Source of the DNA: Escherichia phage PHB10 | DNA length: 57,228 nt | Sequence record: MK524177.1 | Direction: 5' to 3' (one strand) | Part shown: positions 1 to 57,228 of the stretch, piece after piece | Layout of the letters: every line of letters begins with the position of its first letter | How positions within the stretch are numbered: the stretch's first letter is position 1 | The notes under the pieces: model-generated | The model's database searches: none | What the model saw: only the letters and a program-made list of their open reading frames with translations | Told to the model about the DNA's origin: nothing | Program-made: the position numbers and the translations under genes

Positions 1-165
1 CATCGGCCATGACTGTTTTTCAGGGTTGATGCCTTCACCGGCGATCTGTTCAAATCCGTCTCCGAAGGATGCAGAGCGTGTTGCGTAAGTAAGCTCCCCT
101 TCCATTCCCGCCTGAATCTGGGTTCGCCAGGTAAATGTTTCGATCGCCACCTTTCCTCCGGGCAT
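1..165 (-). CDS. minor tail protein M, N-terminal portion (gene runs off the window start; start ATG 165 or GTG 150)
   Basis: Minus-strand translation ...ETFTWRTQIQAGMEGELTYATRSASFGDGFEQIAGEGINPEKQSW resembles the lambda gpM N-terminus as I recall it (TF.W, GM, FGDG); GGAGG 4 nt upstream of GTG 150. Confidence 0.6.
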   Translation of the reverse strand, partial: MPGGKVAIETFTWRTQIQAGMEGELTYATRSASFGDGFEQIAGEGINPEKQSWPM

Positions 166-187
166 AAAAAACCCGCCGAAGCGGGTT
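166..187 (-). terminator. intrinsic terminator after the lipoprotein moron
   Basis: GC stem 170-176/181-187 (acccgcc/ggcgggt) followed on the minus strand by a U-run (plus A-run 166-171). Confidence 0.55.
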
Positions 188-203
188 AAGTAGATACGTC
201 AGC

Positions 204-1007
204 TCAAAGGTATCTTTTCTTTAGATCTTCAAGCCTGCTGTTTTCTTGCTCTGTAAAGCCAGAAGCATCAAACATCGCTTCTTTATTTGCACCATTTACT
301 CTCGTTACTGTAACTGTGAAGACCGCATCAGCTGGAGCATCAACCTGCCCCCATTCAGAAAACTTATTCGGAGCCAATGCCCAAGTAGCTTCTTCACCCG
401 GTTCAAGCCCGCCAGCAATTTCGTAGTTAAAATCTTTTTCCAGCCATGGAACTGAACGTCCATCGCTGGCTATCACACCATTGAAGTACACACGGGAAAT
501 AGCTTTATCAGTATTGTTTTTCACAACAAGGCGAATAATAGGTTGTGGCTTCCCATACTCTTCAGGTTCCAGGCTAAATCGAGATGATAGAACCTGTACT
601 TTTTTGAGTTCTTCTTTGGCCTTCTCAGAGTCAGCTTTTTTCTGTTCAAGCTCTTTGATTTCCTGAATAGCCTGCTCTTTCTGCTTAAGTTCCCTCTCGG
701 CAGTTACTTGCTGAGCATAAGAGATGATTTCCTCTCCAGTTTTGCCAGACAGGGGCTCGCGCATCTTCTTGCTTAGATCTTCTTTGTCACTTTCTGACGA
801 TGCTCGCATTAGGTCAGCCATATTAATGTTACTGAACGCTACGACCTTTAAAGCGCTATCAAATTCTTCCCGTTTATTTTCCGGAAGAGATTCTCTGACC
901 TTGGCTATAGATGATTTCATTGCGTCATCAGTTGATGAGTCAATTTTAGGTTTATCGCACCCGGCTAATAAGAAGGAAAGAAATAACACACCTACAATTT
1001 TTTTCAT
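204..1007 (-). CDS. lipoprotein of unknown function (moron between tape measure gene and M)
   Basis: Signal peptide with lipobox MKKIVGVLFLSFLLAGC; Lys/Glu-rich coiled-coil middle; lower GC by eye; lambda has no gene between H and M. Confidence 0.65.
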   Translation of the reverse strand: MKKIVGVLFLSFLLAGCDKPKIDSSTDDAMKSSIAKVRESLPENKREEFDSALKVVAFSNINMADLMRASSESDKEDLSKKMREPLSGKTGEEIISYAQQVTAERELKQKEQAIQEIKELEQKKADSEKAKEELKKVQVLSSRFSLEPEEYGKPQPIIRLVVKNNTDKAISRVYFNGVIASDGRSVPWLEKDFNYEIAGGLEPGEEATWALAPNKFSEWGQVDAPADAVFTVTVTRVNGANKEAMFDASGFTEQENSRLEDLKKRYL

Positions 1008-1082
1008 GTCCCTATTCCATCAGTAAAAATTGAGATTAATCCTATCAGGAATTGGCATAACGGCAAAATCTGCGGAGGCACT

Positions 1083-3995
1083 TTATCTTGATTTCGTTGC
1101 ATTCCAGATGAGACCTCCAGGCTGGAGCTGTTTGGCTATACCTGCGCGTACTGACTGATCAATGGTCTGCTTGTAAGCCCGAGAAATGGCGTCACTGTCA
1201 TCAGAAGCCTGCTGCTGAGTGTTCTGGTTATGAACGATCACGGACGTTTGAACGGTTACGCCGCCAGTTGCCGAAGATTGCAGCCCATACATCGGGGCGT
1301 GGCCAACATAGCCGCCGTTTGCATATCCCTGAGCTCCACGCATAAGCGCATAGAGATTACCGACACCCAGCGCACTGGTCGCTTCCTTCGTAAACACAAA
1401 CTCACCACCGTGAACTACGCCTTTCGGTTGGTATTTGCCGCCATCACCGGTGTAACCGCCGCTATCGAATCCCGGCACCAGACCGCCACCAGAGAAACCA
1501 AAAAACGCCCCGATACCCGTTCCACCAAAGGCTGACTTCATTCCATTAACCAGAGCCAGTTGAGTCAGCATCTGGGTTATGCCCTTCAGGAAGGTAGTCA
1601 GGAAGTCTGAGAAGTTAGATTTACCAGTAGTAAAAAAGTCAGTGAGTGTGCTGGCCATCCCGGTGAACGCATTGTTGGTAATCGTCTGCACCTGCGAGTA
1701 AACATTAGTCGCGCTGTCCTCAAATTCAGCCCAACCCTTTTTCGCGCCGGTCAACCAGTCGCCACGCAACCTGTCCTCTGCATCATAGTAATCATTCGCC
1801 GCTTTAAGCTGCTTCTGATAGCCCTCGTCGTCAAGCGTGCCGCCAGAGTTGATCCAGCCAGAGGAAAGCTGGCTCTTTGCCAGCTCACGTTGTGCCTGAA
1901 GGTCACTCATTCCGGCACCGTTCACTAATGCAGCCTGCTTTTCTGCCATCTGCGTGACGTATTTCTGCGAGGTATCCATGCGCTTATTCAGCAGTTCTTG
2001 CGCAGAAATCTGATCACCCAACAGGGCTTTCTGCCGCGCTAACTGCAGCACCTGGTCTTTACTCGCGAGCAGGGATTGCTCCTGCTTTGTCAGAGAGCGA
2101 GATCGGGAGGCCTCCTCCAGCACCTGAAATTTCGCTTCAGTCGTCCACAGATCTTTGCGCTGCTGGCTGATAGTGTCGTTCAGCCCTTTATGCTGCTGCA
2201 GCGCGCGTAACTGTGCCTGAAGCGCCAGCAGCTCGGCCTGGGCAGCGTCCGTGCTGCGATCGCCAGCCGATAAAGAGCCCTGCTTTCCGGTTTTGGTCTT
2301 TTTGCCAAAAGAAGCGACTCCTTCCCGATCCTTCTGGGTGGTTGCGGTACTTATCTTTCTGGTCGTATCGAGGTATTTACCTGCACTGATATCAGCGGCA
2401 TCCCAGTCTTTTTTCAGCTGAGAGACGCTGTCGCCATAAGCGCCGGCCATTTGTTCGTTATAGTCCTGCCATCCCTGCAAAGTATCCGTTTTCGCCCAGT
2501 CAGGAATGAGATTAATCGCAGCCGCGATAGAGGAAGAAATGATCTGGTTCAGCTTCTGGAAAACGATCGCTACGCTGTAATAAATTGCGTTGAATTCCTT
2601 CAGTGTGTTTGATGCCAGCTCAGCAACCCACTGACCGATACTCTGCATAGCCCCAGACGCCCAGCCCTTGATATCCAGCCACAGGCGACCAAACGGTGTC
2701 AGCGAGTCGTAAGCCTGCTCTCCACGTTCTGCCATCGTATCGCCAAACAGGTCCATAGCCTGCGTAACGGCCGCTGTCTGGTCCTTTTGCTTCACCAGCT
2801 CATCAATGTGCTTAAGCTGTGAAACGGTCAGGAAATTATATTGTTCGTTGAGACTCTGCAGCGCTTTAACAGGGTCTTTTTCGATGTCCTTATAGGCTTT
2901 GGTGATGTCCTGCGCCGAGACTATACCGGTCTGAACCGCCAGCGCCGTGGAGCCCGCTGCTTTTTCAAGTTGCTGCTGTGTCAGCGATCCCATGCCAACC
3001 AGTTCAGTCATTAAACTCTGAACGGTTCCTACAGTCGCGCCAGTAGAGGCAGCAATAGACTGGGAGGAAGCCATGATCTGGAGCGCTGACGTGCCGGCAA
3101 TGTTGCCAGTCCTGATAATAGCCTTGTTGATTTCGTCGTAGGCGGTGAAGTAGTCCGAACCCGCTTTTGCAGCAATCAGAACAGCACCGGCCAGGCCACC
3201 AATGGCCACTCGGGCAGGAGTCACCATCGACAACATCGCTTTCAGAGCATTGTTTACACCGCCAAACGAATCGCGCAGCTGGCCGCCCTGCTGAATGGCC
3301 ACCATATAAACCGGCATACCGGACGCCAGTGAGGTCACAATGTCGGTCATTTGCATCGGGAGATAACGCATCGCGTTGCGGTATTGCCCCGCGCTGATCG
3401 CTCCTGACTTCCACGCTTCCTCCTGCTCTTTCAGTCGGGCGATCATCGGTGCAGCACGATCGGACACGCCAAGTTGGGCTGCTTTTAGCTCTAATAGTTC
3501 TGCGCGCGTTTTTCCGATTGCTGTGACCTGCTCTTCCAGCGAATCGATAAAGGTTTTGCCCGCCGCAGCTGCACGCTGTGCTGCCTGTGCCTGTTCAATG
3601 CGAGCCCGCCCCTCTGCGGTCTCACACTCCATGACCTGCGCCAGTTTAGCTCGGGTCGTCTCAAGCACGCTGTTGTAGCGAGTAAAGTCTTCATCCCCTA
3701 CCAGCCCTTTACCGCGAAACTTCGCCAGGCTCTCCTGGATCGTGTCCAGTTCATCCAGCGCCTTGTTTACCGGGCTAATTTTATTCAGCAGGTTCTGCAA
3801 CTCCTGGCGCTGTTGCTTCAGACTTTCGCTGTTTTTCTTTTGGTTATCGATACCGGTGCGGAACGTACTGTTCAGGTCATCAGCTTTACCTGCCGCGGCG
3901 GTCGCGGTTTCCTGAAAGCGATCCAGTGCCTGATTGCCGCGCTCCAGCTCACTGGTATTTACACGCAGGGAAATCGTGGCGATATCGTTACTCAT
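1083..3995 (-). CDS. tail tape measure protein (H-like)
   Basis: 970 aa, coiled-coil-rich, Gly-rich C-terminus; lies between the G/GT chaperone and M as in lambda; start overlaps the GT stop (ATGA). Confidence 0.85.
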
Positions 3996-4312
3996 TCCGC
4001 CCTCTCTTTATGCATAATTTTTAGCGCAGCACTTTCCATCACCCGGATGTCCGAAAGCGCGGTTGCCTCGTCGTCGACGTTGTGCAAACGCATCACCCAG
4101 GGCAAAACGTTATAGTCGAGCCCGGACGCGCCCCCCATTCCCGTTCGCCATTGCGTACTGACAGTCTGAAACACCAGGAATGAAGTCCATACATCTGGCC
4201 AGACGTCGATGTATTGATCGTCGTAATCATCCGGCGTAAGCCCGTATGGTGCCAGGTCTGCCGCTGTGGGTTCAGGCGTATAGAACGCAGAGGCAACCGC
4301 TATCAGTTTTTT
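3992..4312 (-). CDS. GT-type -1 frameshift extension of the tail assembly chaperone
   Basis: Slippery AAAAAAC (minus strand, 4312..4306) just before the G stop; the -1 frame stays open to 3992 and its stop overlaps the tape measure start. Confidence 0.65.
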
Positions 4313-4614
4313 TCGCGCTGCCCCATCAGCTCGCGGTAGTAGGTTTCCGGGATGGCCTTCATCGCCGCCGGATAGTTTTCCAGCAGCACCGACAGGTTTT
4401 CCGCGTTGAATGCATCCGGAAGTGCCCAGCCAGCAATGATTTCCATCAGAAAATCAGTGGCGGTTTTACCTTCGAGTTTTTCGAGGTCAGCCAGTTCTTT
4501 AAGTGGCTTGTGGTTGAACGTGAACGTCAACACGCCATCCTCATCGCCAGCTCGGGGGATCGAGACATTGGCCTTGAATGTAGGTTTTGGCTGAAGGGAG
4601 AATTTGGTCGCCAT
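4303..4614 (-). CDS. tail assembly chaperone (G-like)
   Basis: 103 aa ORF directly upstream of the tape measure gene; ends at a slippery heptamer. Confidence 0.75.
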   Translation of the reverse strand: MATKFSLQPKPTFKANVSIPRAGDEDGVLTFTFNHKPLKELADLEKLEGKTATDFLMEIIAGWALPDAFNAENLSVLLENYPAAMKAIPETYYRELMGQREKN

Positions 4615-4678
4615 CGATACCTCTTAACGAAAAAAGCCTCCATTATGAGAGGCATGGAATAGTGAAAGCTCTGACGGG

Positions 4679-5350
4679 TCAGGCGGCAGCGTCAGTTACC
4701 TTGTAGAACGTCATCGCCGGTGACTGCAGGTTCAGCACCACACTTACTGTCTCTACCTCGTTAACCGCAGTAGTTGGCGTATCGTCAAAGGACGCCGTGG
4801 CCGCCCAGTAACGGTTTTCCTTCGCCTTCGGCACGTACATGTAAGCCGCAACCGTCTCTTCGTCTTCGTCCAGTTGGCGCAGCAACGGATATACCGGGAG
4901 AGTTGAGTCGTGAGCGATCGAGTAGGTCTGAGAGACAGCGGATTTATAAGTATTCAGGTTGCGCTGGCGATCATCGCTCAGGAACTGAATCTGTGTGGTG
5001 TTCTGATCGCCACCAGATTTCGACACCTCAGTAATTTGCGGCAGCTCGGTCCATTCAAGCACCTTGCGGATCGAACCGGTACCGCCACCAGCGGCATATT
5101 TGTTTTTGTTGGTGGTATTGATATTGCGAAGAGTTACGGCGCTTTCGGCAATCGCATCAATTTTTGCAATGACGTTATCAACACCGGACCAGTTGCAGTT
5201 CACATGAACAATATCACCCACCTTGAGTGCGTCCGCTTCACTCACGGTGATCACCATATTTTCGGCGTTCGTCGCCCCGGTGAAAGTAATGGCTGGGCCA
5301 TAACCCGATGCCAGATAGACGTGAGCGCCGTTAGGCAATGCAAAGCCCAT
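4679..5350 (-). CDS. major tail protein (V-like)
   Basis: Position upstream of the G/GT chaperone; likely start at MGFALPNG (ATG 5350) preceded by AAGGAG. Confidence 0.65.
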   Translation of the reverse strand: MGFALPNGAHVYLASGYGPAITFTGATNAENMVITVSEADALKVGDIVHVNCNWSGVDNVIAKIDAIAESAVTLRNINTTNKNKYAAGGGTGSIRKVLEWTELPQITEVSKSGGDQNTTQIQFLSDDRQRNLNTYKSAVSQTYSIAHDSTLPVYPLLRQLDEDEETVAAYMYVPKAKENRYWAATASFDDTPTTAVNEVETVSVVLNLQSPAMTFYKVTDAAA

Positions 5351-5416
5351 ATTGGTTACTCCTTTAGAAACGGGAAAACCGGCAAAGTGCCGGTCAGTTT
5401 TAGAAGGTTGCAAGGA

Positions 5417-5827
5417 TTAGCTGGAGATATCAGCTCGATAATTGAGACTAACGGGAATGGTATAAGAGACAGATGTAGTGATCCCGCGGAAAACACCAGG
5501 CGTTTGATCTATCCAGCATGTAAAACCCCTGCCTTCAATCTCCTGCCCCTCGGGGAACAATTCAGCCACGCGATCAGCCAGGGCCACAACATCGGTACGG
5601 CCTGTGCCGGCTGGGGCCACAACGTTAATCTGGTATACACCTGAATAAATGCGGCAGCGCAATCCAAGGTCTACCGTACGCGGCGTGGCGGGCATGTCAT
5701 GGACAGCAAAATAGAGCCCATCAGATGGCGGTGTGAAAGGCACGTTTTCCCAGGCAATTGGGATCCCTTCAGCATCAGCCCACTCGCCGAGCCTGGCGGC
5801 CAGCGCCGCCGCGATATCGGGAATCAT
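5417..5827 (-). CDS. tail terminator protein (U-like), putative
   Basis: 136 aa, position between the Z-like and V-like genes. Confidence 0.5.
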   Translation of the reverse strand: MIPDIAAALAARLGEWADAEGIPIAWENVPFTPPSDGLYFAVHDMPATPRTVDLGLRCRIYSGVYQINVVAPAGTGRTDVVALADRVAELFPEGQEIEGRGFTCWIDQTPGVFRGITTSVSYTIPVSLNYRADISS

Positions 5828-6408
5828 TTAGTCACCTCCCTTACTGCATCCTCAAAAAATCGCTGAAACTCAGCAGCAGTAATGCGTACCATCCCTCCCG
5901 GAGCCTGGGAAGAGTGCCCCATCTCCAGTCGATACGCGTAAGGGACGTTGTTGCAGAAATAAATAGCCTTCATCCCGACTTTGAACAGCGACAGCGTGTA
6001 ATTTCCTGCGGCTTTTGTCAGATTTCCGGTTTTATCGACACGTCCCGTTTCATCTGTGGTCGGTGCATCAAAAGACACCTGCCAGTTGCCCCGAAACCGT
6101 CCACCGGTATATCCGGGCGGCGCTTTGATATCCATCCCATCCACCAGTCGAGCCTTCTTCTTAAGTCGCCCGGTTTTAGTCAGATTATTAGGGTTCGATT
6201 TTTGCGCTTCGTTATGGTCGTATACCGCCTGATTGTAAGAGGCTGCCGTCTGGTTGATGCCCCAGAGTTCGGGGTTGCCGACAGGTGACATAATCACCAG
6301 TTGATTAAGGATCCGAATGCCGACAGCACGTACGACCGCTTCCTGATTCGCTTTGGCTTTGTCCACGAACGCGGTGATGGCAGCCGTGAACGCCTTATTA
6401 TCGTCCAT
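5824..6408 (-). CDS. tail completion protein (Z-like / HK97 gp10-like), putative
   Basis: 194 aa, position in the head-tail joining block; overlapping stop/start with neighbours. Confidence 0.5.
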   Translation of the reverse strand: MDDNKAFTAAITAFVDKAKANQEAVVRAVGIRILNQLVIMSPVGNPELWGINQTAASYNQAVYDHNEAQKSNPNNLTKTGRLKKKARLVDGMDIKAPPGYTGGRFRGNWQVSFDAPTTDETGRVDKTGNLTKAAGNYTLSLFKVGMKAIYFCNNVPYAYRLEMGHSSQAPGGMVRITAAEFQRFFEDAVREVTK

Positions 6409-6409
6409 G

Positions 6410-6760
6410 TTATGCCCTCAACTGAGCTTTGTAGCAGAGCACCACAGCGCCCGGTTTCACGGGGTTTGGTTTAACTACGCGGTGGCTTACGCCGTCCACG
6501 TCGATCAGATCGCCGGTTTTAATGTCCTTCTCAGCACTGAAGACAATCCGTACATCACCGTTTTCAATGACGGTTCCATCAATTTCGCCTGGCGCGTAAT
6601 CCGTCTTCACTCCTGTGGCGGTGAATTGGATATCCTCGGAACGATGCTCCACACCACCGATGACGATTAACGTGCCCTTACGCGTGACGTTGTATGCAAT
6701 GCCGTTCTGCTTGAGCATACGAGTCGTTGTCGCCTGCATTCGCTGATAGTTGATGGCCAT
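6410..6760 (-). CDS. head closure / head-tail adaptor protein, putative
   Basis: 116 aa, size and position match an FII-like head-tail joining protein. Confidence 0.5.
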   Translation of the reverse strand: MAINYQRMQATTTRMLKQNGIAYNVTRKGTLIVIGGVEHRSEDIQFTATGVKTDYAPGEIDGTVIENGDVRIVFSAEKDIKTGDLIDVDGVSHRVVKPNPVKPGAVVLCYKAQLRA

Positions 6761-7275
6761 TACGCGCGCTCCGCGAAAGTATTGATTGCATATCCACGCC
6801 CACCAGCCAGGTTGCCGAGAATAGCCATTACCGCCGGGTAAGTTGGCGTAAACACCTCACCGTCGGCAACCGCATAAGTCATGGTTACGGCGCCTTCGAC
6901 ACGTTCGGTTTTAACCGCGGCCTCACGAACGCTTGAAAGCAAATCGCCATCAATCGCCTCGATAGCCAGCATGCATTGTGCGGTGATAACCTGCCGCGGC
7001 ACCTGGTCGGGTGGGAAGTCGTGTCCATCCAGAATGACATTTGCGCGTGGCCAGGCCAGCGGCTGTCGAGGGTCTGCTTTGGAACCTACCCAATCAAGAC
7101 CTTCTAGGTAGTCCATCGCCTTAATCAGTAATGGTGTGAGCTTTTCAGGCACCTCAACTCCTCTCAGCGTGGCAAATGACGCCAGTTCATCTTCGCTGGC
7201 GTAACTGTTAACGTCAGCGGCGGTGATATCAGTATTAATCATCTGAGCATCCGTTGAATGGGGCTTACGCCCCAT
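6760..7275 (-). CDS. head-tail connector protein (gp6-like), putative
   Basis: 171 aa, immediately downstream of the capsid gene. Confidence 0.45.
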   Translation of the reverse strand: MGRKPHSTDAQMINTDITAADVNSYASEDELASFATLRGVEVPEKLTPLLIKAMDYLEGLDWVGSKADPRQPLAWPRANVILDGHDFPPDQVPRQVITAQCMLAIEAIDGDLLSSVREAAVKTERVEGAVTMTYAVADGEVFTPTYPAVMAILGNLAGGRGYAINTFAERA

Positions 7276-7278
7276 CGG

Positions 7279-7566
7279 TTAGCCTGCAGCAGGTGCGGTG
7301 AAGGTGATTTCCTCACTCGATTTAGCAATACCATCAACAGTACCAGTGACCGTGAAAGTACCAGCCGTATCGGAGGTAAGCTTGACCGTCGCCCCACCAG
7401 CAGAGCCGGTTTGAGAACTGGCAGTGCTGAGCGTGCCGCCGCTTGAATTCCAGGCAACGGTTTTGCCGGAAACACCTGCGCCGTTTAGCATGTACTTCAG
7501 GGAAATGGTGACCGCATCGGTGCTGTCAGCGGTTGCGGAGGTTTTATCCGCTGACAGCGTTACTCC
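7279..7566 (-). CDS. Ig-like (Big_2-type) domain, probable C-terminal extension of the major capsid protein by -1 frameshift
   Basis: ORF GKTVAWNSSGGTLSTASSQTGSAGGATVKLTSDTAGTFTVTGTVDG is Ig-like; no SD before its ATG 7491; its frame is the -1 frame of the capsid gene and is open from 7584 across a G-run (7565-7569) beside the capsid stop. Confidence 0.45.
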   Translation of the reverse strand, partial: GVTLSADKTSATADSTDAVTISLKYMLNGAGVSGKTVAWNSSGGTLSTASSQTGSAGGATVKLTSDTAGTFTVTGTVDGIAKSSEEITFTAPAAG

Positions 7567-8513
7567 CCCGCTGCGGATCCCAGCTTAATCAGCACGCCAG
7601 CCGTAGATTTGTTACTGGTGAAGTGCTTCTTCCAGTTACCTGCAGTGCCGATTTTGGTCAGGTCCGGGTTGTCACCTTTGGAGGTATCCCAGCTGTAACC
7701 CAGCAGGTCGACATTCACCACGCCTTCAGCACGGTACCCGATCGCCAGGTTTTCCTGATCGTTGATGTCGTAGGAACGGAACCCCGGAGCCTGAGACTCA
7801 GTAACAGTCACCGCCCCGGTCACCAGCCCGAGAATCGCATCCGCGTCCATGGTGTCGGTCACCAGCACAGGCTTACCCAGCGTGCCCGGCTGCCCGCCGT
7901 AAACCACCACACCCGCTTCTTCATAGATTTTGTTGGCAATCGCCTCATCCACGATGTCGAAGTAAGTGGCGGAGTGCATAACGAAGAGCACGACACGGTT
8001 GAACTTATCGCCGTACTTACGCAGGCCGCGCGTCAGGGTCTTCTTGCCGTCTGTTTCGATATCGGCGGTGACCACCATATCCGCGTTGGCGCCAATAGCA
8101 GCCGTCAGCGCCTTCAGGCCGTATTTCACGTAGCCTTCCAGCGTCGCGTCAGCCACATCAGTGCCGATCACTTCGGAGAACTCGTCAACCGAGCGGCCGC
8201 GGCGTTTGAACGCTTCTTCAGTAGTTTCGTATGGACCGTATTTCCACGGCGCTTTGACGGATACGGCTTCACCGGCGCCAATCTTCTTACCCGTCACCTT
8301 TTCGGTGGAGTTAACGTCACGCGATTCTATTGAGCCGCCCACCTTGTAGAAGGCACGCTTGCGGAAGTCGCCTTCAATCAGTTCGTTATCCAGCAGGATC
8401 GCGCCGTTGGAGGACGCGTTGAAAATTGCCAGGTTGTCCTGGCGACGCTCGAGGAAAGCGGTCTGCGCCAGATCGTCATAAATGATCAGGTCACTATTAA
8501 CAGTGGTAGACAT
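7560..8513 (-). CDS. major capsid protein, putative
   Basis: 317 aa ORF between the scaffold and connector genes. Confidence 0.6.
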   Translation of the reverse strand: MSTTVNSDLIIYDDLAQTAFLERRQDNLAIFNASSNGAILLDNELIEGDFRKRAFYKVGGSIESRDVNSTEKVTGKKIGAGEAVSVKAPWKYGPYETTEEAFKRRGRSVDEFSEVIGTDVADATLEGYVKYGLKALTAAIGANADMVVTADIETDGKKTLTRGLRKYGDKFNRVVLFVMHSATYFDIVDEAIANKIYEEAGVVVYGGQPGTLGKPVLVTDTMDADAILGLVTGAVTVTESQAPGFRSYDINDQENLAIGYRAEGVVNVDLLGYSWDTSKGDNPDLTKIGTAGNWKKHFTSNKSTAGVLIKLGSAAGE

Positions 8514-8524
8514 GGGTTAATCCC

Positions 8525-9295
8525 TTATTTCGGAAGTTTGAGGAAGGCCTGCTGGCCATGCTTGCGGATGTAGTCCGCTTTGTCGCTGGCGCTCATTTCG
8601 GAACGTTTCAGGCTGCCAACGCCGTTTGGTTTGTGTCCGCCCGCGCCGGTGCCTTCTGCGCGTGGGAACAGATGCGGAGCCGTCTCCTTAAGAGACTCCG
8701 CCCACTCAAGCGGGCTTAGTGGGGTTTTGCCGTCTTTACCGAACAGAACATCGCCATTTGCATCAACTGCTACGGCCTCGCCTTCGTCGTTGAGCTGGAA
8801 TGTGCCTTTGGCACGCAGAATCAGATCGTCGGATGCTTCCGGCAGCGCGCCAGCTTTTGAGGCTGCTGCACGGATTGCATCGCCCAGAACTCGATCCCGG
8901 AATTTGTTGGAGAACGCTTCGGCTTTGTCCGCGCGTTCATTTGCGGCTTTAATCTGCTTATCAACGTCAGCACGCAGACGCTCGGTGCGCTTATCGAGCA
9001 CCTCATCGATTTTTCCGGCGGCAATCAGCTTTGCCTCTTCGTCGTCGGAAAAACGCTGGAGAATGCCGCGCACAGCATCAGGATCGATACCATCGAAGCG
9101 TGACAAGGTTTCTTTTTGCTGCTTGATGGTACCCAGCAGCTCAGAGTTTTTCGATTTCAGGCCCGTGACTTCGCTGGTCACACGCTCATCAATCAGCTTC
9201 TGGATTTCTGGGGTGATTTCGATACCACCGCCACCGCTGCCCTCGCCGCCGCTTTCAGGTGCGTAATATTTCAGAAGCATGTTTCGAATTAACAT
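8525..9295 (-). CDS. scaffolding protein, putative
   Basis: Acidic coiled-coil protein upstream of the capsid gene; likely start MLIRNM at 9295 with GAGGGG SD (longer ORF to 9424 overlaps the upstream gene). Confidence 0.5.
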   Translation of the reverse strand: MLIRNMLLKYYAPESGGEGSGGGGIEITPEIQKLIDERVTSEVTGLKSKNSELLGTIKQQKETLSRFDGIDPDAVRGILQRFSDDEEAKLIAAGKIDEVLDKRTERLRADVDKQIKAANERADKAEAFSNKFRDRVLGDAIRAAASKAGALPEASDDLILRAKGTFQLNDEGEAVAVDANGDVLFGKDGKTPLSPLEWAESLKETAPHLFPRAEGTGAGGHKPNGVGSLKRSEMSASDKADYIRKHGQQAFLKLPK

Positions 9296-9330
9296 AATTT
9301 CCCCTCGGGATTTTGCCGGGCCTCGCCCAT

Positions 9331-9356
9331 AAAAAAGCCCCGGCGGATGCCAGGGC
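9331..9356 (-). terminator. intrinsic terminator-like hairpin between minor head protein and scaffold genes
   Basis: 8-bp GC stem (one G-U pair) followed on the minus strand by a U6 run. Confidence 0.4.
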
Positions 9357-9375
9357 GTGGAGTAAGATGTGATTG

Positions 9376-18746: not shown

Positions 18747-19580
18747 CTATTTTGTTATCTGCTTCAGCTGCGCATCAGCCCAAGCTTCTTCGATATCAAA
18801 CTTGGTGATTAACTGATCGTAAAATGGCTTAACAGACTTCTTCCAGCTATCGAGGCTGATTGTATCTGTTATCTGACACACCGCGGCGTAAGCCTCAGTG
18901 GAAGGGATTCGTTCATACCCCCGCCCGCTGCAGCGCTTGCAATGAGCCAGAACCGGAACGCCCTGCTTTTCTGTAAGAGCTCGGTTAATGGCTTTCCCGC
19001 GTCCATGGCAATCTCTACAGGCACAACTAACGACCTTCTTGCCCTTACACTGAGGGCAGAGAACGCGCGCTATCTCCCTGACCCGTCTGCGCACCTCGTA
19101 CTCAGAAGGTCGAATATCTTCGACGCCCATGTGCAAAGACATCTTCACGAATTTCTTCTCTTTAGCCGGAGTGTGAGACTTCATGCTGAATACATCAGCG
19201 TCAATAAACCCTTCCCCATTGCAGCCATCGCACTGCTTCACGCTGGCGGCGCTGCGGGAATAGTCCTCGAACGCGAAGGTGGCCAACTGATGCATCACCA
19301 GTGGCTTAACCCCGGCATCCAGTTTGCGCAGCGCAGCCACCCGATCGCACTTGAACAGCGCATACTGGGCCAGCAATTCGATCGCCCTCTCCCGGTCATT
19401 GTTGCTGATACCCATCTTCCCGAGAAAAGCGCTGTAACCCAAAGCTGCCCGTTCCTGCGTCATGCCCATAGCGGCCATGATATCCGTCCCGGTTAAAGAG
19501 TCTGACGCCGTTGCACGCGGAGAGTCGCTAATCATCGTCGATTTGGCGAAGTGATATTTAAGGGTGTTTTCAAGATTCAT
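18747..19580 (-). CDS. late-gene antiterminator Q-like protein with four CxxCxGxG zinc-finger repeats, putative
   Basis: Position between rusA and the lysis leader; repeats [32 protein letters not shown]. Confidence 0.55.
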
Positions 19581-19951
19581 GCAGTCTCCAGCTCGGTGAT
19601 GGTGAGTTCTAATTTCCCGCCCTTAACGACAGGCATTTTCACAACGCGATAATCCACAACCTGGCAGTCATCAAGCCAGAATCCCGCCTTGGTTAAAGCG
19701 TCGAATGCAGCTTTCTGCAGGTTATCCAGATCGCGGCGCCGGCGATCAGGCATGTGACATTCAATACGAATTTTGAGTAGTGCAGTCGTCCGGATATTTA
19801 ACCGGGCGCTTCGAATGACACTGGCCACGGCATAGCGGTACGCGACGCCCTCAGCGCTAATGTGAGTTCGCCCGCGGTTGTGCCGGTAATACCGGTTGTT
19901 GCTCGGCGGCCAGGGCAAAGTGATTTGATATGTATTCACTTTCACCCCCAC
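19577..19951 (-). CDS. rusA: Holliday junction resolvase RusA
   Basis: Near-identical motifs to E. coli RusA ([56 protein letters not shown]). Confidence 0.9.
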
Positions 19952-20151
19952 ATCCGGTTTCGCCAGCGGCTATCCGCGCGCGCTGGCGTATTTGAGGTTG
20001 GCAGGAATGCACTTACAGTCCAGGTCACGTAATCCGGATTAAGGCTGCGCTCTACTCGCACGCCGCGCGCTTTGTAACGCTTAACCAGTTCTTCGGCCTG
20101 TTCGGTGCTGCAGTCGGTATGGTGAAACCAAGAATATTTCATGCCCTTCAC
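19942..20151 (-). CDS. hypothetical nin-region protein
   Basis: 69 aa ORF overlapping the rusA start. Confidence 0.35.
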
Positions 20152-20750
20152 CCCGCAAAGCCAAGCAGCTGCGCAGCGACATTTTCGGCCTCATCACGAC
20201 TGCGGAATGAACGGGACAGGACCCAGCGCCAGAGGACATCGAGCGCAGCTTTATAGAGTTGCTGGAACTCGAGCTCGTCCATGTTGGCGAATGAGATGCT
20301 ACGAGGGTGCTTTTTGAGGGTGCCGTCAGGTAGCTGAATAGCATCAAAGTGCCCTGCCTCGACGATCACCCAGGAGCGGTAAGCATCGAAGGATTTGCAC
20401 AGGCTAATGCCATTCGTGACGCGCCGGTAAGCAACCTGCTCAAGATACTGCTCAGCAGCATCGATCAGCGCGCCCTCATTCCCGCCATACGAAGCCAGGA
20501 ACCTGGCGTAGCCGGTGATCAGCTTCCGCTCGTTGCTAGATATAGCCCCGCCGGTTGGTTCCCAGTATTCAAAACCGAGATTGAGAAGCGCGAAAAAGCG
20601 CCGATGAAACGCCGGGTTACGTACCCGCCTGAACTCGGCAACAAGAACATCGCCGAACCGGGTTTTGGATTGCAGAATATCGCTGGTCTCGGGCGTAGCC
20701 GGGATCAGTATTCCTGAGTGGTGTTTGATAAGTTGTAATTCTAGCGCCAT
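20148..20750 (-). CDS. nin-region phage protein (DUF1367-like), function unknown
   Basis: 200 aa ORF; family assignment from memory only. Confidence 0.45.
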   Translation of the reverse strand: MALELQLIKHHSGILIPATPETSDILQSKTRFGDVLVAEFRRVRNPAFHRRFFALLNLGFEYWEPTGGAISSNERKLITGYARFLASYGGNEGALIDAAEQYLEQVAYRRVTNGISLCKSFDAYRSWVIVEAGHFDAIQLPDGTLKKHPRSISFANMDELEFQQLYKAALDVLWRWVLSRSFRSRDEAENVAAQLLGFAG

Positions 20751-20789
20751 GGTTCTCTCCGTGGCGCATCAGGTATAGGGTGTTCAGGC

Positions 20790-21032
20790 CTATGAAAGAA
20801 TAATATCAGACGGTGGTGTAACTCGGTACCCCAGCCGTTTTGCAAATTGCATAAACCCGTTGAGAGTGAAGATTTCTTCCTCTTCGAGTAACGGTCGTAA
20901 TGAAACTATTCCATTTACTCGATAAACCAGATATCTCCCTTCCGCCGGGAAGCTATAGATAACTGCTTTATCGGCCCTTCTGACCACGTCGTACCATTGA
21001 TCATCTGCATTAAAGGCATCTGTACTACACAC
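20790..21032 (-). CDS. hypothetical small protein downstream of the dinI-like gene (candidate antirepressor)
   Basis: 80 aa, GTG start with GGGGG SD; in the same transcription unit as the LexA-controlled dinI-like gene. Confidence 0.4.
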   Translation of the reverse strand: MCSTDAFNADDQWYDVVRRADKAVIYSFPAEGRYLVYRVNGIVSLRPLLEEEEIFTLNGFMQFAKRLGYRVTPPSDIILS

Positions 21033-21138
21033 TATTTCCCCCAGAGCGACTTATCGACGCGATAAACAGTAATCGGGAACAGCCAGGGGAACGCAAACAG
21101 CGATACTCTTTGAAACTGCTCCAGTGAAATTCACGCGA

Positions 21139-21363
21139 TTAATAAAACCACTCGTCCGCGCTTTCCCAGGTCTCCTGCAGGATATGTTCGACCTCTTTCT
21201 TGTCACCTCCGAAAACAGTCAAACCATCATTACTGGCACGTTTAATCGTTAGCTGGCAATCATCGAATTGCTTGCTAAGTCTTTTGAGCAGTTCTGACTC
21301 GAGAGCAGGTAAAGCTCCATCAGGAAGTTTCTTCATACGATCAATGGTTAACTCAATTTTCAT
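21139..21363 (-). CDS. DinI-like protein
   Basis: MKIELTIDRMKKLPDGALPALESELLKRL...ILQETWESADEWFY resembles E. coli DinI; start at 21363 with GGAGGG SD. Confidence 0.8.
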   Translation of the reverse strand: MKIELTIDRMKKLPDGALPALESELLKRLSKQFDDCQLTIKRASNDGLTVFGGDKKEVEHILQETWESADEWFY

Positions 21364-21382
21364 TATTCCCTCCGCAACGAAC

Positions 21383-21402
21383 AACTGTATGTATATACAG
21401 TA
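21383..21402 (-). promoter_or_regulatory. LexA (SOS) box overlapping the dinI-like promoter
   Basis: AACTGTATGTATATACAGTA fits CTGT-N8-ACAG; TTGCAA-N17-TATAAA promoter immediately upstream on the minus strand. Confidence 0.75.
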
Positions 21403-21789
21403 TATTTATAAACTTATGTTACGGATTTTGCAACGTTTTAAGAGCATACGATGGATATCATTGAGGTTGTGTGGCCCACACACGAACCAAAGGCCGCATC
21501 TATTTTAATGGCATATAGGGGGTTAGGTTTGAGGGCGAAGGCAATAATATGTTTGTTTTTTTGCATGACACACAAGCACCACATCCTGACCAGAGAGCCA
21601 TTAGTTCACCTTAAGGCAGAGGATGAGATGTCAGTTTTGTTCCAACAGCAGATATTGGCTGAATAGAATCAGTCGTGACAGCCGTCTAAAAGGCAACCGG
21701 AGGTTATCTGCCATTGGAAACGCGCTTGTAGGTATATTTTTCATTGGATTCGCAGCACGACTCGCAAACACATCTTCCTTAGCGGGCAA

Positions 21790-21812
21790 CAAAACCGCCG
21801 TGAGGCGGTTTT
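21790..21812. terminator. bidirectional terminator-like hairpin at the boundary of the cargo island
   Basis: accgcc-gtga-ggcggt with T-run on plus and A-run before. Confidence 0.4.
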
Positions 21813-21944
21813 TTTCGTTCTTTCGATGAATGGCGCGTCGGCTTTTGCTCATAGCAGACCTTCATCCTAGCCATCATGACCGCTTCGTGCCATATGTGCA
21901 CGTAGCTAACAACAATCTGAGTTACTAATCGGCGGACAAGGTCA

Positions 21945-22901
21945 TCATGTATTTTCAGGACAAAGATGCCGGCAGAACCAGTCAACAACCACATTGATGA
22001 CCTCGGGTTGATACCAGTGATAATCACCATGTTCGGCGCCTTCGATAAGTACGTAGTCCGCTTTATTTCCTTCGTCCAAAAGGCCTTCGTAAAGCGTTGC
22101 GCTCTGCTTTGGTGATACTAATGTATCTTTAGTGCCATGCATTATCAGGAATGGAGGTTTGCGCCCTCTAATATGTCCTATGGGGCTTGCATTTATCGCT
22201 TTCTCAGGTGTAGAAGCGATGGATGCGCCTGGAAAGTTCCTGAAAGCAACACCATTAATTAGCAGTGATTCCGTGACCGCAGGAGACTGATGCACTTTTT
22301 GACGGTGATCAGGAAAACCATCACCTATGTTACGCAGGTCTGATATTCCGTAAAGCGTGGCCACAGCCTGCACATCAGCGGACTGGCTGAGAAAATCGCC
22401 GTGTTCGAATGATTTATCGCCATTTGTGGTACCCAGCATCTGAGCCAGCCATCCTCCAGCAGAATCGCCAAATACACCAATTCGTGAGGGGTCAATACCA
22501 TAATCGGGGGCATGTTGACGAAGGTATCTTACTGCTGCTTTAGCATCTACTATTGGTGCAGGGAAGGTATCCGGGATTGTCCTATATTCTGCCGCAGCAA
22601 CAACAAAGCCAGCCTCCGCCAGGGCCATACGCATTTCCATAAATTTGTTGTGCTCAGCCGTCATAAATCCTCCTCCAGGAAAATAGATGATGGCTGGTTT
22701 CAAAAAACTGGTACGAGGCACCAGAAAAGACATGTGTAAATGCCTGACCGAGCGAGTGCTTTTAACTGTCTCATAAACAACATCGCTGATGTTATCTATC
22801 GGGTTACGCGTCATAGCGACCTGAATAATTTCTGCTCCATGAACATAACCGGGAAGATTGTAATGATCAGAAGATACTGCGCCAGTTTGTTTAGAAATCA
22901 T
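21945..22901 (-). CDS. alpha/beta hydrolase (esterase/lipase-type)
   Basis: GDSAGG nucleophile elbow, HGTKD, oxyanion region FPGGGF. Confidence 0.8.
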   Translation of the reverse strand: MISKQTGAVSSDHYNLPGYVHGAEIIQVAMTRNPIDNISDVVYETVKSTRSVRHLHMSFLVPRTSFLKPAIIYFPGGGFMTAEHNKFMEMRMALAEAGFVVAAAEYRTIPDTFPAPIVDAKAAVRYLRQHAPDYGIDPSRIGVFGDSAGGWLAQMLGTTNGDKSFEHGDFLSQSADVQAVATLYGISDLRNIGDGFPDHRQKVHQSPAVTESLLINGVAFRNFPGASIASTPEKAINASPIGHIRGRKPPFLIMHGTKDTLVSPKQSATLYEGLLDEGNKADYVLIEGAEHGDYHWYQPEVINVVVDWFCRHLCPENT

Positions 22902-23090
22902 AAAAAGCTTCCATTGAAAACAGATCTCCGAAGAATCGAATCCTCTATAACTATATCATCCCGTACGAGTCTAGTGAGATCGGTTCTTTCCCTGTATAAC
23001 TAATATAAATATTCATTCTCAAGACTTATCCATGCAAGTACAGTATTTGTGACAAATCCTGGGAAGTGATGTTTTTTCATTCAGAAACAG

Positions 23091-23525
23091 TTACGTCATT
23101 GGATTGCTGTTATTTTTGTTATATTTCAACCTGTCTTCACGAAATCGATCCGCATTTTCGACGATCCAGGTCCATAGCGGAATCATACGAACAAGCAGTT
23201 CCATACCAGTATCAGACAGCTCGTATTCGACTCGTGGTGGAACTTCATTGAAATCATGGCGGATAACAAGGCCGTCCCGCTCAAGTTGTCGTAATGTGCG
23301 CGTCAGCATGCGCTGAGTCACTCCGTGCATACGCCTACCAATCTCAGCATGGCGTAGTCTTCCATACACGCCAAGAGTGTTGATAACACCCAATGACCAG
23401 CGACTTCCTGCATGGGTCAGCACTTCCCGCCGTAAGCCATCATCATCGTCTCTCAGCCCCTTACAAACATCCTGCGAATACTGAAGAATCTCGTCCCGAT
23501 CCATTTCACTGACTCCCGGTATCAT
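23091..23525 (-). CDS. HxlR-family winged-helix transcriptional regulator
   Basis: Motif WSLGVINTLGVYGRLRHAEIGRRMHGVTQRMLTRTLRQLERDGLV; divergent from the NmrA-like gene; start probably 23525. Confidence 0.75.
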   Translation of the reverse strand: MIPGVSEMDRDEILQYSQDVCKGLRDDDDGLRREVLTHAGSRWSLGVINTLGVYGRLRHAEIGRRMHGVTQRMLTRTLRQLERDGLVIRHDFNEVPPRVEYELSDTGMELLVRMIPLWTWIVENADRFREDRLKYNKNNSNPMT

Positions 23526-23594
23526 ACATGTACCTTCTTTTTTAGCCTGTTGTGAATTGCTAGAGTGGCGCAACAATTCATGTAAGGCCAGATT

Positions 23595-24545
23595 ATGAAC
23601 AAAATTGATCTTAACACTACGTCTGAAAATATCCTCGTGCTCGGTGCCGGTGAGCTGGGCCTCCCCGTTCTGCGAAATCTTGCCCTTCGGGCAAAAGATT
23701 TGAAGGGAACAAAAATCAGCGTGCTGTTGCGCGAAAGTACCTTAACTTCAGATGAACCTGGAAAAAAATTAGTTCTCAAGGAAATCAGAAACCTCGGTAT
23801 TAATATTGTCACAGGTGATCTCGTCATGAGTTCTGTCGACGATTTGGCCAGCCTCTTTGCGCAATTTGACACAGTCGTTGGCTGCACGGGGTACGCGGCT
23901 GGAATAAATACACCGATGAAACTGGCGCAGGCGGCTCTGCAGGCGCGGATTCCACGATATTTTCCATGGCAGTTTGGTGCCGATTTTGATGCCATCGGAC
24001 GCGGCAGTCCACAAGACATCTTCGACGCGCAGATTGACGTGCGTGATTTACTACGCAGCCAGCATGAAACCGAGTGGGTCATCATTTCGACCGGCATCTT
24101 CATGAGCTATTTGTTCGAACCAGACTTCGGTGTGGTCGATCTACAGAACGATACTGTTCACGCACTCGGCAGTATTGACAACACCATGACGCTGACAACA
24201 CCGGATGATATCGGGATGCTAACGGCAGCGATTGTATTTAACACTCCTCGCATTCGGAACGAAATTGTATATATCGCCGGTGATACACTGACCTACGCAG
24301 ATGTGGCAGATAAGCTGCAATCAGCGCTTGGCCGTCCTTTCAGCTGCACGGAATGGAGCGAACAACATCTGATGGATAAACTGGCGCTCAACCCGCAAGA
24401 CATGATGTCTAAGTATCGTGCCGTTTTTGCACAGGGGCGGGGAGTTGCTTGGGATAAAAAGCAGACATTCAATGAACGCCATAACATTCCGGTTACCGAT
24501 GTGGCAGCCTGGATTAATGCAAACCTGATCCCAGGCAGCTCATGA
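23595..24545 (+). CDS. NmrA-family NAD(P)-binding oxidoreductase
   Basis: N-terminal Rossmann motif VLGAGELG; typical HxlR/NmrA divergent pair. Confidence 0.75.
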   Translation: MNKIDLNTTSENILVLGAGELGLPVLRNLALRAKDLKGTKISVLLRESTLTSDEPGKKLVLKEIRNLGINIVTGDLVMSSVDDLASLFAQFDTVVGCTGYAAGINTPMKLAQAALQARIPRYFPWQFGADFDAIGRGSPQDIFDAQIDVRDLLRSQHETEWVIISTGIFMSYLFEPDFGVVDLQNDTVHALGSIDNTMTLTTPDDIGMLTAAIVFNTPRIRNEIVYIAGDTLTYADVADKLQSALGRPFSCTEWSEQHLMDKLALNPQDMMSKYRAVFAQGRGVAWDKKQTFNERHNIPVTDVAAWINANLIPGSS

Positions 24546-24652
24546 TAGACGTATTTAGGCTGCTGTAATAAATACCAGAGTCTTTCTCCTGCCTACCCGA
24601 ATAGGTGATGAGAAAGACTCTGTTCCCCCTGTTGGCACTGATAGTAAAGCGG

Positions 24653-25513
24653 TTAAGCTGTGTGAGCTGAAAACCGGCTCTCCGGTAAACCGGGGAATAC
24701 GGCTGATTTCGCTCTTAGCAGCGCTCCATCATGCCTTGACGGCACAGAAAGACCCACGCTGGCACTAGTACAATACAGCGTTGTGAATGCTTCTCCCGCG
24801 AGTGTCGGGCAAGTGCTCTGAATTCCTGGGGAGGGCAGGATACGATCCGTCGTTCCGTCCGGACGATAACGTACAACACGGCTTCCTCCCCATTCGGCAT
24901 TCCAGATATAGCCCATTGCGTCCACGCAGGAGCCGTCAGGCGCCCCCTTTCCCTCTGTTGCAGTGAACACACGCTGGTTATTCATAGTGGGATAATCACA
25001 GCACAATATACGGCCCTGCATCGAGTCACAGTAATACATCGTGCTGCCGTCCGGACTGAAGCAGATGCTGTTCGGGATGGACACCTCAGGCAGGGGTAGC
25101 GTTTCAATGCTGAGTGTCGCTGCATTTAGCCTGTGAAATTTTCCGATGACTTTCGCGGGGTACCCGTCATCCATGGTCCCGAAGACGAAATTACCCTCAC
25201 GGTCGCACCGACCATCCCCTGTCCGTGTTCCCGGCCCTCCCGGTGACCCCACTACCGGTGTAAAGATACCCGTATTCAGATCGCAGAAGGCGAATCTGGA
25301 CGCCAGCCCCATCAGTAAAACGTCAGAATTTTCAGTAAGTGCAAACGATCCGAGGCGCTCAGGCAGCGACCAGCGCATCACAACACCGGTATCTTCTTCA
25401 AGGGCAAGCAGCTCGCTGCCTTCAATGTCAGTCCAATAAATCCTGCGAGTCCTCTCGCACCAGATTGGGCACTCTCCAAGCAAATTTCTGGTATCAGCAG
25501 CCACTGAAAACAT
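24653..25513 (-). CDS. SMP-30/gluconolactonase/LRE-family protein
   Basis: Beta-propeller-like repeats (GECPIW, DxxG motifs); start MFSVAADT at 25513 with GGGAGA SD. Confidence 0.75.
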   Translation of the reverse strand: MFSVAADTRNLLGECPIWCERTRRIYWTDIEGSELLALEEDTGVVMRWSLPERLGSFALTENSDVLLMGLASRFAFCDLNTGIFTPVVGSPGGPGTRTGDGRCDREGNFVFGTMDDGYPAKVIGKFHRLNAATLSIETLPLPEVSIPNSICFSPDGSTMYYCDSMQGRILCCDYPTMNNQRVFTATEGKGAPDGSCVDAMGYIWNAEWGGSRVVRYRPDGTTDRILPSPGIQSTCPTLAGEAFTTLYCTSASVGLSVPSRHDGALLRAKSAVFPGLPESRFSAHTA

Positions 25514-25611
25514 GTTATTTCTCCCGCATATAAAAGTTTCGCATCGCCTGAACAATAGCTTACGGCCATCTGCACTATGGCAGAGCGCCGTAAGGAGCAT
25601 TCCCCACCCTG

Positions 25612-26085
25612 TCAGGGCAAAAAACGCGCTGAAAGTTTGTCACCAAAAAGCATGATGGCGAGTCCTGCCAGCATGACCAGCATGCCCCCCAGTTTGAGCA
25701 GCGAAACCGGTCGCCTAACAGCACCCAGCAGACCGAAATGGTCAATCATTTGCGACGAGAGTAACTGCCCAACGATTGCCAGCCCTAGCAGAGCTGAAAA
25801 ACCGATTTTCGGTGCCAGCACTACGTAGCTGAATAACGCACAGGCACCGATCAGACCGCCCGCCAGACTCCACGCAGGCTGCGAAGGAATAGCAGCGAGA
25901 GAGGTAAATAACCCTCCACGAAGCAGCGAGTAAATCCCGAGACTCAACGCCCCGGCCGTAAATGAGAAGAATGCGGCGGTAACCGGGTCCCCCCCGAGTC
26001 CTTTTGCAAGCTGACTGTTCAGGGTCGTCTGCAGAGTAATACCAAGACCCGCTGCAAAAGCTATTACGTAATAAATCGCGCTCAT
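25612..26085 (-). CDS. small DMT-superfamily membrane transporter, putative
   Basis: 157 aa, four to five hydrophobic helices. Confidence 0.65.
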   Translation of the reverse strand: MSAIYYVIAFAAGLGITLQTTLNSQLAKGLGGDPVTAAFFSFTAGALSLGIYSLLRGGLFTSLAAIPSQPAWSLAGGLIGACALFSYVVLAPKIGFSALLGLAIVGQLLSSQMIDHFGLLGAVRRPVSLLKLGGMLVMLAGLAIMLFGDKLSARFLP

Positions 26086-26099
26086 GCTGTTTTTCCCTG

Positions 26100-27497
26100 T
26101 CAGTTTGCCTGTACCAGCGGCAGAAATTTCTCCGCAAAGATGTCCGGCTCATACCCGGCGGCAGCAAAAAGGTGTTCGCGTGATTCATCGATGGCAGCAC
26201 GAAGACGCTCGCTGTCCACGCCCAGAACTTTACCGTTCTTCTTGACGATGCGCCCGCCAATCATAACGGTATCGATGTTGCTGCGTTCAGTTGCATGCAC
26301 CACCGTCCCGAAGGCATTCCCGTTCGGGTAGAGATTGAGATCAGCAGCATTAATCAGGATCAGGTCGGCCTGTTTTCCTGGCGTCAGGCTACCCACTTTA
26401 TCCTGTAGCCCGGCACAGGTCGCACCATCGACGGTCGCCGACTTCAGCAGTTGCGCTGCCGGGAGCGTTGTTATTGAATGCCCTGAATCACAGCAGTGCT
26501 GCTTATGCATACCCATTACTCGCTGCAGATAGAACGCCACGCGCATTTCCATAAACATATCTGTGCTGTAAGACGTTTCGTTATCCACGCTCAGGCCAGG
26601 ATTGATGCCATGGCGCTGTGCGGCCTCAATGGCAAACATCCCGCTTTCAATGCCATAGTGCGAATCTGAGCGCGGACAGACGTTCACCCGTACGCCGGCT
26701 TCACGCAGGATTTCCCAGCCCTCATCAGGTAGTGCGGTACAGTGGTTGAAGATATTGTCCGGGCCAAGCAGACCCTGCCGATGCAGAGATTCAAGCTCGG
26801 AGGCCATCTCAGCACCAAAGAATTCGGTCACGATCGGCAACCCCAGCCTGCGCGCTTCAGCCCATAATTCTGGCTCCAGCTGAGCCATAACCCCCAAAGT
26901 CACAAGACCCTCTGGGTTATCCCTGAAATACTTTTCCTGCAGACGCTGCCAGTTACCTGGCCAATGTGCACGATCCCATTCACCCGCAACCGGTGCGCCG
27001 GAAGCATGAATGGCGCGAATGCCGCTATCAAGCAGAGCCTCGACTGCAGCGTCGGAATGCGCTGCGGTACGGCTGTTATGCGAGTTATCGATCATCGTAG
27101 TGATACCCGCGTCAATCGCGCCCAGCGCCGTCAGCAGGTTGCCGACATAGATATCTTCAGGACGGTAATATTTAGCGAACGAAAAGTGCGTGGCGTTGCT
27201 GTAGTCGTCCAGACAGGTGGCGTTGGGGTTGATGCGGCGTAGCTGACCTTCCCAGGCGTGACGATGAGAATCAACCATCCCAGGCATGGCAATCATATTT
27301 TTGGCATCAATAACACGAGCACCTGGCGCGTCAAGGTTCTGACCAACGGCGGTAATGATTGAGCCGTTGATGAGAATGTCACCGCGCTCAATATTACCGA
27401 CGCTATCGTCCATACTCAGTATGGTTGCGCCGCGAATCAGCGTTACCGGCGGGTTTTCCGTCTGTTTCTTAACAATATTTCTGTTGTAATTGGTCAT
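26100..27497 (-). CDS. amidohydrolase-family metal-dependent hydrolase (deaminase-like)
   Basis: 465 aa with metal-binding motif MPGMVDSHRHAWEGQ and conserved downstream His/Asp residues. Confidence 0.8.
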   Translation of the reverse strand: MTNYNRNIVKKQTENPPVTLIRGATILSMDDSVGNIERGDILINGSIITAVGQNLDAPGARVIDAKNMIAMPGMVDSHRHAWEGQLRRINPNATCLDDYSNATHFSFAKYYRPEDIYVGNLLTALGAIDAGITTMIDNSHNSRTAAHSDAAVEALLDSGIRAIHASGAPVAGEWDRAHWPGNWQRLQEKYFRDNPEGLVTLGVMAQLEPELWAEARRLGLPIVTEFFGAEMASELESLHRQGLLGPDNIFNHCTALPDEGWEILREAGVRVNVCPRSDSHYGIESGMFAIEAAQRHGINPGLSVDNETSYSTDMFMEMRVAFYLQRVMGMHKQHCCDSGHSITTLPAAQLLKSATVDGATCAGLQDKVGSLTPGKQADLILINAADLNLYPNGNAFGTVVHATERSNIDTVMIGGRIVKKNGKVLGVDSERLRAAIDESREHLFAAAGYEPDIFAEKFLPLVQAN

Positions 27498-27639
27498 TGT
27501 AATCGTCTCTTTCAGATTAAGAAGGAAAACGATACGCCTCCCGATTAAGATGAAAAAGATGACTAACGTGTTTTCATAATTCAGAATTAACGAATAATAA
27601 TGGTTAACAACTTTACACGATATTCAGGAGAGCAGTCAG

Positions 27640-28527
27640 GTGGATCGCATTCAGGCTATGCAGGTTTTTTTAAGGGTGGCTGAAGCCGGAAGCTTTGTCA
27701 GGGCAGCGGAAACACTGTCCCTGCCTTCCTCTACTGTTACCAGCACCATCAAAAACTTGGAGAAATATCTGCAGGTGCGTCTGCTCAACCGGACCACAAG
27801 GAGGGTCAGCCTTACGTCTGAAGGTCTGCAATACCTGGCGCAATGCAGGGAAATCCTTGCCTTAATTGAACATACTGAAGCCAGTCTGGCTGATTCGAAC
27901 AAGCGCCCCCGGGGCCGCTTACGCGTTGATATGCCCGGCGGTATAGCCCATTTCATCGTTATGCCAAATCTGAAAGAATTCTACAGCCGGTATCCTGATA
28001 TTTACCTGATGATCGGTGTCAGTGACCGGCAAGTTGATCTGGTTCAGGAGGGTGTGGATTGCGTGATCAGAACCGGAGATTTGCTTAGCTCAACACTTGT
28101 TGCCCGTCCGCTTGGGCAGTTCCGCTGGATCACCTGCGCCTCTCCCGAATATCTCAGAAAGTATGGTATTCCACAGTCACCTCAGGATTTATCTCATCAC
28201 AGGGCTATTCATTATTTTTCAGGGCAAAACCGACGTACAGACGAATTGCGTTTTGTACATGGAACAGAAACGCTGTCTGTATCCGTCAGCGGGCAGGCAG
28301 CCGTCAATGAGACGGGACTCTATATAAAAATGTGCCTCGAAGGGTTCGGACTGGCGCAGCTTGCTGAAAACGTTGTAGCAGAACACCTGCAAAAAGGAAC
28401 ACTGGTTGAAGTCCTGGCCGACTGGCAGCCGTCGTCTGTTCCTGTCACTTTGCTTTATCCCCATCAGCGTTTTCTTTCACCCGCCGTACGCGCATTTGCA
28501 GACTGGGTAGATGAAATCTTTAGTTGA
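27640..28527 (+). CDS. LysR-family transcriptional regulator
   Basis: N-terminal HTH (MQVFLRVAEAGSFVRAAETLSLPSSTVTSTIKNLEKYL) and LysR substrate-binding domain. Confidence 0.85.
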   Translation: MDRIQAMQVFLRVAEAGSFVRAAETLSLPSSTVTSTIKNLEKYLQVRLLNRTTRRVSLTSEGLQYLAQCREILALIEHTEASLADSNKRPRGRLRVDMPGGIAHFIVMPNLKEFYSRYPDIYLMIGVSDRQVDLVQEGVDCVIRTGDLLSSTLVARPLGQFRWITCASPEYLRKYGIPQSPQDLSHHRAIHYFSGQNRRTDELRFVHGTETLSVSVSGQAAVNETGLYIKMCLEGFGLAQLAENVVAEHLQKGTLVEVLADWQPSSVPVTLLYPHQRFLSPAVRAFADWVDEIFS

Positions 28528-28725
28528 TATGTCTGTTACAGCCACCCGAGCACATTAAAAGTCAGCAGTATTCAGGATACCTGGCAGGACGGCAGGCTTT
28601 GCTTCGCGGATGCGTCCATTCCGGAACGGCGGCTTCACAGGTAAAGAGCTGTACCCAAAAATTCAATTCTCCGTTTTAAAAGTAACGCCTCCGGCTAAGA
28701 ACCCCAGCCGCATCCGGGGCCTCTT

Positions 28726-29619
28726 TTAACTGAAATGTCTGAGTAAAATATCTTCAAGGATGTGAAAAACGGTCCTGATGCGTTGCGGTACAAGGGTCTG
28801 ATAGGGCCGGTAAAGATAAAGCTGCCAGGTTTCCAGTTTTAGTTCCGGTAAAACATTCACCAGCCTGCCGTCTTCGAGATATTCCCTGCAGGCCAGATTA
28901 CTCGACTGGATCACTACTTTACCGGCTAATGCAGCCTGAATCTCAGACTGGGAGTCGGTAGTAATAAATTCAAGATGTCGTGGTACAAAAGTATCGACGC
29001 CATCGAGCATATATTCGAATACTTTGCCGGTATCAGGATTCAACAGGCCACTGAAAGGATAGCGCTGGCGCAGATCGTCGAAATTTTCCGGCGCACCCAG
29101 CCGCTCAATGAGCCCGGGAGATGCCATCAGCGCGTGATGAACAAGCGTAATGGGCCTGATAATAAAGTTCGGATTTGGCTCCCGCTCAATACGGATCCCC
29201 ATGTCAATGCGGTTCTGAACAGTATCCAGCTTCATCATGTCCAGCCGCCAGTCTATAAACAGCTCAGGATAAGGACGAAGCGCATTCAGAAGCTCATAGA
29301 GTACCTGTTCGTGCCCGGGAAAGCGAAACAGGGTGATCCTCACAATCCCCTTCATCTCATTGTCATCTCTGGCCGTTTGAAACAGGGCCTCTGAATCCTC
29401 AAGCAAACGAAGGGCCCCCGGCAGGAAGAGCTCACCAAAGCTGGTCAGCACAATAGATCGGGTATTCCGCTTAAAAAGTGGCTCGCCGAGCTGATTTTCC
29501 AGTTCAGCAATAGTGCGCGTCACCACTGAAGGAGAAATGGCCAGTCTGACCGCTGCTTCACGAAAATTCATCGTTTCTGCAGCGGCAACAAAAAATTTCA
29601 GCGCATCTAGTTTATTCAT
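28726..29619 (-). CDS. LysR-family transcriptional regulator
   Basis: HTH LDALKFFVAAAETMNFREAAVRLAISPSVVTRTIAELE; divergent from the AKR operon; start probably 29619. Confidence 0.85.
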   Translation of the reverse strand: MNKLDALKFFVAAAETMNFREAAVRLAISPSVVTRTIAELENQLGEPLFKRNTRSIVLTSFGELFLPGALRLLEDSEALFQTARDDNEMKGIVRITLFRFPGHEQVLYELLNALRPYPELFIDWRLDMMKLDTVQNRIDMGIRIEREPNPNFIIRPITLVHHALMASPGLIERLGAPENFDDLRQRYPFSGLLNPDTGKVFEYMLDGVDTFVPRHLEFITTDSQSEIQAALAGKVVIQSSNLACREYLEDGRLVNVLPELKLETWQLYLYRPYQTLVPQRIRTVFHILEDILLRHFS

Positions 29620-29736
29620 GATTGTTGTTTTTTTAGCAATTCTGACTTTCAAAATTAACAATTTTTATGCAACAAATCCAGCCATATACTTAACCGCTCT
29701 AAAACATCACTGAGTTAAGAAAAGTCAGGATTCACT

Positions 29737-30702
<966 letters not shown>

Positions 30703-30717
30703 AAATAAGAGATCGAA

Positions 30718-31233
30718 ATGAAAACAACTGTATTTGTTACCCATCCCAATATTCATCTGTCCCGTGTTAACTCGGCGCTGGCAAATAGTGCAGCTTCACT
30801 GCCCGATATTAATGTACGTTATCTGTATGACATGTATCCGGATGGTAAAATCGACGTGGCCGCTGAACAGGCTGCGCTGGAAAATACCGATCGTATTGTG
30901 CTGCAGTTCCCGATGCAGTGGTACAGCACGCCGCCACTTCTCAAGCAGTGGCTTGATGATGTACTGACCTACGGCTGGTCACATGGTGGCGAAACTCAGG
31001 CGCTGCATGGCAAGCAACTCATGCTGGCAGTTTCGCTCGGTGGTGCTGAGTCTGCGTATCAGCCTGATGGAGCAGCCGGTCATACGGTTAGCGAATATCT
31101 GCTGTCCTTTGAAACAATCTCCGGGTATCTGGGTATGCATTATCTCAAGCCTTTCATTACCGGCGGAAGTGCGACGATCACCGACGGGGAAATTGCGGCA
31201 CAGGCTGAACGCTACAAAACGGTATTAGTCTGA
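30718..31233 (+). CDS. flavodoxin-like NAD(P)H-dependent oxidoreductase
   Basis: 171 aa, flavodoxin-fold-like; 15 nt downstream of the AKR gene (operon). Confidence 0.65.
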   Translation: MKTTVFVTHPNIHLSRVNSALANSAASLPDINVRYLYDMYPDGKIDVAAEQAALENTDRIVLQFPMQWYSTPPLLKQWLDDVLTYGWSHGGETQALHGKQLMLAVSLGGAESAYQPDGAAGHTVSEYLLSFETISGYLGMHYLKPFITGGSATITDGEIAAQAERYKTVLV

Positions 31234-31481
31234 TTAGCATCATGCATTCTTTCGATTATTAAAACGCTCTGATGTGCTGGTTGTCGCTGAGGATTATAAT
31301 TGTGGCAACCTGCACAACTATGGCTGCTGATGGCTGTTGTTACTGCCCTCAGCAAACACAAGATACCTGCCCCTACGCTTTGCCTTTCCGAGATAACGGG
31401 TGAAGATATCTGCTCCCCGTTGATTGACACAGAACGCTATTTGCAATGTTCGCTCCTCGCTCAAAGCGGACCAGTTCATCT

Positions 31482-32168
31482 CTATGCCCTCCCATCAGCC
31501 TTCATTCGCTCATATTTGGCTTTCAAAAGCTCCGCTGGAGTTGGCCCTTTCGATGCCACTGGCGCTGCCAGCGCCCTACGAACAGGCGGAATTGGCTTCC
31601 CGGACAGCACTCGCTTCTCCCACATACCCAGAATCTCGCCAGCCTCGCGCTCGAGCTCTTTCTGACACAACTGGCCATCGGTTCCGCGGCGACGCAGTTC
31701 GAGGCAGATGTGGTAAAAAACCGGCTTTGGCCAGGGATACTGCTCGCTGCTCGGGTACCGGAACACCAGCTTGCGCCACTTCCAGTATTCAGCCATCACG
31801 TCAGCGGTGGTGATCCCCAGCACACAGCGCCCTTCCCTGCACCACTTGATGAACTGGCCTGGCGAAGGCAGGAATGGACGCTCCTGACGACGCACCATGC
31901 GCATTCCCGCTTCAACCTGCTCCAGAGTGGTGATCCCGTTTTCTTTGAACGCCAGCACCCACTGACGGCGAATCTCGTTCACGTCTTCCTGGCTGCGGTT
32001 TACCAGGCTTGCCGGAAACGCAGCCGCCAGCTGTACGAATAGCCCGTTGATAATCTGGGCCACCTGCTGCGTTTGCTCGCGCTCGGTGTACTGCTCAGGC
32101 AGGTTATGCGCCACACGGCGAGCCTGTTCCCGGTCAAAATTGCGAATGCTCTCGGCAAGATTTTTCAT
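31482..32168 (-). CDS. replication protein P (helicase loader)
   Basis: Strong similarity to lambda P as I recall it (NFDREQ.RR.A.N.PEQY, QVAQIINGxF, RRQWVLAF.ENGITT, RPFLPSPGQF). Confidence 0.85.
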   Translation of the reverse strand: MKNLAESIRNFDREQARRVAHNLPEQYTEREQTQQVAQIINGLFVQLAAAFPASLVNRSQEDVNEIRRQWVLAFKENGITTLEQVEAGMRMVRRQERPFLPSPGQFIKWCREGRCVLGITTADVMAEYWKWRKLVFRYPSSEQYPWPKPVFYHICLELRRRGTDGQLCQKELEREAGEILGMWEKRVLSGKPIPPVRRALAAPVASKGPTPAELLKAKYERMKADGRA

Positions 32169-33115
32169 TCCAGCACCCCGTCAATCCAGTCGGTGTTATG
32201 CAGGTCAATACCGCCCCGTGATGGCTTTACCGTTCCGGTAGCGCGTAGCCGTTTGGTAGTGAGCTGATCCCACTGCTTGCGCAGACTCGAGGGGCTCAGG
32301 ATGTTGTCTTTCCAAAACTCGTCCCGGTTGGCCCACTGGAACAGGTCACAGATTTCGTAGTGAGTACGCTTGTCCTGGACGCGCATCAGCCTGATGGTGT
32401 TTGCCCATTCAGCCCAGTTGGGCTCGGATAGCGATGCGTTGACGGTGAGAAGCCTGTCGTAAATCCAGCGGGCGGCCTTGAGGTCGTCAGCGGATCCCCA
32501 TGATTTACCTGCCGGGGTGTATATCCCGTCGGCAGCTTCAGGATGGCGAGAGAGAAACTTTTGAGTTTTCTGGTTTCGGGATTCGTCAGAATTCCGAGAC
32601 GAGGATCTTTTAATATTGTTCTTGTTATAGTCTTGGGTGTCTACCGTTTCCGGGAAGGTTTTTCCCGTTTTCGGCAACACTTTTCCCGATTTCGGGAAGA
32701 CTTTTCCCGTTTTCGGTTTGTCTAAAATCCAGGCGGAAAGGTCAGTATTTATACCGACCGTTTTCATCACCCCCTGCTTCTGACTGAAGATAATTTTGCG
32801 TTCAGCGAGTGATTTGAGCGCATCCGAAACGTGGGAATCACTCAGCCCTGTAAGCTCGGCGATCACCGTGTTCGTAACGCGGTCCTGCTTCTTGTTCCAG
32901 CCGTAGGTAAGCCAGATCACCGCCTCAAAACACTGCCACTCCCGGCCTGACATTCTCAGACGAGGCTTAAGCTGTTGGATCTCGTTAGCGACCTTGGTAT
33001 ACCCGTTCGACAGGTCGGCCATACGACCTCCCGGTTGTTCGGTTCTTTGGGGGAAATTGATAATTTCAGCTGTGTTTGACATACTTAGCTCCGCAATTAC
33101 ACTCCGTTTTTGCAC
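32165..33115 (-). CDS. replication initiator O-like protein
   Basis: Upstream of P with overlapping stop/start; contains the ori iterons, which encode the repeated PKTGK peptide. Confidence 0.8.
   Translation of the reverse strand: MQKRSVIAELSMSNTAEIINFPQRTEQPGGRMADLSNGYTKVANEIQQLKPRLRMSGREWQCFEAVIWLTYGWNKKQDRVTNTVIAELTGLSDSHVSDALKSLAERKIIFSQKQGVMKTVGINTDLSAWILDKPKTGKVFPKSGKVLPKTGKTFPETVDTQDYNKNNIKRSSSRNSDESRNQKTQKFLSRHPEAADGIYTPAGKSWGSADDLKAARWIYDRLLTVNASLSEPNWAEWANTIRLMRVQDKRTHYEICDLFQWANRDEFWKDNILSPSSLRKQWDQLTTKRLRATGTVKPSRGGIDLHNTDWIDGVLE
32628..32711. repeat. replication origin iterons inside the O gene
   Basis: Three 21-bp repeats TTTTCCCG(T/A)TTTCGG at 32649, 32670, 32691 plus a partial inverted copy at 32634; AT-rich stretch at 32590-32627. 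Confidence 0.7.
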
Positions 33116-33166
33116 CTGAAAGCCGTTGGTGTTCGAGCACCGCGGCTTTCGCCTTTTCTGAAGTCT

Positions 33167-33718
33167 TCACATTGCCCCCAACATGGTTGTGACCATCGCC
33201 AGCAGCGGCGCCGTAAGGTCCGGATCGATCCTGAACATTTCGAAAATCCCCTCGCCTAACTCCTTCAGTTTTTCCTTCTTCGGTGCATCGAGCATCAGAG
33301 CTTGCTTCGCCTCACTTACCTCTTTTTCCAGCCGGGCCATTCGGTAAGCAAACGAGTCGTTCTTTACGACACGGTCGCGGTATCGAAGCGGCAATACAGA
33401 CATGATCGCGGGCACCAGCTGTTCGACGTTCTTTCGGTACGATACGGAGTCTTCTTTGTTGTCGAGCCAGCGGAACAGCTTCACGTTCCAGACATCGGCC
33501 TGGCCTGAGAAATCCACGCCATCAAGTTGAAGTTCTTCCGCCGCTTCTTGGATTTGAAGCGCAACAGCTACGCGCCCTTCTGCCGCTGCCCACGCCCGGA
33601 CTGCAGAACAAATATCGCGATGATCAATATCCTGCTCTGCCGATTTGCTTTGATGACACGGGAATATCATTGGATTAGAGCAAGCTCTGCTACTCTGTTG
33701 AAATGAAACAGTTTGCAT
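33167..33718 (-). CDS. hypothetical regulatory protein in the cII position (YdaT-like?)
   Basis: 183 aa ORF between the cro-like gene and O. Confidence 0.35.
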   Translation of the reverse strand: MQTVSFQQSSRACSNPMIFPCHQSKSAEQDIDHRDICSAVRAWAAAEGRVAVALQIQEAAEELQLDGVDFSGQADVWNVKLFRWLDNKEDSVSYRKNVEQLVPAIMSVLPLRYRDRVVKNDSFAYRMARLEKEVSEAKQALMLDAPKKEKLKELGEGIFEMFRIDPDLTAPLLAMVTTMLGAM

Positions 33719-33720
33719 AG

Positions 33721-33948
33721 TTAAGGTTCCTGTTTAGGTAAACCGTCGGTGGGGTTTGGATAGAGATCGGGTCGTAACTCGTGGGGAGTTACTCCGGTCA
33801 TTTTAAAAATGGGAAAGATGTAGTTTGGAGGGACGATCCCATGGTCACGATTCTTCCAATGACTTACGGACATACTCGTAACACCTAGCGCGATGCTGAG
33901 CTTTCTGGCTGAGCCAGCAGCTTTAATTGCTTTATCGAGTGCGGACAT
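33721..33948 (-). CDS. Cro/YdaS-like HTH regulator
   Basis: 75 aa, HTH KLSIALGVTSMSVSHWK, ELRPD motif; divergent from the repressor; AGGAGAAG SD. Confidence 0.7.
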   Translation of the reverse strand: MSALDKAIKAAGSARKLSIALGVTSMSVSHWKNRDHGIVPPNYIFPIFKMTGVTPHELRPDLYPNPTDGLPKQEP

Positions 33949-33976
33949 GTGCTTCTCCTGATTATAGACAGCGCAA

Positions 33977-34042
33977 GTAAACCATAGATTTACATTATAT
34001 GCAAACCATAACTTTATTGCGTGTATAAACCAAGTATTTACA
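33977..34042. promoter_or_regulatory. operator region: three AAACCA-N4-TTTA repeats and divergent promoters
   Basis: Repeats at 33978, 34003, 34027 (24-25 bp spacing); TACAAT -10 hexamer at 34039-34044 placed for a leaderless repressor transcript. Confidence 0.45.
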
Positions 34043-34050
34043 ATGGCATT

Positions 34051-34425
34051 ATGAGAAAAGAAGAACCCAACCTCCTATTGGTGGACCGCCTAACTGAGAT
34101 CACAGATCGTGGCGTTACCAAAGCAGACATGGCACGAATAGCTGGAGTCACCCCTCAGGCCGTAAACGGCTGGTTCAAAAAAGGCGTGATCAGTAAGAAA
34201 TCGGCACTGGCTATAGCCGATGCTGTAGGCATTTCAGTCGCCTGGCTACTTGGTGAGGATGTTGGAGAGAAGGACGGCCTTAAGCCGGACGAGCAGCGCT
34301 TACTAGAACTCTACCGCCAATTGCCAGAAGAAGAGCAGCAGAACATGCTTCGTATCTTTGCGCTTCGCTTGAAGGAGTTGGATGAGCTGTATGAGAAGTA
34401 CATGAAAGGGCGCATAAAAAATTAA
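34051..34425 (+). CDS. prophage repressor (XRE-type HTH, no peptidase domain), probably leaderless
   Basis: HTH TKADMARIAGVTPQAVNGWFKKG plus coiled-coil C-terminus; no SD before ATG 34051 and a -10 hexamer 7 nt upstream. Confidence 0.65.
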   Translation: MRKEEPNLLLVDRLTEITDRGVTKADMARIAGVTPQAVNGWFKKGVISKKSALAIADAVGISVAWLLGEDVGEKDGLKPDEQRLLELYRQLPEEEQQNMLRIFALRLKELDELYEKYMKGRIKN

Positions 34426-34512
34426 TTAAGTGAATTGATGCTACGATTGTTGATGTGACGTTAATGACCCGTTTTCACTTAAGTTATCTAACCATACGTA
34501 CGTGGAAAAAAG

Positions 34513-34833
34513 ATGGACGAAGAAAATAAAGATAATGCTGAAAACCTAGGCGAAAGCGGTATCACAAGAGCGCTTTCAATTCTTGGAGAAGAATTTGGTA
34601 ATTATTTTCTAGAATTGGAATCTAAGCACGGGGAGATGGTTTGTCCTTTATGCAGAGGTACCATGTGGGGTATCCCTCCAAGATTCGACTCTGCCGAACA
34701 CCCTGCTATCGTGACTCTCCCTTTACCTAACTCTGCCGGGCGTGGTATCTGGGCTTATCCTCTCATCTGCTCTGGATGCGGTTTCATTGCAACGTTTTCT
34801 GCATTTGAAGTTTCAAAGAAGATTCGGGGATAA
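34513..34833 (+). CDS. small zinc-ribbon protein (CPLC...CSGC), first gene of repressor-linked module
   Basis: 106 aa, four Cys in two CxxC pairs, acidic N-terminus; AT-rich; 87 nt downstream of the repressor. Confidence 0.5.
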   Translation: MDEENKDNAENLGESGITRALSILGEEFGNYFLELESKHGEMVCPLCRGTMWGIPPRFDSAEHPAIVTLPLPNSAGRGIWAYPLICSGCGFIATFSAFEVSKKIRG

Positions 34834-34839
34834 ATTCTC

Positions 34840-35217
34840 ATGGCAGCCGTGTGCTTAGACTCCAACTCGATAATGAGGCTAACGGTTAGCACTTCAGAGA
34901 TTTTTGAGGCATTGCCGACAATCGAAAATCGCATCGGGGACACGCCTTACACACCCGACGAAGCTACCGTTATGATCATTACAACTAATGTGTCTCGTTC
35001 AGAAAATTGTACTGGTTTGCTGATACTATCTGTAATATTAGTATGTTTAATTGGTGTTATAGTAAATGTATTAGGAGGTAAAGTAATGCACTACATCCCC
35101 TTGTACATCGCACTTGCACCTGTATTTTATTGGGTGCTTAAAATCGCTTACGCATTTTTTGTTGTTAAGTTTCATAAACTTCAAACTAGTTCTTCATTTT
35201 TCAAGCAGGAAGACTAA
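34840..35217 (+). CDS. small membrane protein (soluble N-terminal domain plus two TM helices), second gene of module
   Basis: 125 aa; 6-nt gap after the previous gene; hydrophobic segments LLILSVILVCLIGVIVNVLGG and IPLYIALAPVFYWVLKIAYAFFVV. Confidence 0.5.
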   Translation: MAAVCLDSNSIMRLTVSTSEIFEALPTIENRIGDTPYTPDEATVMIITTNVSRSENCTGLLILSVILVCLIGVIVNVLGGKVMHYIPLYIALAPVFYWVLKIAYAFFVVKFHKLQTSSSFFKQED

Positions 35218-35639
35218 TGCCTAACGATAATCTTAAAAACACAGCTAAAAATGGTCTTCCACTAGTCATAGCAAGCGTGTTGTGTGGATACGCAACGAAC
35301 GCAATTCCTGTTCTCTTCCCTGCAGGTGAAACAAGAGAATGGGCTTATCGCTCGATTCCTTTCTTGTCTATCATTATTTTATTCATTATCAAGACCTTGA
35401 AAGATTTTGGCGGTATGTCTTTTAGTAATCTTGTGTTCACAATCTGCGCGAGTTCAGAAAAAAAACGACTTCTAGCGATGATAAATGACAGCAATCTGAG
35501 CCAAGCGACAAGAGATGATGCTAAAAAGCGGTATGACGAAATTGGCCGCCAAGAACTTGAGCTTGGATCTCGGTTTCTGAAGTATGTTTCACAATGGTCG
35601 GTTATAAATAAATCCCCAACCCCCCCACCTACTGATTAA
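35217..35639 (+). CDS. small membrane protein (two TM helices plus charged C-terminal domain), third gene of module
   Basis: 140 aa; start overlaps the previous stop (TAATG); followed by a terminator. Confidence 0.5.
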   Translation: MPNDNLKNTAKNGLPLVIASVLCGYATNAIPVLFPAGETREWAYRSIPFLSIIILFIIKTLKDFGGMSFSNLVFTICASSEKKRLLAMINDSNLSQATRDDAKKRYDEIGRQELELGSRFLKYVSQWSVINKSPTPPPTD

Positions 35640-35651
35640 CTATTGTCTACA

Positions 35652-35677
35652 ACCCGGCCATCGCGTCGGGTTTTTTA
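35652..35677 (+). terminator. intrinsic terminator ending the repressor-module operon
   Basis: 7-bp stem (35652-58/35665-71) with 6-nt loop followed by T6. Confidence 0.6.
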
Positions 35678-36112
35678 TATCCCAATCAACTCGACACTCC
35701 TCTAAACTCCAGCCCCGTACTCATTATGCCCGAGCTTAGCATCATTTTTTTGCCTGTTATACCTCACCCTTCTTATAAAAATCCCCACATAAACCCCTGC
35801 TTTACAATTTTTGTAATCCTTTGATTGACACAGTTATAAACCAGTGATTTAATCGAGCTTACCAAGACGCACTACGAACCACCAAGGCAGGACGCCCACG
35901 AAGTAGCCGCCGACGGCATACGAATAGTCGGATGAGGTGGAGAGATTAACGCGCATCAGGTGTAAATGTTCCGCTGGCCGGCGATAAGGCAAACGAGGGT
36001 GAGAATGATTGATTTCGCACGCAAACCAGGACGGCAGCAGGCTGTAAAGCTGAACTTCCTCGAAGTGATTCTTCGCCGCTTATGCTATCTGCTGGCGCAA
36101 AAGGGGAATCCA

Positions 36113-36277
36113 GATGTGTAGCTCAACGAAATGCGGGTACTGCGGCAAGCCGGTTGAACCGAAGGAAGTAGTTAAATGTACCCTTCTCTATCGCAACGGC
36201 GCCCAGCTGGCGCGCAAAGAAAAAGAATACTGCTCTGAACGTTGTGCTTCGTACGACCAGATGGCCCACGAGGCATA
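36113..36277 (+). CDS. small zinc-ribbon protein upstream of the recE-like gene (YdaE-like position), putative
   Basis: 54 aa MCSSTKCGYCGKPVEP...YCSERCASYDQMAHEA with CxxC and CxxxC; SD AGGGG; shorter than the ORF-track cutoff. Confidence 0.4.
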
Positions 36278-36418
36278 ACGTAAAAGCCGCGCAAGGCGGC
36301 CCGTACGTCCGGTGCTCCCGACCAAAGTTACACCGGAAAACTACTTAAAAAACCAAAGTTCACCCAATGGGCGCTATCTCTGGCCCGGGGATCTTACATC
36401 CAAAAAAGAGGATCTCAC

Positions 36419-39400
36419 ATGGAATTTTTCTATGTAGTGAAGGCTACGCAGAAATCTGGCAAAGAAGACGCAGTGATTTGGTTCACTGCTAAATCAGAAG
36501 CCCGTGCCAACCTGCAGCTCGATGTCGAGCTGGAAGATGCAGGTATTGAAACCGGCCGCGGTAAGGATTACTCAAAACCGGTTCGCACCGATTTCCCTGT
36601 TTACAACGATCTGCCTGAAGAAAGCACCGTGGATTACATCTGGTGCAAACGCTACGAACTGCAGGACGATGGACGCACCTGGCTGCCAAAGGCTGGTGCT
36701 GAGTCGACTGGTGACATGGACAGCTCTGCCGCACCGGAGACGACCGTTAATGTCGAAACTACCGTCGAAAGTGTCCCGCTTGAAAACCGCACTCCAGCGG
36801 TCCGTTTTGCCGTCCATCTGACCAGCGACAAATACCAGTCACACATCACTAAAGAGCAGCAGCTGGCTGCCAGCGAAATGTCACTGGATGAAGGCAACAC
36901 CTATCTCCAGAATCTGCTACTGGCGAAGAACGACACCCCTGAAGTTGCCGAACTCAGCCTGAACGCTGAGTGGAAACTGGTACAGGTGATTAAACAGGTA
37001 TTCGCGCTAGATGAAGAGCACGAAGTAAAGCTACTTGCTGCTTTCATGGCCGACTGGTTGAGAGTTGATGCCGGCGCCCGTAATGAGGTAGTGAGAGAGT
37101 GGAAGAACGGAAAGCTTACTCTGCTCAAATCAGAAAGAACCAGCGACGCCGGGGTTGAAACTGATCAGCATATCGCTATTGATGACGGTATCCAGATCGG
37201 CGAGCACGACGATGAAAACACCCGTTATCCAGTGTGCAGAATGCCCTTCCGCAAGCAACTTCTTTCACAGTTCACCGCCGACGAACTGCGCCACCACTTA
37301 ACCCGCGAAGAATACGAAGGTATCAGCGCGCTGGAAATGGACACAGACAACAGCTATGTCCAGAACCTGCTTCTGGCGGCAGAAAACTGCGAAGAGGTTA
37401 AGGGTTACGATACCAAAGACCTGTGGCGCTACACCGACGCCATTCGCAAGGTGTTCAGCCAGGAGAAGCGTCACGAACTCGCTTTGGTTCTCCGATTCAC
37501 CAGAATCTGGGCTGCGACTGATTACATTGACCGCGGCACCCTGGTGCGCGAATGGGTTGAGGGTAATCGCATTTCTGAAGTAGGTTCTCCTGCACCTTTA
37601 GAACCAGAAAAACCAGAAACAACCGAATCCTATAAACGCGCTGTTGCCCAGAACATGGCGAACTTGAGCATTGAGATCGCGATTGCTCAGCTTTACCCAG
37701 ATGCAGTACCGGGGCAAATCAACCGTACGCAACTCCTGGCCGCCAAAGAACTCGCTGACAAAAAAGATGAGTCGCACGCCAAGGCGCTCAAGGTTCTTAG
37801 TAAAACCACCGACATCCTCGACTACGACGCCAACAGTATTTTTGGAGTTACCCGCGCTATTTCATGGTCTGGAGAAGAAAGCACAACCAAACTGCGTAGC
37901 CAGGTGCGTGAGTGGTTCACGGCGAACGGCATCTATGAAAGCGGTGAGCGCTCTAAAGGATATCCAGAATGGAACGAAGACTCCCGCGAGGTTCGTCATT
38001 CCACAGTGGAAGAACCAAGTACTCCAAGCCAGACAAAGGTCGCAAGCCTTGGAAGCGGCGTGTTCTCCATCGATGGCCTGATGGATGGAAATACCGAACC
38101 GGTCATCAATACCAACTCAAATGAAGTCGAAAAAACGGAAAAAACAGCGGAGACCACCAGCGATGTGCAGATGGAAACGGCTAAGCCAGAAAAAGACGAA
38201 GATGTTGGTTCGGTACCACCGAGCGAAAGCACTGATGCAGCTAATTCGCAGACAGATTCCGTAACGTTGGAAGAACAGCAAGCAGAACCGGTAATTGAGT
38301 ACCCAGCTTATTTCGAGCCTGGCCGCTACGAAGGCCTACCGAATGACGTTTATCACGCAGCAAACGGTATTAGCTCAACCCAGGTGAAAGATGCCCGGGT
38401 CAGCCTGATGTATTTCAACGCACGCCATGTGGCTAAAACTATCCCGCGCACAGCATCCAAAGTTCTGGACATGGGGAACCTGGTGCACGCCCTTGCACTG
38501 CAACCGGAAAACCTCGATGCAGAGTTCAGCGTGGAGCCTGAGATCCCGGACGGTGCTTTCACCACAACCGCAACTCTGCGCGAGTTCATCGACGAGTACA
38601 ACGCTAGCCTGCCGGCGCTGCTAAGCGCTGACGAGATTAAAGCGTTGCTTGAAGAACATAACGCATCCCTTACAGCTCCAGTGCCGCTTGGCGCGAGCCT
38701 GGAAGAAACGGCTCAAAGCTATATGGCTCTCCCTGCTGAGTACCAGCGTATTGAAGAAGGCCAGAAGCAAACGGCAACGGCAATGAAGGCGTGCATCAAA
38801 GAGTACAACGCTACCCTGCCCGTGCCGGTTAAAACCAGCGGCAGCCGTGATGCGTTATTTGAGCAATTAGCAATCATCAATCCAGACCTGGTGGCGCAAG
38901 AAGCGCAGAAACCGACACCGCTGAAAGTGTCAGGCAGCAAAGCAGACATGATCCAGGCTGTTAAGTCGGTTAAGCCCGATGCCATATTCGCCGACGAACT
39001 GCTGGATGCCTGGCGCGACAACCCTGGCGAAAAGATTCTGGTTACCCGCCAGCAGCTGGCCACAGCGCGGGCAATTCAGTCTGCACTCCTGGCGCACCCT
39101 ACAGCTGGCATGCTGCTGACACATCCAAGCCGCGCTGTTGAAGTGAGTTACTTCGGCTTTGACGACGAAACAGGTTTAGAAGTGCGTGTACGCCCTGATC
39201 TCGAGATTGAACTGGACGGCGTGCGAATTGGCGCCGACCTGAAAACCATCAGTATGTGGAATGTGAAGCAAGAAAGCCTTCGCGCCAGGCTGCACAGGGA
39301 AATCATAGACCGTGACTATCACCTCAGCGCGGCTATGTATTGCGAGACCGCGGCGCTGGACCAGTTCTTCTGGATTTTCGTCAACAAAGACGAGAACTAC

Positions 39401-39592
39401 CACTGGATCGCTATCATCGAGGCGTCAACCGAACTGCTGGAGCTGGGCATGCTCGAGTATCGCAAAACGATGCGCGCCATCGCCACAGGCTTCGATACTG
39501 GCGAATGGCCAGCGCCGATCACTACCGATTACACCGATGAACTGAACGACTTCGACCTGCGCCGCCTCGAAGCGCTGCGCGCTCAGGCTTAA
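36419..39592 (+). CDS. RecE-like exonuclease VIII (PD-(D/E)XK nuclease C-terminal domain with long acidic N-terminal region)
   Basis: 1057 aa; C-terminal VRPDLEI...ADLKT nuclease-like motifs; immediately followed by the annealing-protein gene. Confidence 0.7.
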   Translation: MEFFYVVKATQKSGKEDAVIWFTAKSEARANLQLDVELEDAGIETGRGKDYSKPVRTDFPVYNDLPEESTVDYIWCKRYELQDDGRTWLPKAGAESTGDMDSSAAPETTVNVETTVESVPLENRTPAVRFAVHLTSDKYQSHITKEQQLAASEMSLDEGNTYLQNLLLAKNDTPEVAELSLNAEWKLVQVIKQVFALDEEHEVKLLAAFMADWLRVDAGARNEVVREWKNGKLTLLKSERTSDAGVETDQHIAIDDGIQIGEHDDENTRYPVCRMPFRKQLLSQFTADELRHHLTREEYEGISALEMDTDNSYVQNLLLAAENCEEVKGYDTKDLWRYTDAIRKVFSQEKRHELALVLRFTRIWAATDYIDRGTLVREWVEGNRISEVGSPAPLEPEKPETTESYKRAVAQNMANLSIEIAIAQLYPDAVPGQINRTQLLAAKELADKKDESHAKALKVLSKTTDILDYDANSIFGVTRAISWSGEESTTKLRSQVREWFTANGIYESGERSKGYPEWNEDSREVRHSTVEEPSTPSQTKVASLGSGVFSIDGLMDGNTEPVINTNSNEVEKTEKTAETTSDVQMETAKPEKDEDVGSVPPSESTDAANSQTDSVTLEEQQAEPVIEYPAYFEPGRYEGLPNDVYHAANGISSTQVKDARVSLMYFNARHVAKTIPRTASKVLDMGNLVHALALQPENLDAEFSVEPEIPDGAFTTTATLREFIDEYNASLPALLSADEIKALLEEHNASLTAPVPLGASLEETAQSYMALPAEYQRIEEGQKQTATAMKACIKEYNATLPVPVKTSGSRDALFEQLAIINPDLVAQEAQKPTPLKVSGSKADMIQAVKSVKPDAIFADELLDAWRDNPGEKILVTRQQLATARAIQSALLAHPTAGMLLTHPSRAVEVSYFGFDDETGLEVRVRPDLEIELDGVRIGADLKTISMWNVKQESLRARLHREIIDRDYHLSAAMYCETAALDQFFWIFVNKDENYHWIAIIEASTELLELGMLEYRKTMRAIATGFDTGEWPAPITTDYTDELNDFDLRRLEALRAQA

Positions 39593-39601
39593 GGGGGATT
39601 T

Positions 39602-40687
39602 ATGCATAACACTAACGTTACCGTTGCTGACCAGAACACCGTTATTAACTCCAACGTGGCTTTGTTCGATTCCCAGTATCTGAACGCCATCAGCACGTTC
39701 GCGCAGATTATGGCCCAGGGCACCGCTACTGTTCCTAAGCACCTGCAGGGCAATCAGGCCGACTGCATGGCTGTAGCGATGCAAGCGGCACAGTGGCAGA
39801 TGAATCCCTTTGCCGTGGCGCAGAAGACGCACCTGATTAACGGTGTGCTCGGGTATGAAGCGCAGCTGGTTAATGCCGTCATTTCTCGAAGCGGCGTGCT
39901 GGCAAGTCGCTTTGAATATGAATGGTACGGGCCATGGGAAAAGGTTGTTGGAAAATTCCACATCCGTAAAGGCGACAAAGGCGAGTACCGCGTCCCGGGT
40001 TGGAACCTGGCTGACGAAGCCGGGATCGGCATCATTATCCGCGCAACGTTGAAAGGTGAAGATCAGCCGAGAGAACTTGATTTACTGCTGGCTCAGGCCC
40101 GTACTCGAAACTCTACCCTCTGGGCTGACGACCCTCGCCAGCAGCTGGCGTACCTGGCCGTCAAACGCTGGGCGAGACTGTTCTGCCCGGATGTGATTCT
40201 GGGCGTGTACACTCCTGATGAGCTCGATGATCGTCATGAAGAACGAGAGGTAAATCCCGCACCGGCGCAGCACGTTAGCCTTGCTGATATTTCAGGTGAC
40301 GATGTCACTACTACTCAACCGGCTCAGGAATCAGCTCAAAATATCGATGCACTTGCTGATGATTTCCGTGATCGCATCGAGGCGGCTCAGGATGTGGATA
40401 GTGCTAAAGCTCTGCGCGCAGATATTGAAACAGTCAAAGTAACGCTGGGTTCTGCCCTGTTCACTGAACTGAAGAACAAAGCTGTGAAGCGTTATTACCT
40501 GGTGGACGCACGCAACAAGGTTGAGGCCGCTATTAACTCCCTGCCACAGCCCGACGAGCCGAATGCCGCCGAACGGTTCGCGGAAGCCGAGCGCGTGCTG
40601 GCATCTTCAAAGCGTCACCTGGGCGACGAGCTGCACGATCAGTTCAGCATCACCCTAGCGGATATGAAACCGGAATACGTGGACTAA
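39602..40687 (+). CDS. ssDNA annealing protein (RecT/Bet-type partner of the exonuclease)
   Basis: 361 aa ORF 10 nt downstream of the RecE-like gene; family call from context. Confidence 0.6.
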   Translation: MHNTNVTVADQNTVINSNVALFDSQYLNAISTFAQIMAQGTATVPKHLQGNQADCMAVAMQAAQWQMNPFAVAQKTHLINGVLGYEAQLVNAVISRSGVLASRFEYEWYGPWEKVVGKFHIRKGDKGEYRVPGWNLADEAGIGIIIRATLKGEDQPRELDLLLAQARTRNSTLWADDPRQQLAYLAVKRWARLFCPDVILGVYTPDELDDRHEEREVNPAPAQHVSLADISGDDVTTTQPAQESAQNIDALADDFRDRIEAAQDVDSAKALRADIETVKVTLGSALFTELKNKAVKRYYLVDARNKVEAAINSLPQPDEPNAAERFAEAERVLASSKRHLGDELHDQFSITLADMKPEYVD

Positions 40688-40725
40688 CGAGATCGGGAGG
40701 GGAAACCCTCCCACAAGGAGAAGAA

Positions 40726-40968
40726 ATGCGACTGATTAATCGAGGCAGTAAGCAATCCCCTTTGGCTCGCCAGGCATGTGAAATCGCACTCGCAGCCCAC
40801 CAGCAAAGATACGGCGACTATGGGCGCAGCAAGATGAAAGAGACCTATACGGTGAGAGTGGATGGCGTGAAGGTCTGGGTTGAAGTGGTCAACTGCAAGG
40901 CAAGCTACGTGGCCACAGCAATGACCGGCATGCGCCGACTGCGTTCCCTGCCCGGCCTGGCAAACTGA
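40726..40968 (+). CDS. hypothetical small protein
   Basis: 80 aa ORF between the recombination genes and xis. Confidence 0.35.
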   Translation: MRLINRGSKQSPLARQACEIALAAHQQRYGDYGRSKMKETYTVRVDGVKVWVEVVNCKASYVATAMTGMRRLRSLPGLAN

Positions 40969-41032
40969 AACTGAAATATCAACGACTACAGACCGGCATA
41001 TTTATACTCATGCCGGTTACCTGAGGTGAACC

Positions 41033-41245
41033 ATGTCGCAGGTAATATTTAACGAAGAATGGGTTGTTGGCGCAAGGCTCACAGAAAAAACAGGCCTGAC
41101 CGAACGACAGATTGAGAAGTATCGCCAGGGCTGTTGGGTGGAAGGTGTCCATTTTAAACGGGTTTCTCCTTCCGGAGAAAAAACCTTGCGTGGCACAACC
41201 TGGTACAACTATCCGAGAATTAATCAGTTAATAAGGGATGCGTAA
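41033..41245 (+). CDS. xis: excisionase
   Basis: 70 aa basic protein immediately upstream of and overlapping int. Confidence 0.7.
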
Positions 41246-42485
41246 GATGGCAGCTATGCCTACAGGTGTCGAAATCAGAAACAATAAGATTTGTATCTGG
41301 TTTATGTACCGGGGAAAGCGTTGCCGCGAAATTCTCAAAGGTTGGATTAACACTCCGGCGAACATCAAAAAAGCCGGAAATCTTCGGGCTGTGATCGTTA
41401 GTGAGATCAACCTTGGAGAGTTTGATTACCACCAGCGCTTTCCTTCATCGTCCAGAGCAAAAAAAACCGTAACCACTGTTTCAGTTCAAACCTTTTCAGA
41501 GCTGTGTGAACTGTGGACGAGCATTAAAGAAACCGAAATTAGCGCGAATACCATGCGTAAGACGCGCTCACAACTCGGTACGTTAATGCACATCATTAAC
41601 GGAGATACGCCTGTTTCAACTATACGCCACAGCGACATTCTGAAATACAGGAAGGAGCTGTTGAACGGTGAGACACTTTACCTGGCAAATCCCAGAAGTA
41701 ACAAACAGGGACGCACTGTGCGTACCGTGAACAACTATATATCGCTTCTGTGCTCCCTTCTTCGGTTTGCACACAAATCTGGCTTTATCAGTGGCAAACC
41801 ATTTGAAGGGATCAAGAAACTACACAAAGGGAAAGTAAAACCGGATCCTTTAACGAAGCAGGAGTTTAGTTTGCTTGCGGCATCCGAGCGTGGCCAAAGC
41901 CTCAATATGTGGACGTTCGCAGTTTATACTGGTGTCCGTCATGGAGAGCTTGCAGCTCTTGCCTGGGAAGATATCGACTGGGAAAAAGGTACGGCTCATA
42001 TACAGCGCAACCTTAATGCGCTAGGAATGTTCGTCCCACCAAAAACCGATGCAGGTGATCGAGTTATCACGCTATTAGAGCCGGCACTTGAAGCCTTGAA
42101 AGCACAGCGCAAGCTAACAGCGCTGCAGCCTAAAACCGAAATTGTCTTTAATCATCGCGAGTATGGCGCAGTGGAACATCAAAGCCTGCGATTCGTTTTC
42201 ATACCCCGGATGCGCAAAGGAGAACAGAAAGCCTACTACTCTTTATCGAGCATCGGTGCGAGATTCAACGCAGCTGTAAATCGTGCTGGTATTCGCCGCC
42301 GGAATCCGTACCATACGCGGCATACTTTTGCCTGCTGGCTTTTATCTGCCGGCGCTAACCCGTCTTTCATAGCCAGCCAGATGGGGCATGAAAACGCGCA
42401 AATGGTTTATGAAGTCTACGGTGCGTGGATTGAAGAAATGAATGGCGAACAGGTGCTGATGCTTAACGATAAGCTGGCACGCTGA
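41238..42485 (+). CDS. int: tyrosine integrase (lambda-type with N-terminal arm-binding domain)
   Basis: C-terminal catalytic motifs (R...[28 protein letters not shown]...Y); 415 aa; adjacent to the repeat-flanked att region. Confidence 0.9.
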
Positions 42486-42493
42486 AAAATTTT

Positions 42494-42740
42494 TGCCCCT
42501 ATTATGCCCCTATTGGCTCCGAAGGTAGTAATAAATGCAAGAAAATCAACAAAATACAAAGAAAGAGCAATACAACCTGAATAAGCTACGCTGATTTTGC
42601 CAACTCATTGATATCATTTGTTTTTCATTTAAATCAATTAGTTATAGCATAATAGTTTCTCCCTAAAGCTACCCAGAACTACAATTTTAGTGCCCTTTTT
42701 TTGCCCCTATTTCGCATTTTTGCCCCTAAATTTGCCCCTA
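42494..42740. repeat. attP-like attachment region: five direct TTTGCCCCTATT arm-type repeats flanking an AT-rich core
   Basis: Perfect TGCCCCTA at 42494, 42505, 42702, 42721, 42733 (degenerate copies at 42691, 42772); AT-rich 42513-42690 between clusters; starts 6 nt after the int stop. Confidence 0.5.
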
Positions 42741-42811
42741 TCTTTAGCCAGTGCGCCACCCTTATTCTCCCTGCCCTATACTTTAAGTCTGACATCTGGT
42801 TCGAGGTTTCT

Positions 42812-43486
42812 ATGTGTGGACGCTTTGCACAAGCTCAAACGCGTGAAGAATATCTGGCTTACCTGGCCGATGAAGCCGATCGCGACATCGCATACGACCC
42901 TGAACCTATTGGACGTTACAACGTGGCGCCAGGTACCAAAGTTCTGTTGCTGAGCGAACGTGACGAGCAGTTGCATCTCGATCCGGTCCTGTGGTCTTAC
43001 GCGCCCGGGTGGTGGGATAAAGCACCATTGATAAACGCGCGTGTCGAGACAGCGGCCACCAGCAGGATGTTCAAACCTCTCTGGCAGCATGGCCGGGCAA
43101 TCTGCTTTGCTGATGGATGGTTCGAGTGGAAGAAGGAAGGCGACAAGAAGCAGCCATATTTTATTCACCGGGCAGACGGTCAGCCGATATTTATGGCCGC
43201 GATCGGCAGCATACCGTTTGAGCGAGGCGATGAAGCAGAAGGTTTTCTGATAGTAACGTCTGCCGCTGACAAAGGCCTAGTGGATATTCACGACCGCCGG
43301 CCCCTGGTCCTATCACCAGAAGCGGCCCGGGAATGGATGCGCCAGCATGTTGGAGGAAAAGAAGCGGAAGAGATTGTATCTGACGGCTCTGTACCAGCTG
43401 AGATGTTTGTCTGGCATGCTGTGTCCCGTGAAGTAGGAAATGTAAAAAATCAGGGGAGAAAATTGATAGAACAAATAGATATATAA
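42812..43486 (+). CDS. SOS response-associated peptidase (SRAP / YedK-like abasic-site processing protein)
   Basis: Starts MCGRF (catalytic Cys2 hallmark); about 225 aa. Confidence 0.85.
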   Translation: MCGRFAQAQTREEYLAYLADEADRDIAYDPEPIGRYNVAPGTKVLLLSERDEQLHLDPVLWSYAPGWWDKAPLINARVETAATSRMFKPLWQHGRAICFADGWFEWKKEGDKKQPYFIHRADGQPIFMAAIGSIPFERGDEAEGFLIVTSAADKGLVDIHDRRPLVLSPEAAREWMRQHVGGKEAEEIVSDGSVPAEMFVWHAVSREVGNVKNQGRKLIEQIDI

Positions 43487-43537
43487 TCTGATGTACTTTT
43501 GATGTGTACTTTATATTTGGTTTAATATTATCTCCCT

Positions 43538-43738
43538 TTAAGAAAGAAATATATTTGCAGCCATCGGACCACTAACCCCATTTATACGATAAAATTCAAC
43601 ACGAACGCCAGGTTTTAACGTTTGGCTTTCATTATTACTAAATGCGGAAATATGTAAAAAAACATCTTTCCTGCCATCTGATGGGATAATCAATCCCTTT
43701 CCGCTCTTGAAGTCAAAACTTTTGACAATTCCTGTCAT
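43538..43738 (-). CDS. cold-shock-domain protein (CspA family)
   Basis: [33 protein letters not shown]... RNP-like motifs. Confidence 0.8.
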
Positions 43739-44037
43739 TTTACGAGACAAATATTTTCCTAATGGCAATCCAGATTTGACTATACAGGATTGGTTAATAA
43801 TAGCCAAACCTATTTTATTGGCCTTCCGGAAGGCTAAAATAAAATTTGCTTAATCTTTCAGCACGTGCCTTAATGGTTTGGCTGATTCATTGCGATGATG
43901 AATCTAACTTTTCCAAAAGCCGTTCTCATAACTAGGTGTTATCTCTGATATCCCTCCTTTTGAGTCCATACATATACCAGCATACGTTTCTTATCATGAG
44001 CTTGCTTGTCAGTTTGAAATGTTCAAACGGAGTTTGT

Positions 44038-44256
44038 ATGTCATCTAAAATCATAGGTCTTGTTAAGTGGTTTAACGAAGATAAGGGGTTTGGCTTTATC
44101 TCCCCACTTGATGGAAGTAAAGATGTTCTTGTTCACACTTCTTCCCTGCGGGGAGAAACATTTAATACTCTTTTTGAAGGACAAAAAGTCAAATTCGCTA
44201 TCATAGCTGGAACTAAAGGTCCAATCGCTGCCAATGTAACACTTTGCGATAGATAA
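44038..44256 (+). CDS. cold-shock-domain protein (CspA family)
   Basis: [35 protein letters not shown]; start 44038 with GGAG SD. Confidence 0.85.
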
Positions 44257-44497
44257 TTTTAGATGGTTTACTTAAGCCAGCATGACTTTATCAGTGAAAG
44301 GTGATGTTCGGTTACTCACATCATTACAACAGGCCAGCATATTTACTTACCATCAAGTTTGCTGACCGATGTGATGAAATGCAGGACTGCTGCATGAACA
44401 GTCTCAAAGCAGAAGCTAACTGCTTATAAAATACTAAAGTGCGTAAGAGGTTAGGCAGCCTCCAAAAGCATCACTTCTTATTTTTTAATAATTTTTT

Positions 44498-44662
44498 TTA
44501 GAAGCGCTGGGAAGATTTGAACAAAGCACAGCAGTATGGGCACACCAACTGAGCCCCCTTTTGTACACGATTGTAACTATGTTCGGAATCTTTTGAGCAG
44601 TTTGGACAAGGACATTTTACCAAATAATTTCGGCGGAATTGAGTATTTTTACGTGCAGACAT
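44498..44662 (-). CDS. small Cys-rich zinc-ribbon protein
   Basis: 54 aa from MSARKN with CPCPNC...CPYCC; GGAGAAG SD. Confidence 0.4.
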   Translation of the reverse strand: MSARKNTQFRRNYLVKCPCPNCSKDSEHSYNRVQKGAQLVCPYCCALFKSSQRF

Positions 44663-44810
44663 AGACTTCTCCAGTTCAAATGGACCGTTACAGTACACGT
44701 TAAGACTGTATAATGCTTGTTTTAATTTCGAAAGAGGCAAAAAAAATGAACAAACAGAACTCTTTCGACCACCTGCAGGGGCTAGAAACCCTCAAAATAC
44801 ATGGTGATAT

Positions 44811-45038
44811 ATGAAAAAAGTAATCATTTTTTTTAATGGTAAGCCAAGTAAAGTTATCACTGTGCTTAAAGGTGTGACATCAATACTCGAAGAATATCCT
44901 AATGGAGAAGTGATAAACCTTCAGATAATGTCAGCAGGTTTTCCCTCTTTAACAGGTGACCATGAAGTGGTTTATGTGGCATCAGATCGAGAGCTTACCT
45001 CTCAGGAAATATTAGATGCGGCGCAGAAGTATCTTTGA
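44811..45038 (+). CDS. hypothetical protein (self-contained AT-rich moron)
   Basis: 75 aa ORF with its own terminator. Confidence 0.4.
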   Translation: MKKVIIFFNGKPSKVITVLKGVTSILEEYPNGEVINLQIMSAGFPSLTGDHEVVYVASDRELTSQEILDAAQKYL

Positions 45039-45099
45039 CGCCTGAGATTCAACGCCAACATTCATAAAATCATTATTATAACTACGTTTAATTATTATG

Positions 45100-45124
45100 G
45101 CCTGCTTAATGCAGGCTTTTTTTT
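45100..45124 (+). terminator. intrinsic terminator
   Basis: gcctgc-ttaat-gcaggc followed by T8. Confidence 0.65.
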
Positions 45125-45211
45125 ACCCCCACACAAACAATTATAATTAAGACAAGTGCATCCAACATCATGGCAATATGACTTTATTGCTGAAGCAACC
45201 ATAAGGCTTCC

Positions 45212-45550
45212 ATGAAAATCCTACAATACACAGTATTAATAGTTATTGAAGCACGATCCTCAGATAATAATATCAACCCTCTTCTCTTGGGTCTCTTGCA
45301 TGACAGAAACTATTCAAGTAAGTCAAACCGAGGCGTTAAACTTCCATCCCATGCATTCATTGGTTCAGAGGGGCAGGCAGTTTTAGAGTGGCAGTCTGAA
45401 AAAGATGGAGCAGAAATACTAAAAAAAAGACTCTACCAGATGCTGCATGGAATTACACGTTTAGAAGAGTTTCCCACAGCAATTTTTCTAATGATTTGCC
45501 CAGAAGAAAAAACCTTAACCTTTGTTTCAAGACTTAAAGAAAAAAAATGA
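45212..45550 (+). CDS. hypothetical protein (AT-rich moron)
   Basis: 112 aa ORF. Confidence 0.4.
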   Translation: MKILQYTVLIVIEARSSDNNINPLLLGLLHDRNYSSKSNRGVKLPSHAFIGSEGQAVLEWQSEKDGAEILKKRLYQMLHGITRLEEFPTAIFLMICPEEKTLTFVSRLKEKK

Positions 45551-45926
45551 ACATCGTTATTTCAGCCTTCACCATCTCAAAATGCTGCGATCGTGAAAAC
45601 TGCGAAAGAAAATCATGAGGCACATCAGTAAATATTGTATCATTTGCTAAGCATTGCTGTTACATTCGGTTTAATGATGAATCCTCCTAAGCGGCAGGGC
45701 TAATTAACCTGATGATTTGTATATCAAGCGGCTCATCGTGAATTTCTGAAGCAGCGAGTCACGAGTGGTTAGGTCAATGACTCACCGGGAGGCACCCGGC
45801 ATCATATCCGTAAGCCCCTGTATAATTGCAGGGGCTTATTTACATTACAAAAGCATAGTCTTAGACATATTACTGTTAATACTCATAGCCGATAATTAGG
45901 CTCGAATGAATAGACCGTTTAAAGAA

Positions 45927-47195
45927 TCATCTAACTTTTATTAGGTCTGAATACCTCGTAGTATATCGTGGAGATAACATATCCCGTTTCATCTGCCACT
46001 GCTGCTGTATGCCCTGCCCGGCAAAGTAAAGCGTTCCTTTTCCATCTTTCGCGTTCAAGTGATCGAGCACCTCCATCAACTTATCGCTTCCTGCGCGTGG
46101 AGCGTTCTCATCGAAAAGGTTCAACTGCGCCACCCCTTGGCTGAAAAAATCTCCCAGCATGATTCCAGCCTTTTGATAGCGATAGCCATCCTTCCAGATT
46201 TTGTCCAGGCACTTTACCGCGGCGTTGATTATGTCGCGGGAATCCTGTGTAGGGGTGAGAAGCTTCATGGACGCGCTGTTACCGTAATATGGCTCGTTAA
46301 GCGCAAAGGGAGAGGTTTTCACGAACGCAGAAATAAAGCGGCAGTACTGATGCTCTCCCCGCAACTTTTCTGCGCCTCGGGCCGCATAACTGCAAATGGC
46401 CTGCCTCATTTGTTCGTAATCAGTGACGCGTTCACCGAATGACCTGCTACAGACGATCTCCTGCTTTGCCGGCGCAAATTCCTCCAGCTCGAGACAGGGC
46501 TCGCCGCGCAGCTCCCGGACAGTTCGCTCCAGGACGACATTAAAGTGTTTGCGGATAATCCACGTGCTTTGTTCAGAAAGGTCCAGAGCTGTTTTGATGC
46601 CCATGGCATTCAGCTTCTTACTGATGCGCCTGCCTACGCCCCATACATCTTCTACTGGCACGATGTCGAGCAATCGGCGCTGGCGGTCGATATTGGATAA
46701 ATCAACTACCCCTCCCGTTTGCCGCTGCCATTTCTTCGCGGCGTGGTTGGCCAGCTTGGCCAGTGTCTTTGTCTGGGCAATTCCAATCCCGACAGTCAGG
46801 TGCGTCCGCTTCAGAACGGTAGCGCGGATTTCTTTGCCGAACTCAGTAAGATCCCGGCAATTGCGAACACCTGTTAGGTCACAAAATGCTTCATCGATAC
46901 TGTAAATTTCTACGCGAGGGCTCAACTCCTCCAGTGTGGTCATTACTCGATTCGACATGTCTGCGTACAGCTCGTAGTTACTGCTGAAGCAAACAACCCC
47001 AGCGCGCCGAAATAAGTCCTTTTGCTTGAAGAAAGGCTCTCCCATTGTAATTCCAGCCGCCTTGGCCTCGGCGCTGCGCGCGATTACGCAGCCGTCATTG
47101 TTCGAAAGAACAACCACTGGCCGCCCTTTCAAATCGGGACGAAACACCGTCTCGCATGATGCGTAGAACGAATTCACGTCGCAGAGCGCAAACAT
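45927..47195 (-). CDS. umuC: translesion DNA polymerase V catalytic subunit UmuC
   Basis: Y-family polymerase N-terminus [15 protein letters not shown]; 422 aa; directly downstream of umuD. Confidence 0.9.
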
Positions 47196-47197
47196 AC

Positions 47198-47617
47198 TCA
47201 GCTCGCCGATTTGACGATGAAAGTAACAACGCCGAAAACGTCCAGCGTATCTTCGCTGCCTACAACAATCGGACTGTAGGCGCTATTCATTGGGATGAGT
47301 TGGACATTTGGACGCAACTGCAAACGCTTAACAGTGAATTCCCCTTCAACCGCGGCGATGACAATGTCACCGTGCTCAGCCGTGCGCGAACTATCCACCA
47401 CCAGCAGATCACCGTCGCTTATCCCGGCTTCGATCATTGAATCCCCCGCGGCTTTGACGAAATATGTAGAGCTCGGGTGAGCGACAAGTAACTCATTGAG
47501 ATCGATACGCTGTTCAACGTAATCAGCTGCGGGGCTTGGGAAACCACACTGTACTAAGTCACTGAAAAGCGGAAGAGCGATAATATCTCGCAGTTCTGTT
47601 GGCCTGATGAATTCCAT
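47198..47617 (-). CDS. umuD: UmuD (LexA-like S24 peptidase, polymerase V accessory subunit)
   Basis: 139 aa from MEFIRP; Ser-Lys dyad context (AAGDSM ... VKRL). Confidence 0.9.
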
Positions 47618-47632
47618 TGCACACACCTCAAA

Positions 47633-47652
47633 TACTGTTTTTATATACAGTA
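47633..47652 (-). promoter_or_regulatory. LexA (SOS) box upstream of umuDC
   Basis: TACTGTTTTTATATACAGTA fits CTGT-N8-ACAG, 16 nt upstream of the umuD start. Confidence 0.8.
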
Positions 47653-47858
47653 GTTTTATTTGTAAGTGTCCGCAAGATACAGGCCCTATCGTCACTGCTT
47701 AAAGCTTCGCCGTTTCGTTTCTAAGTTTATCTCTCGTTTCGAATTATCTCTTTTGTAAATTTTTCAATAATGGCGCAGATGTAAGCAGATTTGAGGGAGA
47801 CAAAGCCCGTTAAATGCCAGAACGGGCTGCGACTGAAAGCTAAGTCTTCATGATTCCG

Positions 47859-49406
47859 CTATTTTTGCTTAAGCTCCTGGAGCTCTTTCTGTGTTGCCTC
47901 CAGCTGTTTAATGACGTAGTTCAGTGCCAACACGGTATCAAGCATGATGACGTTGCTATCCAGCGCTAACGTATCGTCAGCATCAACCCTGTTGCCTTCA
48001 CCATCAAATTTCGGTGCTGCAGGGACCAACGTTACGTACTCACTGTCGATCTTCATGACATCCTGAGCGATAACACCTCGGCGAACTCTCTCCAAAGGGT
48101 CATCGTTGTATACGTAAGTTGCTGGCAGGAATTTCTTGATATTCTCGTATGACTGATAACCATCATCGTATTTCACACTATGTTTCAGTTCGATATCACA
48201 GTTTGGTTGTTTAGAGAAAATATAATTGCCCCCAAAACCACCACTGCCTGAAACTGAAATATCCGCGGTAACGGTATTAAACGAGAAAATACGCGTTCCT
48301 GCAGATCCGCTATCACCAATGGTTACAAGTTCAATAGATGGCCAGTTGCTTTTCCCCTGGGAAATAGATCCAAGAGCGGTAACGGCGTGATACCCCCCTG
48401 AGCAATAGGTATGCCACCTGCCAAATGGTACAAATCCACTATCGTTTGGAGTTGATAGGTTTGGGCGTGCAAACGATGTGTTCGTGCTGTAGCCGTTAAC
48501 AATATCTTGGTAACCGCCACCGTACCCCTCACCGGGGCCGATATGACTTTTAGACTGAAACGCACCATAAGGGTACCAGCGGAAATCAGCACCGGAGCTT
48601 ACACCGTCAAAGATGTTCATTTGTACCCGAGCTAAATCAGTTCCCGCGCCGCGTACTGCACCGAGCCGCCAGGTGCCCGAATAATAGTTACCAGAAAGCC
48701 AGTTAACATAATTCTCGGCCGGACCATCGGAGCCAACATTACCTAAAGTAATGGCTTTATTACCCCCACTACCAGTAGCGATACCGACCTCATTACCTGC
48801 GGTTGAGATTATGCTTCCTGTAACAGTACCGCCTAACTTTCCTTCAATGGTGTTAAGACGCGAATCATTCCCGGCCGCCACGGTTCCGGCAGCCGTTCCA
48901 ACGTTTTTGGTGGCGCTGTCTCCCAAATCGAGGTTTTTGCGAGCGTCTGCGGCATTCGTTGCGCCGGTTCCGCCGTCTGCGACAGCAAGCGCACCGTTGC
49001 TCCCTTTCTGTGCCAGTTTACCGATGCCAGGGATGGTTACGGAGGTGCCGTTGATGGTTACGGTGATGCTCTGATTGGCTGAGGTTGTGGCGAACGTATC
49101 CCACGCGCCAATATTCTCGTCATACTCTTTGATGAGCTGCGACATGGCCTGTGCCAGTCCGTCGACAGAGATATTGTCGGACACCAGGATTCCATACTTC
49201 TGGCCGCTCAACGCCGGGGAAGCAGCTGGCGTAACCGTCATTGACGTGGCGCTGTTCACGGATGAAATCTGGAACATCTGAACCGGGTTAGACATGACGA
49301 TAATCGTCTGGCCAGCGCGAACCTGGCTGGCCGGTGCCGTCCAGTTCGTGCCCGTGCCGGTGGCGGTGTTTCCGTTAATGGCGATGGTGCCAGTGTTATA
49401 AAGCAT
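47859..49406 (-). CDS. tail fibre protein with C-terminal intramolecular chaperone-like domain
   Basis: Gly/Thr/Ser-rich repeats; C-terminal region ending in coiled coil LEATQKELQELKQK; start MLYNTG at 49406 with GGAGAA SD. Confidence 0.65.
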   Translation of the reverse strand: MLYNTGTIAINGNTATGTGTNWTAPASQVRAGQTIIVMSNPVQMFQISSVNSATSMTVTPAASPALSGQKYGILVSDNISVDGLAQAMSQLIKEYDENIGAWDTFATTSANQSITVTINGTSVTIPGIGKLAQKGSNGALAVADGGTGATNAADARKNLDLGDSATKNVGTAAGTVAAGNDSRLNTIEGKLGGTVTGSIISTAGNEVGIATGSGGNKAITLGNVGSDGPAENYVNWLSGNYYSGTWRLGAVRGAGTDLARVQMNIFDGVSSGADFRWYPYGAFQSKSHIGPGEGYGGGYQDIVNGYSTNTSFARPNLSTPNDSGFVPFGRWHTYCSGGYHAVTALGSISQGKSNWPSIELVTIGDSGSAGTRIFSFNTVTADISVSGSGGFGGNYIFSKQPNCDIELKHSVKYDDGYQSYENIKKFLPATYVYNDDPLERVRRGVIAQDVMKIDSEYVTLVPAAPKFDGEGNRVDADDTLALDSNVIMLDTVLALNYVIKQLEATQKELQELKQK

Positions 49407-49420
49407 ATTTTCTCCAGGCA

Positions 49421-49447
49421 ATAAAAAACCCCGCCGAGGCGAGGTTT
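49421..49447 (-). terminator. terminator-like GC hairpin after the small lipoprotein gene
   Basis: GC hairpin followed on the minus strand by a U-run, just upstream of the fibre RBS. Confidence 0.4.
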
Positions 49448-49464
49448 GCATTCAAAGTCGTGAG

Positions 49465-49698
49465 TTATTTACATGTCGTGCTTGTGAATGTGTTCGCACT
49501 TACCCAACGCCAGTTGAAGGGATATCCGGCCCGGTATTGAGTCTGGTTGTTTTGTTTTCTAACGCCGTAAATCATAACGGTATTCTCATGGTCACCCATA
49601 TATGCCGTGCCGCTGCAAATAGGTTCCTGTTTCTCAAGTACACCAGCACAACCAGACAGCATTAAAGCGATCGCCATGCTGATAATTAGCCTTTTCAT
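49465..49698 (-). CDS. small lipoprotein (Cor/Llp-like superinfection-exclusion candidate)
   Basis: 77 aa, signal peptide with lipobox MKRLIISMAIALMLSGC, between tail tip genes and fibre. Confidence 0.5.
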   Translation of the reverse strand: MKRLIISMAIALMLSGCAGVLEKQEPICSGTAYMGDHENTVMIYGVRKQNNQTQYRAGYPFNWRWVSANTFTSTTCK

Positions 49699-49809
49699 TT
49701 TGAAAGTATCCAGAGGAATTCAGTAGGTTCGAAGATATCAATACAAAATCGATGGGTATAATTGATTATGTAGATCAATTATTTGTTATTGATCGCTCAA
49801 AACGATCAA

Positions 49810-50490
49810 TCAGTCATAGGCTGCGGTGTTGATGGCCGTCAATGCTATTCCTGTGGTTGTCCCTCCCGCTGCAGAACCAGTAGCTGTTGTCGAAGGCGCG
49901 GCATTTATCCTGGTCGACGAACCGTTAAAGCGGCAGCCTGCATAGGCTGTTATATTCACGATTGTTGGAGGCTTGGTATTGTTGTTCTGTACGATTTGTG
50001 AGCCCAGAATTGCAGGTGCTACCGCATAACTACCCTGCAACGTAACATCAATGTTAATCCCTCCCGTTGAGGCTCCTGGTGTTCCGACAGTAACGAGGTC
50101 AGTAAGCACGCGGCTTTCGTTTGTCAGTACCAGCTTTCCGGCTTCATCCCAGACAGCAAATCCCCAGTCGGGCAACGTTTGTGGAAAGATGGCAAAGATG
50201 TACGCCGTCAGAGTGTGTGACTGACCATAAGCGTTGCTTGAACCAACAAGAATGTTTCCTCCTGACCGGGTTGCCCCGACTGTAGTGGGCTGGGCTGTAT
50301 CACTCGTTTTGCAAAAAACCATCGCCGGATAAGAAGCATCCAGAGCTACCGTCGCAGAAGCACCGTGGTATGCCCCATTTGCCACTGAGTTAACCACTAC
50401 CTTTCTGTACAGACAAAACGGCGTTGACTGAGGAGTAATAAACGGATTTCCGCTTTCCAGCGCAATCAGTGCACCATAATCTGCCATCAT
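49810..50490 (-). CDS. tail-associated protein of unknown function
   Basis: 226 aa, Gly/Thr/Ser-rich, downstream of J. Confidence 0.4.
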   Translation of the reverse strand: MMADYGALIALESGNPFITPQSTPFCLYRKVVVNSVANGAYHGASATVALDASYPAMVFCKTSDTAQPTTVGATRSGGNILVGSSNAYGQSHTLTAYIFAIFPQTLPDWGFAVWDEAGKLVLTNESRVLTDLVTVGTPGASTGGINIDVTLQGSYAVAPAILGSQIVQNNNTKPPTIVNITAYAGCRFNGSSTRINAAPSTTATGSAAGGTTTGIALTAINTAAYD

Positions 50491-50789
50491 GCATTCTCCA
50501 CGAAGACCACCAGTTCACATTCCGAGGCCGGATAATTACCAATACCAACTTCGCTGGCAGTGCTGAGAGTGATGGTGTTCCCGTTAGCGATAATGCGTCG
50601 ACCCACCGAGACCGCGCCCTTATCAAGGGACACCGCAAATCCGACCTTCATCCCCGCCGGAATGGTAAAGGACCAGTTGCCCGAGGTTTGCCCCTCGGAA
50701 AGCTGAATACGCCCTACCACTGATACGGGTTTGATACCGTAGTTGTTCGGGATGCCGTTGGCGTCCCAGGTCTGAATACCCCAGGCCAT
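50487..50789 (-). CDS. tail-associated protein of unknown function
   Basis: 100 aa; start overlaps the J stop. Confidence 0.4.
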   Translation of the reverse strand: MAWGIQTWDANGIPNNYGIKPVSVVGRIQLSEGQTSGNWSFTIPAGMKVGFAVSLDKGAVSVGRRIIANGNTITLSTASEVGIGNYPASECELVVFVENA

Positions 50790-53700
50790 TAAAACACTCC
50801 TGTAAGTTTGCCTATCTGAACACGGAGCCTGTTAGCATCCCGAATGCTGATGGTGACGTTAGTCTGCTTCATGCCTCCGGAACTGTCGCTCCCGTAGTTC
50901 TGCATCGTTCCGTCTTTACCCCAGCGCCAGCCAGCGCTTCCGGCAACATAATTATTAGACTGCAGAGAATCCGTAATTTTACCGAACTGGATACTCGCAT
51001 CACGGAAGAACGCATCATTGATGAATGTCTGCCCGTTCTGGATAACAAATGGCAAAGAAACAGTGCTGCCAGCTTGGGAGGTAACGGCAAAACGGTCGGC
51101 CAGGAAGATAACCTGTGACTGCATCCCTGATGGCGTATTCTCCACCCCGATCCCCATTCCTGCAGCGTAATACTGGCCATTACTCGTTACCCCAACTTTG
51201 ATGTTGTACATCGCGCTGAGCTGGCCGTTTACGTTCGCAATGGCCTGGGCGTTCGTGGTGATAGAGGCAGTATGTCCATTGACTGTCGCCGTAATAGCAT
51301 TTATCTGCGTGGCTGTAGACTGCTGATAATTCGAAACCGTATCGCTCAGGCTGTTGATGGATGCCGTATTACCGTTGACGTTCGTTTGCAGACTCAGCAA
51401 TGCGCGTGCCGTTGCCTCCCTGTCATTGACGATCACCTCATCAATGCGGTCTAGCTGCGCGCTGTTACCGGCAACCGAAGCCGACAGGGTTTTACGTGTG
51501 GCCACCTGAGCGAGGTTGGCCTGGATTATCGCAATTGCCGAGTTCTTCACGCCTCCTGTCATGCCGTCCATCGAAACAGAAATCTCGTCTATCTTCACTT
51601 CGGCCTGCGCCAGCCCGTCAGCGTTCTCCTGGATGTCTTTCGCCTGCTGCTCGAGCTCGTCGGCATGCTTTTTAATGTCATCCGCCATGCCTGCAACTTT
51701 TTCGTTGCTGTCCACTGCGTTCTCGATCAGGTCTTTGAAGGTATCAGAGTCTTTCATTCCCTCCAGAATCACATCGGTGATGTCAGAAACATCGATACTT
51801 GCCTGTCCTCGCACCCATTCTGTGTACCCTGATTCGTTGCCGCTGCGGTCCACCAGCTGCGCGCGGTACCAGAAAATCTGCTCAGCCTTAAGGCCCATCT
51901 GCTGATATTTGCGCTGCGGGTAAGGCACATCGGCCAGCAGCATCGCATCTTCTTCGGTACCAGTCAGGCTGTACTGAATTTCCGTCTTCAGCGTGTCGTC
52001 GGTATTCGCCGGGAATCCCCAGTTGAGCTCGATACCGAATACCACGCTTTCAGAAGCGATGAAGCCAACCGGCTTCGGTGGATTGCCCACTTTACCCGTC
52101 AGCGTTTTCTCTTCTGAATAGCCCCAGCCTGACGAAATTTCGGCAGCATTGATGGCGCGCACGCGCACCAGGTAGCGCCCGGCATAAATCCCCGGGACGT
52201 CGAATGATGTGGTGGAGCTGCGCGGCACGTTAACCCAGTTCCCGTCGTTGCGGCGCCATTGCGCTTCATAGGCGATAGCGTTCTGCGCCTGGTCCCAGCT
52301 CACGCGCATCGTTTCGACACTGATATTTTGCTGCACCACAGAAAACGAGCTGATGACGATGTTCGCAGGCGGCGACTGGTTGCCCGGCGGGATCACGCTC
52401 ACCGGCCGCTGGTCAATGATGGCTCCGGTATCAATGCGATCGAATTTATCCGGATCGTGATTTGCACCGACGATTGTGAACGTGCCGTCATTATTATCAG
52501 TTACTGTAATAACGCGATACTGCTGTGCGTAGAGCTCATCAGACTCAATGACCCATACGGCCTCGGCCTGTGGAAGCTCGCTAAAGGCGGTTGTCACGGT
52601 AACCATTCCACCTGACAGGGACTGAATCGTCCGGGATTGGGTAATACCCGACGGCAGGTTTACCATTATCCTGTCACCGGCCTTAGCACTTGGCACCCGG
52701 TCAAGTTTGAGTACACGACCATTAACCGCGGATAATCGACCGCCTAAATCTCGGCCAGAGAGATTTCGGTCAGCGACAGCAATTATGTAGCCAGGCTGAG
52801 GAATATTGCCGTCCAGACCAACGTCAAACGTTACAATCCTATCTTTATTGTTGGTCAGGATCCCCCAGCGCCCTTTCCTGTTAGCCTCAGATTGCCGGGT
52901 GCATCCGATAGCGGTGATCTCAAGCTGGTTGAAACCATAGCGCGCCACCAGAGCCTGCTCGAAGACGGGCTCCATTGCGTCAGCATAGCCATTTGCCGGA
53001 TCCGACCAGGAAACAAGAGCGTTTGTGTAGCGACTTTTAGTTGTGCTACTGGAATACACAAATTTGCCGTCAACTACGTTAGCGTGCGTGTAGGTAAAAT
53101 CGACATCTCTGGGCATGTCTGCAAGGGCAACAATCTGGTCGTCTCCCCAGTAGGTCATACCTCGAAAAATGGCGGCAAAGTCTCGCAGCACAGTGTAAGC
53201 GTCATTTCGATCTTGAATGTATACGTTGCAGGTGTAACGCGGTTCAGTTCCGCTCCCCCCCTTACCATCCGGTACCAGTTGATCACAATACTGAGCGACC
53301 TGATAAAGGGTCCATTTATCAATATTGGCTGCTGTTAGCCGATTACCAAGGCCGAAGCGGTCAGTGACTACCAGATCGTAAAATATCCACGCAGGGTTAT
53401 CCGTCCATGCCCACTTAAATGCTCCCGTCCAGGTGCCGCTGTACGTTCGTGTTTCTGGGTCATAGGTATCGGGCACACGAATAACACGCCCGCGGGGCTC
53501 GCAAGAAATTTGCGGAATTGAGCCATTGAACTGGCTCGAATCAAATTCGATGTACAGTAGCGCGGTGTTCGGATAGCGCAATTTGGCGTCGATTACTTCT
53601 GTGAAGCTTTGCAGCGTCATCGTGTCGCCAATCTTAGCGCTATTTGCGTCTGCGGTAATCTTGCGCAGCCTGATGGTCCAGGTGCTGCCCGCCTGAGGTA

Positions 53701-54238
53701 AATCAATACGGTGGCTGCGTTCATAACCAGAGGTGGTTTTCCCGGTCACGCTGGTATTTAGCACCGTCTGCCAGGTACCGCCATCTGTCTGCAGGTCAAA
53801 TGCGTAGTTGACCGAATAGCCAACCAGATCGCCATCGTCCTCCTGTTTGAAGAGAGAAGGCCATTTTAGACGCAGGCGAACAGCTGAAAGCTGCGTATTG
53901 GTGAACGTGCGCGTCCACGCTGTAGAGCTGGAAACTTCGGAACCTACATTGATTTCATTTTCGGTACCTGGGATCCCTTGAATGTATTTTTGCGCCTGAG
54001 TTCCAGAACGAAACTCCCACGCCACGCCGCTGAAGTTCTGTGAACCATCTGCGTTCTCAAGTGCGGTGCCATCGAGATAAATATCGCGCGCAGTAAGTCC
54101 ACCAGCAAACTCCCCCTCTCCCAGCGCGAGAAGGATTTTTGCCTTGGCAACTGACTGCAGGTCGTCTGGCTGTTCTGTAGGAGTTCTTGAGCTTGAACTG
54201 CCGCCCTTGCGGCCTTTAATAGCGGTTGCTATAGCCAT
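50789..54238 (-). CDS. host specificity / central tail fibre protein J
   Basis: 1149 aa; lambda J-like length, composition and position after I. Confidence 0.9.
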   Translation of the reverse strand: MAIATAIKGRKGGSSSSRTPTEQPDDLQSVAKAKILLALGEGEFAGGLTARDIYLDGTALENADGSQNFSGVAWEFRSGTQAQKYIQGIPGTENEINVGSEVSSSTAWTRTFTNTQLSAVRLRLKWPSLFKQEDDGDLVGYSVNYAFDLQTDGGTWQTVLNTSVTGKTTSGYERSHRIDLPQAGSTWTIRLRKITADANSAKIGDTMTLQSFTEVIDAKLRYPNTALLYIEFDSSQFNGSIPQISCEPRGRVIRVPDTYDPETRTYSGTWTGAFKWAWTDNPAWIFYDLVVTDRFGLGNRLTAANIDKWTLYQVAQYCDQLVPDGKGGSGTEPRYTCNVYIQDRNDAYTVLRDFAAIFRGMTYWGDDQIVALADMPRDVDFTYTHANVVDGKFVYSSSTTKSRYTNALVSWSDPANGYADAMEPVFEQALVARYGFNQLEITAIGCTRQSEANRKGRWGILTNNKDRIVTFDVGLDGNIPQPGYIIAVADRNLSGRDLGGRLSAVNGRVLKLDRVPSAKAGDRIMVNLPSGITQSRTIQSLSGGMVTVTTAFSELPQAEAVWVIESDELYAQQYRVITVTDNNDGTFTIVGANHDPDKFDRIDTGAIIDQRPVSVIPPGNQSPPANIVISSFSVVQQNISVETMRVSWDQAQNAIAYEAQWRRNDGNWVNVPRSSTTSFDVPGIYAGRYLVRVRAINAAEISSGWGYSEEKTLTGKVGNPPKPVGFIASESVVFGIELNWGFPANTDDTLKTEIQYSLTGTEEDAMLLADVPYPQRKYQQMGLKAEQIFWYRAQLVDRSGNESGYTEWVRGQASIDVSDITDVILEGMKDSDTFKDLIENAVDSNEKVAGMADDIKKHADELEQQAKDIQENADGLAQAEVKIDEISVSMDGMTGGVKNSAIAIIQANLAQVATRKTLSASVAGNSAQLDRIDEVIVNDREATARALLSLQTNVNGNTASINSLSDTVSNYQQSTATQINAITATVNGHTASITTNAQAIANVNGQLSAMYNIKVGVTSNGQYYAAGMGIGVENTPSGMQSQVIFLADRFAVTSQAGSTVSLPFVIQNGQTFINDAFFRDASIQFGKITDSLQSNNYVAGSAGWRWGKDGTMQNYGSDSSGGMKQTNVTISIRDANRLRVQIGKLTGVF

Positions 54239-54245
54239 ATTGCGC

Positions 54246-54270
54246 CCATAAAAAAAGCCACCGGGAGGTG
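54246..54270 (-). terminator. intrinsic terminator-like hairpin between I and J
   Basis: gccacc-tccc-ggtggc followed on the minus strand by U7, 10 nt upstream of the J start. Confidence 0.45.
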
Positions 54271-54288
54271 GCTTGTTGATAAATCTAT

Positions 54289-54891
54289 TTACTGTTGGTC
54301 TTCTACATAGATACCGGCGGAGATGATCGCGCCACCTATACGGCGCCGTCCGTACAAGAGTGGTACCGGATTGCCCTGAGCTGTCGTATTTGTTACTCCA
54401 CCAAAGGCATAACTGGCCTTGTTGTCTGCCGATTGCTTGCTGGCAAGTCCGGTTGTCTGTGGAGAAAGCATTTGAACGACACCGCCAAGGGCCATCGCAG
54501 CGCCAAATTGCATTAGAGGAACGCCGACAGCACCACCGCCAAAGTATGACGCCACAGCACCAACTGCGACCAAAGCCACACCTAAGATGGTCTGGAATAC
54601 TCCACCACGTTTACTCCCGAGGATAACCGGCGCGATACGGATATCAGCGGTACTCTGATCCATAGAGAGTTCATCATCGTTCAGGTTACGCTTACCGCTG
54701 AATACAGCGTAAGTAAGCCCACGCTGCTTGCTGGTATTCAAAAACCGCTCGAAGCCTGGCACTATAACGCACAATGCACGGATGGCTTCTTTAGGCGAAG
54801 CAACAGAAAGTTTGAATTCACGACCAAATGTTGAGCCAAGTATTCCATAGAGGCGTATGGTTCTCATCGGCTGACCAGTTAAAAATGTCAT
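54289..54891 (-). CDS. tail assembly protein I
   Basis: Lambda gpI-like; likely start MTFLTGQ at 54891 with GGAGG SD. Confidence 0.8.
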   Translation of the reverse strand: MTFLTGQPMRTIRLYGILGSTFGREFKLSVASPKEAIRALCVIVPGFERFLNTSKQRGLTYAVFSGKRNLNDDELSMDQSTADIRIAPVILGSKRGGVFQTILGVALVAVGAVASYFGGGAVGVPLMQFGAAMALGGVVQMLSPQTTGLASKQSADNKASYAFGGVTNTTAQGNPVPLLYGRRRIGGAIISAGIYVEDQQ

Positions 54892-54985
54892 ACATGCCTC
54901 CAAAGTCTCTCTTGACTAAGAGAGACTATTAATGTTGATAGACTTTTTGATGTTTTTAACACGCAATCCAAGAATTCAAATCAAC

Positions 54986-55597
54986 TTACTTATTTTTGGC
55001 TGACGGATTAGCAACTTCTGGGTGTTTTTTATTGAATTCTATAAAGCTACTTGGGCATTCCTTTGAAAGTAAATAATAATTTACTAAACATGCATCCGCC
55101 TTAGCTTCATCGCTCGAATGATACACACCATCTGCCAAAGATAATGTCGGAGCTAAATACCTGGCTTTAATCAACTCTTGCCCCAACGCCAAAGCATCCT
55201 TAGAAGTAGCTGCTGAACAAGACGTAACAGCACCGTCAAATAACGTCTTATTACCTTTGCAATTTAAGGACGCATCTAAGAAGGACTCGTGTAAATCGGT
55301 GCGCACTTGAATAAATGCAGGATCAGTAATATTTGAACCAGCCAAGATCCCTATCAGACCTAACCCACCTCCGATTGTAGCAATGGCTGAACCATTGGCG
55401 AGGTTCAAATCTCCCCATACCAACCATCGCAACAGGAAAAAACTCACTGCTACGGACGTTATCAAATATCCAAACCCAGTCCATAGATTGTGACTGTGCC
55501 CGAAGAAACTCAAGCATGCAAGCCCGACCCCAACGACAAATGGAACGCAGACAACGACCATTTTAATATAAAAATTATTCAAGTTGACAAATGCCAC
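54986..55597 (-). CDS. membrane protein of unknown function (moron inserted between K and I)
   Basis: About 3 N-terminal TM helices plus soluble C-terminal domain; AT-rich by eye; lambda K and I are adjacent; start uncertain (GTG 55597 or ATG 55561). Confidence 0.5.
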   Translation of the reverse strand: MAFVNLNNFYIKMVVVCVPFVVGVGLACLSFFGHSHNLWTGFGYLITSVAVSFFLLRWLVWGDLNLANGSAIATIGGGLGLIGILAGSNITDPAFIQVRTDLHESFLDASLNCKGNKTLFDGAVTSCSAATSKDALALGQELIKARYLAPTLSLADGVYHSSDEAKADACLVNYYLLSKECPSSFIEFNKKHPEVANPSAKNK

Positions 55598-55633
55598 ATT
55601 AATATCCGTTAATGAAGTAAGTTGGGCTCATTA

Positions 55634-56347
55634 TTATATAAACTTCGATTGATGGCGAAGGATTTTGTTTGTCCTCTCACGCCAATATCCACCATATGGC
55701 ACACGCTGGCTTAAATGACCGTAAAGATGATGAAGTAAGATATCACCTTCAAGCAATATGCCGGCATGGTTCCACTTGTTAGACTGAACTTGCATGATCA
55801 CCATATCCCCCGGTTGCAGCGGCCCGTCGAATTCACGGAAACCACACTCATACCAGCAATCCTGATAGAAATTGTCCAGATAGCAGTCCTCCCACCACGG
55901 ATAATCAACACGGTAATCTTTCAATTCGATACCATGTTCCTGCCTGTAATAGCTCATCACCAGTCCCCAACAGTCATAGTGTCCAAGCACAAACGGCCGC
56001 CCGATCAGTGGCAAATCACCGCGGGGAGTGATGGTGCGAAAGTCGCCTTCCGGCCAACTGACAATATGCCAGGGCAGCAACGTTGCATCGCATTGAGCCT
56101 TGTCCAGTTCGCTTGGTTGGGTTGTCGCGTCAGGGTGACTATGTACGATTCCCGTTATCGTCCCCCAGTCTTCAGCAGCGGCGTAATCCTCTGGTGAAAG
56201 GTGAAACTGTTCCGTTGGTTCAGCAGCCAGATTACGGCATGGAAAATAGCGTTCCACCCGGCTTTTCTGCGCTATCACGCCGCAGCATTCGTGGGGATAG
56301 TCTTTCGCAGCATGTGACAGGATGTCCTGAATTGTTTTCTGACGCAT
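55634..56347 (-). CDS. tail assembly protein K (JAB/MPN plus NlpC/P60 domains)
   Basis: JAMM motif HSHPDATTQPSELD and NlpC/P60-like Cys in YDCWGLV. Confidence 0.85.
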   Translation of the reverse strand: MRQKTIQDILSHAAKDYPHECCGVIAQKSRVERYFPCRNLAAEPTEQFHLSPEDYAAAEDWGTITGIVHSHPDATTQPSELDKAQCDATLLPWHIVSWPEGDFRTITPRGDLPLIGRPFVLGHYDCWGLVMSYYRQEHGIELKDYRVDYPWWEDCYLDNFYQDCWYECGFREFDGPLQPGDMVIMQVQSNKWNHAGILLEGDILLHHLYGHLSQRVPYGGYWRERTNKILRHQSKFI

Positions 56348-56348
56348 G

Positions 56349-57104
56349 TTAACTCCTGATCAAAGATGTTCCCGGAAAACCACCGAAAGGAAGTTCATTG
56401 TGTTCACCAAACCGAAGCTTGCAGGCGGTGAGCGTGCCGTTGCATTCATCCAATGAGGGATCGCTTACCGGATTGTTGTTTCTGTCGAAGTAAAGCGTGC
56501 CGGCATAATCGCACCCATCGCCGGTGCGGTACCTATTCCGGATGCACCATGTGCAAAGGGAATGCAACTGTCTGGTCGGAATCATCAATCCCTGCAGATC
56601 CATCGGGCTGGTAAGAACAAACTCGATACTTTCACCGGGAAGCTCACTATTTTTACCGTCGATATAGAAAACCCGCTTCCTCACCTGCAAGGGATCTGCT
56701 GTTGGATTTCCATCCGAGAAATTGCGCGCATCCAGGTAATGCGCAAAAGTGTCATGAATCGTAACTTTGGCCTGCAGCATATCGTCATAGGCCAGACAGA
56801 GCGCAGTGATAGAGCTGTCAATGTTGGCGACGGTGAGCGTCGGCTGGGCGCTACTGCCATCGGTTGACGCTTCCAGTCCCTCGAGCTTATATGGCCAGGC
56901 ACCATACTCTTCGCCCTGCCACCAGATACTCTTCGCCTTTAACTTTGATTCGTCGCCGCCAGCAGCCGCAATCTCTTCTTCAGTATGCGGGAGGTTATAA
57001 GCGTGAAAGCGCAGAACGTCGTCCAGACCAAACGCAGAACCGTCTACCTCAAGAAGACGTATTTTTTCACCCGGTTCGAGGTGTTGATAATCTTCAGTAA
57101 TCAT
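56349..57104 (-). CDS. minor tail protein L
   Basis: 251 aa with C-terminal Cys cluster CTWC...C...C as in lambda gpL; start overlaps the M stop (ATGA). Confidence 0.85.
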   Translation of the reverse strand: MITEDYQHLEPGEKIRLLEVDGSAFGLDDVLRFHAYNLPHTEEEIAAAGGDESKLKAKSIWWQGEEYGAWPYKLEGLEASTDGSSAQPTLTVANIDSSITALCLAYDDMLQAKVTIHDTFAHYLDARNFSDGNPTADPLQVRKRVFYIDGKNSELPGESIEFVLTSPMDLQGLMIPTRQLHSLCTWCIRNRYRTGDGCDYAGTLYFDRNNNPVSDPSLDECNGTLTACKLRFGEHNELPFGGFPGTSLIRS

Positions 57105-57228
57105 GGTGCGTATGCCTGTTTGAAGGTTGCTTTTATAGTCATCACTTTGCTGGATAGCGGCTGGACTTTAATGGAATCAGCTTCAATCCGGTATAAACCG
57201 GTTTCGCCGACAGGAGACGTCCAGATAA
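57105..57228 (-). CDS. minor tail protein M, C-terminal portion (gene start lies beyond window end)
   Basis: Open frame ...IWTSPVGETGLYRIEADSIKVQPLSSKVMTIKATFKQAYAP* ending at TGA overlapping the L start; resembles the lambda gpM C-terminus as I recall it. Confidence 0.6.

Follow-up and report, generated by a model that had tools for sequence, protein, structure and literature searches.

The locus between the major tail protein gene and the tape measure gene of Escherichia phage PHB10 (MK524177.1) raises the question of how a reading frame without a start codon of its own could be expressed, and whether it is expressed at all. We addressed it in the window, i.e., the whole 57,228-nt stretch of DNA that was analysed, and in related phages. 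The original prediction had described the locus as the canonical programmed frameshift of long-tailed phages, and protein domains, synteny, conserved junctions, and the phase of polymorphism all support this description. We conclude from the comparative evidence set out below that the locus very probably carries a site of programmed -1 ribosomal frameshifting, of the G/GT type known from phage tail assembly chaperones.

The first of the two frames, G, is a tail assembly chaperone ORF of 103 codons (4614..4303, minus strand), which starts with an ATG at 4614 preceded, at 5 nt, by the Shine-Dalgarno (SD) sequence AAGAGG. Its 3' end reads CAG CGC GAA AAA AAC TGA TAG. The slippery heptamer A_AAA_AAC is indeed found on the minus strand at 4312..4306, phased in the zero (G) frame, so that it comprises the last A of Glu101 and the codons of Lys102 and Asn103. 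It had been placed two codons before the G stop, whereas in fact it directly adjoins the TGA (4305..4303): AAC is the final sense codon of G, zero codons separate the heptamer from the stop, and a second in-frame stop, TAG, follows immediately. The first codon of the -1 frame, CTG (Leu), is composed of the C of AAC and the first two bases of the G stop. From there, the extension T (4306..3992, minus strand) runs for 104 codons to a TGA at 3994..3992. As predicted, the -1 frame is open to 3992; the open region begins at 4456 and contains 154 codons, 104 of them past the slip. The conceptual GT product, join(4614..4306, 4306..3992), has 207 aa. The proposed ATGA overlap with the start of the tape measure gene is likewise present, as the T stop shares bases with the ATG at 3995..3993 of that gene (1083..3995, minus strand; 970 aa), whose SD sequence GAGAGGG is situated at 4006..4000. 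An antisense ORF on the plus strand (4246..4662, 138 aa) was discarded as a shadow ORF, since the first positions of its codons match the highly variable third positions of G.

Both halves belong to known families, Pfam matches being judged against the curated gathering thresholds. G matches Phage_TAC_4 (PF08748; E 1.8e-29, residues 1-103; 102.9 bits against a cut-off of 21.1) and phrog_569 (E 1.2e-42), while T matches DUF1799 (PF08809; E 2.2e-22; 79.5 bits against a cut-off of 26) and phrog_680 (E 8.8e-37). One more profile, phrog_17368, spans both halves, G aligning to profile positions 6-107 and T to 116-211; thus, G-T fusions already constitute a family in phage databases. Searches of the PDB by sequence and by profile gave no match, nor did Foldseek with the full GT model; 2ob9 (HK97 chaperone) and 3klu (B. 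subtilis YqbN) are solved examples of the tail assembly chaperone fold.

The neighbouring genes are those of a tail operon. All on the minus strand, the order is tube protein, Phage_TAC_4 (G), DUF1799 (T), and tape measure protein. The major tail (tube) protein gene lies immediately 5' of G (4679..5413, minus strand) and is identified by Phage_tail_3 (2.4e-50) and by phrog_584, major tail protein (8.2e-87); the tape measure product matches TMP_2 (1.5e-55), Tape_meas_lam_C (6.3e-21), and phrog_24 (1.9e-250). The tube gene is preceded by tail terminator, tail completion, head closure, adaptor, and major capsid genes, and the window also contains terminase, portal, and scaffold genes and the L/K/J tip genes, which makes for a seemingly complete morphogenetic module. 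The frameshift had been taken to confirm the integrity of this module. The complete head-to-tail operon does support integrity, but the frameshift site itself is no proof of it. Circular closure of the window was considered and rejected, as the reading frame is not maintained where its two ends meet. A consensus scan found a terminator-like hairpin, GCCTCTCATAATGGAGGC, followed by a T-run, in the interval separating the tube gene from G (4626..4653, minus strand). Terminator-like sites such as this one are equally numerous in shuffled sequences, and its possible role as an attenuator is offered only as a lead.

The heptamer by itself is unremarkable. AAAAAAC occurs 27 times in the window, with 11.9 copies expected from shuffles; the chance of finding it on the right strand and in the right frame within the 151-nt overlap zone is ~0.01, and the chance of its adjoining the G stop is ~2e-4. 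Since the heptamer alone is not significant, the significance of the arrangement comes from the domain hits and from the comparison with relatives. The abundance of AAAAAAC favours, if anything, a trivial explanation, namely that the -1 ORF is a remnant without expression, or stands next to a common heptamer by chance. This explanation is contradicted by the strong DUF1799 match and by the retention of the arrangement in more than 1,000 phage genomes, and a further objection comes from the polymorphism data considered below.

A near-identity DNA search against phages yielded no match, so a protein-level search was needed. In a tblastn search of 50,697 phage records with the 207-aa fusion, 1,172 records were matched, and among the matches listed every near-full-length one consisted of two pieces. 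The matched phages include T1-like Drexlerviridae, Dhillonvirus, phiES15, and phages of Klebsiella, Ralstonia, Pseudomonas, Vibrio, and Xanthomonas; the closest named phage among the matches listed is Cronobacter phage phiES15, with 63% amino acid identity. Of eleven diverse records examined, ten yielded both halves, and each of these ten has T in the -1 frame. The enteric phages (T1, IME347, mar001J1, HH3, phiES15, and an E. coli prophage) have A_AAA_AAC followed by a stop, while the Ralstonia, Pseudomonas, and Vibrio phages have G_GGA_AAC.

Closer to PHB10, 80 loci were collected from IMG/VR, of which 79 were analysable. The junction is identical in 76 of these 79, and the other three carry assembly-type indels; the run preceding the C is A7 in 79 of the 80 loci and A8 in the remaining one. 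All 20 unique junctions from the phiES15 clade and from intermediates are of the standard form. Among 92 unique distant junctions, both T1-like and metagenomic, A_AAA_AAC was observed in 47 and G_GGA_AAC in 35 (together 82/92). Five Rtp-like phages carry GCA_AAG_GTC_TAA instead, A_AAG being a known motif, and the remaining distant junctions are A8 fusions or broken assemblies. The heptamer adjoins the stop in 77 of the 92 distant junctions and in all close ones. Overall, the -1 frame combined with X_XXA_AAC was found in ~180 of ~190 distinct junctions, over a range of 31-99% amino acid identity.

Two details localize the shift further. In HH3 and six further loci of the comparison, CGT GAA creates a TGA in the -1 frame immediately 5' of the A-run. 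This leaves the two frames an overlap of exactly 7 nt and confines the shift to the heptamer. In the GT protein alignment, Asn103 and Leu104 are invariant; they correspond to the AAC codon and to the codon made of C plus the TR of the stop. The alternative codons GAG, AAG, and AAT were never seen within the heptamer in close relatives, the phiES15 clade, or intermediates, this invariance being counted outside the set used for the Gly98 codon, whose loci were picked by a heptamer-containing regular expression. The claim that the arrangement is conserved holds within the Phage_TAC_4/DUF1799 family (T1-like phages, Dhillonvirus, phiES15-like phages); it does not extend by sequence homology to the G/T pair of lambda, which is analogous.

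The same junctions bear on the possibility that T is a separate protein, produced by initiation, or by termination and reinitiation, at the CTG 4306..4304, which shares bases with the G stop. The PGAP annotation of NZ_CP015912, a 91%-identical E. coli prophage, starts the DUF1799 CDS exactly at this CTG, and the CTGA resembles the ATGA-type coupling overlaps found elsewhere in the operon. Yet no SD sequence was found within 5-10 nt 5' of 4306, and phiES15, T1, HH3, and about half of the relatives have CTA at the corresponding position, a codon that does not serve for initiation. Nor does the -1 frame contain any ATG, GTG, or TTG between 4456 and 4174, where the GTG at 4174 already lies within the DUF1799 domain. 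Separate synthesis of T would also leave the invariant slippery heptamer without explanation, and it sits poorly with the AlphaFold model, in which a single continuous helix (residues 84-112) is predicted to cross the G|T junction. Independent initiation of T is therefore extremely improbable.

A second alternative is transcriptional slippage, in which RNA polymerase would add one A on the A7 run and so bring G and T into one frame, the junction reading ...R-E-K-K-L.... The A7 run in the window permits it, and recoding by polymerase slippage at runs of A is well established (PMC5009743). Moreover, four public contigs of related phages have A8 and carry G and T fused in frame, showing that the run is indel-prone at some level, be it that of the polymerase or of the sequencer. 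What the family conserves, however, is a phased heptamer and not a homopolymer. In T1-like phages, the run is no longer than A6 (GCA AAA AAC), more than one-third of the distant junctions use G_GGA_AAC, which has no long run, and the five Rtp-like phages use A_AAG; efficient slippage by E. coli RNA polymerase generally requires runs of ~9 or more. In addition, the heptamer always keeps the X_XXY_YYZ register of the G frame, for which polymerase slippage has no need. We consider this explanation very unlikely, though slightly less so than independent initiation of T.

The distribution of polymorphism among 57 unique close relatives provides evidence on which frames are translated. Upstream of the heptamer, nucleotide diversity is 0.232 at third positions of the G frame, against 0.022 and 0.0045 at the other two; downstream, it is 0.178 at third positions of the -1 frame, against 0.008 and 0.037. 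Variable residues number only 35 of 104 in the T frame, compared with 81 of 103 in each of the other frames. The third-position polymorphism and the small number of variable T residues indicate that both frames are translated and constrained, with the switch at the slip site. Purifying selection on the G and -1 frames, each on its own side of a phase change at the heptamer, is thus supported. The same pattern is the further objection to a remnant or a chance pairing announced above: taken together, the domain hits and the selection signal effectively refute that reading, whose probability we regard as close to nil.

The ribosomal frameshift could proceed as follows. Most ribosomes translating G would read GAA AAA AAC and stop at TGA, producing the 103-aa G protein, while a minority would slip back by one base on A_AAA_AAC. 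In one route, tRNA-Lys and tRNA-Asn would re-pair in tandem, from AAA-AAC to AAA-AAA; in the other, only peptidyl-tRNA-Asn would slip, during the slow decoding of the stop codon in the A site, as in the "shifty stop" idea (Weiss et al., 1987, as cited in PMC5009743). Either route would give ...R-E-K-N-L-I-A-V..., with reading resumed at CTG ATA GCG and continued to the TGA at 3992, yielding the 207-aa GT protein. Tandem slippage of tRNA-Lys and tRNA-Asn appears to be the best mechanism, with a possible contribution of the single P-site slip. In E. coli, A_AAA_AAC is less shift-prone than A_AAA_AAG (PMC5009743), which fits the need for low-level shifting; with this comparatively weak shifter, the efficiency in PHB10 could be very low. 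On the model of lambda, the tape measure protein would be coated by G and by the G part of GT, the T domain would recruit the tube protein encoded just upstream, and neither chaperone would remain in the virion. The sequences show the layout of the site, the families of its two halves, the coding selection that changes frame at the heptamer, and the conservation of the signal; the ribosomal nature of the shift, its low efficiency (a few per cent), and these protein-protein roles we infer.

Elements that could stimulate the shift were sought on both sides of the heptamer. Downstream of it in the window, the minimum free energy (MFE) is -16.6 kcal/mol, with z-scores between -0.4 and -1.5 in three fold windows, which is not significant, and the RNAalifold consensus over 67 unique sequences amounts to only -2.5 kcal/mol. 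The MFE stem was rejected as a conserved structure, as the 3'-arm variants GGCTGAAC and GGCAGAAC in relatives break pairs without compensation. In the PHB10 lineage, no stable conserved hairpin was found at 5-9 nt 3' of the heptamer, where it would be expected in a structure-stimulated signal of the dnaX/IS type. A small hairpin, GGCGT/ACGCC, is present in intermediates and was discarded, being broken by the commonest variant of the window clade (GCA). Upstream, an SD-like GGGG (4324..4321, minus strand) was dismissed as well, since the Gly98 codon varies among GGG, GGC, GGA, and GGT in relatives.

T1-like phages, HH3, and the Ralstonia and Vibrio phages at first looked promising for a downstream hairpin. 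T1-like phages do have a strong one, GGCGGTT...AACCGCC, starting 7 nt past the heptamer (z about -3.4). A family-wide hairpin was nonetheless rejected: over 77 distant junctions, the mean z is -0.6, and the 27% that fall below -2 are mostly from Tunavirus. Judging by these sequences, the strong downstream hairpin is lineage-specific, being confined to T1-like phages and a few other relatives.

Two minor points remain, the constrained 3' stretch and the near-universal adjoining stop in the Phage_TAC_4/DUF1799 family. The former covers the first 12 codons past the slip (4306..4271, minus strand), where the sliding-window synonymous diversity of 0.149 is the lowest of 196 windows (median 0.321). 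Exact runs shared with phiES15 include 24 nt at 4295..4272 and 13 nt over the heptamer, the two longest in 800 nt, at an overall nucleotide identity of 64%. The stretch could be a sequence-level modulator of the shift, or it could be a recombination joint; touching on the latter reading, two of the compared loci have a G that is 88% but a T that is only 60% identical to phiES15. On the former, one may tentatively imagine that the Phage_TAC_4/DUF1799 signal is composite, consisting of X_XXA_AAC, an obligatory adjoining stop (a "shifty stop"), and a sequence-specific, non-hairpin 3' element at 4306..4271. We consider this rather unlikely; if true, it would define a separate sub-type of G/GT signal, one in which the G:GT ratio is tuned by means other than RNA structure.

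Of the G/GT criteria of Xu, Hendrix, and Duda (2004), all those open to testing were recovered at this locus, namely synteny, the -1 overlap, the absence of an own start, a phased heptamer, conservation, and dual-frame selection. The prototype is the G/GT pair of lambda (Levin, Hendrix, and Casjens, 1993; Xu, Hendrix, and Duda, 2004, 2013, 2014, as summarised in PMC5009743), and G-T frameshifting is widely conserved in phages (PMC5009743). As in lambda, the interval separating the major tail gene from the tape measure gene contains two ORFs, of which the second occupies the -1 frame without a start of its own, a canonical heptamer occurs near the end of G, and the expected products, here predicted from sequence, are a short chaperone and a rarer G-T fusion. 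In lambda, the G:GT ratio is ~30:1, and the binding partners of G and T are the tape measure protein and the major tail protein, respectively (PMC5009743). The G/GT definition also has both G and GT as necessary for tail assembly. The two systems differ in sequence and position of the slip site, which is G_GGA_AAG, several codons ahead of the G stop, in lambda, and A_AAA_AAC, directly adjoining the stop, here. The Pfam families of lambda gpG and gpT were not matched, Phage_TAC_4 and DUF1799 being the only Pfam matches; at the level of sequence, the PHB10 pair is thus a functional and positional analogue of lambda G/T and not a demonstrable homologue.

Much closer are the pairs of T1-like phages (Drexlerviridae), Dhillonvirus, and phiES15, which share the protein families, the A_AAA_AAC-plus-stop junction, and the -1 frame, although the PHB10 lineage lacks the strong hairpin of T1-like phages and the Rtp-like relatives use GCA_AAG_GTC_TAA at this place. 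A heptamer AAAAAAC adjoining the chaperone stop has also been noted for gp12/gp13 of Acinetobacter phage Loki (PMC5313236); its host and genome are different. E. coli dnaX and IS elements share with the PHB10 site an enterobacterial host and an A-rich heptamer for tandem -1 slippage. In dnaX, A_AAA_AAG is flanked by an SD-like element on its 5' side and a hairpin on its 3' side and provides ~50% shifting, whereas PHB10 has the weaker AAC variant, with neither a significant hairpin nor a conserved SD-like element.

Taken together, the sequence comparisons indicate that the PHB10 G/GT site is real and functional, and that it is of a textbook kind already known. For the Phage_TAC_4/DUF1799 family, it constitutes one further family-level example of a well-established rule and answers no open question. 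Its value is mainly practical. Close relatives are systematically misannotated: RefSeq presents the 91%-identical E. coli prophage without a frameshift, the start codon of the RefSeq/PGAP "DUF1799 protein" is just the first codon read after the slip, and GenBank phage records usually give two separate or truncated CDSs. The correct annotation would be a join() CDS encoding the 207-aa GT protein. For PHB10 itself, the site fits a tail-assembly module that appears to be intact and correctly organised.

Synonymous diversity reaches its minimum for the entire G-T region in the 12 codons directly after the A_AAA_AAC slip site (4271–4306, minus strand); the region comprises the tail assembly chaperone gene G and its −1-frame extension T. 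A 24-nt run within these codons matches the Cronobacter phage phiES15, the closest named phage to this G-T pair, exactly, at an overall identity of only 64%. Folding revealed no stable or covarying RNA structure that accounts for this. In T1-like phages, a strong hairpin begins 7 nt past A_AAA_AAC, formed by GGCGGTT...AACCGCC and enclosing a TCTG/CAGA stem, with fold z-scores of about −3.3 to −3.7; it occurs at positions 1808–1837 of the T1 locus (L003) and in loci L005 and L117–L132. This hairpin is likely a lineage-specific frameshift stimulator, and by folding and junction comparison it is not present in the lineage of the window.

The 64-nt gap between the stop codon of the tube gene and the start of G holds a hairpin picked up by the scan for terminator-like sites, GCCTCTCATAATGGAGGC followed by TTTTTT (4626–4653, minus strand). 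It could act as a transcription attenuator that keeps the chaperones and the tape measure protein less abundant than the tube protein. In the same scan, shuffled sequences yield as many terminator-like sites as the window, and hence the hairpin is treated as a lead only.

The T ORFs are mostly truncated in GenBank phage records. In E. coli NZ_CP015912.1 (locus L001, 3596–3910), RefSeq/PGAP calls the DUF1799 protein an independent CDS with a CTG start, which is the first −1-frame codon past the slip; this independent CDS is an artefact that arose because the annotation did not model the frameshift. Two IMG/VR loci, L101 and L102, are 88% identical to phiES15 in G and only 60% identical in T, while their T resembles that of the window lineage, which suggests a recombination joint at the G|T boundary.

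Elsewhere in the window, a gene for a 267-aa lipoprotein of the DUF6694 family (204–1007, minus strand) separates the tape measure gene from the minor tail and tip genes, an unusual, moron-like position; the arrangement is common to the window and the E. coli prophage of NZ_CP015912.1. The tip genes L, K, and J occupy 50789–57104, and a phage-borne tRNA-Arg with anticodon TCT, reading AGA, lies at 17805–17881 on the minus strand. The window begins and ends within a gpM-like minor tail gene, with its N-terminal part at 1 to approximately 150 and its C-terminal part at 57105–57228, both on the minus strand; these two parts differ in reading frame, and about 15–20 residues are missing. The window thus resembles a single, circularly permuted phage genome from which a few tens of bases are absent.

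The heptamer AAAAAAC is over-represented in the whole window: it occurs 27 times, whereas shuffling that preserves dinucleotides predicts 11.9 occurrences (0 of 100 shuffles reach 27). Among relatives, the X_XXA_AAC pattern is absent from the Rtp-like loci L142–L146 and from Klebsiella phage P61_2 (L011). These carry GCA_AAG_GTC_TAA or CAA_AAG_CCT_TAA, one codon ahead of the stop, which is an A_AAG single-tRNA slip motif. In four publicly available contigs (L012/L149, i.e., IMGVR_UViG_3300025728_000347, and L147, L148, and L166), which represent three sub-lineages, A8 replaces A7 at the slip site, so that G and T lie in one frame with the product REKKL.... The longer run is either a homopolymer sequencing error or genuine run-length variation; if it is real, these phages would produce the GT fusion only.

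Follow-up and report, generated by a model that had tools for sequence, protein, structure and literature searches.

The 3′ end of the major capsid gene of Escherichia phage PHB10 is very likely to carry a programmed −1 ribosomal frameshift signal. Judging from the sequence, a minority of the capsid proteins are very probably about 94 residues longer than the others and end with an intimin-type Ig-like domain. Capsid-Ig frameshifting is a known phage phenomenon, and this locus is a new example of it that can be set beside T3 gene 10, Lactobacillus phage A2, and the Kuravirus capsid genes. It is absent from public annotations. I infer the slippage from the reading frame, the encoded domain, the slip site, an RNA hairpin, the pattern of selection, and homologues. 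The analyzed DNA, called the window hereafter, is the 57,228-nt sequence of record MK524177.1, and the local genes all lie on its minus strand.

It was found that the product of the upstream gene is a virion structural protein. It matches the Pfam family PF20036 (E = 9e-105 in a profile search), its Foldseek matches include the solved capsid proteins of phages SH-Ab15497 and SPP1, and an identical protein bears the database name 'MULTISPECIES: major capsid protein [Enterobacter]'. The ORF ends with ...CTG GGA TCC GCA GCG GGG GAG TAA, the stop codon being at 7562-7560. Codons of the Ig-like ORF start at 7563+3k and those of the capsid ORF at 7562+3k, which places the former in the −1 frame. A TAA at 7587-7585 closes this frame on its upstream side; the open stretch begins at 7584, ends with the stop codon at 7281-7279, and shares the last seven codons of the capsid gene. 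Thus, the frame relation, the opening at 7584, and the seven-codon overlap described in the initial annotation were all found as described. The features of the locus are collected in Table 1.

Table 1. Features of the capsid-Ig locus of PHB10, in coordinates of the window
Feature	Position	Strand	Basis or description
Major capsid protein gene	7560..8513	-	Zero frame, 317 aa, Gp13-like / HK97 fold
Putative slippery site G_GGG_GAG	7563..7569	-	Sequence; G_GGR kept in relatives
Predicted stimulatory RNA hairpin	7522..7558	-	Folding and covariation
Predicted transframe (−1) extension	7279..7566	-	Translation, Pfam PF02369, pN/pS, AF2 model
Open but probably untranslated −1 segment upstream of the slip site	7570..7584	-	TAA at 7587-7585 as boundary
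Internal Met codon, gene finders' start of a 70-aa ORF, not a real start	7489..7491	-	SD absent; Thr in most relatives
GC-rich 8-bp hairpin with GUAA tetraloop, directly 3′ of the Ig stop codon	7257..7276	-	Fold

The extension reads GGA GTA ACG CTG ... GGC TAA and would give a product G/E-VTLSADKTSATADSTDAVTISLKYMLNG...TFTAPAAG of about 94-95 aa. It consists of one complete Big_1 (intimin-type) Ig-like domain (PF02369; 54.8 bits, cut-off 34.9), a module appended at the C-terminus. The domain starts at the junction, not at ATG 7491. When translated from the junction, the extension covers positions 2-93 of the 93 profile positions (E = 1e-14), while a translation from ATG 7491 covers only positions 29-93. 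Alignments with intimin (D0/D1; E = 8e-15) begin four residues into the extension. An AF2 model of the C-terminal 119 aa from the single sequence was uninformative (pLDDT 44) and was replaced with a model built from an alignment. In the latter, the pLDDT values in the extension are 83-96, and the domain superposes on intimin 1f00 with an rmsd of 1.1 Å over 94 columns. The first Ig strand is formed by residues 317-322, and Met342, encoded by ATG 7491, lies at the end of β-strand B.

It had been noted that ATG 7491 has no credible ribosome-binding site, and indeed the preceding 20 nt (GGTCACCATTTCCCTGAAGTAC) contain no GGAG-like motif. The codon is replaced by a Thr codon (ACG/ACC) in most relatives, and the related loci compared share no canonical start codon between the −1-frame stop codon and the Ig domain. 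A free-standing small Ig-like gene with a conserved start codon and a ribosome-binding site was not found. Rather, as is typical of a frameshift site, the locus has a −1 ORF without its own start codon, the beginning of which overlaps the end of the capsid gene.

Is this arrangement common in related phages and prophages? A megablast search with the locus found nothing in the phage collection, and a protein-level search was needed; about 160 related loci with the same arrangement were obtained from IMG/VR and other collections. Such a recurrence of the capsid-Ig arrangement is far above chance. Selection was analyzed with 72 unique full-length relatives, and the slip site and the hairpin with 42 unique junctions. 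Among the 72 relatives, which differ by up to about 25%, none has a stop codon or an indel in the Ig frame. Purifying selection acts on the Ig frame, in which the pN/pS ratio is 0.144; the other frames give 1.9-3.6.

Two slip stretches had been proposed at the junction. One of them, the G-run, is kept in the relatives. The other, CUG GGA (7583-7578), was rejected because it is CTG GAA in many relatives. Thus, the G-run is the sole candidate slip site. The heptamer is composed of G7569, a P-site GGG (7568-7566), and an A-site GAG (7565-7563), and the zero-frame stop codon adjoins it. The P-site tetramer G_GGG re-pairs perfectly, while re-pairing of the A-site from GAG to GGA is only near-cognate, with a G·U pair at the middle position, so G_GGG_GAG falls outside the canonical X_XXY_YYZ pattern, a point against frameshifting. 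Of the loci fetched, 91 have G_GGG_GAG followed by TAA, and 63 loci of a Providencia-type sister clade have the canonical heptamer G_GGA_AAG followed by TAA or TAG at the homologous position; the intermediates G_GGG_AAG and G_GGA_GAG also occur at this position. For efficiency in E. coli, G_GGA_AAG ranks in the top three heptamers (PMC4066793). The G_GGR sequence that permits P-site re-pairing is kept in 40 of the 42 unique junctions. The other two, G_GAG_GAG in L072 and G_GUG_GAG in L078, break the re-pairing while their Ig frame is intact, which counts against frameshifting.

A hairpin at the distance of a stimulator, which was absent from the initial annotation, was found just 3′ of the slip site. 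A spacer of 4 nt (UAAC) separates it from the heptamer, and it has a perfect 11-bp stem, made of a 5′ arm at 7558-7548 (GCUGUCAGCGG) and a 3′ arm at 7532-7522 (CCGCUGACAGC), with a 15-nt loop at 7547-7533 (AUAAAACCUCCGCAA). The folding energy is −21.2 kcal/mol (z = −6.84), and none of 200 shuffled sequences was equally stable. Across the 42 unique junctions, 97% of the cells are paired, the inner 10 stem pairs are never unpaired, and compensatory changes are found in 5 of the 11 pairs. For example, the Cronobacter (L086) and Hafnia (L089) relatives have the double changes G-C to A-U and A-U to G-C. Where only one side of an inner pair has changed, it is always a C to U change facing G in the mRNA. 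Against frameshifting, the spacer of 4-5 nt lies near the lower limit of known spacer lengths. In a synonymous-site scan of the 1.27-kb capsid+Ig region with the 72 unique relatives, the third-position entropy over 7569-7525 was 0.125 bits versus a median of 0.72, the lowest of the 397 scanned positions of the sliding frame. The slip site and the hairpin are thus the least variable synonymous stretch of the region. Conservation of the signal, suppression of synonymous changes, and purifying selection on the −1 frame are found together here, as for a frameshift site.

Other roles and folds of this segment were also considered. The hairpin is not an intrinsic terminator; no T-run follows it (ACCGAUGCGG), and a terminator scan gave 0 sites. 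No promoter for the Ig ORF was found, and no Rfam family was matched, with only noise hits of at most 17 bits against thresholds of 50-71 bits. An H-type pseudoknot between the loop CCGCA (7538-7534) and UGCGG (7516-7512) was rejected because its 5-nt connecting loop must bridge the 11-bp stem and because the Providencia clade lacks the downstream GCGG. The outer helix CCGCA.CGG / CCG.UGCGG, seen in the 121-nt MFE fold, is broken in relatives, which have GTG upstream and CAGAC downstream. The loop motif CCUCC was considered as an anti-SD mimic that pairs with the G-run, and rejected; it is CGUCC, CAUCC, or CCACC in other clades and is not conserved, and an apparent double change in L078 fails to restore the pairing.

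I found that homologues of the Ig module exist both in frame and out of frame with the capsid gene, so the two arrangements appear to be interchangeable. In Arsenophonus-type relatives (L062, L075, and P0004), a homologous Big_1 domain is fused to the capsid protein in frame, and the hairpin is not present in them. The Yersinia, Ewingella, and Sodalis capsid proteins (P0015, P0022, and P0027) have a Big_2 domain in frame. Another candidate for an in-frame variant, P0090 (408 aa), turned out to be a scaffold-capsid deletion chimera and is irrelevant.

All the available computational tests agree with the initial proposal that −1 slippage may give some capsid subunits a C-terminal Ig domain: the domain that begins at the junction, the absence of any conserved start codon, the retention of G_GGR, the covarying hairpin, the in-frame fusions, and the heptamer of the sister clade. 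Most ribosomes would read ...GCG GGG GAG, stop at UAA, and make the 317-aa capsid protein. In a minority of cases, when the P-site tRNA-Gly sits on GGG (7568-7566) while the hairpin is lodged at the mRNA entrance, the tRNA may slip one base back onto GGG (7569-7567). Reading would then resume in the −1 frame with GGA GUA ACG CUG... and continue to the stop codon of the Ig frame. The product of about 411 aa would consist of the capsid fold, a 5-residue linker, and the Big_1 domain. P-site-only slippage would give the junction peptide LGSAAGGVTLSADK, and tandem slippage would give LGSAAGEVTLSADK. The longer protein may enter capsids together with the normal subunit, and Ig-like domains would then be displayed on the capsid surface by a set fraction of the subunits. 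It is also conceivable, though rather doubtful, that the site represents a distinct, stop-adjacent class of −1 signal, in which only the P-site tRNA-Gly re-pairs on G_GGR while the A-site codon varies. The series G_GGA_AAG, G_GGG_AAG, G_GGG_GAG, and G_GGA_GAG would then be read with an efficiency set by the stop codon and the hairpin 4-5 nt away. If so, the A-site variants might serve as an evolutionary dial for the number of Ig domains per capsid in hundreds of Enterobacterales prophages.

Could the Ig ORF be translated by independent or coupled initiation instead? In that case, GGGGGAG would act as a Shine-Dalgarno sequence for a near-cognate start in the −1 frame, either CUG (7557-7555) or the ATC chosen by PGAP, and the ribosomes terminating at UAA may possibly be those that initiate. 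The product, of about 93-99 aa, would be a free Ig-like protein, not covalently joined to the capsid protein. I consider this improbable. The GGGGGAG sequence is a strong SD-like motif at an ideal spacing (5 nt) from the CUG, and the candidate start codon is UUG in the Cronobacter relative, but it is CUA in Hafnia, where no start-like codon exists anywhere in the open −1 segment. Four codons on, a few relatives have a GTG, which is marked as the start in one GenBank record, whereas the window and most relatives have GCG at that position. Sharma et al. ascribed the signal of G_GG.G in E. coli reporters to SD-like initiation of this kind and not to slippage (PMC4066793), which is a point against frameshifting at the G-run. 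Against initiation, the sister clade carries the canonical G_GGA_AAG heptamer. Moreover, the CUG is buried in the −21 kcal/mol hairpin that is maintained by selection. From the in-frame relatives it is clear that the domain can function while covalently attached to the capsid C-terminus, and it is exactly in them that the hairpin is lost.

Two further readings are less probable still. RNA polymerase might add one G in the G5 run, the homopolymer at the junction, so that some mRNAs would have the capsid and Ig frames fused. The product would be identical to that of P-site slippage, including the junction peptide LGSAAGGVTLSADK. Bacterial RNA polymerase slips at A or T runs of about 8-9 or more, and G5 is far shorter than these. 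The sister clade has GGGAAAG without a long homopolymer while its architecture is unchanged, and a conserved downstream RNA hairpin would be unnecessary for transcriptional slippage, so this reading seems very unlikely. The least credible reading is that no extension is made, the locus being a silent relic of a broken in-frame fusion or a homopolymer sequencing error. In-frame fusions are indeed known in related lineages, and G-runs are prone to indel errors. Nevertheless, about 150 independent contigs, from isolates as well as metagenomes, share the same G5 or GGGAAAG junction, synonymous sites are nowhere more conserved than at this junction, and the Ig frame is kept at a pN/pS of 0.144 with no stop codon or indel in the 72 unique sequences. 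The selection analysis effectively refuted the relic or error reading.

The initial annotation had called C-terminal Ig-like extensions of capsid subunits a known phenomenon in other phages, and the literature bears this out: Ig-like coat extensions by −1 frameshifting are described for T3, A2, A118/A500, and Kuravirus (PMC5009743; PMC9965538). Phage structural proteins that gain Ig-like domains by recoding form the class of Fraser et al. 2006, as summarized in PMC5009743, and the PHB10 locus has its features of a structural upstream product, a C-terminal Ig-like module, and in-frame homologues. In T3/T7 gene 10A/10B, one capsid gene gives two products, the minor and longer one by −1 slippage near the 3′ end; the T3 extension is Ig-like (PMC5009743; PMC9965538), and the cited frameshift rate for T3/T7 is about 10% (PMC9965538). 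The capsid family, the Ig family, and the slip sequence are different, and the PHB10 locus has a zero-frame stop codon directly after the heptamer and a conserved, covarying 11-bp hairpin. In Kuravirus-like phages (YF01 and the phiEco32 group), the capsid protein is extended at GGGAAAG, the same heptamer as in the Providencia-type sister clade, near the capsid stop codon, and the extension has one or more Ig-like domains (PMC9965538). In contrast to PHB10, these are podoviruses with an unrelated capsid lineage, extensions of about 150-540 aa, and a stop codon several codons past the heptamer, while the window has G_GGG_GAG. Lactobacillus phage A2 and Listeria phages A118/A500 are temperate siphoviruses with a −1 shift at the end of a head gene; the longer form enters the capsids, and the A2 extension is Ig-like (PMC5009743). 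Compared by description, they differ in their Gram-positive hosts, slip sites, and proteins. Phi29 gp8 (BIG2) and the Gp13-like capsid proteins of Arsenophonus, Yersinia, Ewingella, and Sodalis also have an HK97 fold followed by a C-terminal Ig-like domain, but these in-frame fusions involve no recoding, carry the domain on every subunit, and lack the hairpin. The lambda-type tail chaperone genes G/GT share the logic of a G_GGA_AAG-type heptamer and of two products in a fixed ratio, although the products are assembly chaperones, not virion decorations. PHB10 has a tail-chaperone-type frameshift site of its own, A_AAA_AAC with UGA, at 4312-4303.

Public annotations of the Ig ORF conflict with each other. 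Its length is given as 70, 75, 99, or 109 aa, and it is given ATG, GTG, ATC (PGAP), or other start codons depending on the record, called a 'cobalamin biosynthesis protein', or left uncalled. The locus is thus mis-annotated across a prophage family in Enterobacter, Klebsiella, E. coli, Cronobacter, Hafnia, and Providencia-type hosts, and the proper annotation would be a capsid isoform made by ribosomal slippage. The natural series of slip sites, the two site-breaking variants, the compensatory hairpin variants, and the hairpin-less in-frame controls form a ready system for the direct study of non-canonical, stop-adjacent heptamers in Enterobacterales. I also infer that the Ig domain may be exposed on the capsid surface, where, by analogy with the literature on phage Ig domains, an intimin-type domain may serve in weak adhesion to cells or mucus.

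A simple terminator scan of the window makes no call at the GC-rich hairpin that directly follows the Ig stop codon. The capsid-Ig expression unit probably ends at this hairpin. The Klebsiella homologue (L001) is followed by UUUCUUUU.

Every gene in this part of the window lies on the minus strand. The 317-aa ORF listed below matches Pfam PF20036 (E 9e-105) and, by Foldseek, the solved capsid structures from phages SH-Ab15497 and SPP1, and its exact sequence is recorded as 'MULTISPECIES: major capsid protein [Enterobacter]'. The gene ends with ...AAG CUG GGA UCC GCA GCG GGG GAG UAA (stop at 7562-7560). The -1 frame has a UAA at 7587-7585 and is then open from 7584 to the stop at 7281-7279, and its translation is AGIRSGGVTLSADKTSATADSTDAVTISLKYMLNG...TFTAPAAG. 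The sole canonical start in this frame, ATG 7491, defines the 70-aa ORF of the mechanical ORF list. No Shine-Dalgarno-like motif is present in the sequence ahead of it, GGTCACCATTTCCCTGAAGTAC, and neither promoter-like nor terminator-like sites were found within 7150-7750. The initial annotation had placed an Ig-like frame at -1 relative to the capsid gene, open from 7584, and had seen no credible ribosome-binding site before ATG 7491. Since the checks of frame, ORF, ATG, Shine-Dalgarno and promoter/terminator sites all agree with it, that description is accurate in all details.

Features at the capsid-Ig junction and beyond the Ig ORF
Feature	Position	Strand	Remarks
Major capsid protein, 317 aa, SPP1 Gp13-like, HK97-fold	8513..7560	-	Pfam PF20036, Foldseek, exact record
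11-bp perfect hairpin, 5' arm GCUGUCAGCGG	7558-7548	-	begins 4 bases past the heptamer
Hairpin loop, 15 nt	7547-7533	-	
Hairpin 3' arm CCGCUGACAGC	7532-7522	-	
8-bp GC-rich hairpin, GUAA tetraloop, overlaps ATG 7275	7276-7257	-	right after the Ig stop

The Ig-like domain begins at the junction, not at ATG 7491. With reading begun at the junction, the -1 product covers positions 2-93 of the 93 in Pfam Big_1 (PF02369) at 54.8 bits (cut-off 34.9), while reading from ATG 7491 reduces the coverage to profile positions 29-93 only. The segment LSADKTSATADSTDAVTISLKYM, from 4 residues past the junction, aligns with intimin domains D0 and D1 at their first strands (solved structure 6tpl, E 8e-15). For the conceptual 411-aa fusion, a 30-sequence alignment was used to build an AlphaFold2 model. 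Its Ig part has a pLDDT of 83-96 and superposes on intimin 1f00 with an rmsd of 1.1 Å over 94 columns. In the model, the first Ig strand (317-322) comes immediately past the last capsid strand (306-311), and Met342, which corresponds to ATG 7491, lies at the end of strand B. As modeled, a protein initiated at ATG 7491 would miss two or three strands of the Ig fold.

IMG/VR was scanned with the conceptual junction region (336 related stretches) and with the Providencia-type junction (332 related stretches), and 80 loci were fetched in each case. Further loci came from annotated Klebsiella prophages, one E. coli chromosome, and Cronobacter, Salmonella, Providencia, and Hafnia contigs. The -1 arrangement is present in 72 unique full-length capsid+Ig sequences, and the Ig frame of all of them is free of stops and indels. 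For the Ig region of these sequences, pN/pS is 0.144 when the Ig frame is read and 3.6 and 1.9 for the remaining two frames; that of the capsid gene is 0.059. The low Ig-frame value and the lack of stops and indels argue that the -1 extension is both translated and selected for. No start is conserved among the relatives: most have Thr in place of the Met at 7491, and codon 7551-7549, GCG in the window, is GTG in a few. GenBank starts the Ig ORF of one relative (L001, MK448234.1, 2463-2735) at this GTG and names it 'cobalamin biosynthesis protein'; in sister records the ORF is not annotated. The PGAP start in an E. coli chromosome (L085, NZ_CP015912.1, 4024-4323) is an ATC, and the ORF overlaps the capsid gene. 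In the protein collection, the ORF product occurs with lengths of 70, 75, 99, and 109 aa. Such discordant start annotation is typical of an ORF without its own start.

In the loci tallied, with a few contigs entering twice, the zero-frame stop (UAA, but UAG in one) always abuts a heptamer. It is G_GGG_GAG in 91 loci and G_GGA_AAG in 63, G_GGG_AAG in two, and G_GGA_GAG, G_GAG_GAG, and G_GUG_GAG in one each. In E. coli measurements of -1 heptamers, G_GGA_AAG ranks in the top three for efficiency (PMC4066793), and it is the heptamer of lambda G-T and of the Kuravirus capsid (PMC4066793; PMC9965538). Because it occupies the homologous position in the sister clade of Providencia-type loci, the predicted slip site of the window is fixed at 7569-7563. 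Of the two slippery stretches originally proposed, the G5 run stays a candidate; P-site tRNA-Gly re-pairing (GGR to GGG) is kept in 40 of the 42 unique junctions. CUG GGA was dropped, as it is GAA in many relatives. Perfect A-site re-pairing is limited to the G_GGA_AAG clade. Two IMG/VR isolate prophages (L072 and L078) have a broken G-run (G_GAG_GAG and G_GUG_GAG) and a still intact Ig frame; both substitutions are silent in the -1 frame and change an amino acid in the capsid frame. The two may carry a weakened (down-mutant) signal, or may hint that slippage can begin at another place. In another locus (L014, IMGVR_UViG_2547132416_000001, ~1620-1670), a 24-nt stretch with the slip site and stop is duplicated in tandem (…GGGATCCGCAGCGGGGGAGTAAC repeated), giving two successive G_GGG_GAG UAA signals with the -1 frame open across both.

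The -1 signal as first described lacked a hairpin, and the 11-bp stem 3' of the slip site is now added to it. The fold has -21.2 kcal/mol and a z of -6.84, and none of 200 shuffles was equally stable. Since no U-run follows the stem, the hairpin at 7558-7522 is not a terminator. When GGG occupies the P site, the stem starts at ~+11, counted from the first base of that codon, which is where the ribosome has its mRNA entrance and helicase region. Base pairs were counted on the alignment of 42 unique junctions. Standard pairs occupy 97% of the cells, the inner ten pairs are unpaired in none of the junctions, and five of the 11 pairs have both-sided changes, as in the arms of Cronobacter (AUUGUCAGCAG/CUGCUGACAAU) and Hafnia (CUAUCGGCGG/CCGCCGAUGG). 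Pairing and covariation exceed all 500 shuffles and every slid-register control. Where an inner pair has changed on one side only, the change on the sense strand is always a C to U that faces a G, a pattern consistent with a helix of the mRNA, as opposed to a palindrome of the DNA. Of 397 windows in the 1.27-kb capsid+Ig alignment, the one with the slip site and hairpin (7569-7525) has the lowest third-codon-position entropy, 0.125 bits, the median being 0.72. The loop, AUAAAACCUCCGCAA, hardly varies at four-fold degenerate sites within the Enterobacter clade, and all 42 junctions agree in its 5' half, GAUAAAAC. A conserved pairing partner for the loop was sought and not found; its CCGC could form an alternative small hairpin with GCGG of the stem.

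Arsenophonus-type relatives (L062, L075, and protein P0004) have a homologous Big_1 in frame with the capsid, ...AGVMIKLKHEASLNLSVDKTTATANNSDAVTISL..., without the stop, the G-run, or the hairpin. Yersinia, Ewingella, and Sodalis capsids of the same family have a Big_2 domain in frame. A Hafnia locus (L089, ENA ERZ28812133, 2150-2700) again has this slip site and a covarying hairpin, here ahead of a 178-aa extension of Big_1 then Big_2, with no start-like codon in the open -1 segment. Pseudomonas relatives have neither the Ig domain nor the slip site. Atkins et al. review the same pattern, Ig modules joined to structural proteins now in frame and now out of frame, for T3, A2, A118/A500, and PSA (PMC5009743). 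A Salmonella contig (L087, Logan SRR28147525, 2130-2330) keeps GCG GGG GAG TAA at the capsid end, and its -1 frame encodes only a ~50-aa Pro/Ala/Lys-rich tail without an Ig domain, which may be a replaced or decayed extension.

Under the proposed mechanism, the hairpin helps a minority of ribosomes to slip by -1 on G_GGG (7569-7566); these would then read GGA GUA ACG... into a ~411-aa capsid-Big_1 fusion that would co-assemble with the 317-aa protein. P-site-only and two-tRNA slips would leave distinct junctions, ...SAAG-GVTLS and ...SAAGE-VTLS, respectively. Independent initiation would instead use GGGGGAG as a Shine-Dalgarno sequence for a start at the -1-frame CUG. GGGGGAG is indeed SD-like and lies 5 nt ahead of the CUG, and Sharma et al. 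ascribed the G_GG.G reporter signal to this very cause (PMC4066793). However, the candidate start codon is CUA in Hafnia, the CUG is buried in the selected hairpin, and the in-frame relatives favour covalent attachment, so that this explanation is quite improbable. Transcriptional slippage on G5 is highly improbable because the sister clade retains the architecture with GGGAAAG at the junction. A relic Ig ORF or a sequencing error at the junction is excluded by the selection analysis of the Ig frame and by ~150 independent contigs with the same junction.

That only a minority of ribosomes would shift and that the Ig domain would be exposed at the surface are inferences, as is its function, which is probably weak adhesion, to judge from other Ig-like domains of phages. 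That this is a P-site-only, stop-adjacent signal class, with display density tuned through the variable A-site codon, is conceivable but unlikely. Capsid-Ig -1 frameshifting is a well-known phenomenon; among the records compared, the family and signal described here are apparently unannotated. The proposed signal consists of a stop-adjacent G_GGR_RAG heptamer and a covarying hairpin, and would add an intimin-type Big_1 to a Gp13-like capsid. Searches of the literature turned up no published description of it.

The hairpin directly 3' of the Ig stop has a Klebsiella counterpart that is followed by UUUCUUUU and resembles an intrinsic terminator. These two features suggest from sequence that the expression unit ends past the Ig ORF, not past the capsid stop. 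In the E. coli homologue, RefSeq places the start of the next gene further downstream than the equivalent of ATG 7275.

The window has a second candidate. The tail assembly chaperone gene (4614..4303, minus strand) ends with CGC GAA AAA AAC TGA, where A_AAA_AAC (4312-4306) is directly 5' of the stop. The capsid and chaperone sites thus share a 'heptamer then stop' layout. The -1 frame of the chaperone gene is open for 115 codons to 3992 and overlaps the start of the tape-measure gene, and the site is predicted to be a classic G/GT-type -1 frameshift.

Follow-up and report, generated by a model that had tools for sequence, protein, structure and literature searches.

The gene at the Q position of Escherichia phage PHB10 encodes a long, four-motif member of the Q-lambda antiterminator family

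The DNA analysed here, called the window throughout, is the 57,228-nucleotide sequence of Escherichia phage PHB10 (MK524177.1). An open reading frame located at 18747..19580 on its minus strand starts with ATG, ends with TAG and encodes a protein of 277 amino acids, hereafter PHB10 Q. It is preceded by a GGAG ribosome-binding site and its start codon overlaps the stop codon of the RusA gene (ATGA). On the minus strand, the genes follow one another in the order NinB, a small ORF, RusA, Q, a gap of 1.9 kb, holin, endolysin, Rz and terminase. The main genes of the locus are:

20148..20750, minus strand: NinB, upstream of Q
19577..19951, minus strand: RusA, directly upstream of Q and overlapping it
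18747..19580, minus strand: probable late antiterminator gene Q, 277 codons and a TAG stop, long four-motif form of the Q-lambda family
16555..16857, minus strand: holin (PHROG match, 1.5e-24)
16019..16558, minus strand: endolysin (PHROG match, 1.9e-61)
15504..16040, minus strand: Rz spanin (PHROG match, 3.9e-54)

As in the Q-lambda family, the gene lies between nin-region genes and the lysis cassette, and the initial annotation, made from the sequence of the window, was correct in assigning it to the Q position (NinB and RusA upstream; holin, endolysin, Rz and terminase downstream). From this arrangement, the lysis cassette (15504..16857, minus strand) would contain the first late genes controlled by Q. 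A homologue of Ivy, the inhibitor of vertebrate lysozyme, is found between the Rz spanin and small terminase genes (14588..15082, minus strand); it is likely a lysogenic-conversion gene.

Three families of Q proteins are distinguished in Pfam, namely Q-lambda (PF03589), Q21 (PF06530) and Q82 (PF06323) (PMC9388147). PHB10 Q matches PF03589 with 153.3 bits (cut-off 26.7, E 2e-45), and the Pfam scan gave no match to Q21 or Q82 at E up to 1. It also matches PHROG 127, "anti-termination protein Q-like", over its full length (E 3e-103), and a sequence search of the PDB (phmmer) returned only Q-lambda chains (7UBM and 7UBN with E 9.3e-51, as well as 4MO1 and 7UBJ). The alignment pairs residues 1-113 with the same positions of lambda and then resumes at residue 186, with residues 186-276 paired to lambda 116-206. 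Since Q-lambda aligns on both sides of the gap, PHB10 Q can be described as Q-lambda with 72 additional residues between lambda positions 113 and 116. A duplication of the arm, suggested by the two stretches in which PF03589 is matched, was rejected because the one-armed lambda Q also gives two stretches. The AlphaFold model of PHB10 Q superposes on 7UBN_Q with a TM score of 0.81, this engaged, torus-folded Q-lambda chain of the loading complex being its best structural match.

By these profile matches PHB10 Q belongs to the Q-lambda family; it is very probably the late-gene antiterminator of the phage and most likely works as Q-lambda does. The initial annotation had proposed a comparison with the profiles of the Q families and of the DnaJ cysteine-rich domain: the Q-lambda profile gives a firm match, and that of the DnaJ domain (DnaJ_CXXCXGXG, PF00684) only a sub-threshold one (29.9 bits for a cut-off of 32.7).

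The domains of the protein and the positions of its four cysteine motifs are the following:

19449..19580, minus strand: residues 1-44, counterpart of the torus ("nozzle") segment, 68% identical to Q-lambda 1-44, with a role presumed from homology
19242..19448, minus strand: residues 45-113, N-terminal half of the helical body, aligned to Q-lambda 45-113
19026..19241, minus strand: residues 114-185, insertion of 72 residues relative to Q-lambda (alignment gap, lambda 113 to 116)
19209..19232, minus strand: motif 1, CDGCNGEG, residues 117-124, in the insertion
19035..19058, minus strand: motif 2, CPQCKGKK, residues 175-182, in the insertion
18915..19025, minus strand: residues 186-222, canonical Q-lambda zinc-ribbon arm, aligned to Q-lambda 116-152
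18996..19019, minus strand: motif 3, CRDCHGRG, residues 188-195, in the canonical arm
18918..18941, minus strand: motif 4, CKRCSGRG, residues 214-221, in the canonical arm
18750..18914, minus strand: residues 223-277, C-terminal half of the body with the QBE-reading helix-turn-helix, aligned to Q-lambda 153-206

[quoted passage not shown] The arm (residues 114-152) is a zinc ribbon that swings by about 75 degrees upon DNA binding; in the solved complexes it contacts QBE positions 11-13 and the beta' zinc-binding domain, and its tip contacts sigma region 4. The beta' domain is touched by residues 110-112, 117 and 122-126, and E134 contacts both sigma and DNA (PMC9388147). All these parts have a counterpart in PHB10 Q. 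Its N-terminal 44 residues or so are homologous to the torus-forming segment of Q-lambda, and they are followed by a four-helix body with a helix-turn-helix and by a four-cysteine zinc-ribbon arm. In the model, the body helices comprise residues 46-55, 60-80 and 92-107 on the N-terminal side and 227-237 and 243-276 on the C-terminal side. Furthermore, Cys188, 191, 214 and 217 correspond to lambda Cys118, 121, 144 and 147, and the functionally mapped residues G39 and E134 of Q-lambda are kept as G39 and E204. Motifs 3 and 4 correspond to CRDCHGTG and CGRCKGVG in Q-lambda itself.

The four motifs of PHB10 Q, three of them perfect CxxCxGxG and one CxxCxGxK, are of the DnaJ type at the motif level. 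None of 20,000 composition-preserving shuffles of the protein (0/20,000) reached at least four CxxCxG, so the four repeats pointed out in the initial annotation are real. They span residues 117-221, that is, the middle of the protein and not strictly its C-terminal half, where they had been placed. Their number had also been considered an unusual architecture for Q, a view that does not hold across the family. An exhaustive HMMER search of 1.84 billion representatives retrieved 244 family members at E up to 0.001; among the 38 representatives at 50% identity that span the region, 31 or 32 have four motifs and 6 have two, as does lambda Q. Judged from these sequences, the four-motif form is the norm of the family, with about 80% of its diversity, so that lambda, as well as P22, would display a reduced form. 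Alignments of divergent homologues, down to about 30% identity, show little or no variation at the eight motif cysteines, and motif 3 is often CxCxGxG in place of CxxCxGxG in the family representatives. The loop between motifs 1 and 2 varies from 6 to 55 amino acids across the family, with a median near 40, and that between motifs 3 and 4 from 16 to 20. On PF00684, lambda Q scores 23.1 bits and the Q of phage 2H10 33.1 bits, and most close homologues of PHB10 Q carry a precomputed match to this profile. The DnaJ-like signature is a motif-level resemblance common to the whole Q-lambda family.

Annotated Q genes of the four-motif form are known from phages mEp237, phiEt88, Evi, ES18 (gp73), ST104 (gp23), Gifsy-2 (STM1022) and 2H10. 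In the same way, Enterobacter homologues 88-95% identical to PHB10 Q are already named "antitermination protein (Q)". PHB10 Q is an ordinary member of a known family, already annotated in databases through its homologues. The hairpin formed by the insertion is the most variable region: it shares 55% of its residues with mEp237 and 46% with an E. coli prophage allele. Against these two proteins, identity reaches 80-95% in the N-terminal and body regions and 67-72% in the canonical arm (residues 186-222), the values for mEp237 alone being 83-95% and 67%. At the codon level, comparison with the closest E. coli prophage allele reveals 18 synonymous and 2 non-synonymous differences in codons 1-113, which indicates purifying selection, 6 and 6 in the hairpin, and 5 and 8 in the canonical arm.

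Just 3' of Q lies a lambda-like PR' cassette, which was compared with a lambda PR' sequence verified against the lambda record. Its elements are:

18697..18724, minus strand: predicted PR'-like late promoter, by homology to lambda PR'
18724..18719, minus strand: -35 TTTACT, collinear with lambda PR'
18718..18703, minus strand: 16-bp spacer with the putative QBE-position box TTTCCCGAATCTGTGG, at the position of the lambda QBE
18702..18697, minus strand: -10 TAATTT, preceded by TG, collinear with lambda PR'
18682..18697, minus strand: putative sigma-dependent pause element, by sequence identity to lambda
18697..18692, minus strand: -35-like TTGCTC, one base before the -10-like hexamer
18690..18685, minus strand: -10-like AACGAT followed by GGG, predicted +1 near 18690
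18635..18666, minus strand: tR'-like intrinsic terminator predicted by folding, 12-bp stem, 6-nt loop and UUUUU

The pause element of this cassette is CAACGATGGG; CAACGATGGGTTA is identical in PHB10 and lambda, as is the one-base spacing to the -35-like hexamer. In PHB10, TTGCTC and one base are followed by AACGATGGGTTA, the same sequence as the sigma-dependent pause element of lambda. The promoter was assigned by homology to lambda only, because a generic sigma-70 promoter scan did not list it; its -10 TAATTT has three of the six consensus bases. Folding of 18625..18690 gives -27.8 kcal/mol (z -4.2), and no shuffle out of 200 was equally stable. Without Q, the tR'-like terminator would limit the PR' transcript to an RNA of about 55 nt; an Rfam search with this short RNA (18635..18690) matched no family. 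The combination of PR', QBE, pause element and terminator that accompanies Q-lambda-family genes is thus present in PHB10 at the sequence level.

The box, the pause element and the terminator are also found 3' of Q in mEp237, Evi and two E. coli prophages, 15 of the 16 bases of the QBE-position box being the same in PHB10 and mEp237. Gifsy-2 and 2H10 share the pause element and the terminator and have different boxes. The initial transcribed region 3' of Q is different in phiEt88, ES18 and ST104, where we take it to resemble the late region of P22; the box was recorded as conserved 3' of Q in phiEt88 too. Terminator-equivalent hairpins are present in all compared Q loci. The Q gene itself holds no match to a CII-dependent antisense promoter PaQ (TTGC-N6-TTGC), a pattern that occurs twice in the whole window for 4.25 expected.

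By analogy with lambda, we infer the following sequence of events. RNA polymerase would start at the PR'-like promoter, which lies about 25 bp beyond the stop codon of Q, and would pause near +16 as sigma-70 region 2 re-binds the -10-like AACGAT. Q would bind the box between -35 and -10, through contacts made by the helix-turn-helix of the body and the zinc-proximal part of the arm, and would also touch the beta' zinc-binding domain and sigma region 4, the latter in its new position. The modified polymerase would then pass the terminator at 18666..18635 and later ones, and reach the lysis and virion genes.

Several such later terminators can be proposed between the cassette and the lysis genes, a terminator scan having found 10 terminators for 3.6 expected. 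This region, mapped at 16892..18171 on the minus strand and containing at least four terminator-like hairpins, comprises:

18171..18157, minus strand: terminator-like hairpin (terminator scan)
17910..17889, minus strand: terminator-like hairpin (terminator scan)
17805..17881, minus strand: tRNA-Arg(tct) (ARAGORN)
17258..17463, minus strand: STnc100-like sRNA (Rfam, 74.1 bits for a gathering score of 47)
17288..17269, minus strand: terminator-like hairpin (terminator scan)
16921..16902, minus strand: stem of a terminator-like hairpin (terminator scan)

The terminator that had been singled out at 16895..16920 does exist (stem 16921..16902); it is the last of several, and the first one past the Q-dependent promoter is that at 18666..18635. 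To reach the lysis genes, polymerase would have to remain antiterminated over about 1.9 kb, in keeping with a Q of the Q-lambda type. The same region includes a sub-threshold isrI-like match (17524..17621) that overlaps a 63-amino-acid ORF (17525..17716, PHROG 1856), and over 17561..18038 the window shares 82.5% identity with Gifsy-1 DNA whose annotation gives a hypothetical protein and a tRNA-Arg. Furthermore, a predicted membrane protein of 94 amino acids, which matches nothing in PHROG or Pfam, is encoded on the opposite strand (18269..18553, plus strand) in the interval that separates the Q terminator from the lysis genes. The gene is probably a moron, and Q-dependent late transcription would run antisense to it.

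The window as a whole appears to be a complete temperate phage genome, circularly permuted and in its vegetative arrangement. The tape measure gene (1083..3995) and the next tail gene run off at its low end, and tail genes continue at its high end (tail fibre, 47859..49451; J, 50789..54238). Both J and the integrase gene (41238..42485) are directed towards a presumed att region near 42.6 kb, and the early region resembles that of Rac, with RecE/RecT (36419..40687) and YdaT (33167..33718). Adjoining the tail-fibre genes, the segment 45927..47695 (minus strand) encodes a UmuC-like Y-family polymerase (45927..47195) and a UmuD-like S24 peptidase (47198..47695), and a SRAP (YedK-like) gene follows the integrase (42701..43486, plus strand); these genes are SOS or DNA-damage-tolerance cargo in the region corresponding to the lambda b region. 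A block of about 9 kb that does not look like phage DNA (21945..30702) lies between the replication genes O/P (31482..33115) and the DinI, NinB, RusA and Q genes, a DinI-like gene (21139..21384, minus strand) marking its boundary with the nin region. This block, whose genes are in mixed orientation, encodes a BD-FAE alpha/beta hydrolase, an NmrA-like protein, an SMP-30 gluconolactonase, an amidohydrolase, two LysR regulators and an aldo/keto reductase, a content unusual for a nin region. It is possibly an assembly artefact.

With such a block between O/P and nin/Q, it may be asked how early transcription gets to Q, and it could be argued that the gene, although an intact member of the Q family, does not act as the late switch in this phage, either because it is decaying or because it is insulated by the 9-kb cargo. 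The seven non-phage-type genes in mixed orientation and the lack of an identified promoter for Q itself would be in keeping with this. It is nevertheless improbable, as the ORF is full-length and has its ribosome-binding site, the differences in codons 1-113 indicate purifying selection, and the PR' cassette, the lysis genes and the virion genes all look intact.

Even less credible is the proposal, also made in the initial annotation, of a distinct kind of Q, which would be a fourth one, or of a different regulator that merely sits at the Q position. It draws on the four CxxCxGxG motifs and the 72-residue segment, absent from the textbook Q-lambda, and on the weak DnaJ_CXXCXGXG match; lambda Q, however, has the same type of motif and the same weak match. 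Moreover, homology to Q-lambda extends over the whole length of the protein on either side of the insertion, PF03589 is matched far above its threshold, the predicted fold is that of Q-lambda, and the PR', pause element and terminator that go with the gene resemble those of lambda. This proposal is refuted by the profile and structure comparisons. A DnaJ-type or chaperone-like protein, whose cysteine-rich module would serve in protein folding or disulfide chemistry, can practically be dismissed: the resemblance to PF00684 stays below the threshold for DnaJ/Hsp40 chaperones, TIGR02349 (DnaJ_bact) reaches 14.4 bits for a threshold of 377.2, and the Pfam scan of PHB10 Q gave no match to a J domain. 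The preferred reading remains that of a late antiterminator of the Q-lambda family.

What distinguishes this protein from lambda Q is its insertion at the junction of body and arm, which is most likely a second zinc-ribbon arm. The AF2 model of the insertion has high confidence (pLDDT 83-92) and consists of strands 125-136 and 163-174 and helices 139-150 and 158-161; a separate model of residues 108-226 alone reaches a pLDDT of 93.8. In both models, the insertion forms a long beta-hairpin with a helical tip (residues 125-174) and with motifs 1 and 2 at its ends, and the canonical arm is made up of motif 3, strand 196-198, helix 200-206, strand 211-213 and motif 4. AlphaFold does not model zinc. 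Since motifs that flank an antiparallel hairpin meet at its base, we infer that there are most likely two tandem zinc ribbons, with motif 1 paired to motif 2 and motif 3 to motif 4, a second zinc ion being bound by motifs 1 and 2. The joint absence of motifs 1 and 2 from the lambda-type short forms, in which motifs 3 and 4 are present, agrees with this pairing. Cys117, 120, 175 and 178 of the insertion are invariant or nearly invariant among homologues.

The function of this second module can be approached through what is conserved in it. The eight cysteines are fixed while the length and the tip of the hairpin vary, which argues for a conserved role residing in the zinc knot at the hinge, the hairpin tip being tolerated or adaptive; this remains a tentative reading, with perhaps a third of the weight. 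In lambda, the hinge is the place where residues 110-112, 117 and 122-126 touch the beta' zinc-binding domain and where the arm swings. The zinc knot may stiffen the arm or set its angle, or it may offer the beta' zinc-binding domain a larger docking surface. It is possible, if not the favoured outcome, that lambda Q is a stripped-down minority form and that the second arm of the others makes a contact absent from lambda in the loading or loaded complex, for example with NusA, sigma, upstream DNA or the beta' zinc-binding domain, its tip adapting to variants of the host polymerase or evading anti-Q factors. The compared Q loci display no additional conserved DNA upstream of the -35 element. 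The net charge of the motif 1-2 hairpin is small and positive (mean +1.75), and a charge of about +2 would speak neither for nor against a contact by the hairpin as a basic nucleic-acid-binding finger. It is unlikely that the hairpin sets QBE specificity, since PHB10 and mEp237 have near-identical boxes and yet the hairpin is their most divergent region.

For the annotation of the genome, the late switch can be described as a Q of the lambda type, accompanied by its own PR', pause element and terminator; PHB10 needs no second gene for Q function. On a broader scale, mechanistic and structural work on the Q-lambda family rests wholly on lambda Q, which is devoid of a module present in about four-fifths of the diversity of the family. 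The four-motif Q therefore bears on whether the lambda loading mechanism holds family-wide. No discussion of the second zinc module and no experimental work on PHB10 Q or any four-motif Q was found in the literature.

Other systems resemble PHB10 Q in one respect or another. Q21, Q82 and the AntQ of Gifsy-1 share its genomic position and its regulatory task (PMC9388147). AntQ is the Q homologue whose toxicity was studied; it was considered as a source of data on the long form and rejected, since it is annotated as similar to phage 82 Q, and the toxicity data do not transfer for the same reason. The cysteine-rich domain of DnaJ/Hsp40 and anti-TRAP have the same CxxCxGxG zinc-knuckle, with weak sequence and structure matches to PHB10 Q. 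The two zinc sites of DnaJ are nested one within the other (motifs 1+4 and 2+3), whereas those of PHB10 Q would lie side by side according to the models, and PHB10 Q has neither a J domain nor a chaperone context.

The closest systems are the other long-form Qs. The "late gene regulator Q" of mEp237 is 79% identical to PHB10 Q and the Enterobacter "antitermination protein" up to 95%. The phage proteins of this form listed above all have four motifs as PHB10 Q does, and their loci share its neighbours, with RusA or NinG upstream and lysis genes downstream, as well as the same or a similar PR' cassette. They differ mainly in the hairpin tip, for which at least two alleles exist among close relatives, and in hairpin length. 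In phage Evi (LR597642.1), a second gene of 1050 nt annotated as "Phage antitermination protein Q" is present upstream of rusA (1..317 of the locus).

With lambda Q, PHB10 Q shares 68% identity in torus residues 1-44 and 51% in the zinc-ribbon arm, the body with its helix-turn-helix (helices H4/H5 in Q-lambda), the four arm cysteines, the gene position, the PR' layout and the pause element CAACGATGGGTTA. It differs from it by the 72-residue insertion, which brings two more CxxCxG motifs and a long hairpin, and by the QBE-position box, TTTCCCGAATCTGTGG in PHB10 and TATTGAATAAAATTGGG in lambda. The terminator is also much closer in PHB10, with an RNA of about 55 nt, whereas in lambda the hairpin comes about 190 nt after the aligned start.

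Follow-up and report, generated by a model that had tools for sequence, protein, structure and literature searches.

A LexA-boxed dinI operon in Escherichia phage PHB10 with a GfoA-type antirepressor gene and the probable features of a Gifsy-like SOS induction module

The dinI locus of Escherichia phage PHB10 (MK524177.1; the window referred to below is the whole stretch of 57,228 nucleotides that we analysed) very probably serves as the module by which a Gifsy/Rac-like temperate phage of the Enterobacter group senses the SOS response and is induced. The mechanism has already been described in the Salmonella Gifsy phages, whose prophages are induced by a LexA-controlled operon of dinI, a small ORF and irsA (Lemire 2011, PMC3121763), and what is new here is an unannotated member and the PHB10 locus in which it is found. 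The operon is read from the reverse strand in the order LexA box, dinI homologue (21363–21139), small ORF with a non-AUG start (21032–20790) and irsA/DUF1367 homologue (20750–20148). The original prediction had located each of its elements correctly, and its statement that Gifsy-type phages use a LexA-regulated antirepressor co-transcribed with a dinI homologue was also right (Lemire et al. 2011, PMC3121763), with the locus matching the published system feature by feature. We computed the sequence elements and their conservation, the three protein family assignments, and the pairing of antirepressor and repressor families across phages.

The operon lies outside the immunity region with the repressor gene some 13 kb away; P and O, the replication genes (31482–33115), are upstream of it and Q (18747–19580) is downstream. 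A megablast search of the phage collection with the locus gave no match, and a near-identical copy was found in only one of 5,426 complete E. coli genomes.

We propose that in the lysogen host LexA bound to 21383–21402 would cover the transcription start of a TTGCAA-N17-TATAAA promoter and keep the operon silent, including dinI, the antirepressor gene, the DUF1367 gene and possibly RusA and Q. DNA damage would activate RecA, causing LexA to cleave itself and allowing the operon to be transcribed. The 80-aa GfoA-family protein, made from a weak GTG start, would then bind the uncleavable short repressor (34051–34425) and strip it from its operators, so that the divergent early promoters would be derepressed and lytic growth would follow. 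The DinI homologue would probably modulate the RecA filament and be dispensable for induction. In this scheme the binding of LexA to the box, that of the antirepressor to the repressor and the reliance of induction on this operon are expected by homology to Gifsy-1 and Gifsy-3.

The LexA box, promoter and dinI homologue

The LexA box at 21383–21402 reads AACTGTATGTATATACAGTA on the forward strand and TACTGTATATACATACAGTT in gene orientation. It had been described as a perfect SOS box, which holds for the CTGT-N8-ACAG core but not for the whole 20-mer, as this has two differences from the consensus TACTGTATATATATACAGTA. Two 20-mer sites within three mismatches of the LexA consensus are present in the 57 kb window where none are expected (100 shuffles), the other one being that of the umuDC-like operon; a second LexA-controlled phage unit in the window was rejected for this reason. 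Every one of the 99 related loci that have 450 nt or more of sequence upstream keeps the CTGT-N8-ACAG core, and the box occurs in relatives as 38 sequence variants with invariant half-sites and variable centres. Its end is also well fixed, at 18–20 nt upstream of the first codon of dinI in all but one of 101 loci, and the 19 nt which separate it from the dinI ATG in PHB10 are the same distance as in the Salmonella Gifsy and chromosomal dinI genes (PMC8072944 Table 1).

The promoter, read from the sequence, consists of a −35 hexamer TTGCAA (21428–21433, reverse strand) and a −10 hexamer TATAAA (21405–21410, reverse strand) with a 17-nt spacer; a simple promoter scan missed it for the sole reason that the scan demands T at position six of the −10. 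Among relatives the −10 hexamer is conserved as TATAAA or TATATA, and the −35 TTGCAA is kept in the Enterobacter-type upstream variants, with the sequence directly upstream of it diverging. The box had been predicted to overlap this promoter, and here the claim needs to be adjusted: the box begins 2 nt past the −10 and therefore covers the expected transcription start but neither hexamer. In Gifsy-1 of strain D23580, a single −10 SNP in PdinI-gfoA abolishes induction (PMC5322425). About 360 nt upstream of the promoter is a bidirectional terminator-like hairpin (21791–21812; a 9-bp stem between runs of A and T) that would isolate the operon from the cargo. A terminator-like palindrome also precedes the box in Gifsy loci, though the PHB10 hairpin is farther upstream than in Gifsy-2.

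The first gene of the operon (21139–21363, reverse strand, 74 aa) has a GGAGGG Shine–Dalgarno sequence upstream and is the DinI homologue it had been taken for, with matches to Pfam DinI (E 2.5e-22; 79 bits against a cut-off of 24 bits), phrog_189 and E. coli DinI 1GHH (E 1.3e-13). The alignment to 1GHH includes the ILQETWESADEWF helix and retains ILQETWESAD-WF, corresponding to the C-terminal acidic, RecA-contacting helix of the DinI fold. The score against the NCBIfam DinI equivalog model is 74 bits, under the 111-bit cut-off, and we therefore regard the gene as DinI-like and not as an orthologue of the chromosomal gene.

The small ORF and the repressor

The second gene (20790–21032, reverse strand) encodes 80 aa from a GTG start preceded by a GGGGG Shine–Dalgarno sequence (21038–21042). 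Comparisons with Klebsiella, E. coli and Salmonella homologues gave dN/dS values of 0.16–0.22, against more than 1.2 for two control frames, and the ORF is therefore protein-coding, as the original prediction required. The start position and Shine–Dalgarno sequence are kept in 114 intact homologous ORFs, every one of which begins with GTG or TTG and none with AUG, and a profile of the family recovered 38 representative clusters. In the window this profile matches the 80-aa ORF alone, and a second antirepressor there was rejected. AlphaFold gives a model of the protein with a pLDDT of 84. No Pfam or NCBIfam model matches it, phrog_340 is labelled as being of unknown function, and the NCBI pipeline left the ORF uncalled in the closest E. 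coli relative, which is 94% identical.

By its sequence the protein is a member of the GfoA branch of antirepressors. It matches phrog_340 (E 1e-17), a family common to Rem and the Salmonella GfoA-type ORF, and is 63–65% identical to Salmonella ORFs with the termini encoded by the published GfoA primers (MSNSALQK... and ...RRLGYRVTPPSDI; PMC3121763 Table S1), while the PHB10 protein ends KRLGYRVTPPSDIILS. It should be noted that an exact search of viral contigs for the 40-nt gfoA::3xFLAG primer arm found nothing and GfoA of ATCC14028 itself was not recovered, so that this comparison uses the primer-encoded termini and the Salmonella ORFs recovered by means of the 5′ primer. Neither GftA nor Rem could be aligned to the 80-aa protein by BLASTP, and the hhalign comparison with Rem was not significant.

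Between dinI and the antirepressor gene is a conserved 106-nt spacer (21033–21138, reverse strand) which contains the GGGGG sequence and has homologues in Klebsiella, E. coli, Salmonella GfoA and Gifsy-2 GftA loci. We considered whether pairing of CCCCU (21085–21089) with GGGGG (21038–21042) might mask the ribosome-binding site, and found that the RNAalifold pairs are mostly invariant and come from few independent lineages; the single-sequence fold of the spacer is no better than that of shuffles (z +0.76), with no significant RNA structure.

The repressor gene (34051–34425, forward strand) encodes 124 aa with HTH_3 as the sole domain. It had been predicted to have an HTH but no LexA-like S24 peptidase domain, and this was borne out by the domain search, in which all matches are to HTH families and none to Peptidase_S24, by which we rejected the self-cleaving class of lambda CI and LexA; within the window an S24 domain occurs only in the UmuD-like product (47198–47695). 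The repressor has 62% identity to, and the C-terminus ...EKYMKGRI in common with, a protein whose two ends both fit the GfoR primers, and going by this similarity it is a short repressor of the GfoR/GfhR type. Identities to the Gifsy-2 repressor GtgR (also named GftR) and to DicA are 26% and 28%, the latter with an E-value of 2e-11 across both domains, and the score against the NCBIfam DicA subfamily is 32 bits, below the 101-bit cut-off. In the AlphaFold model a five-helix HTH leads into a pair of C-terminal helices; a PDB sequence search returned only spurious polyubiquitin matches. Also in the immunity region is a divergent Cro-like HTH gene taken from the ORF list (33721–33948, reverse strand), with a YdaT-like gene (33167–33718) downstream of it.

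We presume this repressor to be the target of the 80-aa antirepressor. Among 50,697 phage records searched, 14 of the 16 with an antirepressor match also have a repressor match, and in an Aeromonas phage the pairing still holds with each partner at only about 35% identity. One almost invariant antirepressor occurs with at least five different HTH N-termini joined to the same repressor C-terminal module, and from such comparisons the conserved C-terminal helical module is the most likely antirepressor contact site. An AlphaFold prediction of a repressor-(GGGGS)6-antirepressor fusion yielded no confident complex, with a pTM of 0.42 and the antirepressor at a pLDDT below 55; this counts only weakly against the pairing, because the paired alignment was shallow and the complex is reported to be A2B2.

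Alternative readings and wider implications

The module is mosaic, so its presence in a phage is no proof that it acts on the resident repressor. An unlikely alternative to an induction module is that the locus is a mobile cassette of the nin region, with an antirepressor directed chiefly in trans at the repressors of other resident prophages (cross-induction), and that induction of PHB10 itself is independent of it. The same dinI–antirepressor unit is found in one phage locus (L049) beside a 232-aa CI-like repressor which has an S24 domain and is cleavable, and in a Salmonella locus (L035) a GfoA-type ORF accompanies a divergent GftR-like repressor with no more than 32% identity to that of PHB10. 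Two chimeric antirepressor alleles (P0017 and P0019) point to recombination inside the gene, and Lemire 2011 records trans-acting antirepressors, including FsoA which is dispensable for its own phage Fels-1. Set against this, the PHB10 repressor is of the GfoR type without a cleavage domain and so needs some route of inactivation, the window has a single GfoA-family ORF and a single LexA-boxed phage regulatory unit, and the two families travel together in nearly all of the phage records mentioned above. The absence of BLAST similarity between the 80-aa protein and either GftA or Rem themselves also counts against our preferred reading of a resident induction module.

A second alternative concerns the genes on either side of the small ORF. 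The third gene of the operon (20148–20750, reverse strand) encodes a DUF1367 protein (Pfam E 4.4e-90) that is 82% identical to Gifsy-2 STM1020, the "irsA homologue", the start of which is matched by the irsA deletion primer. This is followed by a 69-aa ORF, RusA and the antiterminator Q (18747–20151, reverse strand; Pfam RusA and Antiterm) with overlapping gene ends. The LexA-boxed promoter does lie upstream of Q on the same strand, as first suggested, and we found no terminator-like sites on the operon strand from the promoter to the Q stop codon, so the arrangement would be compatible with read-through from the dinI promoter into RusA and Q. A cargo stretch of some 9.3 kb, whose genes point both ways, and the terminator-like hairpin separate the operon region from the replication genes, and PdinI is therefore the nearest upstream promoter for Q. 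With the RecA-binding helix of DinI also conserved, the main output of the operon might be the tuning of RecA by DinI, or SOS read-through into RusA and Q, and the small ORF only a minor component. We consider this rather less probable again than the trans-acting cassette: non-polar deletions of dinI and irsA were without effect on Gifsy induction (PMC3121763), the Gifsy antirepressor expressed alone from PBAD in the absence of DNA damage caused lysis and gave high phage titres (PMC3121763), and purifying selection on the small ORF is clear. As the antirepressor alone is sufficient for lysis and phage release in Gifsy, read-through is not required and Gifsy Q expression must be independent of LexA cleavage.

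That the 80-aa ORF is not a gene and the dinI–DUF1367 interval is non-coding is scarcely credible, since the missing annotation in the E. coli relative, the non-AUG start and the lack of Pfam or NCBIfam matches have to be weighed against the low dN/dS found in this frame only, the many intact homologues with the same start and Shine–Dalgarno sequence, the confident fold prediction, and the loss of induction caused by a frameshift in gftA, the Gifsy-2 counterpart in the same slot, where the inducer is thus a protein (PMC3121763).

Returning to the induction module, we tentatively suggest two extensions beyond the published Gifsy model which, taken together, we think somewhat improbable. In the first, the antirepressor would serve as a master key to five or more heteroimmune repressor types, with the nearly invariant allele recognising the shared C-terminal two-helix module and not the variable HTH domain, and one SOS event could then co-induce sets of Enterobacter-group prophages of unrelated immunity. 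In the second, with the nin/Q region cut off from the early right operon by the cargo and the hairpin, the LexA-controlled promoter would also supply Q by SOS read-through, which would place the licensing of the late genes directly under SOS control.

The main value of these findings is in annotation, as the family has no Pfam or NCBIfam model, PHROG 340 is listed with "unknown function" and the ORF is skipped by the NCBI pipeline. Once the antirepressor family is recognised, one can predict which prophages will respond to SOS via LexA and not by cleavage of their repressor, and which may cross-induce each other, and this is relevant to the antibiotic-triggered release of phages and the spread of cargo genes, which in PHB10 include a umuDC-like operon and a metabolic island. 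The comparative data also point to the conserved C-terminal module of the repressor as the likely target of the antirepressor.

Comparison with known systems

By every sequence criterion, the GfoA/GfoR system appears to extend to Enterobacter-group phages and their relatives in E. coli, Klebsiella, Citrobacter and Aeromonas. PHB10 shares with the Salmonella GfoA/GfoR system the operon order of LexA box, dinI, small non-AUG ORF and irsA/DUF1367, the antirepressor family, a repressor family with the module ...LRLKELDxxYxKYMxxRI, and the placement of the operon, which precedes Q and is separate from the immunity region. It differs in its Enterobacter-like host group and in both tails of the antirepressor, the C-terminal one being ...SDIILS in place of the ...SDNMKSTA of the GfoA type. 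The HTH domain of the repressor differs from that of GfoR, which implies another immunity specificity. The promoters are also distinct, with TTGCAA-N17-TATAAA and a box after the −10 in PHB10, and TTGAAT with a box overlapping the −10 region in Gifsy. Finally, the operon is about 10 kb from the replication genes in PHB10 because of the cargo island, whereas this distance is 1.3 kb in Gifsy-2. Transcription of the operon on DNA damage in a manner that depends on LexA cleavage, and its necessity for prophage induction, have been shown for the Gifsy phages. The biochemistry of antirepressor and repressor has been reported for GfoA–GfoR and GftA–GtgR; the stable complex of the GfoA-type antirepressor with its repressor is described as A2B2.

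GftA of Gifsy-2 (73 aa) is encoded at the equivalent place, between dinI and STM1020, and likewise starts with GTG behind a homologous spacer. However, it belongs to phrog_4847 and the 80-aa protein to phrog_340, there is no BLAST alignment between them, and the only link we found is a weak one by hhalign (E 0.0014 over 49 columns, 17% probability), so we rejected membership of the GftA family for the PHB10 protein. GfoA and GfhA are inactive on GtgR in published work. The DicA antirepressor Rem of the E. coli K-12 Qin prophage (bioRxiv 10.1101/2023.04.14.536235) is assigned to the same family as the 80-aa protein (phrog_340, E 4.4e-21) and rem, too, is in the region upstream of Q, but the Qin annotation has no dinI beside rem, the upstream neighbour is hokD, and neither BLAST nor hhalign matches Rem directly to the 80-aa protein.

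Tum of coliphage 186 and AntC of N15 follow the same logic, in which LexA represses an antirepressor that inactivates a non-cleavable repressor (Lemire 2011 discussion). The C-terminal half of Tum is DinI-like, and the association between DinI and antirepressors is thus a recurrent one (Lemire 2011 discussion), though in Tum both functions are fused in one protein of 146 aa and in the opposite order. With lambda CI and P22 C2 the PHB10 system has in common the coupling of prophage induction to RecA activation. Those repressors cleave themselves, whereas that of PHB10 has no Peptidase_S24 domain and the signal would pass through LexA and a separate antirepressor, a relay that would in principle be reversible.

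The predicted LexA-controlled promoter and its operon

A minus-strand promoter can be read from the sequence as a TTGCAA −35 hexamer (21433–21428), a 17 nt spacer and a TATAAA −10 hexamer (21410–21405), with the LexA box 20-mer TACTGTATATACATACAGTT (21402–21383, minus-strand reading) two bases past the −10 hexamer. The original prediction described a perfect SOS box overlapping this promoter, and while this holds for the CTGT-N8-ACAG core, the full 20-mer departs from the E. coli-type LexA consensus at two positions; similarly, the box is at the promoter and covers the expected transcription start, but it abuts the −10 hexamer and does not overlap the hexamers. Two sites with no more than three mismatches to the consensus were found in the 57-kb window and none were expected from shuffled sequence. 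After 19 bases containing a GGAGGG Shine-Dalgarno sequence comes the ATG of a 74-aa dinI homologue (21363–21139, minus strand), an assignment borne out by matches to Pfam DinI (E 2.5e-22) and E. coli DinI 1GHH (E 1.3e-13), whose C-terminal acidic helix is kept. This is followed on the same strand by a 106 nt spacer (21033–21138; terminal sequence GGGGGAAATA), the GTG-initiated 80-aa small ORF (21032–20790), a 200-aa ORF encoding a DUF1367 (Pfam) protein (20750–20148) 39 nt past it, and then a 69-aa ORF, RusA and antiterminator Q (19580–18747) with overlapping ends.

The regulatory region is conserved amongst related loci. We identified 115 loci with a homologue of the small ORF, and a CTGT-N8-ACAG box was present at the expected distance in all 99 for which 450 nt or more of upstream sequence was available, in 38 variants with invariant half-sites. 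The −35, spacer, −10, box and Shine-Dalgarno sequence are kept across 67 distinct upstream variants, in which divergence starts just 5′ of the −35 hexamer. From box end to dinI start, the distance is 19 nt in most loci (82), with 15 loci at 18 nt and three at 20 nt; a 19 nt distance has likewise been reported for Salmonella dinI genes, both Gifsy and chromosomal. More distant homologues (35–40% identity) lie directly 3′ of dinI as well, in Salmonella phage SPN3UB, Citrobacter phage Chris1 and Aeromonas phage pAEv1818, and each locus has a LexA box (with one half-site mismatch in pAEv1818).

We note that in eleven viral-collection loci (L042, L048, L066, L077, L095, L099, L101, L108, L109, L112 and L114) the stored sequence starts inside dinI, 331–335 nt upstream of the antirepressor ORF and in several cases at the end of the source contig, suggesting that assemblies or prophage boundaries tend to break where a repeated module ends. 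The 106 nt spacer is kept in Enterobacter, Klebsiella, E. coli and Salmonella loci, even ahead of the unrelated-looking gftA, and its CCCU tract (CCCCU, 21085–21089) could pair with the antirepressor Shine-Dalgarno sequence (GGGGG, 21038–21042); the spacer fold was no better than that of shuffled sequence and the predicted pairs were mostly invariant.

The small ORF and the GfoA family

Judged by its sequence, the small ORF is evidently a real gene. Its dN/dS was 0.16–0.22 in the proposed frame and above 1.2 in both others when it was compared with homologues from a Klebsiella phage, coliphage mEp237 and Salmonella phage SEN34. The aligned start codon was non-AUG in all 114 recovered homologous ORFs (GTG in 83 and TTG in 31), with a purine-rich Shine-Dalgarno sequence ahead of it, and the family proved small (38 clusters) when 1.84 billion representative proteins were searched with a profile. 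An AlphaFold model from a 35-sequence alignment (mean pLDDT 84, core >90) predicts four antiparallel strands and, after them, a single helix. In the closest E. coli relative, E. coli 210205630 (NZ_CP015912.1; L001, 15349–15736), the 80-aa ORF between DinI-like and DUF1367 genes is not called by the NCBI annotation.

The Gifsy operon lies outside the immunity region and consists of a LexA-box promoter, a dinI homologue, a short antirepressor gene that begins at a non-canonical codon, and an irsA homologue (Lemire, Figueroa-Bossi and Bossi, PMC3121763). The antirepressor binds a short repressor and strips it off the DNA, with the repressor left uncleaved on induction (PMC3121763). The Gifsy-2 record shows dinI (11119–11352), GTG-initiated gftA (11464–11685) and STM1020 (11768–12370), the start of which is matched by the irsA deletion primer (PMC3121763), and STM1020 shares 82% identity with the DUF1367 protein of the window. 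BLAST shows no similarity between the 80-aa protein and GftA, which belongs to a different PHROG; the 80-aa protein does match GfoA/GfhA, the other type of Gifsy antirepressor. The GfoA primers (Table S1, PMC3121763) encode an MSNSALQK N-terminus and a RRLGYRVTPPSDI C-terminus, and an 82-aa TTG-initiated ORF starting (L)SNSALQK and containing RRLGYRVTPPSD was found in 30 Salmonella prophage contigs. The window ORF (C-terminal end KRLGYRVTPPSDIILS) is 63–65% identical to these ORFs and, together with the shared operon order, this upholds the proposal of a Gifsy-type LexA-regulated antirepressor accompanied by dinI. Matches to phrog_340 were found for the window protein (E 1e-17), the Salmonella protein (6e-21) and E. 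coli Rem (4e-21); Rem was itself found by iterated searches from GfoA before being shown to be a DicA antirepressor.

Repressor pairing and the likely contact surface

The 124-aa window repressor (34051–34425) matched only HTH families and no Peptidase_S24 domain was found in the domain search, in keeping with the original prediction. It is modelled as a five-helix HTH (residues 8–66), a linker and two further helices (79–90 and 93–121). The GfoR primers encode an MKEKTHQ N-terminus and a EKYMKGRIRTRED C-terminus (Table S1, PMC3121763), and both ends fit the repressor of Salmonella locus L026, to which the window repressor (C-terminal end ...ELDELYEKYMKGRIKN) is 62% identical; identity over both domains is 26% to GftR and 28% to DicA. 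In 50,697 phage records, antirepressor matches were found in 16 and repressor matches in 29, with both present in 14 of the 16.

Amongst 17 selected diverse repressors from loci with the antirepressor family (16 after excluding the divergent L035), mean pairwise identity was 60% in the N-terminal HTH region and 82% in the C-terminal module. A near-invariant antirepressor (95–98% identity) accompanies at least five N-terminal repressor types. This extends published work in which two heteroimmune repressors, GfoR and GfhR, were each found to respond to both GfoA and GfhA. Because one near-invariant antirepressor meets such varied HTH N-termini, we infer that the C-terminal module is the most likely contact. 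AlphaFold prediction of a repressor–linker–antirepressor fusion gave no confident complex.

The cassette might instead serve crosstalk only, and several mosaic cases agree with antirepressor action in trans, as proposed in published work. In L049 (IMGVR_UViG_2851649467_000003, 2266–2964) an antirepressor 97.5% identical to that of the window, in the same dinI unit, is accompanied by a CI-like repressor of 232 aa whose C-terminal half is of S24 type, so the cassette is also carried by phages that should be able to induce without it. In Salmonella L035 a GfoA-type ORF is paired with a GftR-like repressor, and some antirepressor alleles are recombinants: P0017 and P0019 from Enterobacter cloacae are of Salmonella GfoA type over residues ~8–40 (SEDTWYDIVRRSDGCVVFSFPSSGRHLIYRVNG) and identical to the window type for the remainder, which indicates recombination inside the gene. 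Nonetheless, we regard a role in crosstalk alone as improbable and prefer a Gifsy-type unit directed at a short repressor.

Genome context and comparison with the Gifsy system

From the promoter to the Q stop codon, the minus strand shows no terminator-like site, and genes in this interval overlap. Upstream, ~9.3 kb of cargo with metabolic and regulatory genes in both orientations (21945–31233; BD-FAE esterase, HxlR, NmrA, SGL gluconolactonase-like, YdcZ exporter, amidohydrolase, two LysR, aldo-keto reductase, flavodoxin-like and others) separates replication gene P from the dinI promoter, and the island closes at a strong hairpin (21791–21812). As cargo and hairpin intervene, the predicted LexA-controlled promoter is the nearest upstream promoter for Q, which makes read-through into Q plausible. 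The Gifsy model system does not depend on such read-through, as arabinose-driven antirepressor alone gave lysis and high phage titres without DNA damage (PMC3121763). The same slot in L001 holds defence-like genes (restriction endonuclease, SEC-C protein and HEPN protein), and this position looks like a cargo hot spot.

A second near-consensus LexA box (TACTGTTTTTATATACAGTA, 47633–47652) lies ahead of an operon (45927–47695) for a UmuD-like protein of the Peptidase_S24 family together with a UmuC-like polymerase of 422 aa, and umuDC-type pairs are classical LexA targets. An SOS-response-associated peptidase (SRAP) gene lies nearby (42701–43486), and the phage therefore bears several SOS-linked cargo genes. 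An Ivy (inhibitor of vertebrate lysozyme) homologue between the lysis and packaging genes (14588–15082) is possibly host-interaction cargo. The window also has an integrase gene (41238–42485) and tail genes at both ends (1–3995, including the tape measure gene at 1083–3995, and 50789–57228, including minor tail L, K, I and a J-like tip protein at 57104–50789); since tail gene order continues across the ends, it has the appearance of a complete temperate phage genome (~57.2 kb) in circularly permuted form.

Neither Pfam nor NCBIfam offers a model for GfoA, GftA or Rem, and PHROG 340 carries the label 'unknown function', an annotation gap that affects a family already characterised by experiment. 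To this our analysis adds the family connection of GfoA with Rem and PHROG 340, a first confident fold prediction for the GfoA-type family (which has no solved relative), and a comparative argument for the repressor C-terminal module as the target. LexA binding, repressor binding and induction are roles predicted here by homology, and the sequence comparisons support the locus as an unannotated, new case of the known Gifsy-type system of LexA box, dinI, antirepressor and short repressor, belonging to the GfoA/GfoR branch.

Follow-up and report, generated by a model that had tools for sequence, protein, structure and literature searches.

Does the short tandem array inside the O-like gene of Escherichia phage PHB10 (MK524177.1) mark the site at which DNA replication begins, or does it only encode a repetitive stretch of the initiator protein? 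We addressed this question in the whole stretch of DNA analysed, 57,228 nucleotides long and referred to here as the window. Origins placed inside the O gene are of a kind known since the late 1970s. The comparisons described below indicate that the array is very probably the theta replication origin of a lambdoid phage, of the phi80 (gene 15) specificity type and embedded in the gene for its own initiator.

The O-like gene and its iteron array

The array lies in a gene whose product matches the Pfam family Phage_rep_O over residues 31-129 (E 1.9e-24), and both this gene and the P-like gene that follows it are full-length reading frames (Table 1). The mechanically defined reading frame of the O-like gene runs on the minus strand from a GTG at 33115 to 32165, and the likely actual start is the ATG at 33082, which lies opposite the phi80 gene 15 start in the alignment. 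Over its full length, the O-like protein is 81% identical to O of Klebsiella phage ST16-OXA48phi5.1, 71% to phi80 gp15 and 40% to lambda O. The P-like protein is 62% identical to phi80 gp14, 50% to lambda P and 40% to the Klebsiella-phage P, whereas the P of one E. coli prophage (strain 210205630) is 95% identical to it. When the PDB was searched by sequence, no O-protein structure was found, and the only matches were weak ones to HTH regulators.

Table 1. Coordinates of the replication genes and of the features within and around the putative origin
Feature	Coordinates	Strand	Remarks
CI-like HTH repressor gene	34021..34425	+	Divergent; Pfam HTH_3, 1.6e-6, above the curated cut-off
Cro-like gene, YdaS family	33721-33948	-	Pfam YdaS_toxin, 2.2e-13; upstream of O, same operon
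CII-like gene, YdaT family	33167-33718	-	Pfam YdaT_toxin, 1.8e-21; upstream of O, same operon
oop/M3-like antisense RNA unit	33076..33151	+	Promoter-like match and terminator hairpin; position matches that of phi80 M3 RNA
O-like replication initiator gene	32165..33082	-	305 aa; Pfam Phage_rep_O
Iteron 1, AAACCGAAAACGGGAA	32704..32719	-	Aligns with the first annotated phi80 gp15 protein_bind site
Iteron 2, TTCCCGAAATCGGGAA	32683..32698	-	14/16 positions self-complementary; aligns with the second phi80 gp15 site
Iteron 3, TTGCCGAAAACGGGAA	32662..32677	-	Aligns with the third phi80 gp15 site
Iteron 4, TTCCCGGAAACGGTAG	32641..32656	-	Aligns with the fourth phi80 gp15 site
AT-rich, A-rich block, ACACCCAAGACTATAACAAGAACAATATTAAAAGATCC	32603..32640	-	38 bp, directly 3' of iteron 4 in the O sense
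Right-hand block, TCGTCTCGGAATTCTGACGAATCC	32579..32602	-	Conserved with lambda and phi80; right edge is the mosaic junction
Degenerate fifth iteron-like site, ATCCCGAAACCAGAAA	32567..32582	-	Candidate, status uncertain; 4 mismatches to the consensus
P-like helicase-loader gene	31482..32168	-	Overlaps the O stop codon; Pfam Phage_lambda_P, E 1e-47

Read on the minus strand, the array consists of four direct iterons at an exact spacing of 21 bp (32641-32719), with the consensus TTCCCGAAAACGGGAA. The first-pass annotation had described three 21-bp direct repeats and a partial inverted copy. The period and the direct orientation hold, but the number does not: the supposed inverted copy, TTCCCGGAAACGGTAG at 32656-32641 on the minus strand, is a fourth direct copy in the 21-bp register, which had been read as inverted because the units have internal dyad symmetry. 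The motif given for the three repeats, TTTTCCCG(T/A)TTTCGG, does occur exactly three times in the 57 kb, on the plus strand at 32660-32674, 32681-32695 and 32702-32716, and in none of 100 shuffles. The limits proposed for the array, 32628-32711, do contain repeats, but they end 5-8 nt short of it and at their start take in 13 nt of the neighbouring AT-rich block.

When the consensus was allowed up to three mismatches, all five matches in the 57 kb fell within the array, against 0.49 expected, and none of 100 shuffles reached five. Tandem Repeats Finder returned a single array for the interval 31000-34500, at 32644-32716 (period 21, 3.5 copies, score 104). Internal dyad symmetry ranges from 6 to 14 self-complementary positions of 16 per iteron and is weak in iterons 1 (6/16) and 4 (8/16). 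Tracts of four to five A residues occur twice in each of iterons 1 and 3 and once in iteron 2. Further iterons upstream, as in the six-iteron Stx phages, were not found at up to four mismatches, save for a weak site at 32582.

As had been proposed, the repeats are coding. Each unit is in phase 0 of the 305-aa reading frame, and the iterons occupy codons 122-149 of 305, between the N- and C-terminal halves of O. Since 21 bp amounts to seven codons, the array encodes a regular heptad of the form (F/L)PK(T/S)GKx, here KPKTGKV-FPKSGKV-LPKTGKT-FPETVDT, and this heptad is part of a low-complexity linker between the two domains of O. In an AF2 model of O, a helix/winged-sheet N-domain and a helical C-domain flank residues 117-174, which are modelled at pLDDT <50 and with no secondary structure; the model, built from a 5-sequence alignment with a mean pLDDT of 53.6, is of low confidence and gives weak support to the linker.

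An AT-rich stretch had also been placed downstream of the repeats in the O sense, and it is found at 32640-32603, where the GC content is 0.32 compared to 0.52 for the O gene and A makes up 53% of the O-sense strand. Of the 38-bp windows in the O-P region, the one lowest in GC begins at 32597 and overlaps this block. Nearest-neighbour energies place the least stable 40-bp window of this region there too, beginning at 32604 and 3.5 sd away from the mean. We presume that the block at 32603-32640 is the DNA-unwinding element. A promoter-like match in the same place (32643-32615) was rejected as its primary function, being within chance expectation. The right-hand block that follows includes an imperfect palindrome around GAATTC, TCGGAATTCTGA, with 10 of 12 positions matching.

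The genes are ordered cI / cro-cII-O-P and oriented in a way that fits transcription through the origin. A pR-like promoter with operators driving such transcription should lie in the gap between cI and cro (33949-34020), which contains repeated, operator-like TATGGTTT(G/A)C motifs together with TATAAT boxes; a consensus promoter scan called no pR-like promoter in this gap. Against the Phage_CI_repr family, the CI-like gene scored 1.4e-3 and 19.4 bits, below the 22-bit cut-off. Within the 5' end of O, the plus strand carries a promoter-like sequence, TTGACA-16-TACACT (33076-33103), which matches the consensus at 10 of 12 positions, and behind it a terminator hairpin at 33117-33151 (-21.8 kcal/mol, z -2.5) followed by GCCTTTTCT. 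This unit has the position of lambda oop and of the annotated phi80 M3 RNA. An Rfam scan of the whole window assigned neither the origin nor the oop-like RNA to any RNA family.

Lambdoid genes sampled elsewhere in the window include RecE/RecT, integrase, Q, terminase, portal, tape measure, L, K and J. When the two ends of the window were joined, no terminal repeat was seen, and an M-like reading frame matched its family on one side of the join only.

Relationship to the phi80 and lambda origins

The closest known system is the origin of phi80 (Lula), which lies in gene 15 with gene 14 downstream (JX871397 / X13065). Record JX871397 annotates the gene 15 product as 'replication initiation protein 15; similar to lambda O' and marks four gp15 protein_bind features at 21-bp spacing (36663-36677, 36683-36698, 36704-36719 and 36725-36739). 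In the gene alignment, each of these features coincides with one of the window's four iterons. The gp15-binding status of the phi80 sites is taken from the GenBank annotation, and their experimental status reportedly goes back to Grosschedl & Hobom 1979 and Ogawa et al. 1988. The two systems share four iterons at exact 21-bp spacing, the core TTCCCGAAAACGGGAA, the matching aligned codons, the AT-rich and right-hand blocks after the array, and an oop-like antisense RNA upstream. The N-domain of O (residues 1-121) is about 91% identical to gp15, compared to about 32% to lambda O, and the 5' half of O together with the origin has 87.5% nucleotide identity to gene 15. On the other hand, single iterons differ from those of phi80 at one to three positions, the spacers differ as well, and the early regulators, in place of cro/cII as in phi80, are of the YdaS/YdaT type found in mEp237-like phages.

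The array also sits at the place in the O gene that is equivalent to that of ori-lambda (NC_001416, iterons 39034-39118), and the region corresponding to it in lambda is a proven origin (PMC7466680, PMC3349717, PMC5043065). The first-pass annotation had recognised a lambda ori architecture, which the comparison bears out: iterons within a Phage_rep_O gene, an AT-rich block, a right-hand block and then a gene of the lambda P family. The lambda iterons, four in number and dyad-symmetric, have the form CCC-N-AAAAC-N-GGG; on their 3' side are about 40 bp of AT-rich DNA and then a conserved TCGTC..GAATTCTG.CGAATCC block, with the P gene next and the oop RNA upstream. The alignment with lambdoid origin regions that had been suggested as a check was obtained for both lambda and phi80. 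Lambda iterons 1-4, its AT-rich region and the ...TTCGTCAGAGAATTCTGGCGAATCC block align with the origin segment of the window; in phi80 as in lambda, the AT-rich block of the window has an AT-rich region aligned to it, and the right-hand block, TCGTC..GAATTCTGACGAATCC, aligns with both phages. Unlike those of the window, the lambda iterons have the sequence TCCCTCAAAACGAGGGA and are irregularly spaced (20, 24 and 23 bp), so that the peptide encoded in lambda is not a regular heptad. The N-domain of O is only about 32% identical to that of lambda O, which implies a different origin specificity. By its iterons and N-domain, the origin is of the phi80 (gene 15) specificity type and not of lambda's own.

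The Stx phages P27 and 933W carry six lambda-type iterons inside O, with an AT-rich tract after them, and in Stx phages O is extended or shortened with the number of iterons (PMC7466680). The window resembles P27 and 933W in having its origin inside O, with iterons followed by an AT-rich tract, but it has four iterons, as do all of its relatives scanned.

A Megablast search with the O gene against 50,697 phage records matched 11 records, which was confirmed by blastn. Phages phi80, mEp237 and HK225 matched O query bases 1/24-537 only, at about 87.5% identity, three Klebsiella phages matched nearly the whole O gene (80-82%), and one Hafnia phage matched its 5' half (78%). To these phage records we added 80 IMG/VR loci, in which O has 97-99% amino acid identity, and two E. 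coli prophages. Exact copies of the iteron array, with any bases allowed in the spacers, were found in Enterobacter cloacae, E. quasihormaechei, E. wuhouensis, Pseudocitrobacter vendiensis and one MAG labelled Bacillota. As these exact copies lie in Enterobacter species and Pseudocitrobacter and not in E. coli, a host in the Enterobacter group is likely.

The likeness to phi80 stops abruptly where the origin ends on its right, at 32579. On the 5' side of this position, 87.5% of the nucleotides are identical to phi80, and on the 3' side 55.3%; none of the BLAST matches to phages of the phi80 group or to many E. coli prophages extends past it. For the C-terminal half of O, identity is 79% with the Klebsiella-phage type and 48% with phi80. 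Judged by these identities, O is a mosaic with its junction at 32579. The replication module as a whole likewise appears as a hybrid in these comparisons, in which a phi80-like C-half paired with a gp14 partner was not found. With the C-half at 48% and P at only 62% identity to phi80, compatibility of O, P and DnaB in the hybrid has to be assumed. In the two-domain model established for lambda O (Furth, Moore, Blattner and colleagues), the N-half co-evolves with the iterons, and the C-half does so with P; a module boundary placed where the origin ends on its right agrees with this model.

Across the AT-rich block from the array, at the mosaic junction where phi80 homology ends, there is a possible fifth, degenerate iteron-like site. 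It is one of two matches outside the array at up to four mismatches in the whole window, both strands included, and was picked out post hoc. By eye, it can be seen in the Klebsiella-phage lineage but not in phi80 or lambda. We consider it rather unlikely that this candidate site is functional, either as an extra O-binding site bracketing the unwinding element or as a short homology at which modules of N-half and origin are recombined onto other modules of C-half and P. It is a possibly new detail of an otherwise known origin, and if it were an extra O-binding site, O would bracket the unwinding element, unlike in lambda and phi80.

Selection on the origin DNA and rival explanations

Had the repeats not been conserved among related O genes, the first-pass annotation would have lost its reading of them as an origin. 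Their number, spacing and core are conserved in phi80, mEp237, HK225, the three Klebsiella phages, the Hafnia phage, E. coli prophages and the 80 IMG/VR contigs. Four copies at 21 bp were present in 89 of the 89 phi80-type loci scanned. At up to three mismatches, 80 of these loci scored all four copies, and the rest had one copy just past the cut-off; variation in iteron number among relatives was thus rejected, the apparent three-copy loci being those with one copy past three mismatches. Among 34 distinct arrays, diversity (pi) was 0.011-0.055 at core positions 1-16 and 0.14-0.22 in the five-base spacers after iterons 1-3.

Where the constraint lies was seen when 85 distinct O genes were aligned by codon. 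Diversity at third codon positions was 0.038 in codons 122-172 compared to 0.176 elsewhere, about 4.6-fold lower (Mann-Whitney p 8e-12, which is only indicative as the sequences are related and non-independent). It was 0.154 in the N-domain, 0.208 in the C-half and 0.035-0.043 in the iterons, the AT-rich block and the right-hand block, and the 51-codon window of the O gene with the lowest value was codons 118-168. Amino acid diversity was not lower in codons 122-172 (0.073, against 0.057 elsewhere), and the ratio of pi3 to the mean of pi1 and pi2 was 0.9 there and 4.9 elsewhere. These values point to selection acting on the origin DNA itself. In the 80 IMG/VR contigs, variation outside the origin is dominated by synonymous changes, which indicates ongoing purifying selection on O.

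These data bear directly on the view that the array is a repeat at the protein level only, a heptad-based flexible linker (PKTGK three times) between the O domains whose DNA has no role in cis. The array is indeed in frame with a regular seven-residue repeat, and the region is predicted by the AF2 model to be unstructured. However, third codon positions here are the less variable ones while the peptide is not more conserved, the opposite of what selection on the protein alone would leave, and the loss of codon periodicity, a signature of selection at the nucleotide level, argues against a purely protein-level repeat. Neither the dyad symmetry nor the split in conservation between core and spacer is needed for coding, the homologous phi80 sites are annotated as gp15-binding, and the lambda counterpart is a proven origin. 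We therefore regard a coding role alone as highly improbable. Still harder to credit is the notion that the array serves mainly as a regulatory or competitive site that titrates O, or as an antisense terminator, and not as a site of initiation. Lambda iterons on plasmids do inhibit rep-lambda phages (PMC3349717), and adjacent iterons of the window form a terminator-like hairpin on the plus strand (32693-32709) followed by a T-run. That hairpin is one of seven such matches against 3.4 expected, which is within chance, and follows from the dyad symmetry of the iterons, so it was rejected as a primary function. Titration and termination would moreover be secondary consequences of an origin and no alternative to one, and the full origin layout, with its AT-rich and right-hand blocks, is conserved along with the iterons.

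An improbable but less remote reading is that the origin looks intact and no longer fires, either since the phage is a defective or domesticated prophage or since the hybrid O is incompatible with P or with the host helicase. The mosaic junction at 32579, a 9.3-kb block of non-phage genes directly after P, and early genes of the YdaS/YdaT type could all be taken in this sense; the YdaS/YdaT family was first named in a cryptic E. coli prophage. Against it stand the full-length O and P reading frames, the recurrence of O at 97-99% amino acid identity in 80 IMG/VR contigs with purifying selection indicated, and the lambdoid gene set sampled in the window (integrase, RecE/T, Q, terminase, portal, tape measure and J). 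In addition, the Klebsiella phages with a like C-half include two records deposited as complete phage genomes.

A model for initiation and its significance

For the theta origin favoured here, initiation can be pictured on the model of lambda (PMC5043065, PMC7466680, PMC3349717), with O binding, DNA melting and origin firing at the array all inferred from homology. Transcription from the cro side (pR) would express O and P and would also traverse and activate the origin. Dimers of the N-terminal winged-helix domain of O would then bind the four partly palindromic 16-bp iterons, which the exact 21-bp spacing, two helical turns, would set on one face of the helix. The tracts of four to five A residues probably favour intrinsic curvature, as reported for lambda, and together with the sites on one face they may favour wrapping of the DNA into an O-some. 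On supercoiled DNA, the stress of wrapping would melt the adjacent 38-bp AT-rich block, to which the C-terminal domain of O would bring the P-bound host DnaB helicase.

This type of origin is already known and annotated in phi80, and as such the feature is ordinary. Its identification marks both the origin and the replication-specificity type of the phage, in which phi80-like iterons are combined with a C-half of O and a P that are not those of phi80, and the right edge of this origin displays a module junction of the classic kind. The locus is also a clean example of how conservation at third codon positions can expose a cis-acting DNA element within a coding sequence. Potentially, the segment at 31.5-34.0 kb could be used on its own as the replicon of Enterobacter vectors, and on the basis of the iterons, incompatibility or exclusion would be expected with phages of the phi80 type.

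Elements around the initiator and repressor genes

We identified a degenerate fifth iteron-like site, ATCCCGAAACCAGAAA, which lies beyond the AT-rich block as seen from the four iterons of the replication origin within O, the lambda-O-like initiator gene, and which coincides exactly with the breakpoint of homology to phi80. We also found an oop/M3-like antisense small-RNA unit, in which a near-consensus promoter within the 5' end of O is followed by a strong hairpin and then a T-run. The hairpin and T-run overlap the 3' region of the cII-like gene, and the unit has no match in Rfam.

The gap between the cI-like and cro-like genes houses a repeated TATGGTTT(G/A)C motif together with two TATAAT boxes, which are probably operators and divergent promoters; a consensus promoter scan called no promoter in this gap. 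Three small genes follow the repressor gene in a region of low GC content (0.43). Two of them have no Pfam match, while the third contains CxxC...CxxC and gives a weak, sub-threshold zinc-ribbon match (Zn_Ribbon_TF, 21.3 bits versus a cut-off of 29). It is possible that these genes are superinfection-exclusion or defence morons.

Genome layout and RNA elements

The window resembles a complete lambdoid genome in circularly permuted form, with the integrase gene in its middle and the M-like minor tail gene cut by its start. Joining the two window ends (1-1007 and 54289-57228) revealed neither a terminal repeat nor a clean continuation of the M-like ORF across the join. Among the RNA elements, the cspA 5' UTR match suggests a phage-borne cold-shock gene.

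Coordinates of features in the window; Rfam entries are matches at the gathering score
Feature	Position	Strand	Remark
M-like minor tail N-terminus	window start		cut by window start
Tape measure	3995-1083	-	
STnc100 sRNA, one copy	17258-17463	-	Rfam
tRNA	17807-17880	-	Rfam; near Q/lysis region
Metabolic and regulatory block	21945-31233		9.3 kb
P stop codon	31482		
Fifth iteron-like site	32567-32582	-	
oop/M3-like unit	33076-33160	+	
cI-cro gap	33949-34020		
Three small genes	34513-35639	+	
Integrase	41238-42485	+	mid-window
cspA thermoregulator 5' UTR	43911-44310	+	Rfam
STnc100 sRNA, other copy	45642-45843	+	Rfam
L, K, adjacent small ORFs, J	57104-50789	-	

The site downstream of P

The site immediately 3' of P, the helicase-loader gene, is hypervariable. 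The P stop is the exact contig end in 18 of the 80 IMG/VR contigs encoding the same O (loci L009-L088), and in an E. coli relative the site after P is occupied by a restriction endonuclease gene and a SEC-C-domain gene (L090, 2125-2961). In the IMG/VR relatives that reach past P, homology with the window ends at the P stop codon.

In the window, P is separated from the DUF1367/Q late-regulation genes by a run of ordinary metabolic and regulatory genes. These encode an esterase, an SMP-30 lactonase, an amidohydrolase, an aldo/keto reductase and a flavodoxin-like oxidoreductase, as well as an NmrA-like protein, a YdcZ exporter and two LysR regulators. The block had no match among 50,697 phage records and is absent from every IMG/VR relative reaching past P. 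It is non-defence cargo, unusually large for the position after P.

Follow-up and report, generated by a model that had tools for sequence, protein, structure and literature searches.

A probable lambda-style immunity switch with phased operators and a most likely leaderless repressor in a lambdoid Gifsy/Rac-like prophage

Introduction

In prophage CP-933P of Escherichia coli O157:H7, the repressor PaaR2 faces a ydaS–ydaT–O gene order; repeated operators have been footprinted there by both regulators, and an analogue of P_L/O_L is present (PMC8630535, PMC9986795). The paaR2 transcript is leaderless: its +1 was mapped to the start codon by 5' RACE, and the N-terminus of the protein was sequenced as MQKKE (PMC8630535). 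A divergent repressor/ydaS region that has been likened to lambda cI/cro is also found in the Rac prophage of E. coli K-12 (RacR–YdaS–YdaT), with nine short RacR sites and three racR promoters (PMC9638921, PMC5700373), the strongest of which yields a leaderless transcript (PMC9638921).

By sequence, the closest group to the repressor discussed here is that of GfoR and GfhR – short, non-cleavable repressors of the Gifsy prophages. The repressors of Gifsy relatives are not cleaved upon induction, and the promoter of GfhR is located between two in-frame AUGs, the short form of the protein being made in lysogens; the same study describes neither operators nor a leaderless transcript for the Gifsy repressors (PMC3121763).

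Here, we analyse the immunity region of Escherichia phage PHB10 (record MK524177.1), referring to the whole 57,228-nucleotide stretch as the window. The original prediction had proposed an immunity switch with three operator-like repeats and a probably leaderless, autoregulated repressor. It had said nothing of a second operator set with its promoter (O_L/P_L), of the dyad symmetry of the sites or of the fact that the repressor has no autocleavage domain. The features are collected in Table 1.

Table 1. Features of the immunity region and of the probable induction module (window coordinates)
Feature	Position	Strand	Description
YdaT/CII-like gene	33167..33718	-	183 aa; Pfam YdaT_toxin, phrog_163
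YdaS/Cro-like gene	33721..33959 (including SD)	-	75 aa, ATG at 33948; Pfam YdaS_toxin, phrog_35
P_R-like promoter	33976..34005	-	-35 TTTGCA 34005-34000, 18-nt spacer, TGg + -10 TTTACT 33984-33976
O_R1 (O1)	33977..33993	no strand	GTAAACCATAGATTTAC; predicted operator, 17-bp pseudo-palindrome
O_R2 (O2)	34001..34017	no strand	GCAAACCATAACTTTAT; predicted operator
O_R3 (O3)	34025..34041	no strand	ATAAACCAAGTATTTAC; predicted operator
P_RM-like maintenance promoter	34017..34044	+	-35 TTGCGT 34017-34022, 16-nt spacer, -10 TACAAT 34039-34044
Repressor gene	34051..34425	+	124 aa; N-terminal 5-helix HTH, linker, C-terminal helical hairpin
Cargo ORFs + terminator	34513..35680	+	three ORFs, 106, 125 and 140 aa, co-oriented with the repressor
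O_L3	35789..35805	no strand	ATAAACCCCTGCTTTAC; predicted operator
O_L2	35813..35829	no strand	GTAATCCTTTGATTGAC; predicted, degenerate; overlaps P_L -35
O_L1	35836..35852	no strand	ATAAACCAGTGATTTAA; predicted; within P_L spacer and -10
P_L-like promoter	35825..35853	+	TTGACA 35825-35830, 17 nt, TGa + TTTAAT 35848-35853
Probable induction module	20148..21400	-	LexA box CTGTATGTATATACAG 21385-21400, then genes in Gifsy-like order
dinI-like gene	21363-21139	-	DinI family; after LexA box
Antirepressor candidate	21032-20790	-	80-aa GTG-start ORF, phrog_340
DUF1367 gene	20750-20148	-	last in LexA-boxed operon

Gene content of the immunity region

The YdaS/Cro-like gene and the HTH repressor gene diverge from an intergenic region of exactly 102 bp (33949-34050). 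The original prediction had located this region correctly, its length having been given as 100 bp – which happens to be the distance between the divergent repressor and cro genes of lambda, the corresponding region of CP-933P being 97 bp long. The YdaS/Cro-like protein matches PF15943 (YdaS_toxin, E=2e-13) and shares 27% identity with YdaS of CP-933P; its gene is preceded by an SD, AGGAG (33959-33955), 6 nt before the ATG. The YdaT/CII-like protein matches PF06254 (YdaT_toxin, E=2e-21), the CII-like activators of phrog_163 (E=5e-48) and the YdaT structure 8bt1 in the PDB (E=0.002). Also flanking the repeats, on the cro side, are O and P replication genes, placed downstream as in lambda, although proteins of the YdaS and YdaT families occupy what in lambda are the Cro and CII positions. 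Judging by this gene content, the region is an immunity region, as had been proposed.

Like lambda, the locus carries a cargo operon behind the repressor gene, closed by an intrinsic terminator (35651-35672, followed by a T-run). Neither PADLOC nor Pfam assigned a family to any of the three cargo ORFs, whereas the cargo of CP-933P is a ParE toxin–antitoxin pair; relatives carry different cargo in this slot. A megablast search against phage genomes found no phage with a matching immunity region, only a 170-bp match to mEp237, and a search of Rfam at E<=1 matched the region to no family, apart from a sub-threshold isrB-like hit.

The repressor protein

The only Pfam matches of the repressor are to HTH families (HTH_3). 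No S24 peptidase domain was found by Pfam, and its structure model (mean pLDDT 86) contains no beta-rich peptidase fold: in place of the S24/LexA-like autocleavage domain of lambda CI there is a helical hairpin of ~45 residues (helices 79-89 and 93-122). The modelled N-terminal domain superposes on the 434 repressor and P22 c2 at 1.6-2.0 Å. A PDB sequence search with the repressor was uninformative, returning spurious poly-ubiquitin matches on the short stretch DGLKPDEQRL.

Sequence comparison places the repressor in the GfoR/GfhR group of Gifsy: over 114 aa, it shares 73% identity (E=3e-63) with the GfoR-type repressor of locus L018, and the link to GfoR itself is made through the N-terminus of the L018 protein, MKEKTHQIN, which is that encoded by the gfoR cloning primer le144. 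PaaR2 is similar in size (~123 aa), likewise has no peptidase domain and shares the C-terminal motif LL..F/Y..(L/F)PE(E/D)EQ, but its homology is remote (19% identity over 81 aa, E=3e-4 in a two-sequence BLASTP). RacR is also distant (27% in a tblastn match to a Rac record).

Three phased operators at O_R

The intergenic region contains, as predicted, three copies of AAACCA-N4-TTTA: AAACCATAGATTTA (33979-33992), AAACCATAACTTTA (34003-34016) and AAACCAAGTATTTA (34027-34040). The spacing of 24-25 bp originally given holds for its lower value only, both gaps between the repeat starts being 24 bp. Four exact matches occur in the window against 0.15 expected from shuffles, and none of 100 shuffles reached four; the fourth match, at 35838, is part of a second operator cluster discussed below. 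The repeat is better read not as a simple direct repeat but as a 17-bp pseudo-palindrome, RTAAACC-N3-rrTTTAY. O1, which reads GTAAA-N7-TTTAC, is perfectly symmetric in its outer 5+5 bp, and O2 is the poorest match to the consensus. Counted with 34051 – the predicted transcription start – as +1, the site centres lie at -66 (O1), -42 (O2) and -18 (O3), compared with -66, -42 and -19 for OR1, OR2 and OR3 of lambda. The operator sequence itself is unrelated to that of lambda and also differs from the CP-933P consensus, which is of the GTTTAGTAA type; moreover, the sites reported for CP-933P are four inverted repeats and three pseudo-symmetric ones, compared with the three operators found here. For these comparisons, the CP-933P region was rebuilt from primer sequences.

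The repeats were also found to be phylogenetically constrained. Among 12 loci of the same specificity, drawn from E. coli, Leclercia, Pseudescherichia, Citrobacter, Kluyvera and Phytobacter, the operator cores, the TTG, the TACAAT and the ATG are invariant, whereas free variation is seen in the spacers and in the 6 nt preceding the ATG – a pattern that supports reading the repeats as phylogenetic footprints. Wider comparison distinguished four specificity types, with half-sites TAAACCA (the type found here), TAAAGCA (mEp237/GfhR-like), TAAGCCT and TAAACAT (GfoR-type). Relatives with different DNA-binding domains have different repeat sequences at the same positions: all four types keep the site centres at about -18, -42/-44 and -65/-67, the region of the recognition helix differs between them, and the C-terminal half of the repressor is near-identical throughout. 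This anatomy, its conservation and the covariation of the sites with the DNA-binding domain are direct observations on the sequences.

Could the repeats be a chance similarity in a promoter region, with no operator function? The region is AT-rich, short two-copy repeats often arise by chance, and the 16-mer pattern with two mismatches allowed is only modestly enriched in the window (11 matches against ~4 expected). But the exact pattern exceeds expectation as given above, its phasing is a strict 24 bp, the cores do not change although the spacers do, site sequence and DNA-binding domain vary together, and a second phased triplet sits at P_L in 13/13 same-specificity loci, at variable distances. 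We therefore regard the chance reading, whose probability is negligible, as effectively refuted.

A subtler alternative accepts that the repeats are real protein sites but denies that they are lambda-like dimer operators: they might be direct repeats bound by tandem monomers, or serve mainly the YdaS/Cro-like protein or YdaT. The logic would then be unlike that of lambda, with no activation from O2 and no cooperativity. We find this very unlikely. It is true that the three copies of AAACCA...TTTA in the intergenic region all point the same way; in the E. coli relatives, however, the better half-site of O_R2 is on the opposite side, so that the orientation of the site is flipped with its position unchanged, as would follow if a dimer binds a pseudo-dyad. 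Direct as well as inverted repeats have been noted in CP-933P (PMC8630535) and the RacR sites have been modelled as nine monomer sites (PMC9638921), yet the consensus of 50 distinct O_R and O_L sites is symmetric at positions 2-5 and 13-16 (TAAA/TTTA), near-perfect palindromes such as O_L3 of locus L024 occur, and the site centres fall within 1 bp of those of lambda. The 933W repressor is reported to bind adjacent sites without cooperativity; the proteins on which the modelled N-terminal domain superposes, the 434 and P22 repressors, are on the other hand dimeric DNA binders. As for YdaT, the CP-933P protein recognizes another motif, located at the ydaS–ydaT junction.

Within the repressor gene, a further operator-like site (34162-34177) suggested a possible third operator locus, but this was rejected: it is accounted for by the codons for V-N-G-W-F-K, and it is also present in type-C loci, the operators of which differ.

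Promoters of the divergent region

The -35 element of the maintenance promoter is weak (3/6 matches to the consensus), but its TTG, as well as the TACAAT, is invariant or nearly so across the 12 same-specificity loci. O_R3 shares 3 bp with the TACAAT, in line with the overlap between the third repeat and the -10 that had been proposed; the maintenance transcript is predicted to start at 34051, the A of the ATG. In the opposite direction, the P_R-like promoter overlaps O_R2 and O_R1 and has a predicted start near 33969, the exact hexamers assigned to it being putative. Equivalents at the same place (TTGACA or TTGACT, 17 nt, then TTTACT/TTTAAT/CTTAAT) are present in 20/25 related loci. The proposed -10 elements of P_R and P_L, TTTACT and TTTAAT, have T in place of the usual A at position 2 and set these early promoters apart from those of lambda.

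A consensus promoter scan (at least 4/6 matches per hexamer and, in the -10, an A as its second base) called no promoter in 33600-34600, and P_RM, P_R and P_L were all missed. This silence is not decisive, because neither the P_RM -35, being weak, nor TTTACT or TTTAAT as a -10 can pass such rules. The minus strand also carries two perfect copies of TATAAT (33999-33994 and 33966-33961), which were tried as a cro-side -10 and discarded: neither is conserved in any relative and, from the latter, transcription would begin inside the SD.

A leaderless start for the repressor

The TACAAT at 34039-34044 is followed by 6 nt (GGCATT) and then by the ATG, the A of which is the 7th base downstream – consistent with the 7-nt distance originally stated. 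The absence of an SD was likewise borne out: GGAG, GAGG and AGGA are absent from -20 to -4 before the repressor ATG, and no SD motif was found in 25/25 related loci, which span the four operator specificities. A -10-like hexamer precedes the conserved ATG in all 25 (by 6 nt in 24 and by 7 nt in one), and 9/25 have no alternative in-frame upstream start. In the type-D loci and L010, the TAG of the hexamer TAGAAT itself closes the repressor frame, three codons upstream. The first 18 nt after the ATG are A-rich, with 61% A in the window and 59% across loci as against 28% in the rest of the gene (lambda cI: 67% versus 28%), and the 5' AUG is unpaired in nearly all loci.

The repressor mRNA thus most likely starts at its own AUG, because the hexamer stands 6-7 nt before the ATG in every locus, no SD is present and nine loci offer no other start, and because the same geometry is found in lambda cI (TAGATT-taacgt-ATG, also with no SD and with A-rich first codons) and in the start-mapped paaR2 (GATAAT-taccac-ATG). 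The analogy with lambda cI drawn in the original prediction is therefore supported by comparison across loci and by the paaR2 precedent. By analogy with RacR, which has additional upstream promoters (PMC9638921), and with GfhR, whose upstream promoter is active on induction (PMC3121763), leadered repressor transcripts may coexist with the leaderless one.

Public annotation often favours a different start, the in-frame GTG at 34021, which would give a protein of 134 aa translated from a leadered transcript coming from further upstream and leave TACAAT without a role as its promoter. PGAP chose this start in 2/3 E. coli relatives and an Enterobacter protein of 100% identity is given a length of 134 aa, but the annotated N-termini of the family are inconsistent, with lengths from 123 to 197 aa. 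A GTG or ATG does stand at -30 in 9/13 same-specificity loci; however, the upstream start is missing in L009, L010, L022 and L023, and the frame is closed in L010 and all type-D loci, as described above. Like the ATG, GTG 34021 has no SD. Substitutions in the 30-nt 'extension' are all non-synonymous and lie outside the operator and -10 positions, and its 'peptide', KPxIY, is a translated operator, present in three copies in the longer annotated forms. Even for GfhR, for which an upstream promoter can give an N-terminally extended form upon induction, lysogens make the short form (PMC3121763). Overall, we consider the GTG start unlikely.

An improbable variant combines the two starts into two isoforms set by the promoter used, with upstream transcripts adding a 10-residue N-terminal extension via GTG 34021. 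The extension would be specified by O3 and the -10 hexamer, and the upstream promoter would serve establishment or induction, by analogy with GfhR* in Gifsy-3; DNA binding or antirepressor sensitivity could then differ between the isoforms.

A second operator set at P_L

As in lambda, the cargo operon is followed by an operator triplet over P_L, spaced 24+23 here and 24+20 in lambda. Its distance is 1.74-1.80 kb when measured from the repressor ATG and ~1.4 kb from the end of the repressor gene, and it is found in 13/13 same-specificity loci, in which the distances vary. The promoter itself (TTGACA-17-TTTAAT) is conserved in 12/13 of these loci, the remaining one having TTGGCA. The predicted P_L drives the ydaE-like, recE, recT and int side, the position of recE and recT being shared with Rac.

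A candidate induction module

The order of LexA box, dinI-like gene, 80-aa GTG-start ORF and DUF1367 gene matches that of the Gifsy dinI–antirepressor–irsA operon (described in PMC3121763), in which DUF1367 corresponds to irsA. In phage records, the 80-aa ORF and the repressor family are found together and, on the basis of position and co-occurrence, the ORF is a candidate antirepressor. In contrast to lambda, induction would probably not proceed via autocleavage of the repressor but, by analogy with the Gifsy prophages, through a small LexA-controlled antirepressor.

A model of the switch

Taken together, we think it highly probable that the locus is a lambda-style, two-promoter bistable O_R switch of a lambdoid Gifsy/Rac-like prophage, with a leaderless repressor, an O_L/P_L counterpart and, probably, induction by an antirepressor – a model that rests on comparative sequence analysis. 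A dimer of the 124-aa HTH repressor would bind the three 17-bp pseudo-palindromic operators 24 bp apart. Occupancy of O1 and O2 would block P_R, which overlaps both, and the dimer at O2 (-42), adjoining the weak P_RM -35, could stimulate the repressor's own promoter. At high repressor levels, O3 over the TACAAT would be filled and P_RM shut off. This layout can be called autoregulatory, as had been suggested, because the position of O3 over the -10 and that of O2 at -42 match those of lambda. The YdaS/Cro-like protein would be expected to bind these sites too, in the reverse order of preference, and the mRNA from which the repressor is made would be leaderless, its 5' end A-rich and unstructured. 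O_L would control P_L, with looping possible between O_L and O_R, the centres of which are about 1.8 kb apart, and the antirepressor from the LexA-controlled dinI operon, ~13 kb away, would induce.

Implications

The comparison sets the start of the repressor gene, as best predicted, at 34051, with a product of 124 rather than 134 aa, and defines the immunity specificity of the prophage as the operator RTAAACC-N3-rrTTTAY at both O_R and O_L. Gene callers mis-start Gifsy-type repressor genes in many records, with annotated lengths ranging from 123 to 197 aa, and the results can help to annotate such genes and to predict superinfection immunity as well as SOS-linked induction. The locus is real, well conserved and ordinary, and it leaves the general understanding of lambda-type switches unchanged. 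What it illustrates is that this family of short, non-cleavable Gifsy-type repressors, widespread in prophages of Enterobacter, Klebsiella, Salmonella, Citrobacter and E. coli, preserves, in at least four DNA-binding specificities, the lambda O_R geometry and, most likely, its leaderless start with almost base-pair precision.

Anatomy of the operator region

The 102-bp intergenic region at 33949–34050, which separates the repressor gene from the divergent gene of a YdaS/Cro-family protein, contains the three AAACCA-N4-TTTA repeats described in the original prediction (table); of the proposed spacing of 24–25 bp, the lower figure holds, as both start-to-start distances measure 24 bp. The motif occurs four times in the 57-kb window; dinucleotide-preserving shuffles predict 0.15 occurrences, and none of 100 gave four. 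Each repeat reads better as a 17-bp pseudo-palindrome – the predicted operators O1 to O3. Fifty distinct sites from 12 loci of the same specificity give the consensus RTAAACCA-nnn-rATTTAC, with dyad symmetry at positions 2–5 and 13–16; ATAAACCCATGGTTTAC, a natural site, is almost fully palindromic. O2 of the E. coli relatives has its better half-site on the opposite side without any shift in position, as would be expected if a symmetric dimer reads the site.

Features of the immunity region and the probable SOS module
Feature	Position	Strand	Sequence or remark
dinI module	20148–21400	−	LexA box 21385–21400 (CTGTATGTATATACAG), DinI-family gene, 80-aa GTG-start ORF, DUF1367 gene
YdaS/Cro-family ORF, 75 aa	start 33948	−	AGGAG upstream at 33959–33955
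Repeat 1	33979–33992		AAACCATAGATTTA
Repeat 2	34003–34016		AAACCATAACTTTA
Repeat 3	34027–34040		AAACCAAGTATTTA
O1	33977–33993		GTAAACCATAGATTTAC; outer 5+5 bp perfectly symmetric
O2	34001–34017		GCAAACCATAACTTTAT
O3	34025–34041		ATAAACCAAGTATTTAC
Repressor ORF	ATG 34051; in-frame GTG 34021	+	
Three cargo ORFs, repressor-to-O_L interval	34513–35680	+	terminator after them
Terminator	35651–35672		after three small ORFs downstream of repressor
O_L site	35789–35805		ATAAACCCCTGCTTTAC
O_L site, degenerate	35813–35829		GTAATCCTTTGATTGAC
O_L site	35836–35852		ATAAACCAGTGATTTAA
P_L	TTGACA 35825–35830	+	TTGACA, 17 nt, TGaTTTAAT; interleaved with O_L sites

The same module is found in E. coli genomes at ~87% identity, and a search restricted to one genome per species added 19 further loci with 97–66% protein identity. 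Locus L009 (JAEYMU010000022.1) has this Enterobacteriaceae immunity region, with intact operators and a repressor of 86% identity, on a 4-kb contig that is assigned to a Bacillota metagenome-assembled genome and is probably mis-binned. An alignment of 12 same-specificity intergenic regions shows the operator cores, a TTG at 34017–34019, the TACAAT hexamer and the ATG to be invariant or nearly so, with the inter-operator spacers and the six bases ahead of the ATG freely variable.

The 25 related loci divide into four specificity types by half-site: TAAACCA (type A, that of the window), TAAAGCA (type B, that of mEp237), TAAGCCT (type C, loci L004, L012 and L016) and TAAACAT (type D, that of GfoR). 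Across types, the recognition-helix region of the repressor differs and its C-terminal half is almost identical; measured from the repressor ATG, the site centres hold to about −18, −42 to −44 and −65 to −67, and the intergenic length to 97–104 bp. Sites that change with the DNA-binding domain yet hold their position bear the signature of operators. Their geometry is also that of lambda, whose OR3, OR2 and OR1 are centred at −19, −42 and −66, compared with −18, −42 and −66 in the window.

An operator-like sequence with one mismatch also lies inside the repressor gene (34162–34177; minus-strand reading TGAACCAGCCGTTTAC). It is formed by the V-N-G-W-F-K codons of the recognition helix and is retained by every same-specificity locus; type-C loci, whose operators differ, have it too, so that it probably just reflects the coding sequence.

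The predicted cro-side promoter

A consensus promoter scan called nothing on the cro side. Conservation points to TTTGCA (34005–34000), 18 nt and TGgTTTACT (33984–33976) on the minus strand as P_R, with TTGACT-17-TGcTTTACT, TTGACA-17-TTTAAT or TTGACA-17-CTTAAT at the equivalent place in other types (20 of the 25 loci overall). The predicted −35 and −10 would lie at the edges of O2 and O1, respectively, an arrangement repeated at P_L. A T at position 2 is unusual for such hexamers, which makes their exact choice the least certain point of this anatomy. Two perfect minus-strand TATAATs (33994–33999, in the O1–O2 spacer, and 33961–33966) were rejected as the P_R −10, being absent from all relatives; they could add promoter activity in this prophage alone.

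A probable leaderless repressor start

As originally proposed, no Shine–Dalgarno (SD) motif precedes the repressor ATG, and a TACAAT hexamer does (34039–34044), separated from it by six bases (GGCATT). Both features extend to the whole family: each of the 25 loci has a −10-like hexamer (TACAAT, TAGAAT, TACACT or TATTCT) whose end is 6 nt from the conserved ATG (7 nt in one locus), and none has an SD motif upstream of the ATG. Sequence and comparison show a conserved start codon without SD, 7 nt from the predicted −10. In nine of the 25 loci there is no in-frame upstream start codon, and in type D and locus L010 the TAG within TAGAAT closes the frame three codons upstream, leaving the ATG as the sole possible start in those loci. 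In the window, the 10-codon 'extension' from the GTG is a translation of O3 and the −10, and its substitutions among relatives are all non-synonymous, sparing operator positions. Database N-termini for the family are inconsistent (123 to 197 aa), as is usual for gene callers that lack a ribosome-binding site for guidance. A makes up 59% on average of the 18 nt that follow the ATG, against 28% in the rest of the gene (67% against 28% in lambda cI), and almost every predicted fold leaves the 5′ AUG unpaired.

The same layout is seen in lambda cI (TAGATT-taacgt-ATG) and in paaR2 of CP-933P (GATAAT-taccac-ATG), for which 5′ RACE placed +1 on the start codon and N-terminal sequencing gave MQKKE (PMC8630535). 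In CP-933P, a 97-bp region is footprinted by both PaaR2 and YdaS, P_RM is activated at low PaaR2 levels, and P_L/O_L has an analogue (PMC8630535). The strongest racR promoter likewise yields a leaderless transcript (PMC9638921), and in GfhR of Gifsy-3 the promoter lies between two in-frame AUGs, the lysogenic form being the short protein (PMC3121763). Type-B loci agree with the latter layout, having an in-frame ATG 84 nt upstream; from an annotation note on mEp237, we infer that GfhR is type B.

The second operator cluster and its surroundings

Gene content marks this as an immunity region of the lambdoid, Rac/Gifsy kind: the YdaS/Cro-family gene is followed on the minus strand by genes for a YdaT/CII-like protein and the O and P replication proteins, and beyond the terminator lie a ydaE-like gene, recE, recT and an integrase gene. 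An inverted repeat, AAACAG-N18-CTGTTT, spans the ydaS-stop/ydaT-start junction (33706–33735) and could be a site of the CII-like protein; at the same junction of CP-933P, near P_RE, YdaT binds its own, different inverted repeat. Antisense in the ydaE-like gene to recE interval, there is a sub-threshold match to isrB, a Salmonella sRNA family (36281–36365, minus strand; 26.7 bits against a gathering score of 35, E=0.06).

The fourth AAACCA-N4-TTTA match pointed to a second cluster, at 35789–35853, with sites spaced 24 and 23 bp, which sequence identifies as the O_L/P_L counterpart; the annotated O_L sites of lambda, spaced 24 and 20 bp, likewise lie beyond the cI-rexAB operon. Triplet and promoter are present in 13 of 13 same-specificity loci, 468 to 2490 bp from the repressor ATG, a distance that varies because the intervening cargo differs. 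Two phased operator triplets are seen to overlap three predicted promoters. Relatives have HicAB, a DUF6932 pair, a 467-aa protein, PaaA2-ParE2 or RexAB between the repressor and O_L, which makes this a hypervariable slot for cargo that is expressed with the repressor. The three ORFs of the window have no family in Pfam or PADLOC; that of 106 aa has a weak zinc-ribbon match, and those of 125 and 140 aa are apparently hydrophobic.

Downstream of P_L, a leader of ~125 nt is conserved in 11 related loci (window 35879–35940 and 35972–35983, plus strand). Its consensus fold has an outer stem, CCACC/GGTGG, around hairpins GGC..GCC and CCGAC..GTCGG, then one more hairpin, with compensatory double changes in 8 of 17 predicted pairs. 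It matches no Rfam family at E≤1 and may act in cis as an antitermination or processing RNA; there is no evident N-like gene.

A non-cleavable repressor and a probable SOS module

The repressor, 100% identical to an Enterobacter bugandensis protein, matches HTH_3 and gives a weaker hit to the phage CI repressor HTH family; a family search of the protein found no S24 peptidase domain. Its AlphaFold model (mean pLDDT 86) consists of a five-helix N-terminal domain, which superposes on the DNA-binding domains of 434 repressor and P22 c2 at 1.6–2.0 Å, a linker and a C-terminal helical hairpin (residues 79–122) – by sequence and comparison, a non-cleavable architecture. The relationship to PaaR2 is remote (19% identity, E=3e-4). 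Sequence places GfoR/GfhR as the close family: the window protein shares 73% identity over 114 residues with the repressor of locus L018, whose N-terminus, MKEKTHQIN, is the exact product of the gfoR cloning primer.

GfoR/GfhR repressors are not cleaved on induction but are taken off DNA by small antirepressors, which come from a LexA-controlled dinI-antirepressor-irsA operon, the antirepressor starting with GUG (PMC3121763). The LexA-boxed dinI operon recognisable in the window has the gene order of this Gifsy SOS operon. Its 80-aa ORF belongs to phrog_340, a family without assigned function, with homologues in eight phage records, seven of which also have a close repressor homologue.

Beyond the integrase (41238–42485), UmuD-like (S24 peptidase) and UmuC-like (IMS family) genes (45927–47695, minus strand) have their own LexA box (CTGTTTTTATATACAG, 47635–47650), and further large minus-strand ORFs, one of 1149 aa, occupy 49.8–57.1 kb. 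These ORFs may belong to a second prophage.

Implications for the switch

By analogy with lambda, CP-933P, Rac and Gifsy, repressor dimers would occupy O1 and O2, repressing P_R and stimulating P_RM from −42; O3 would provide negative autoregulation, and the YdaS-like protein would bind the same sites in reverse order. O_L–O_R looping may also take part. On an SOS response, an antirepressor directed against the conserved C-terminal domain would induce the prophage.

The original finding is real, and comparative evidence supports its reading as an operator switch with a probably leaderless repressor. The switch is a new specificity of an already known kind, and its predicted leaderless repressor has three experimentally mapped precedents. 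What is added is modest: a corrected start for the annotated repressor, and the extension of −10-N6-AUG and lambda operator geometry to the whole family, across four specificities.
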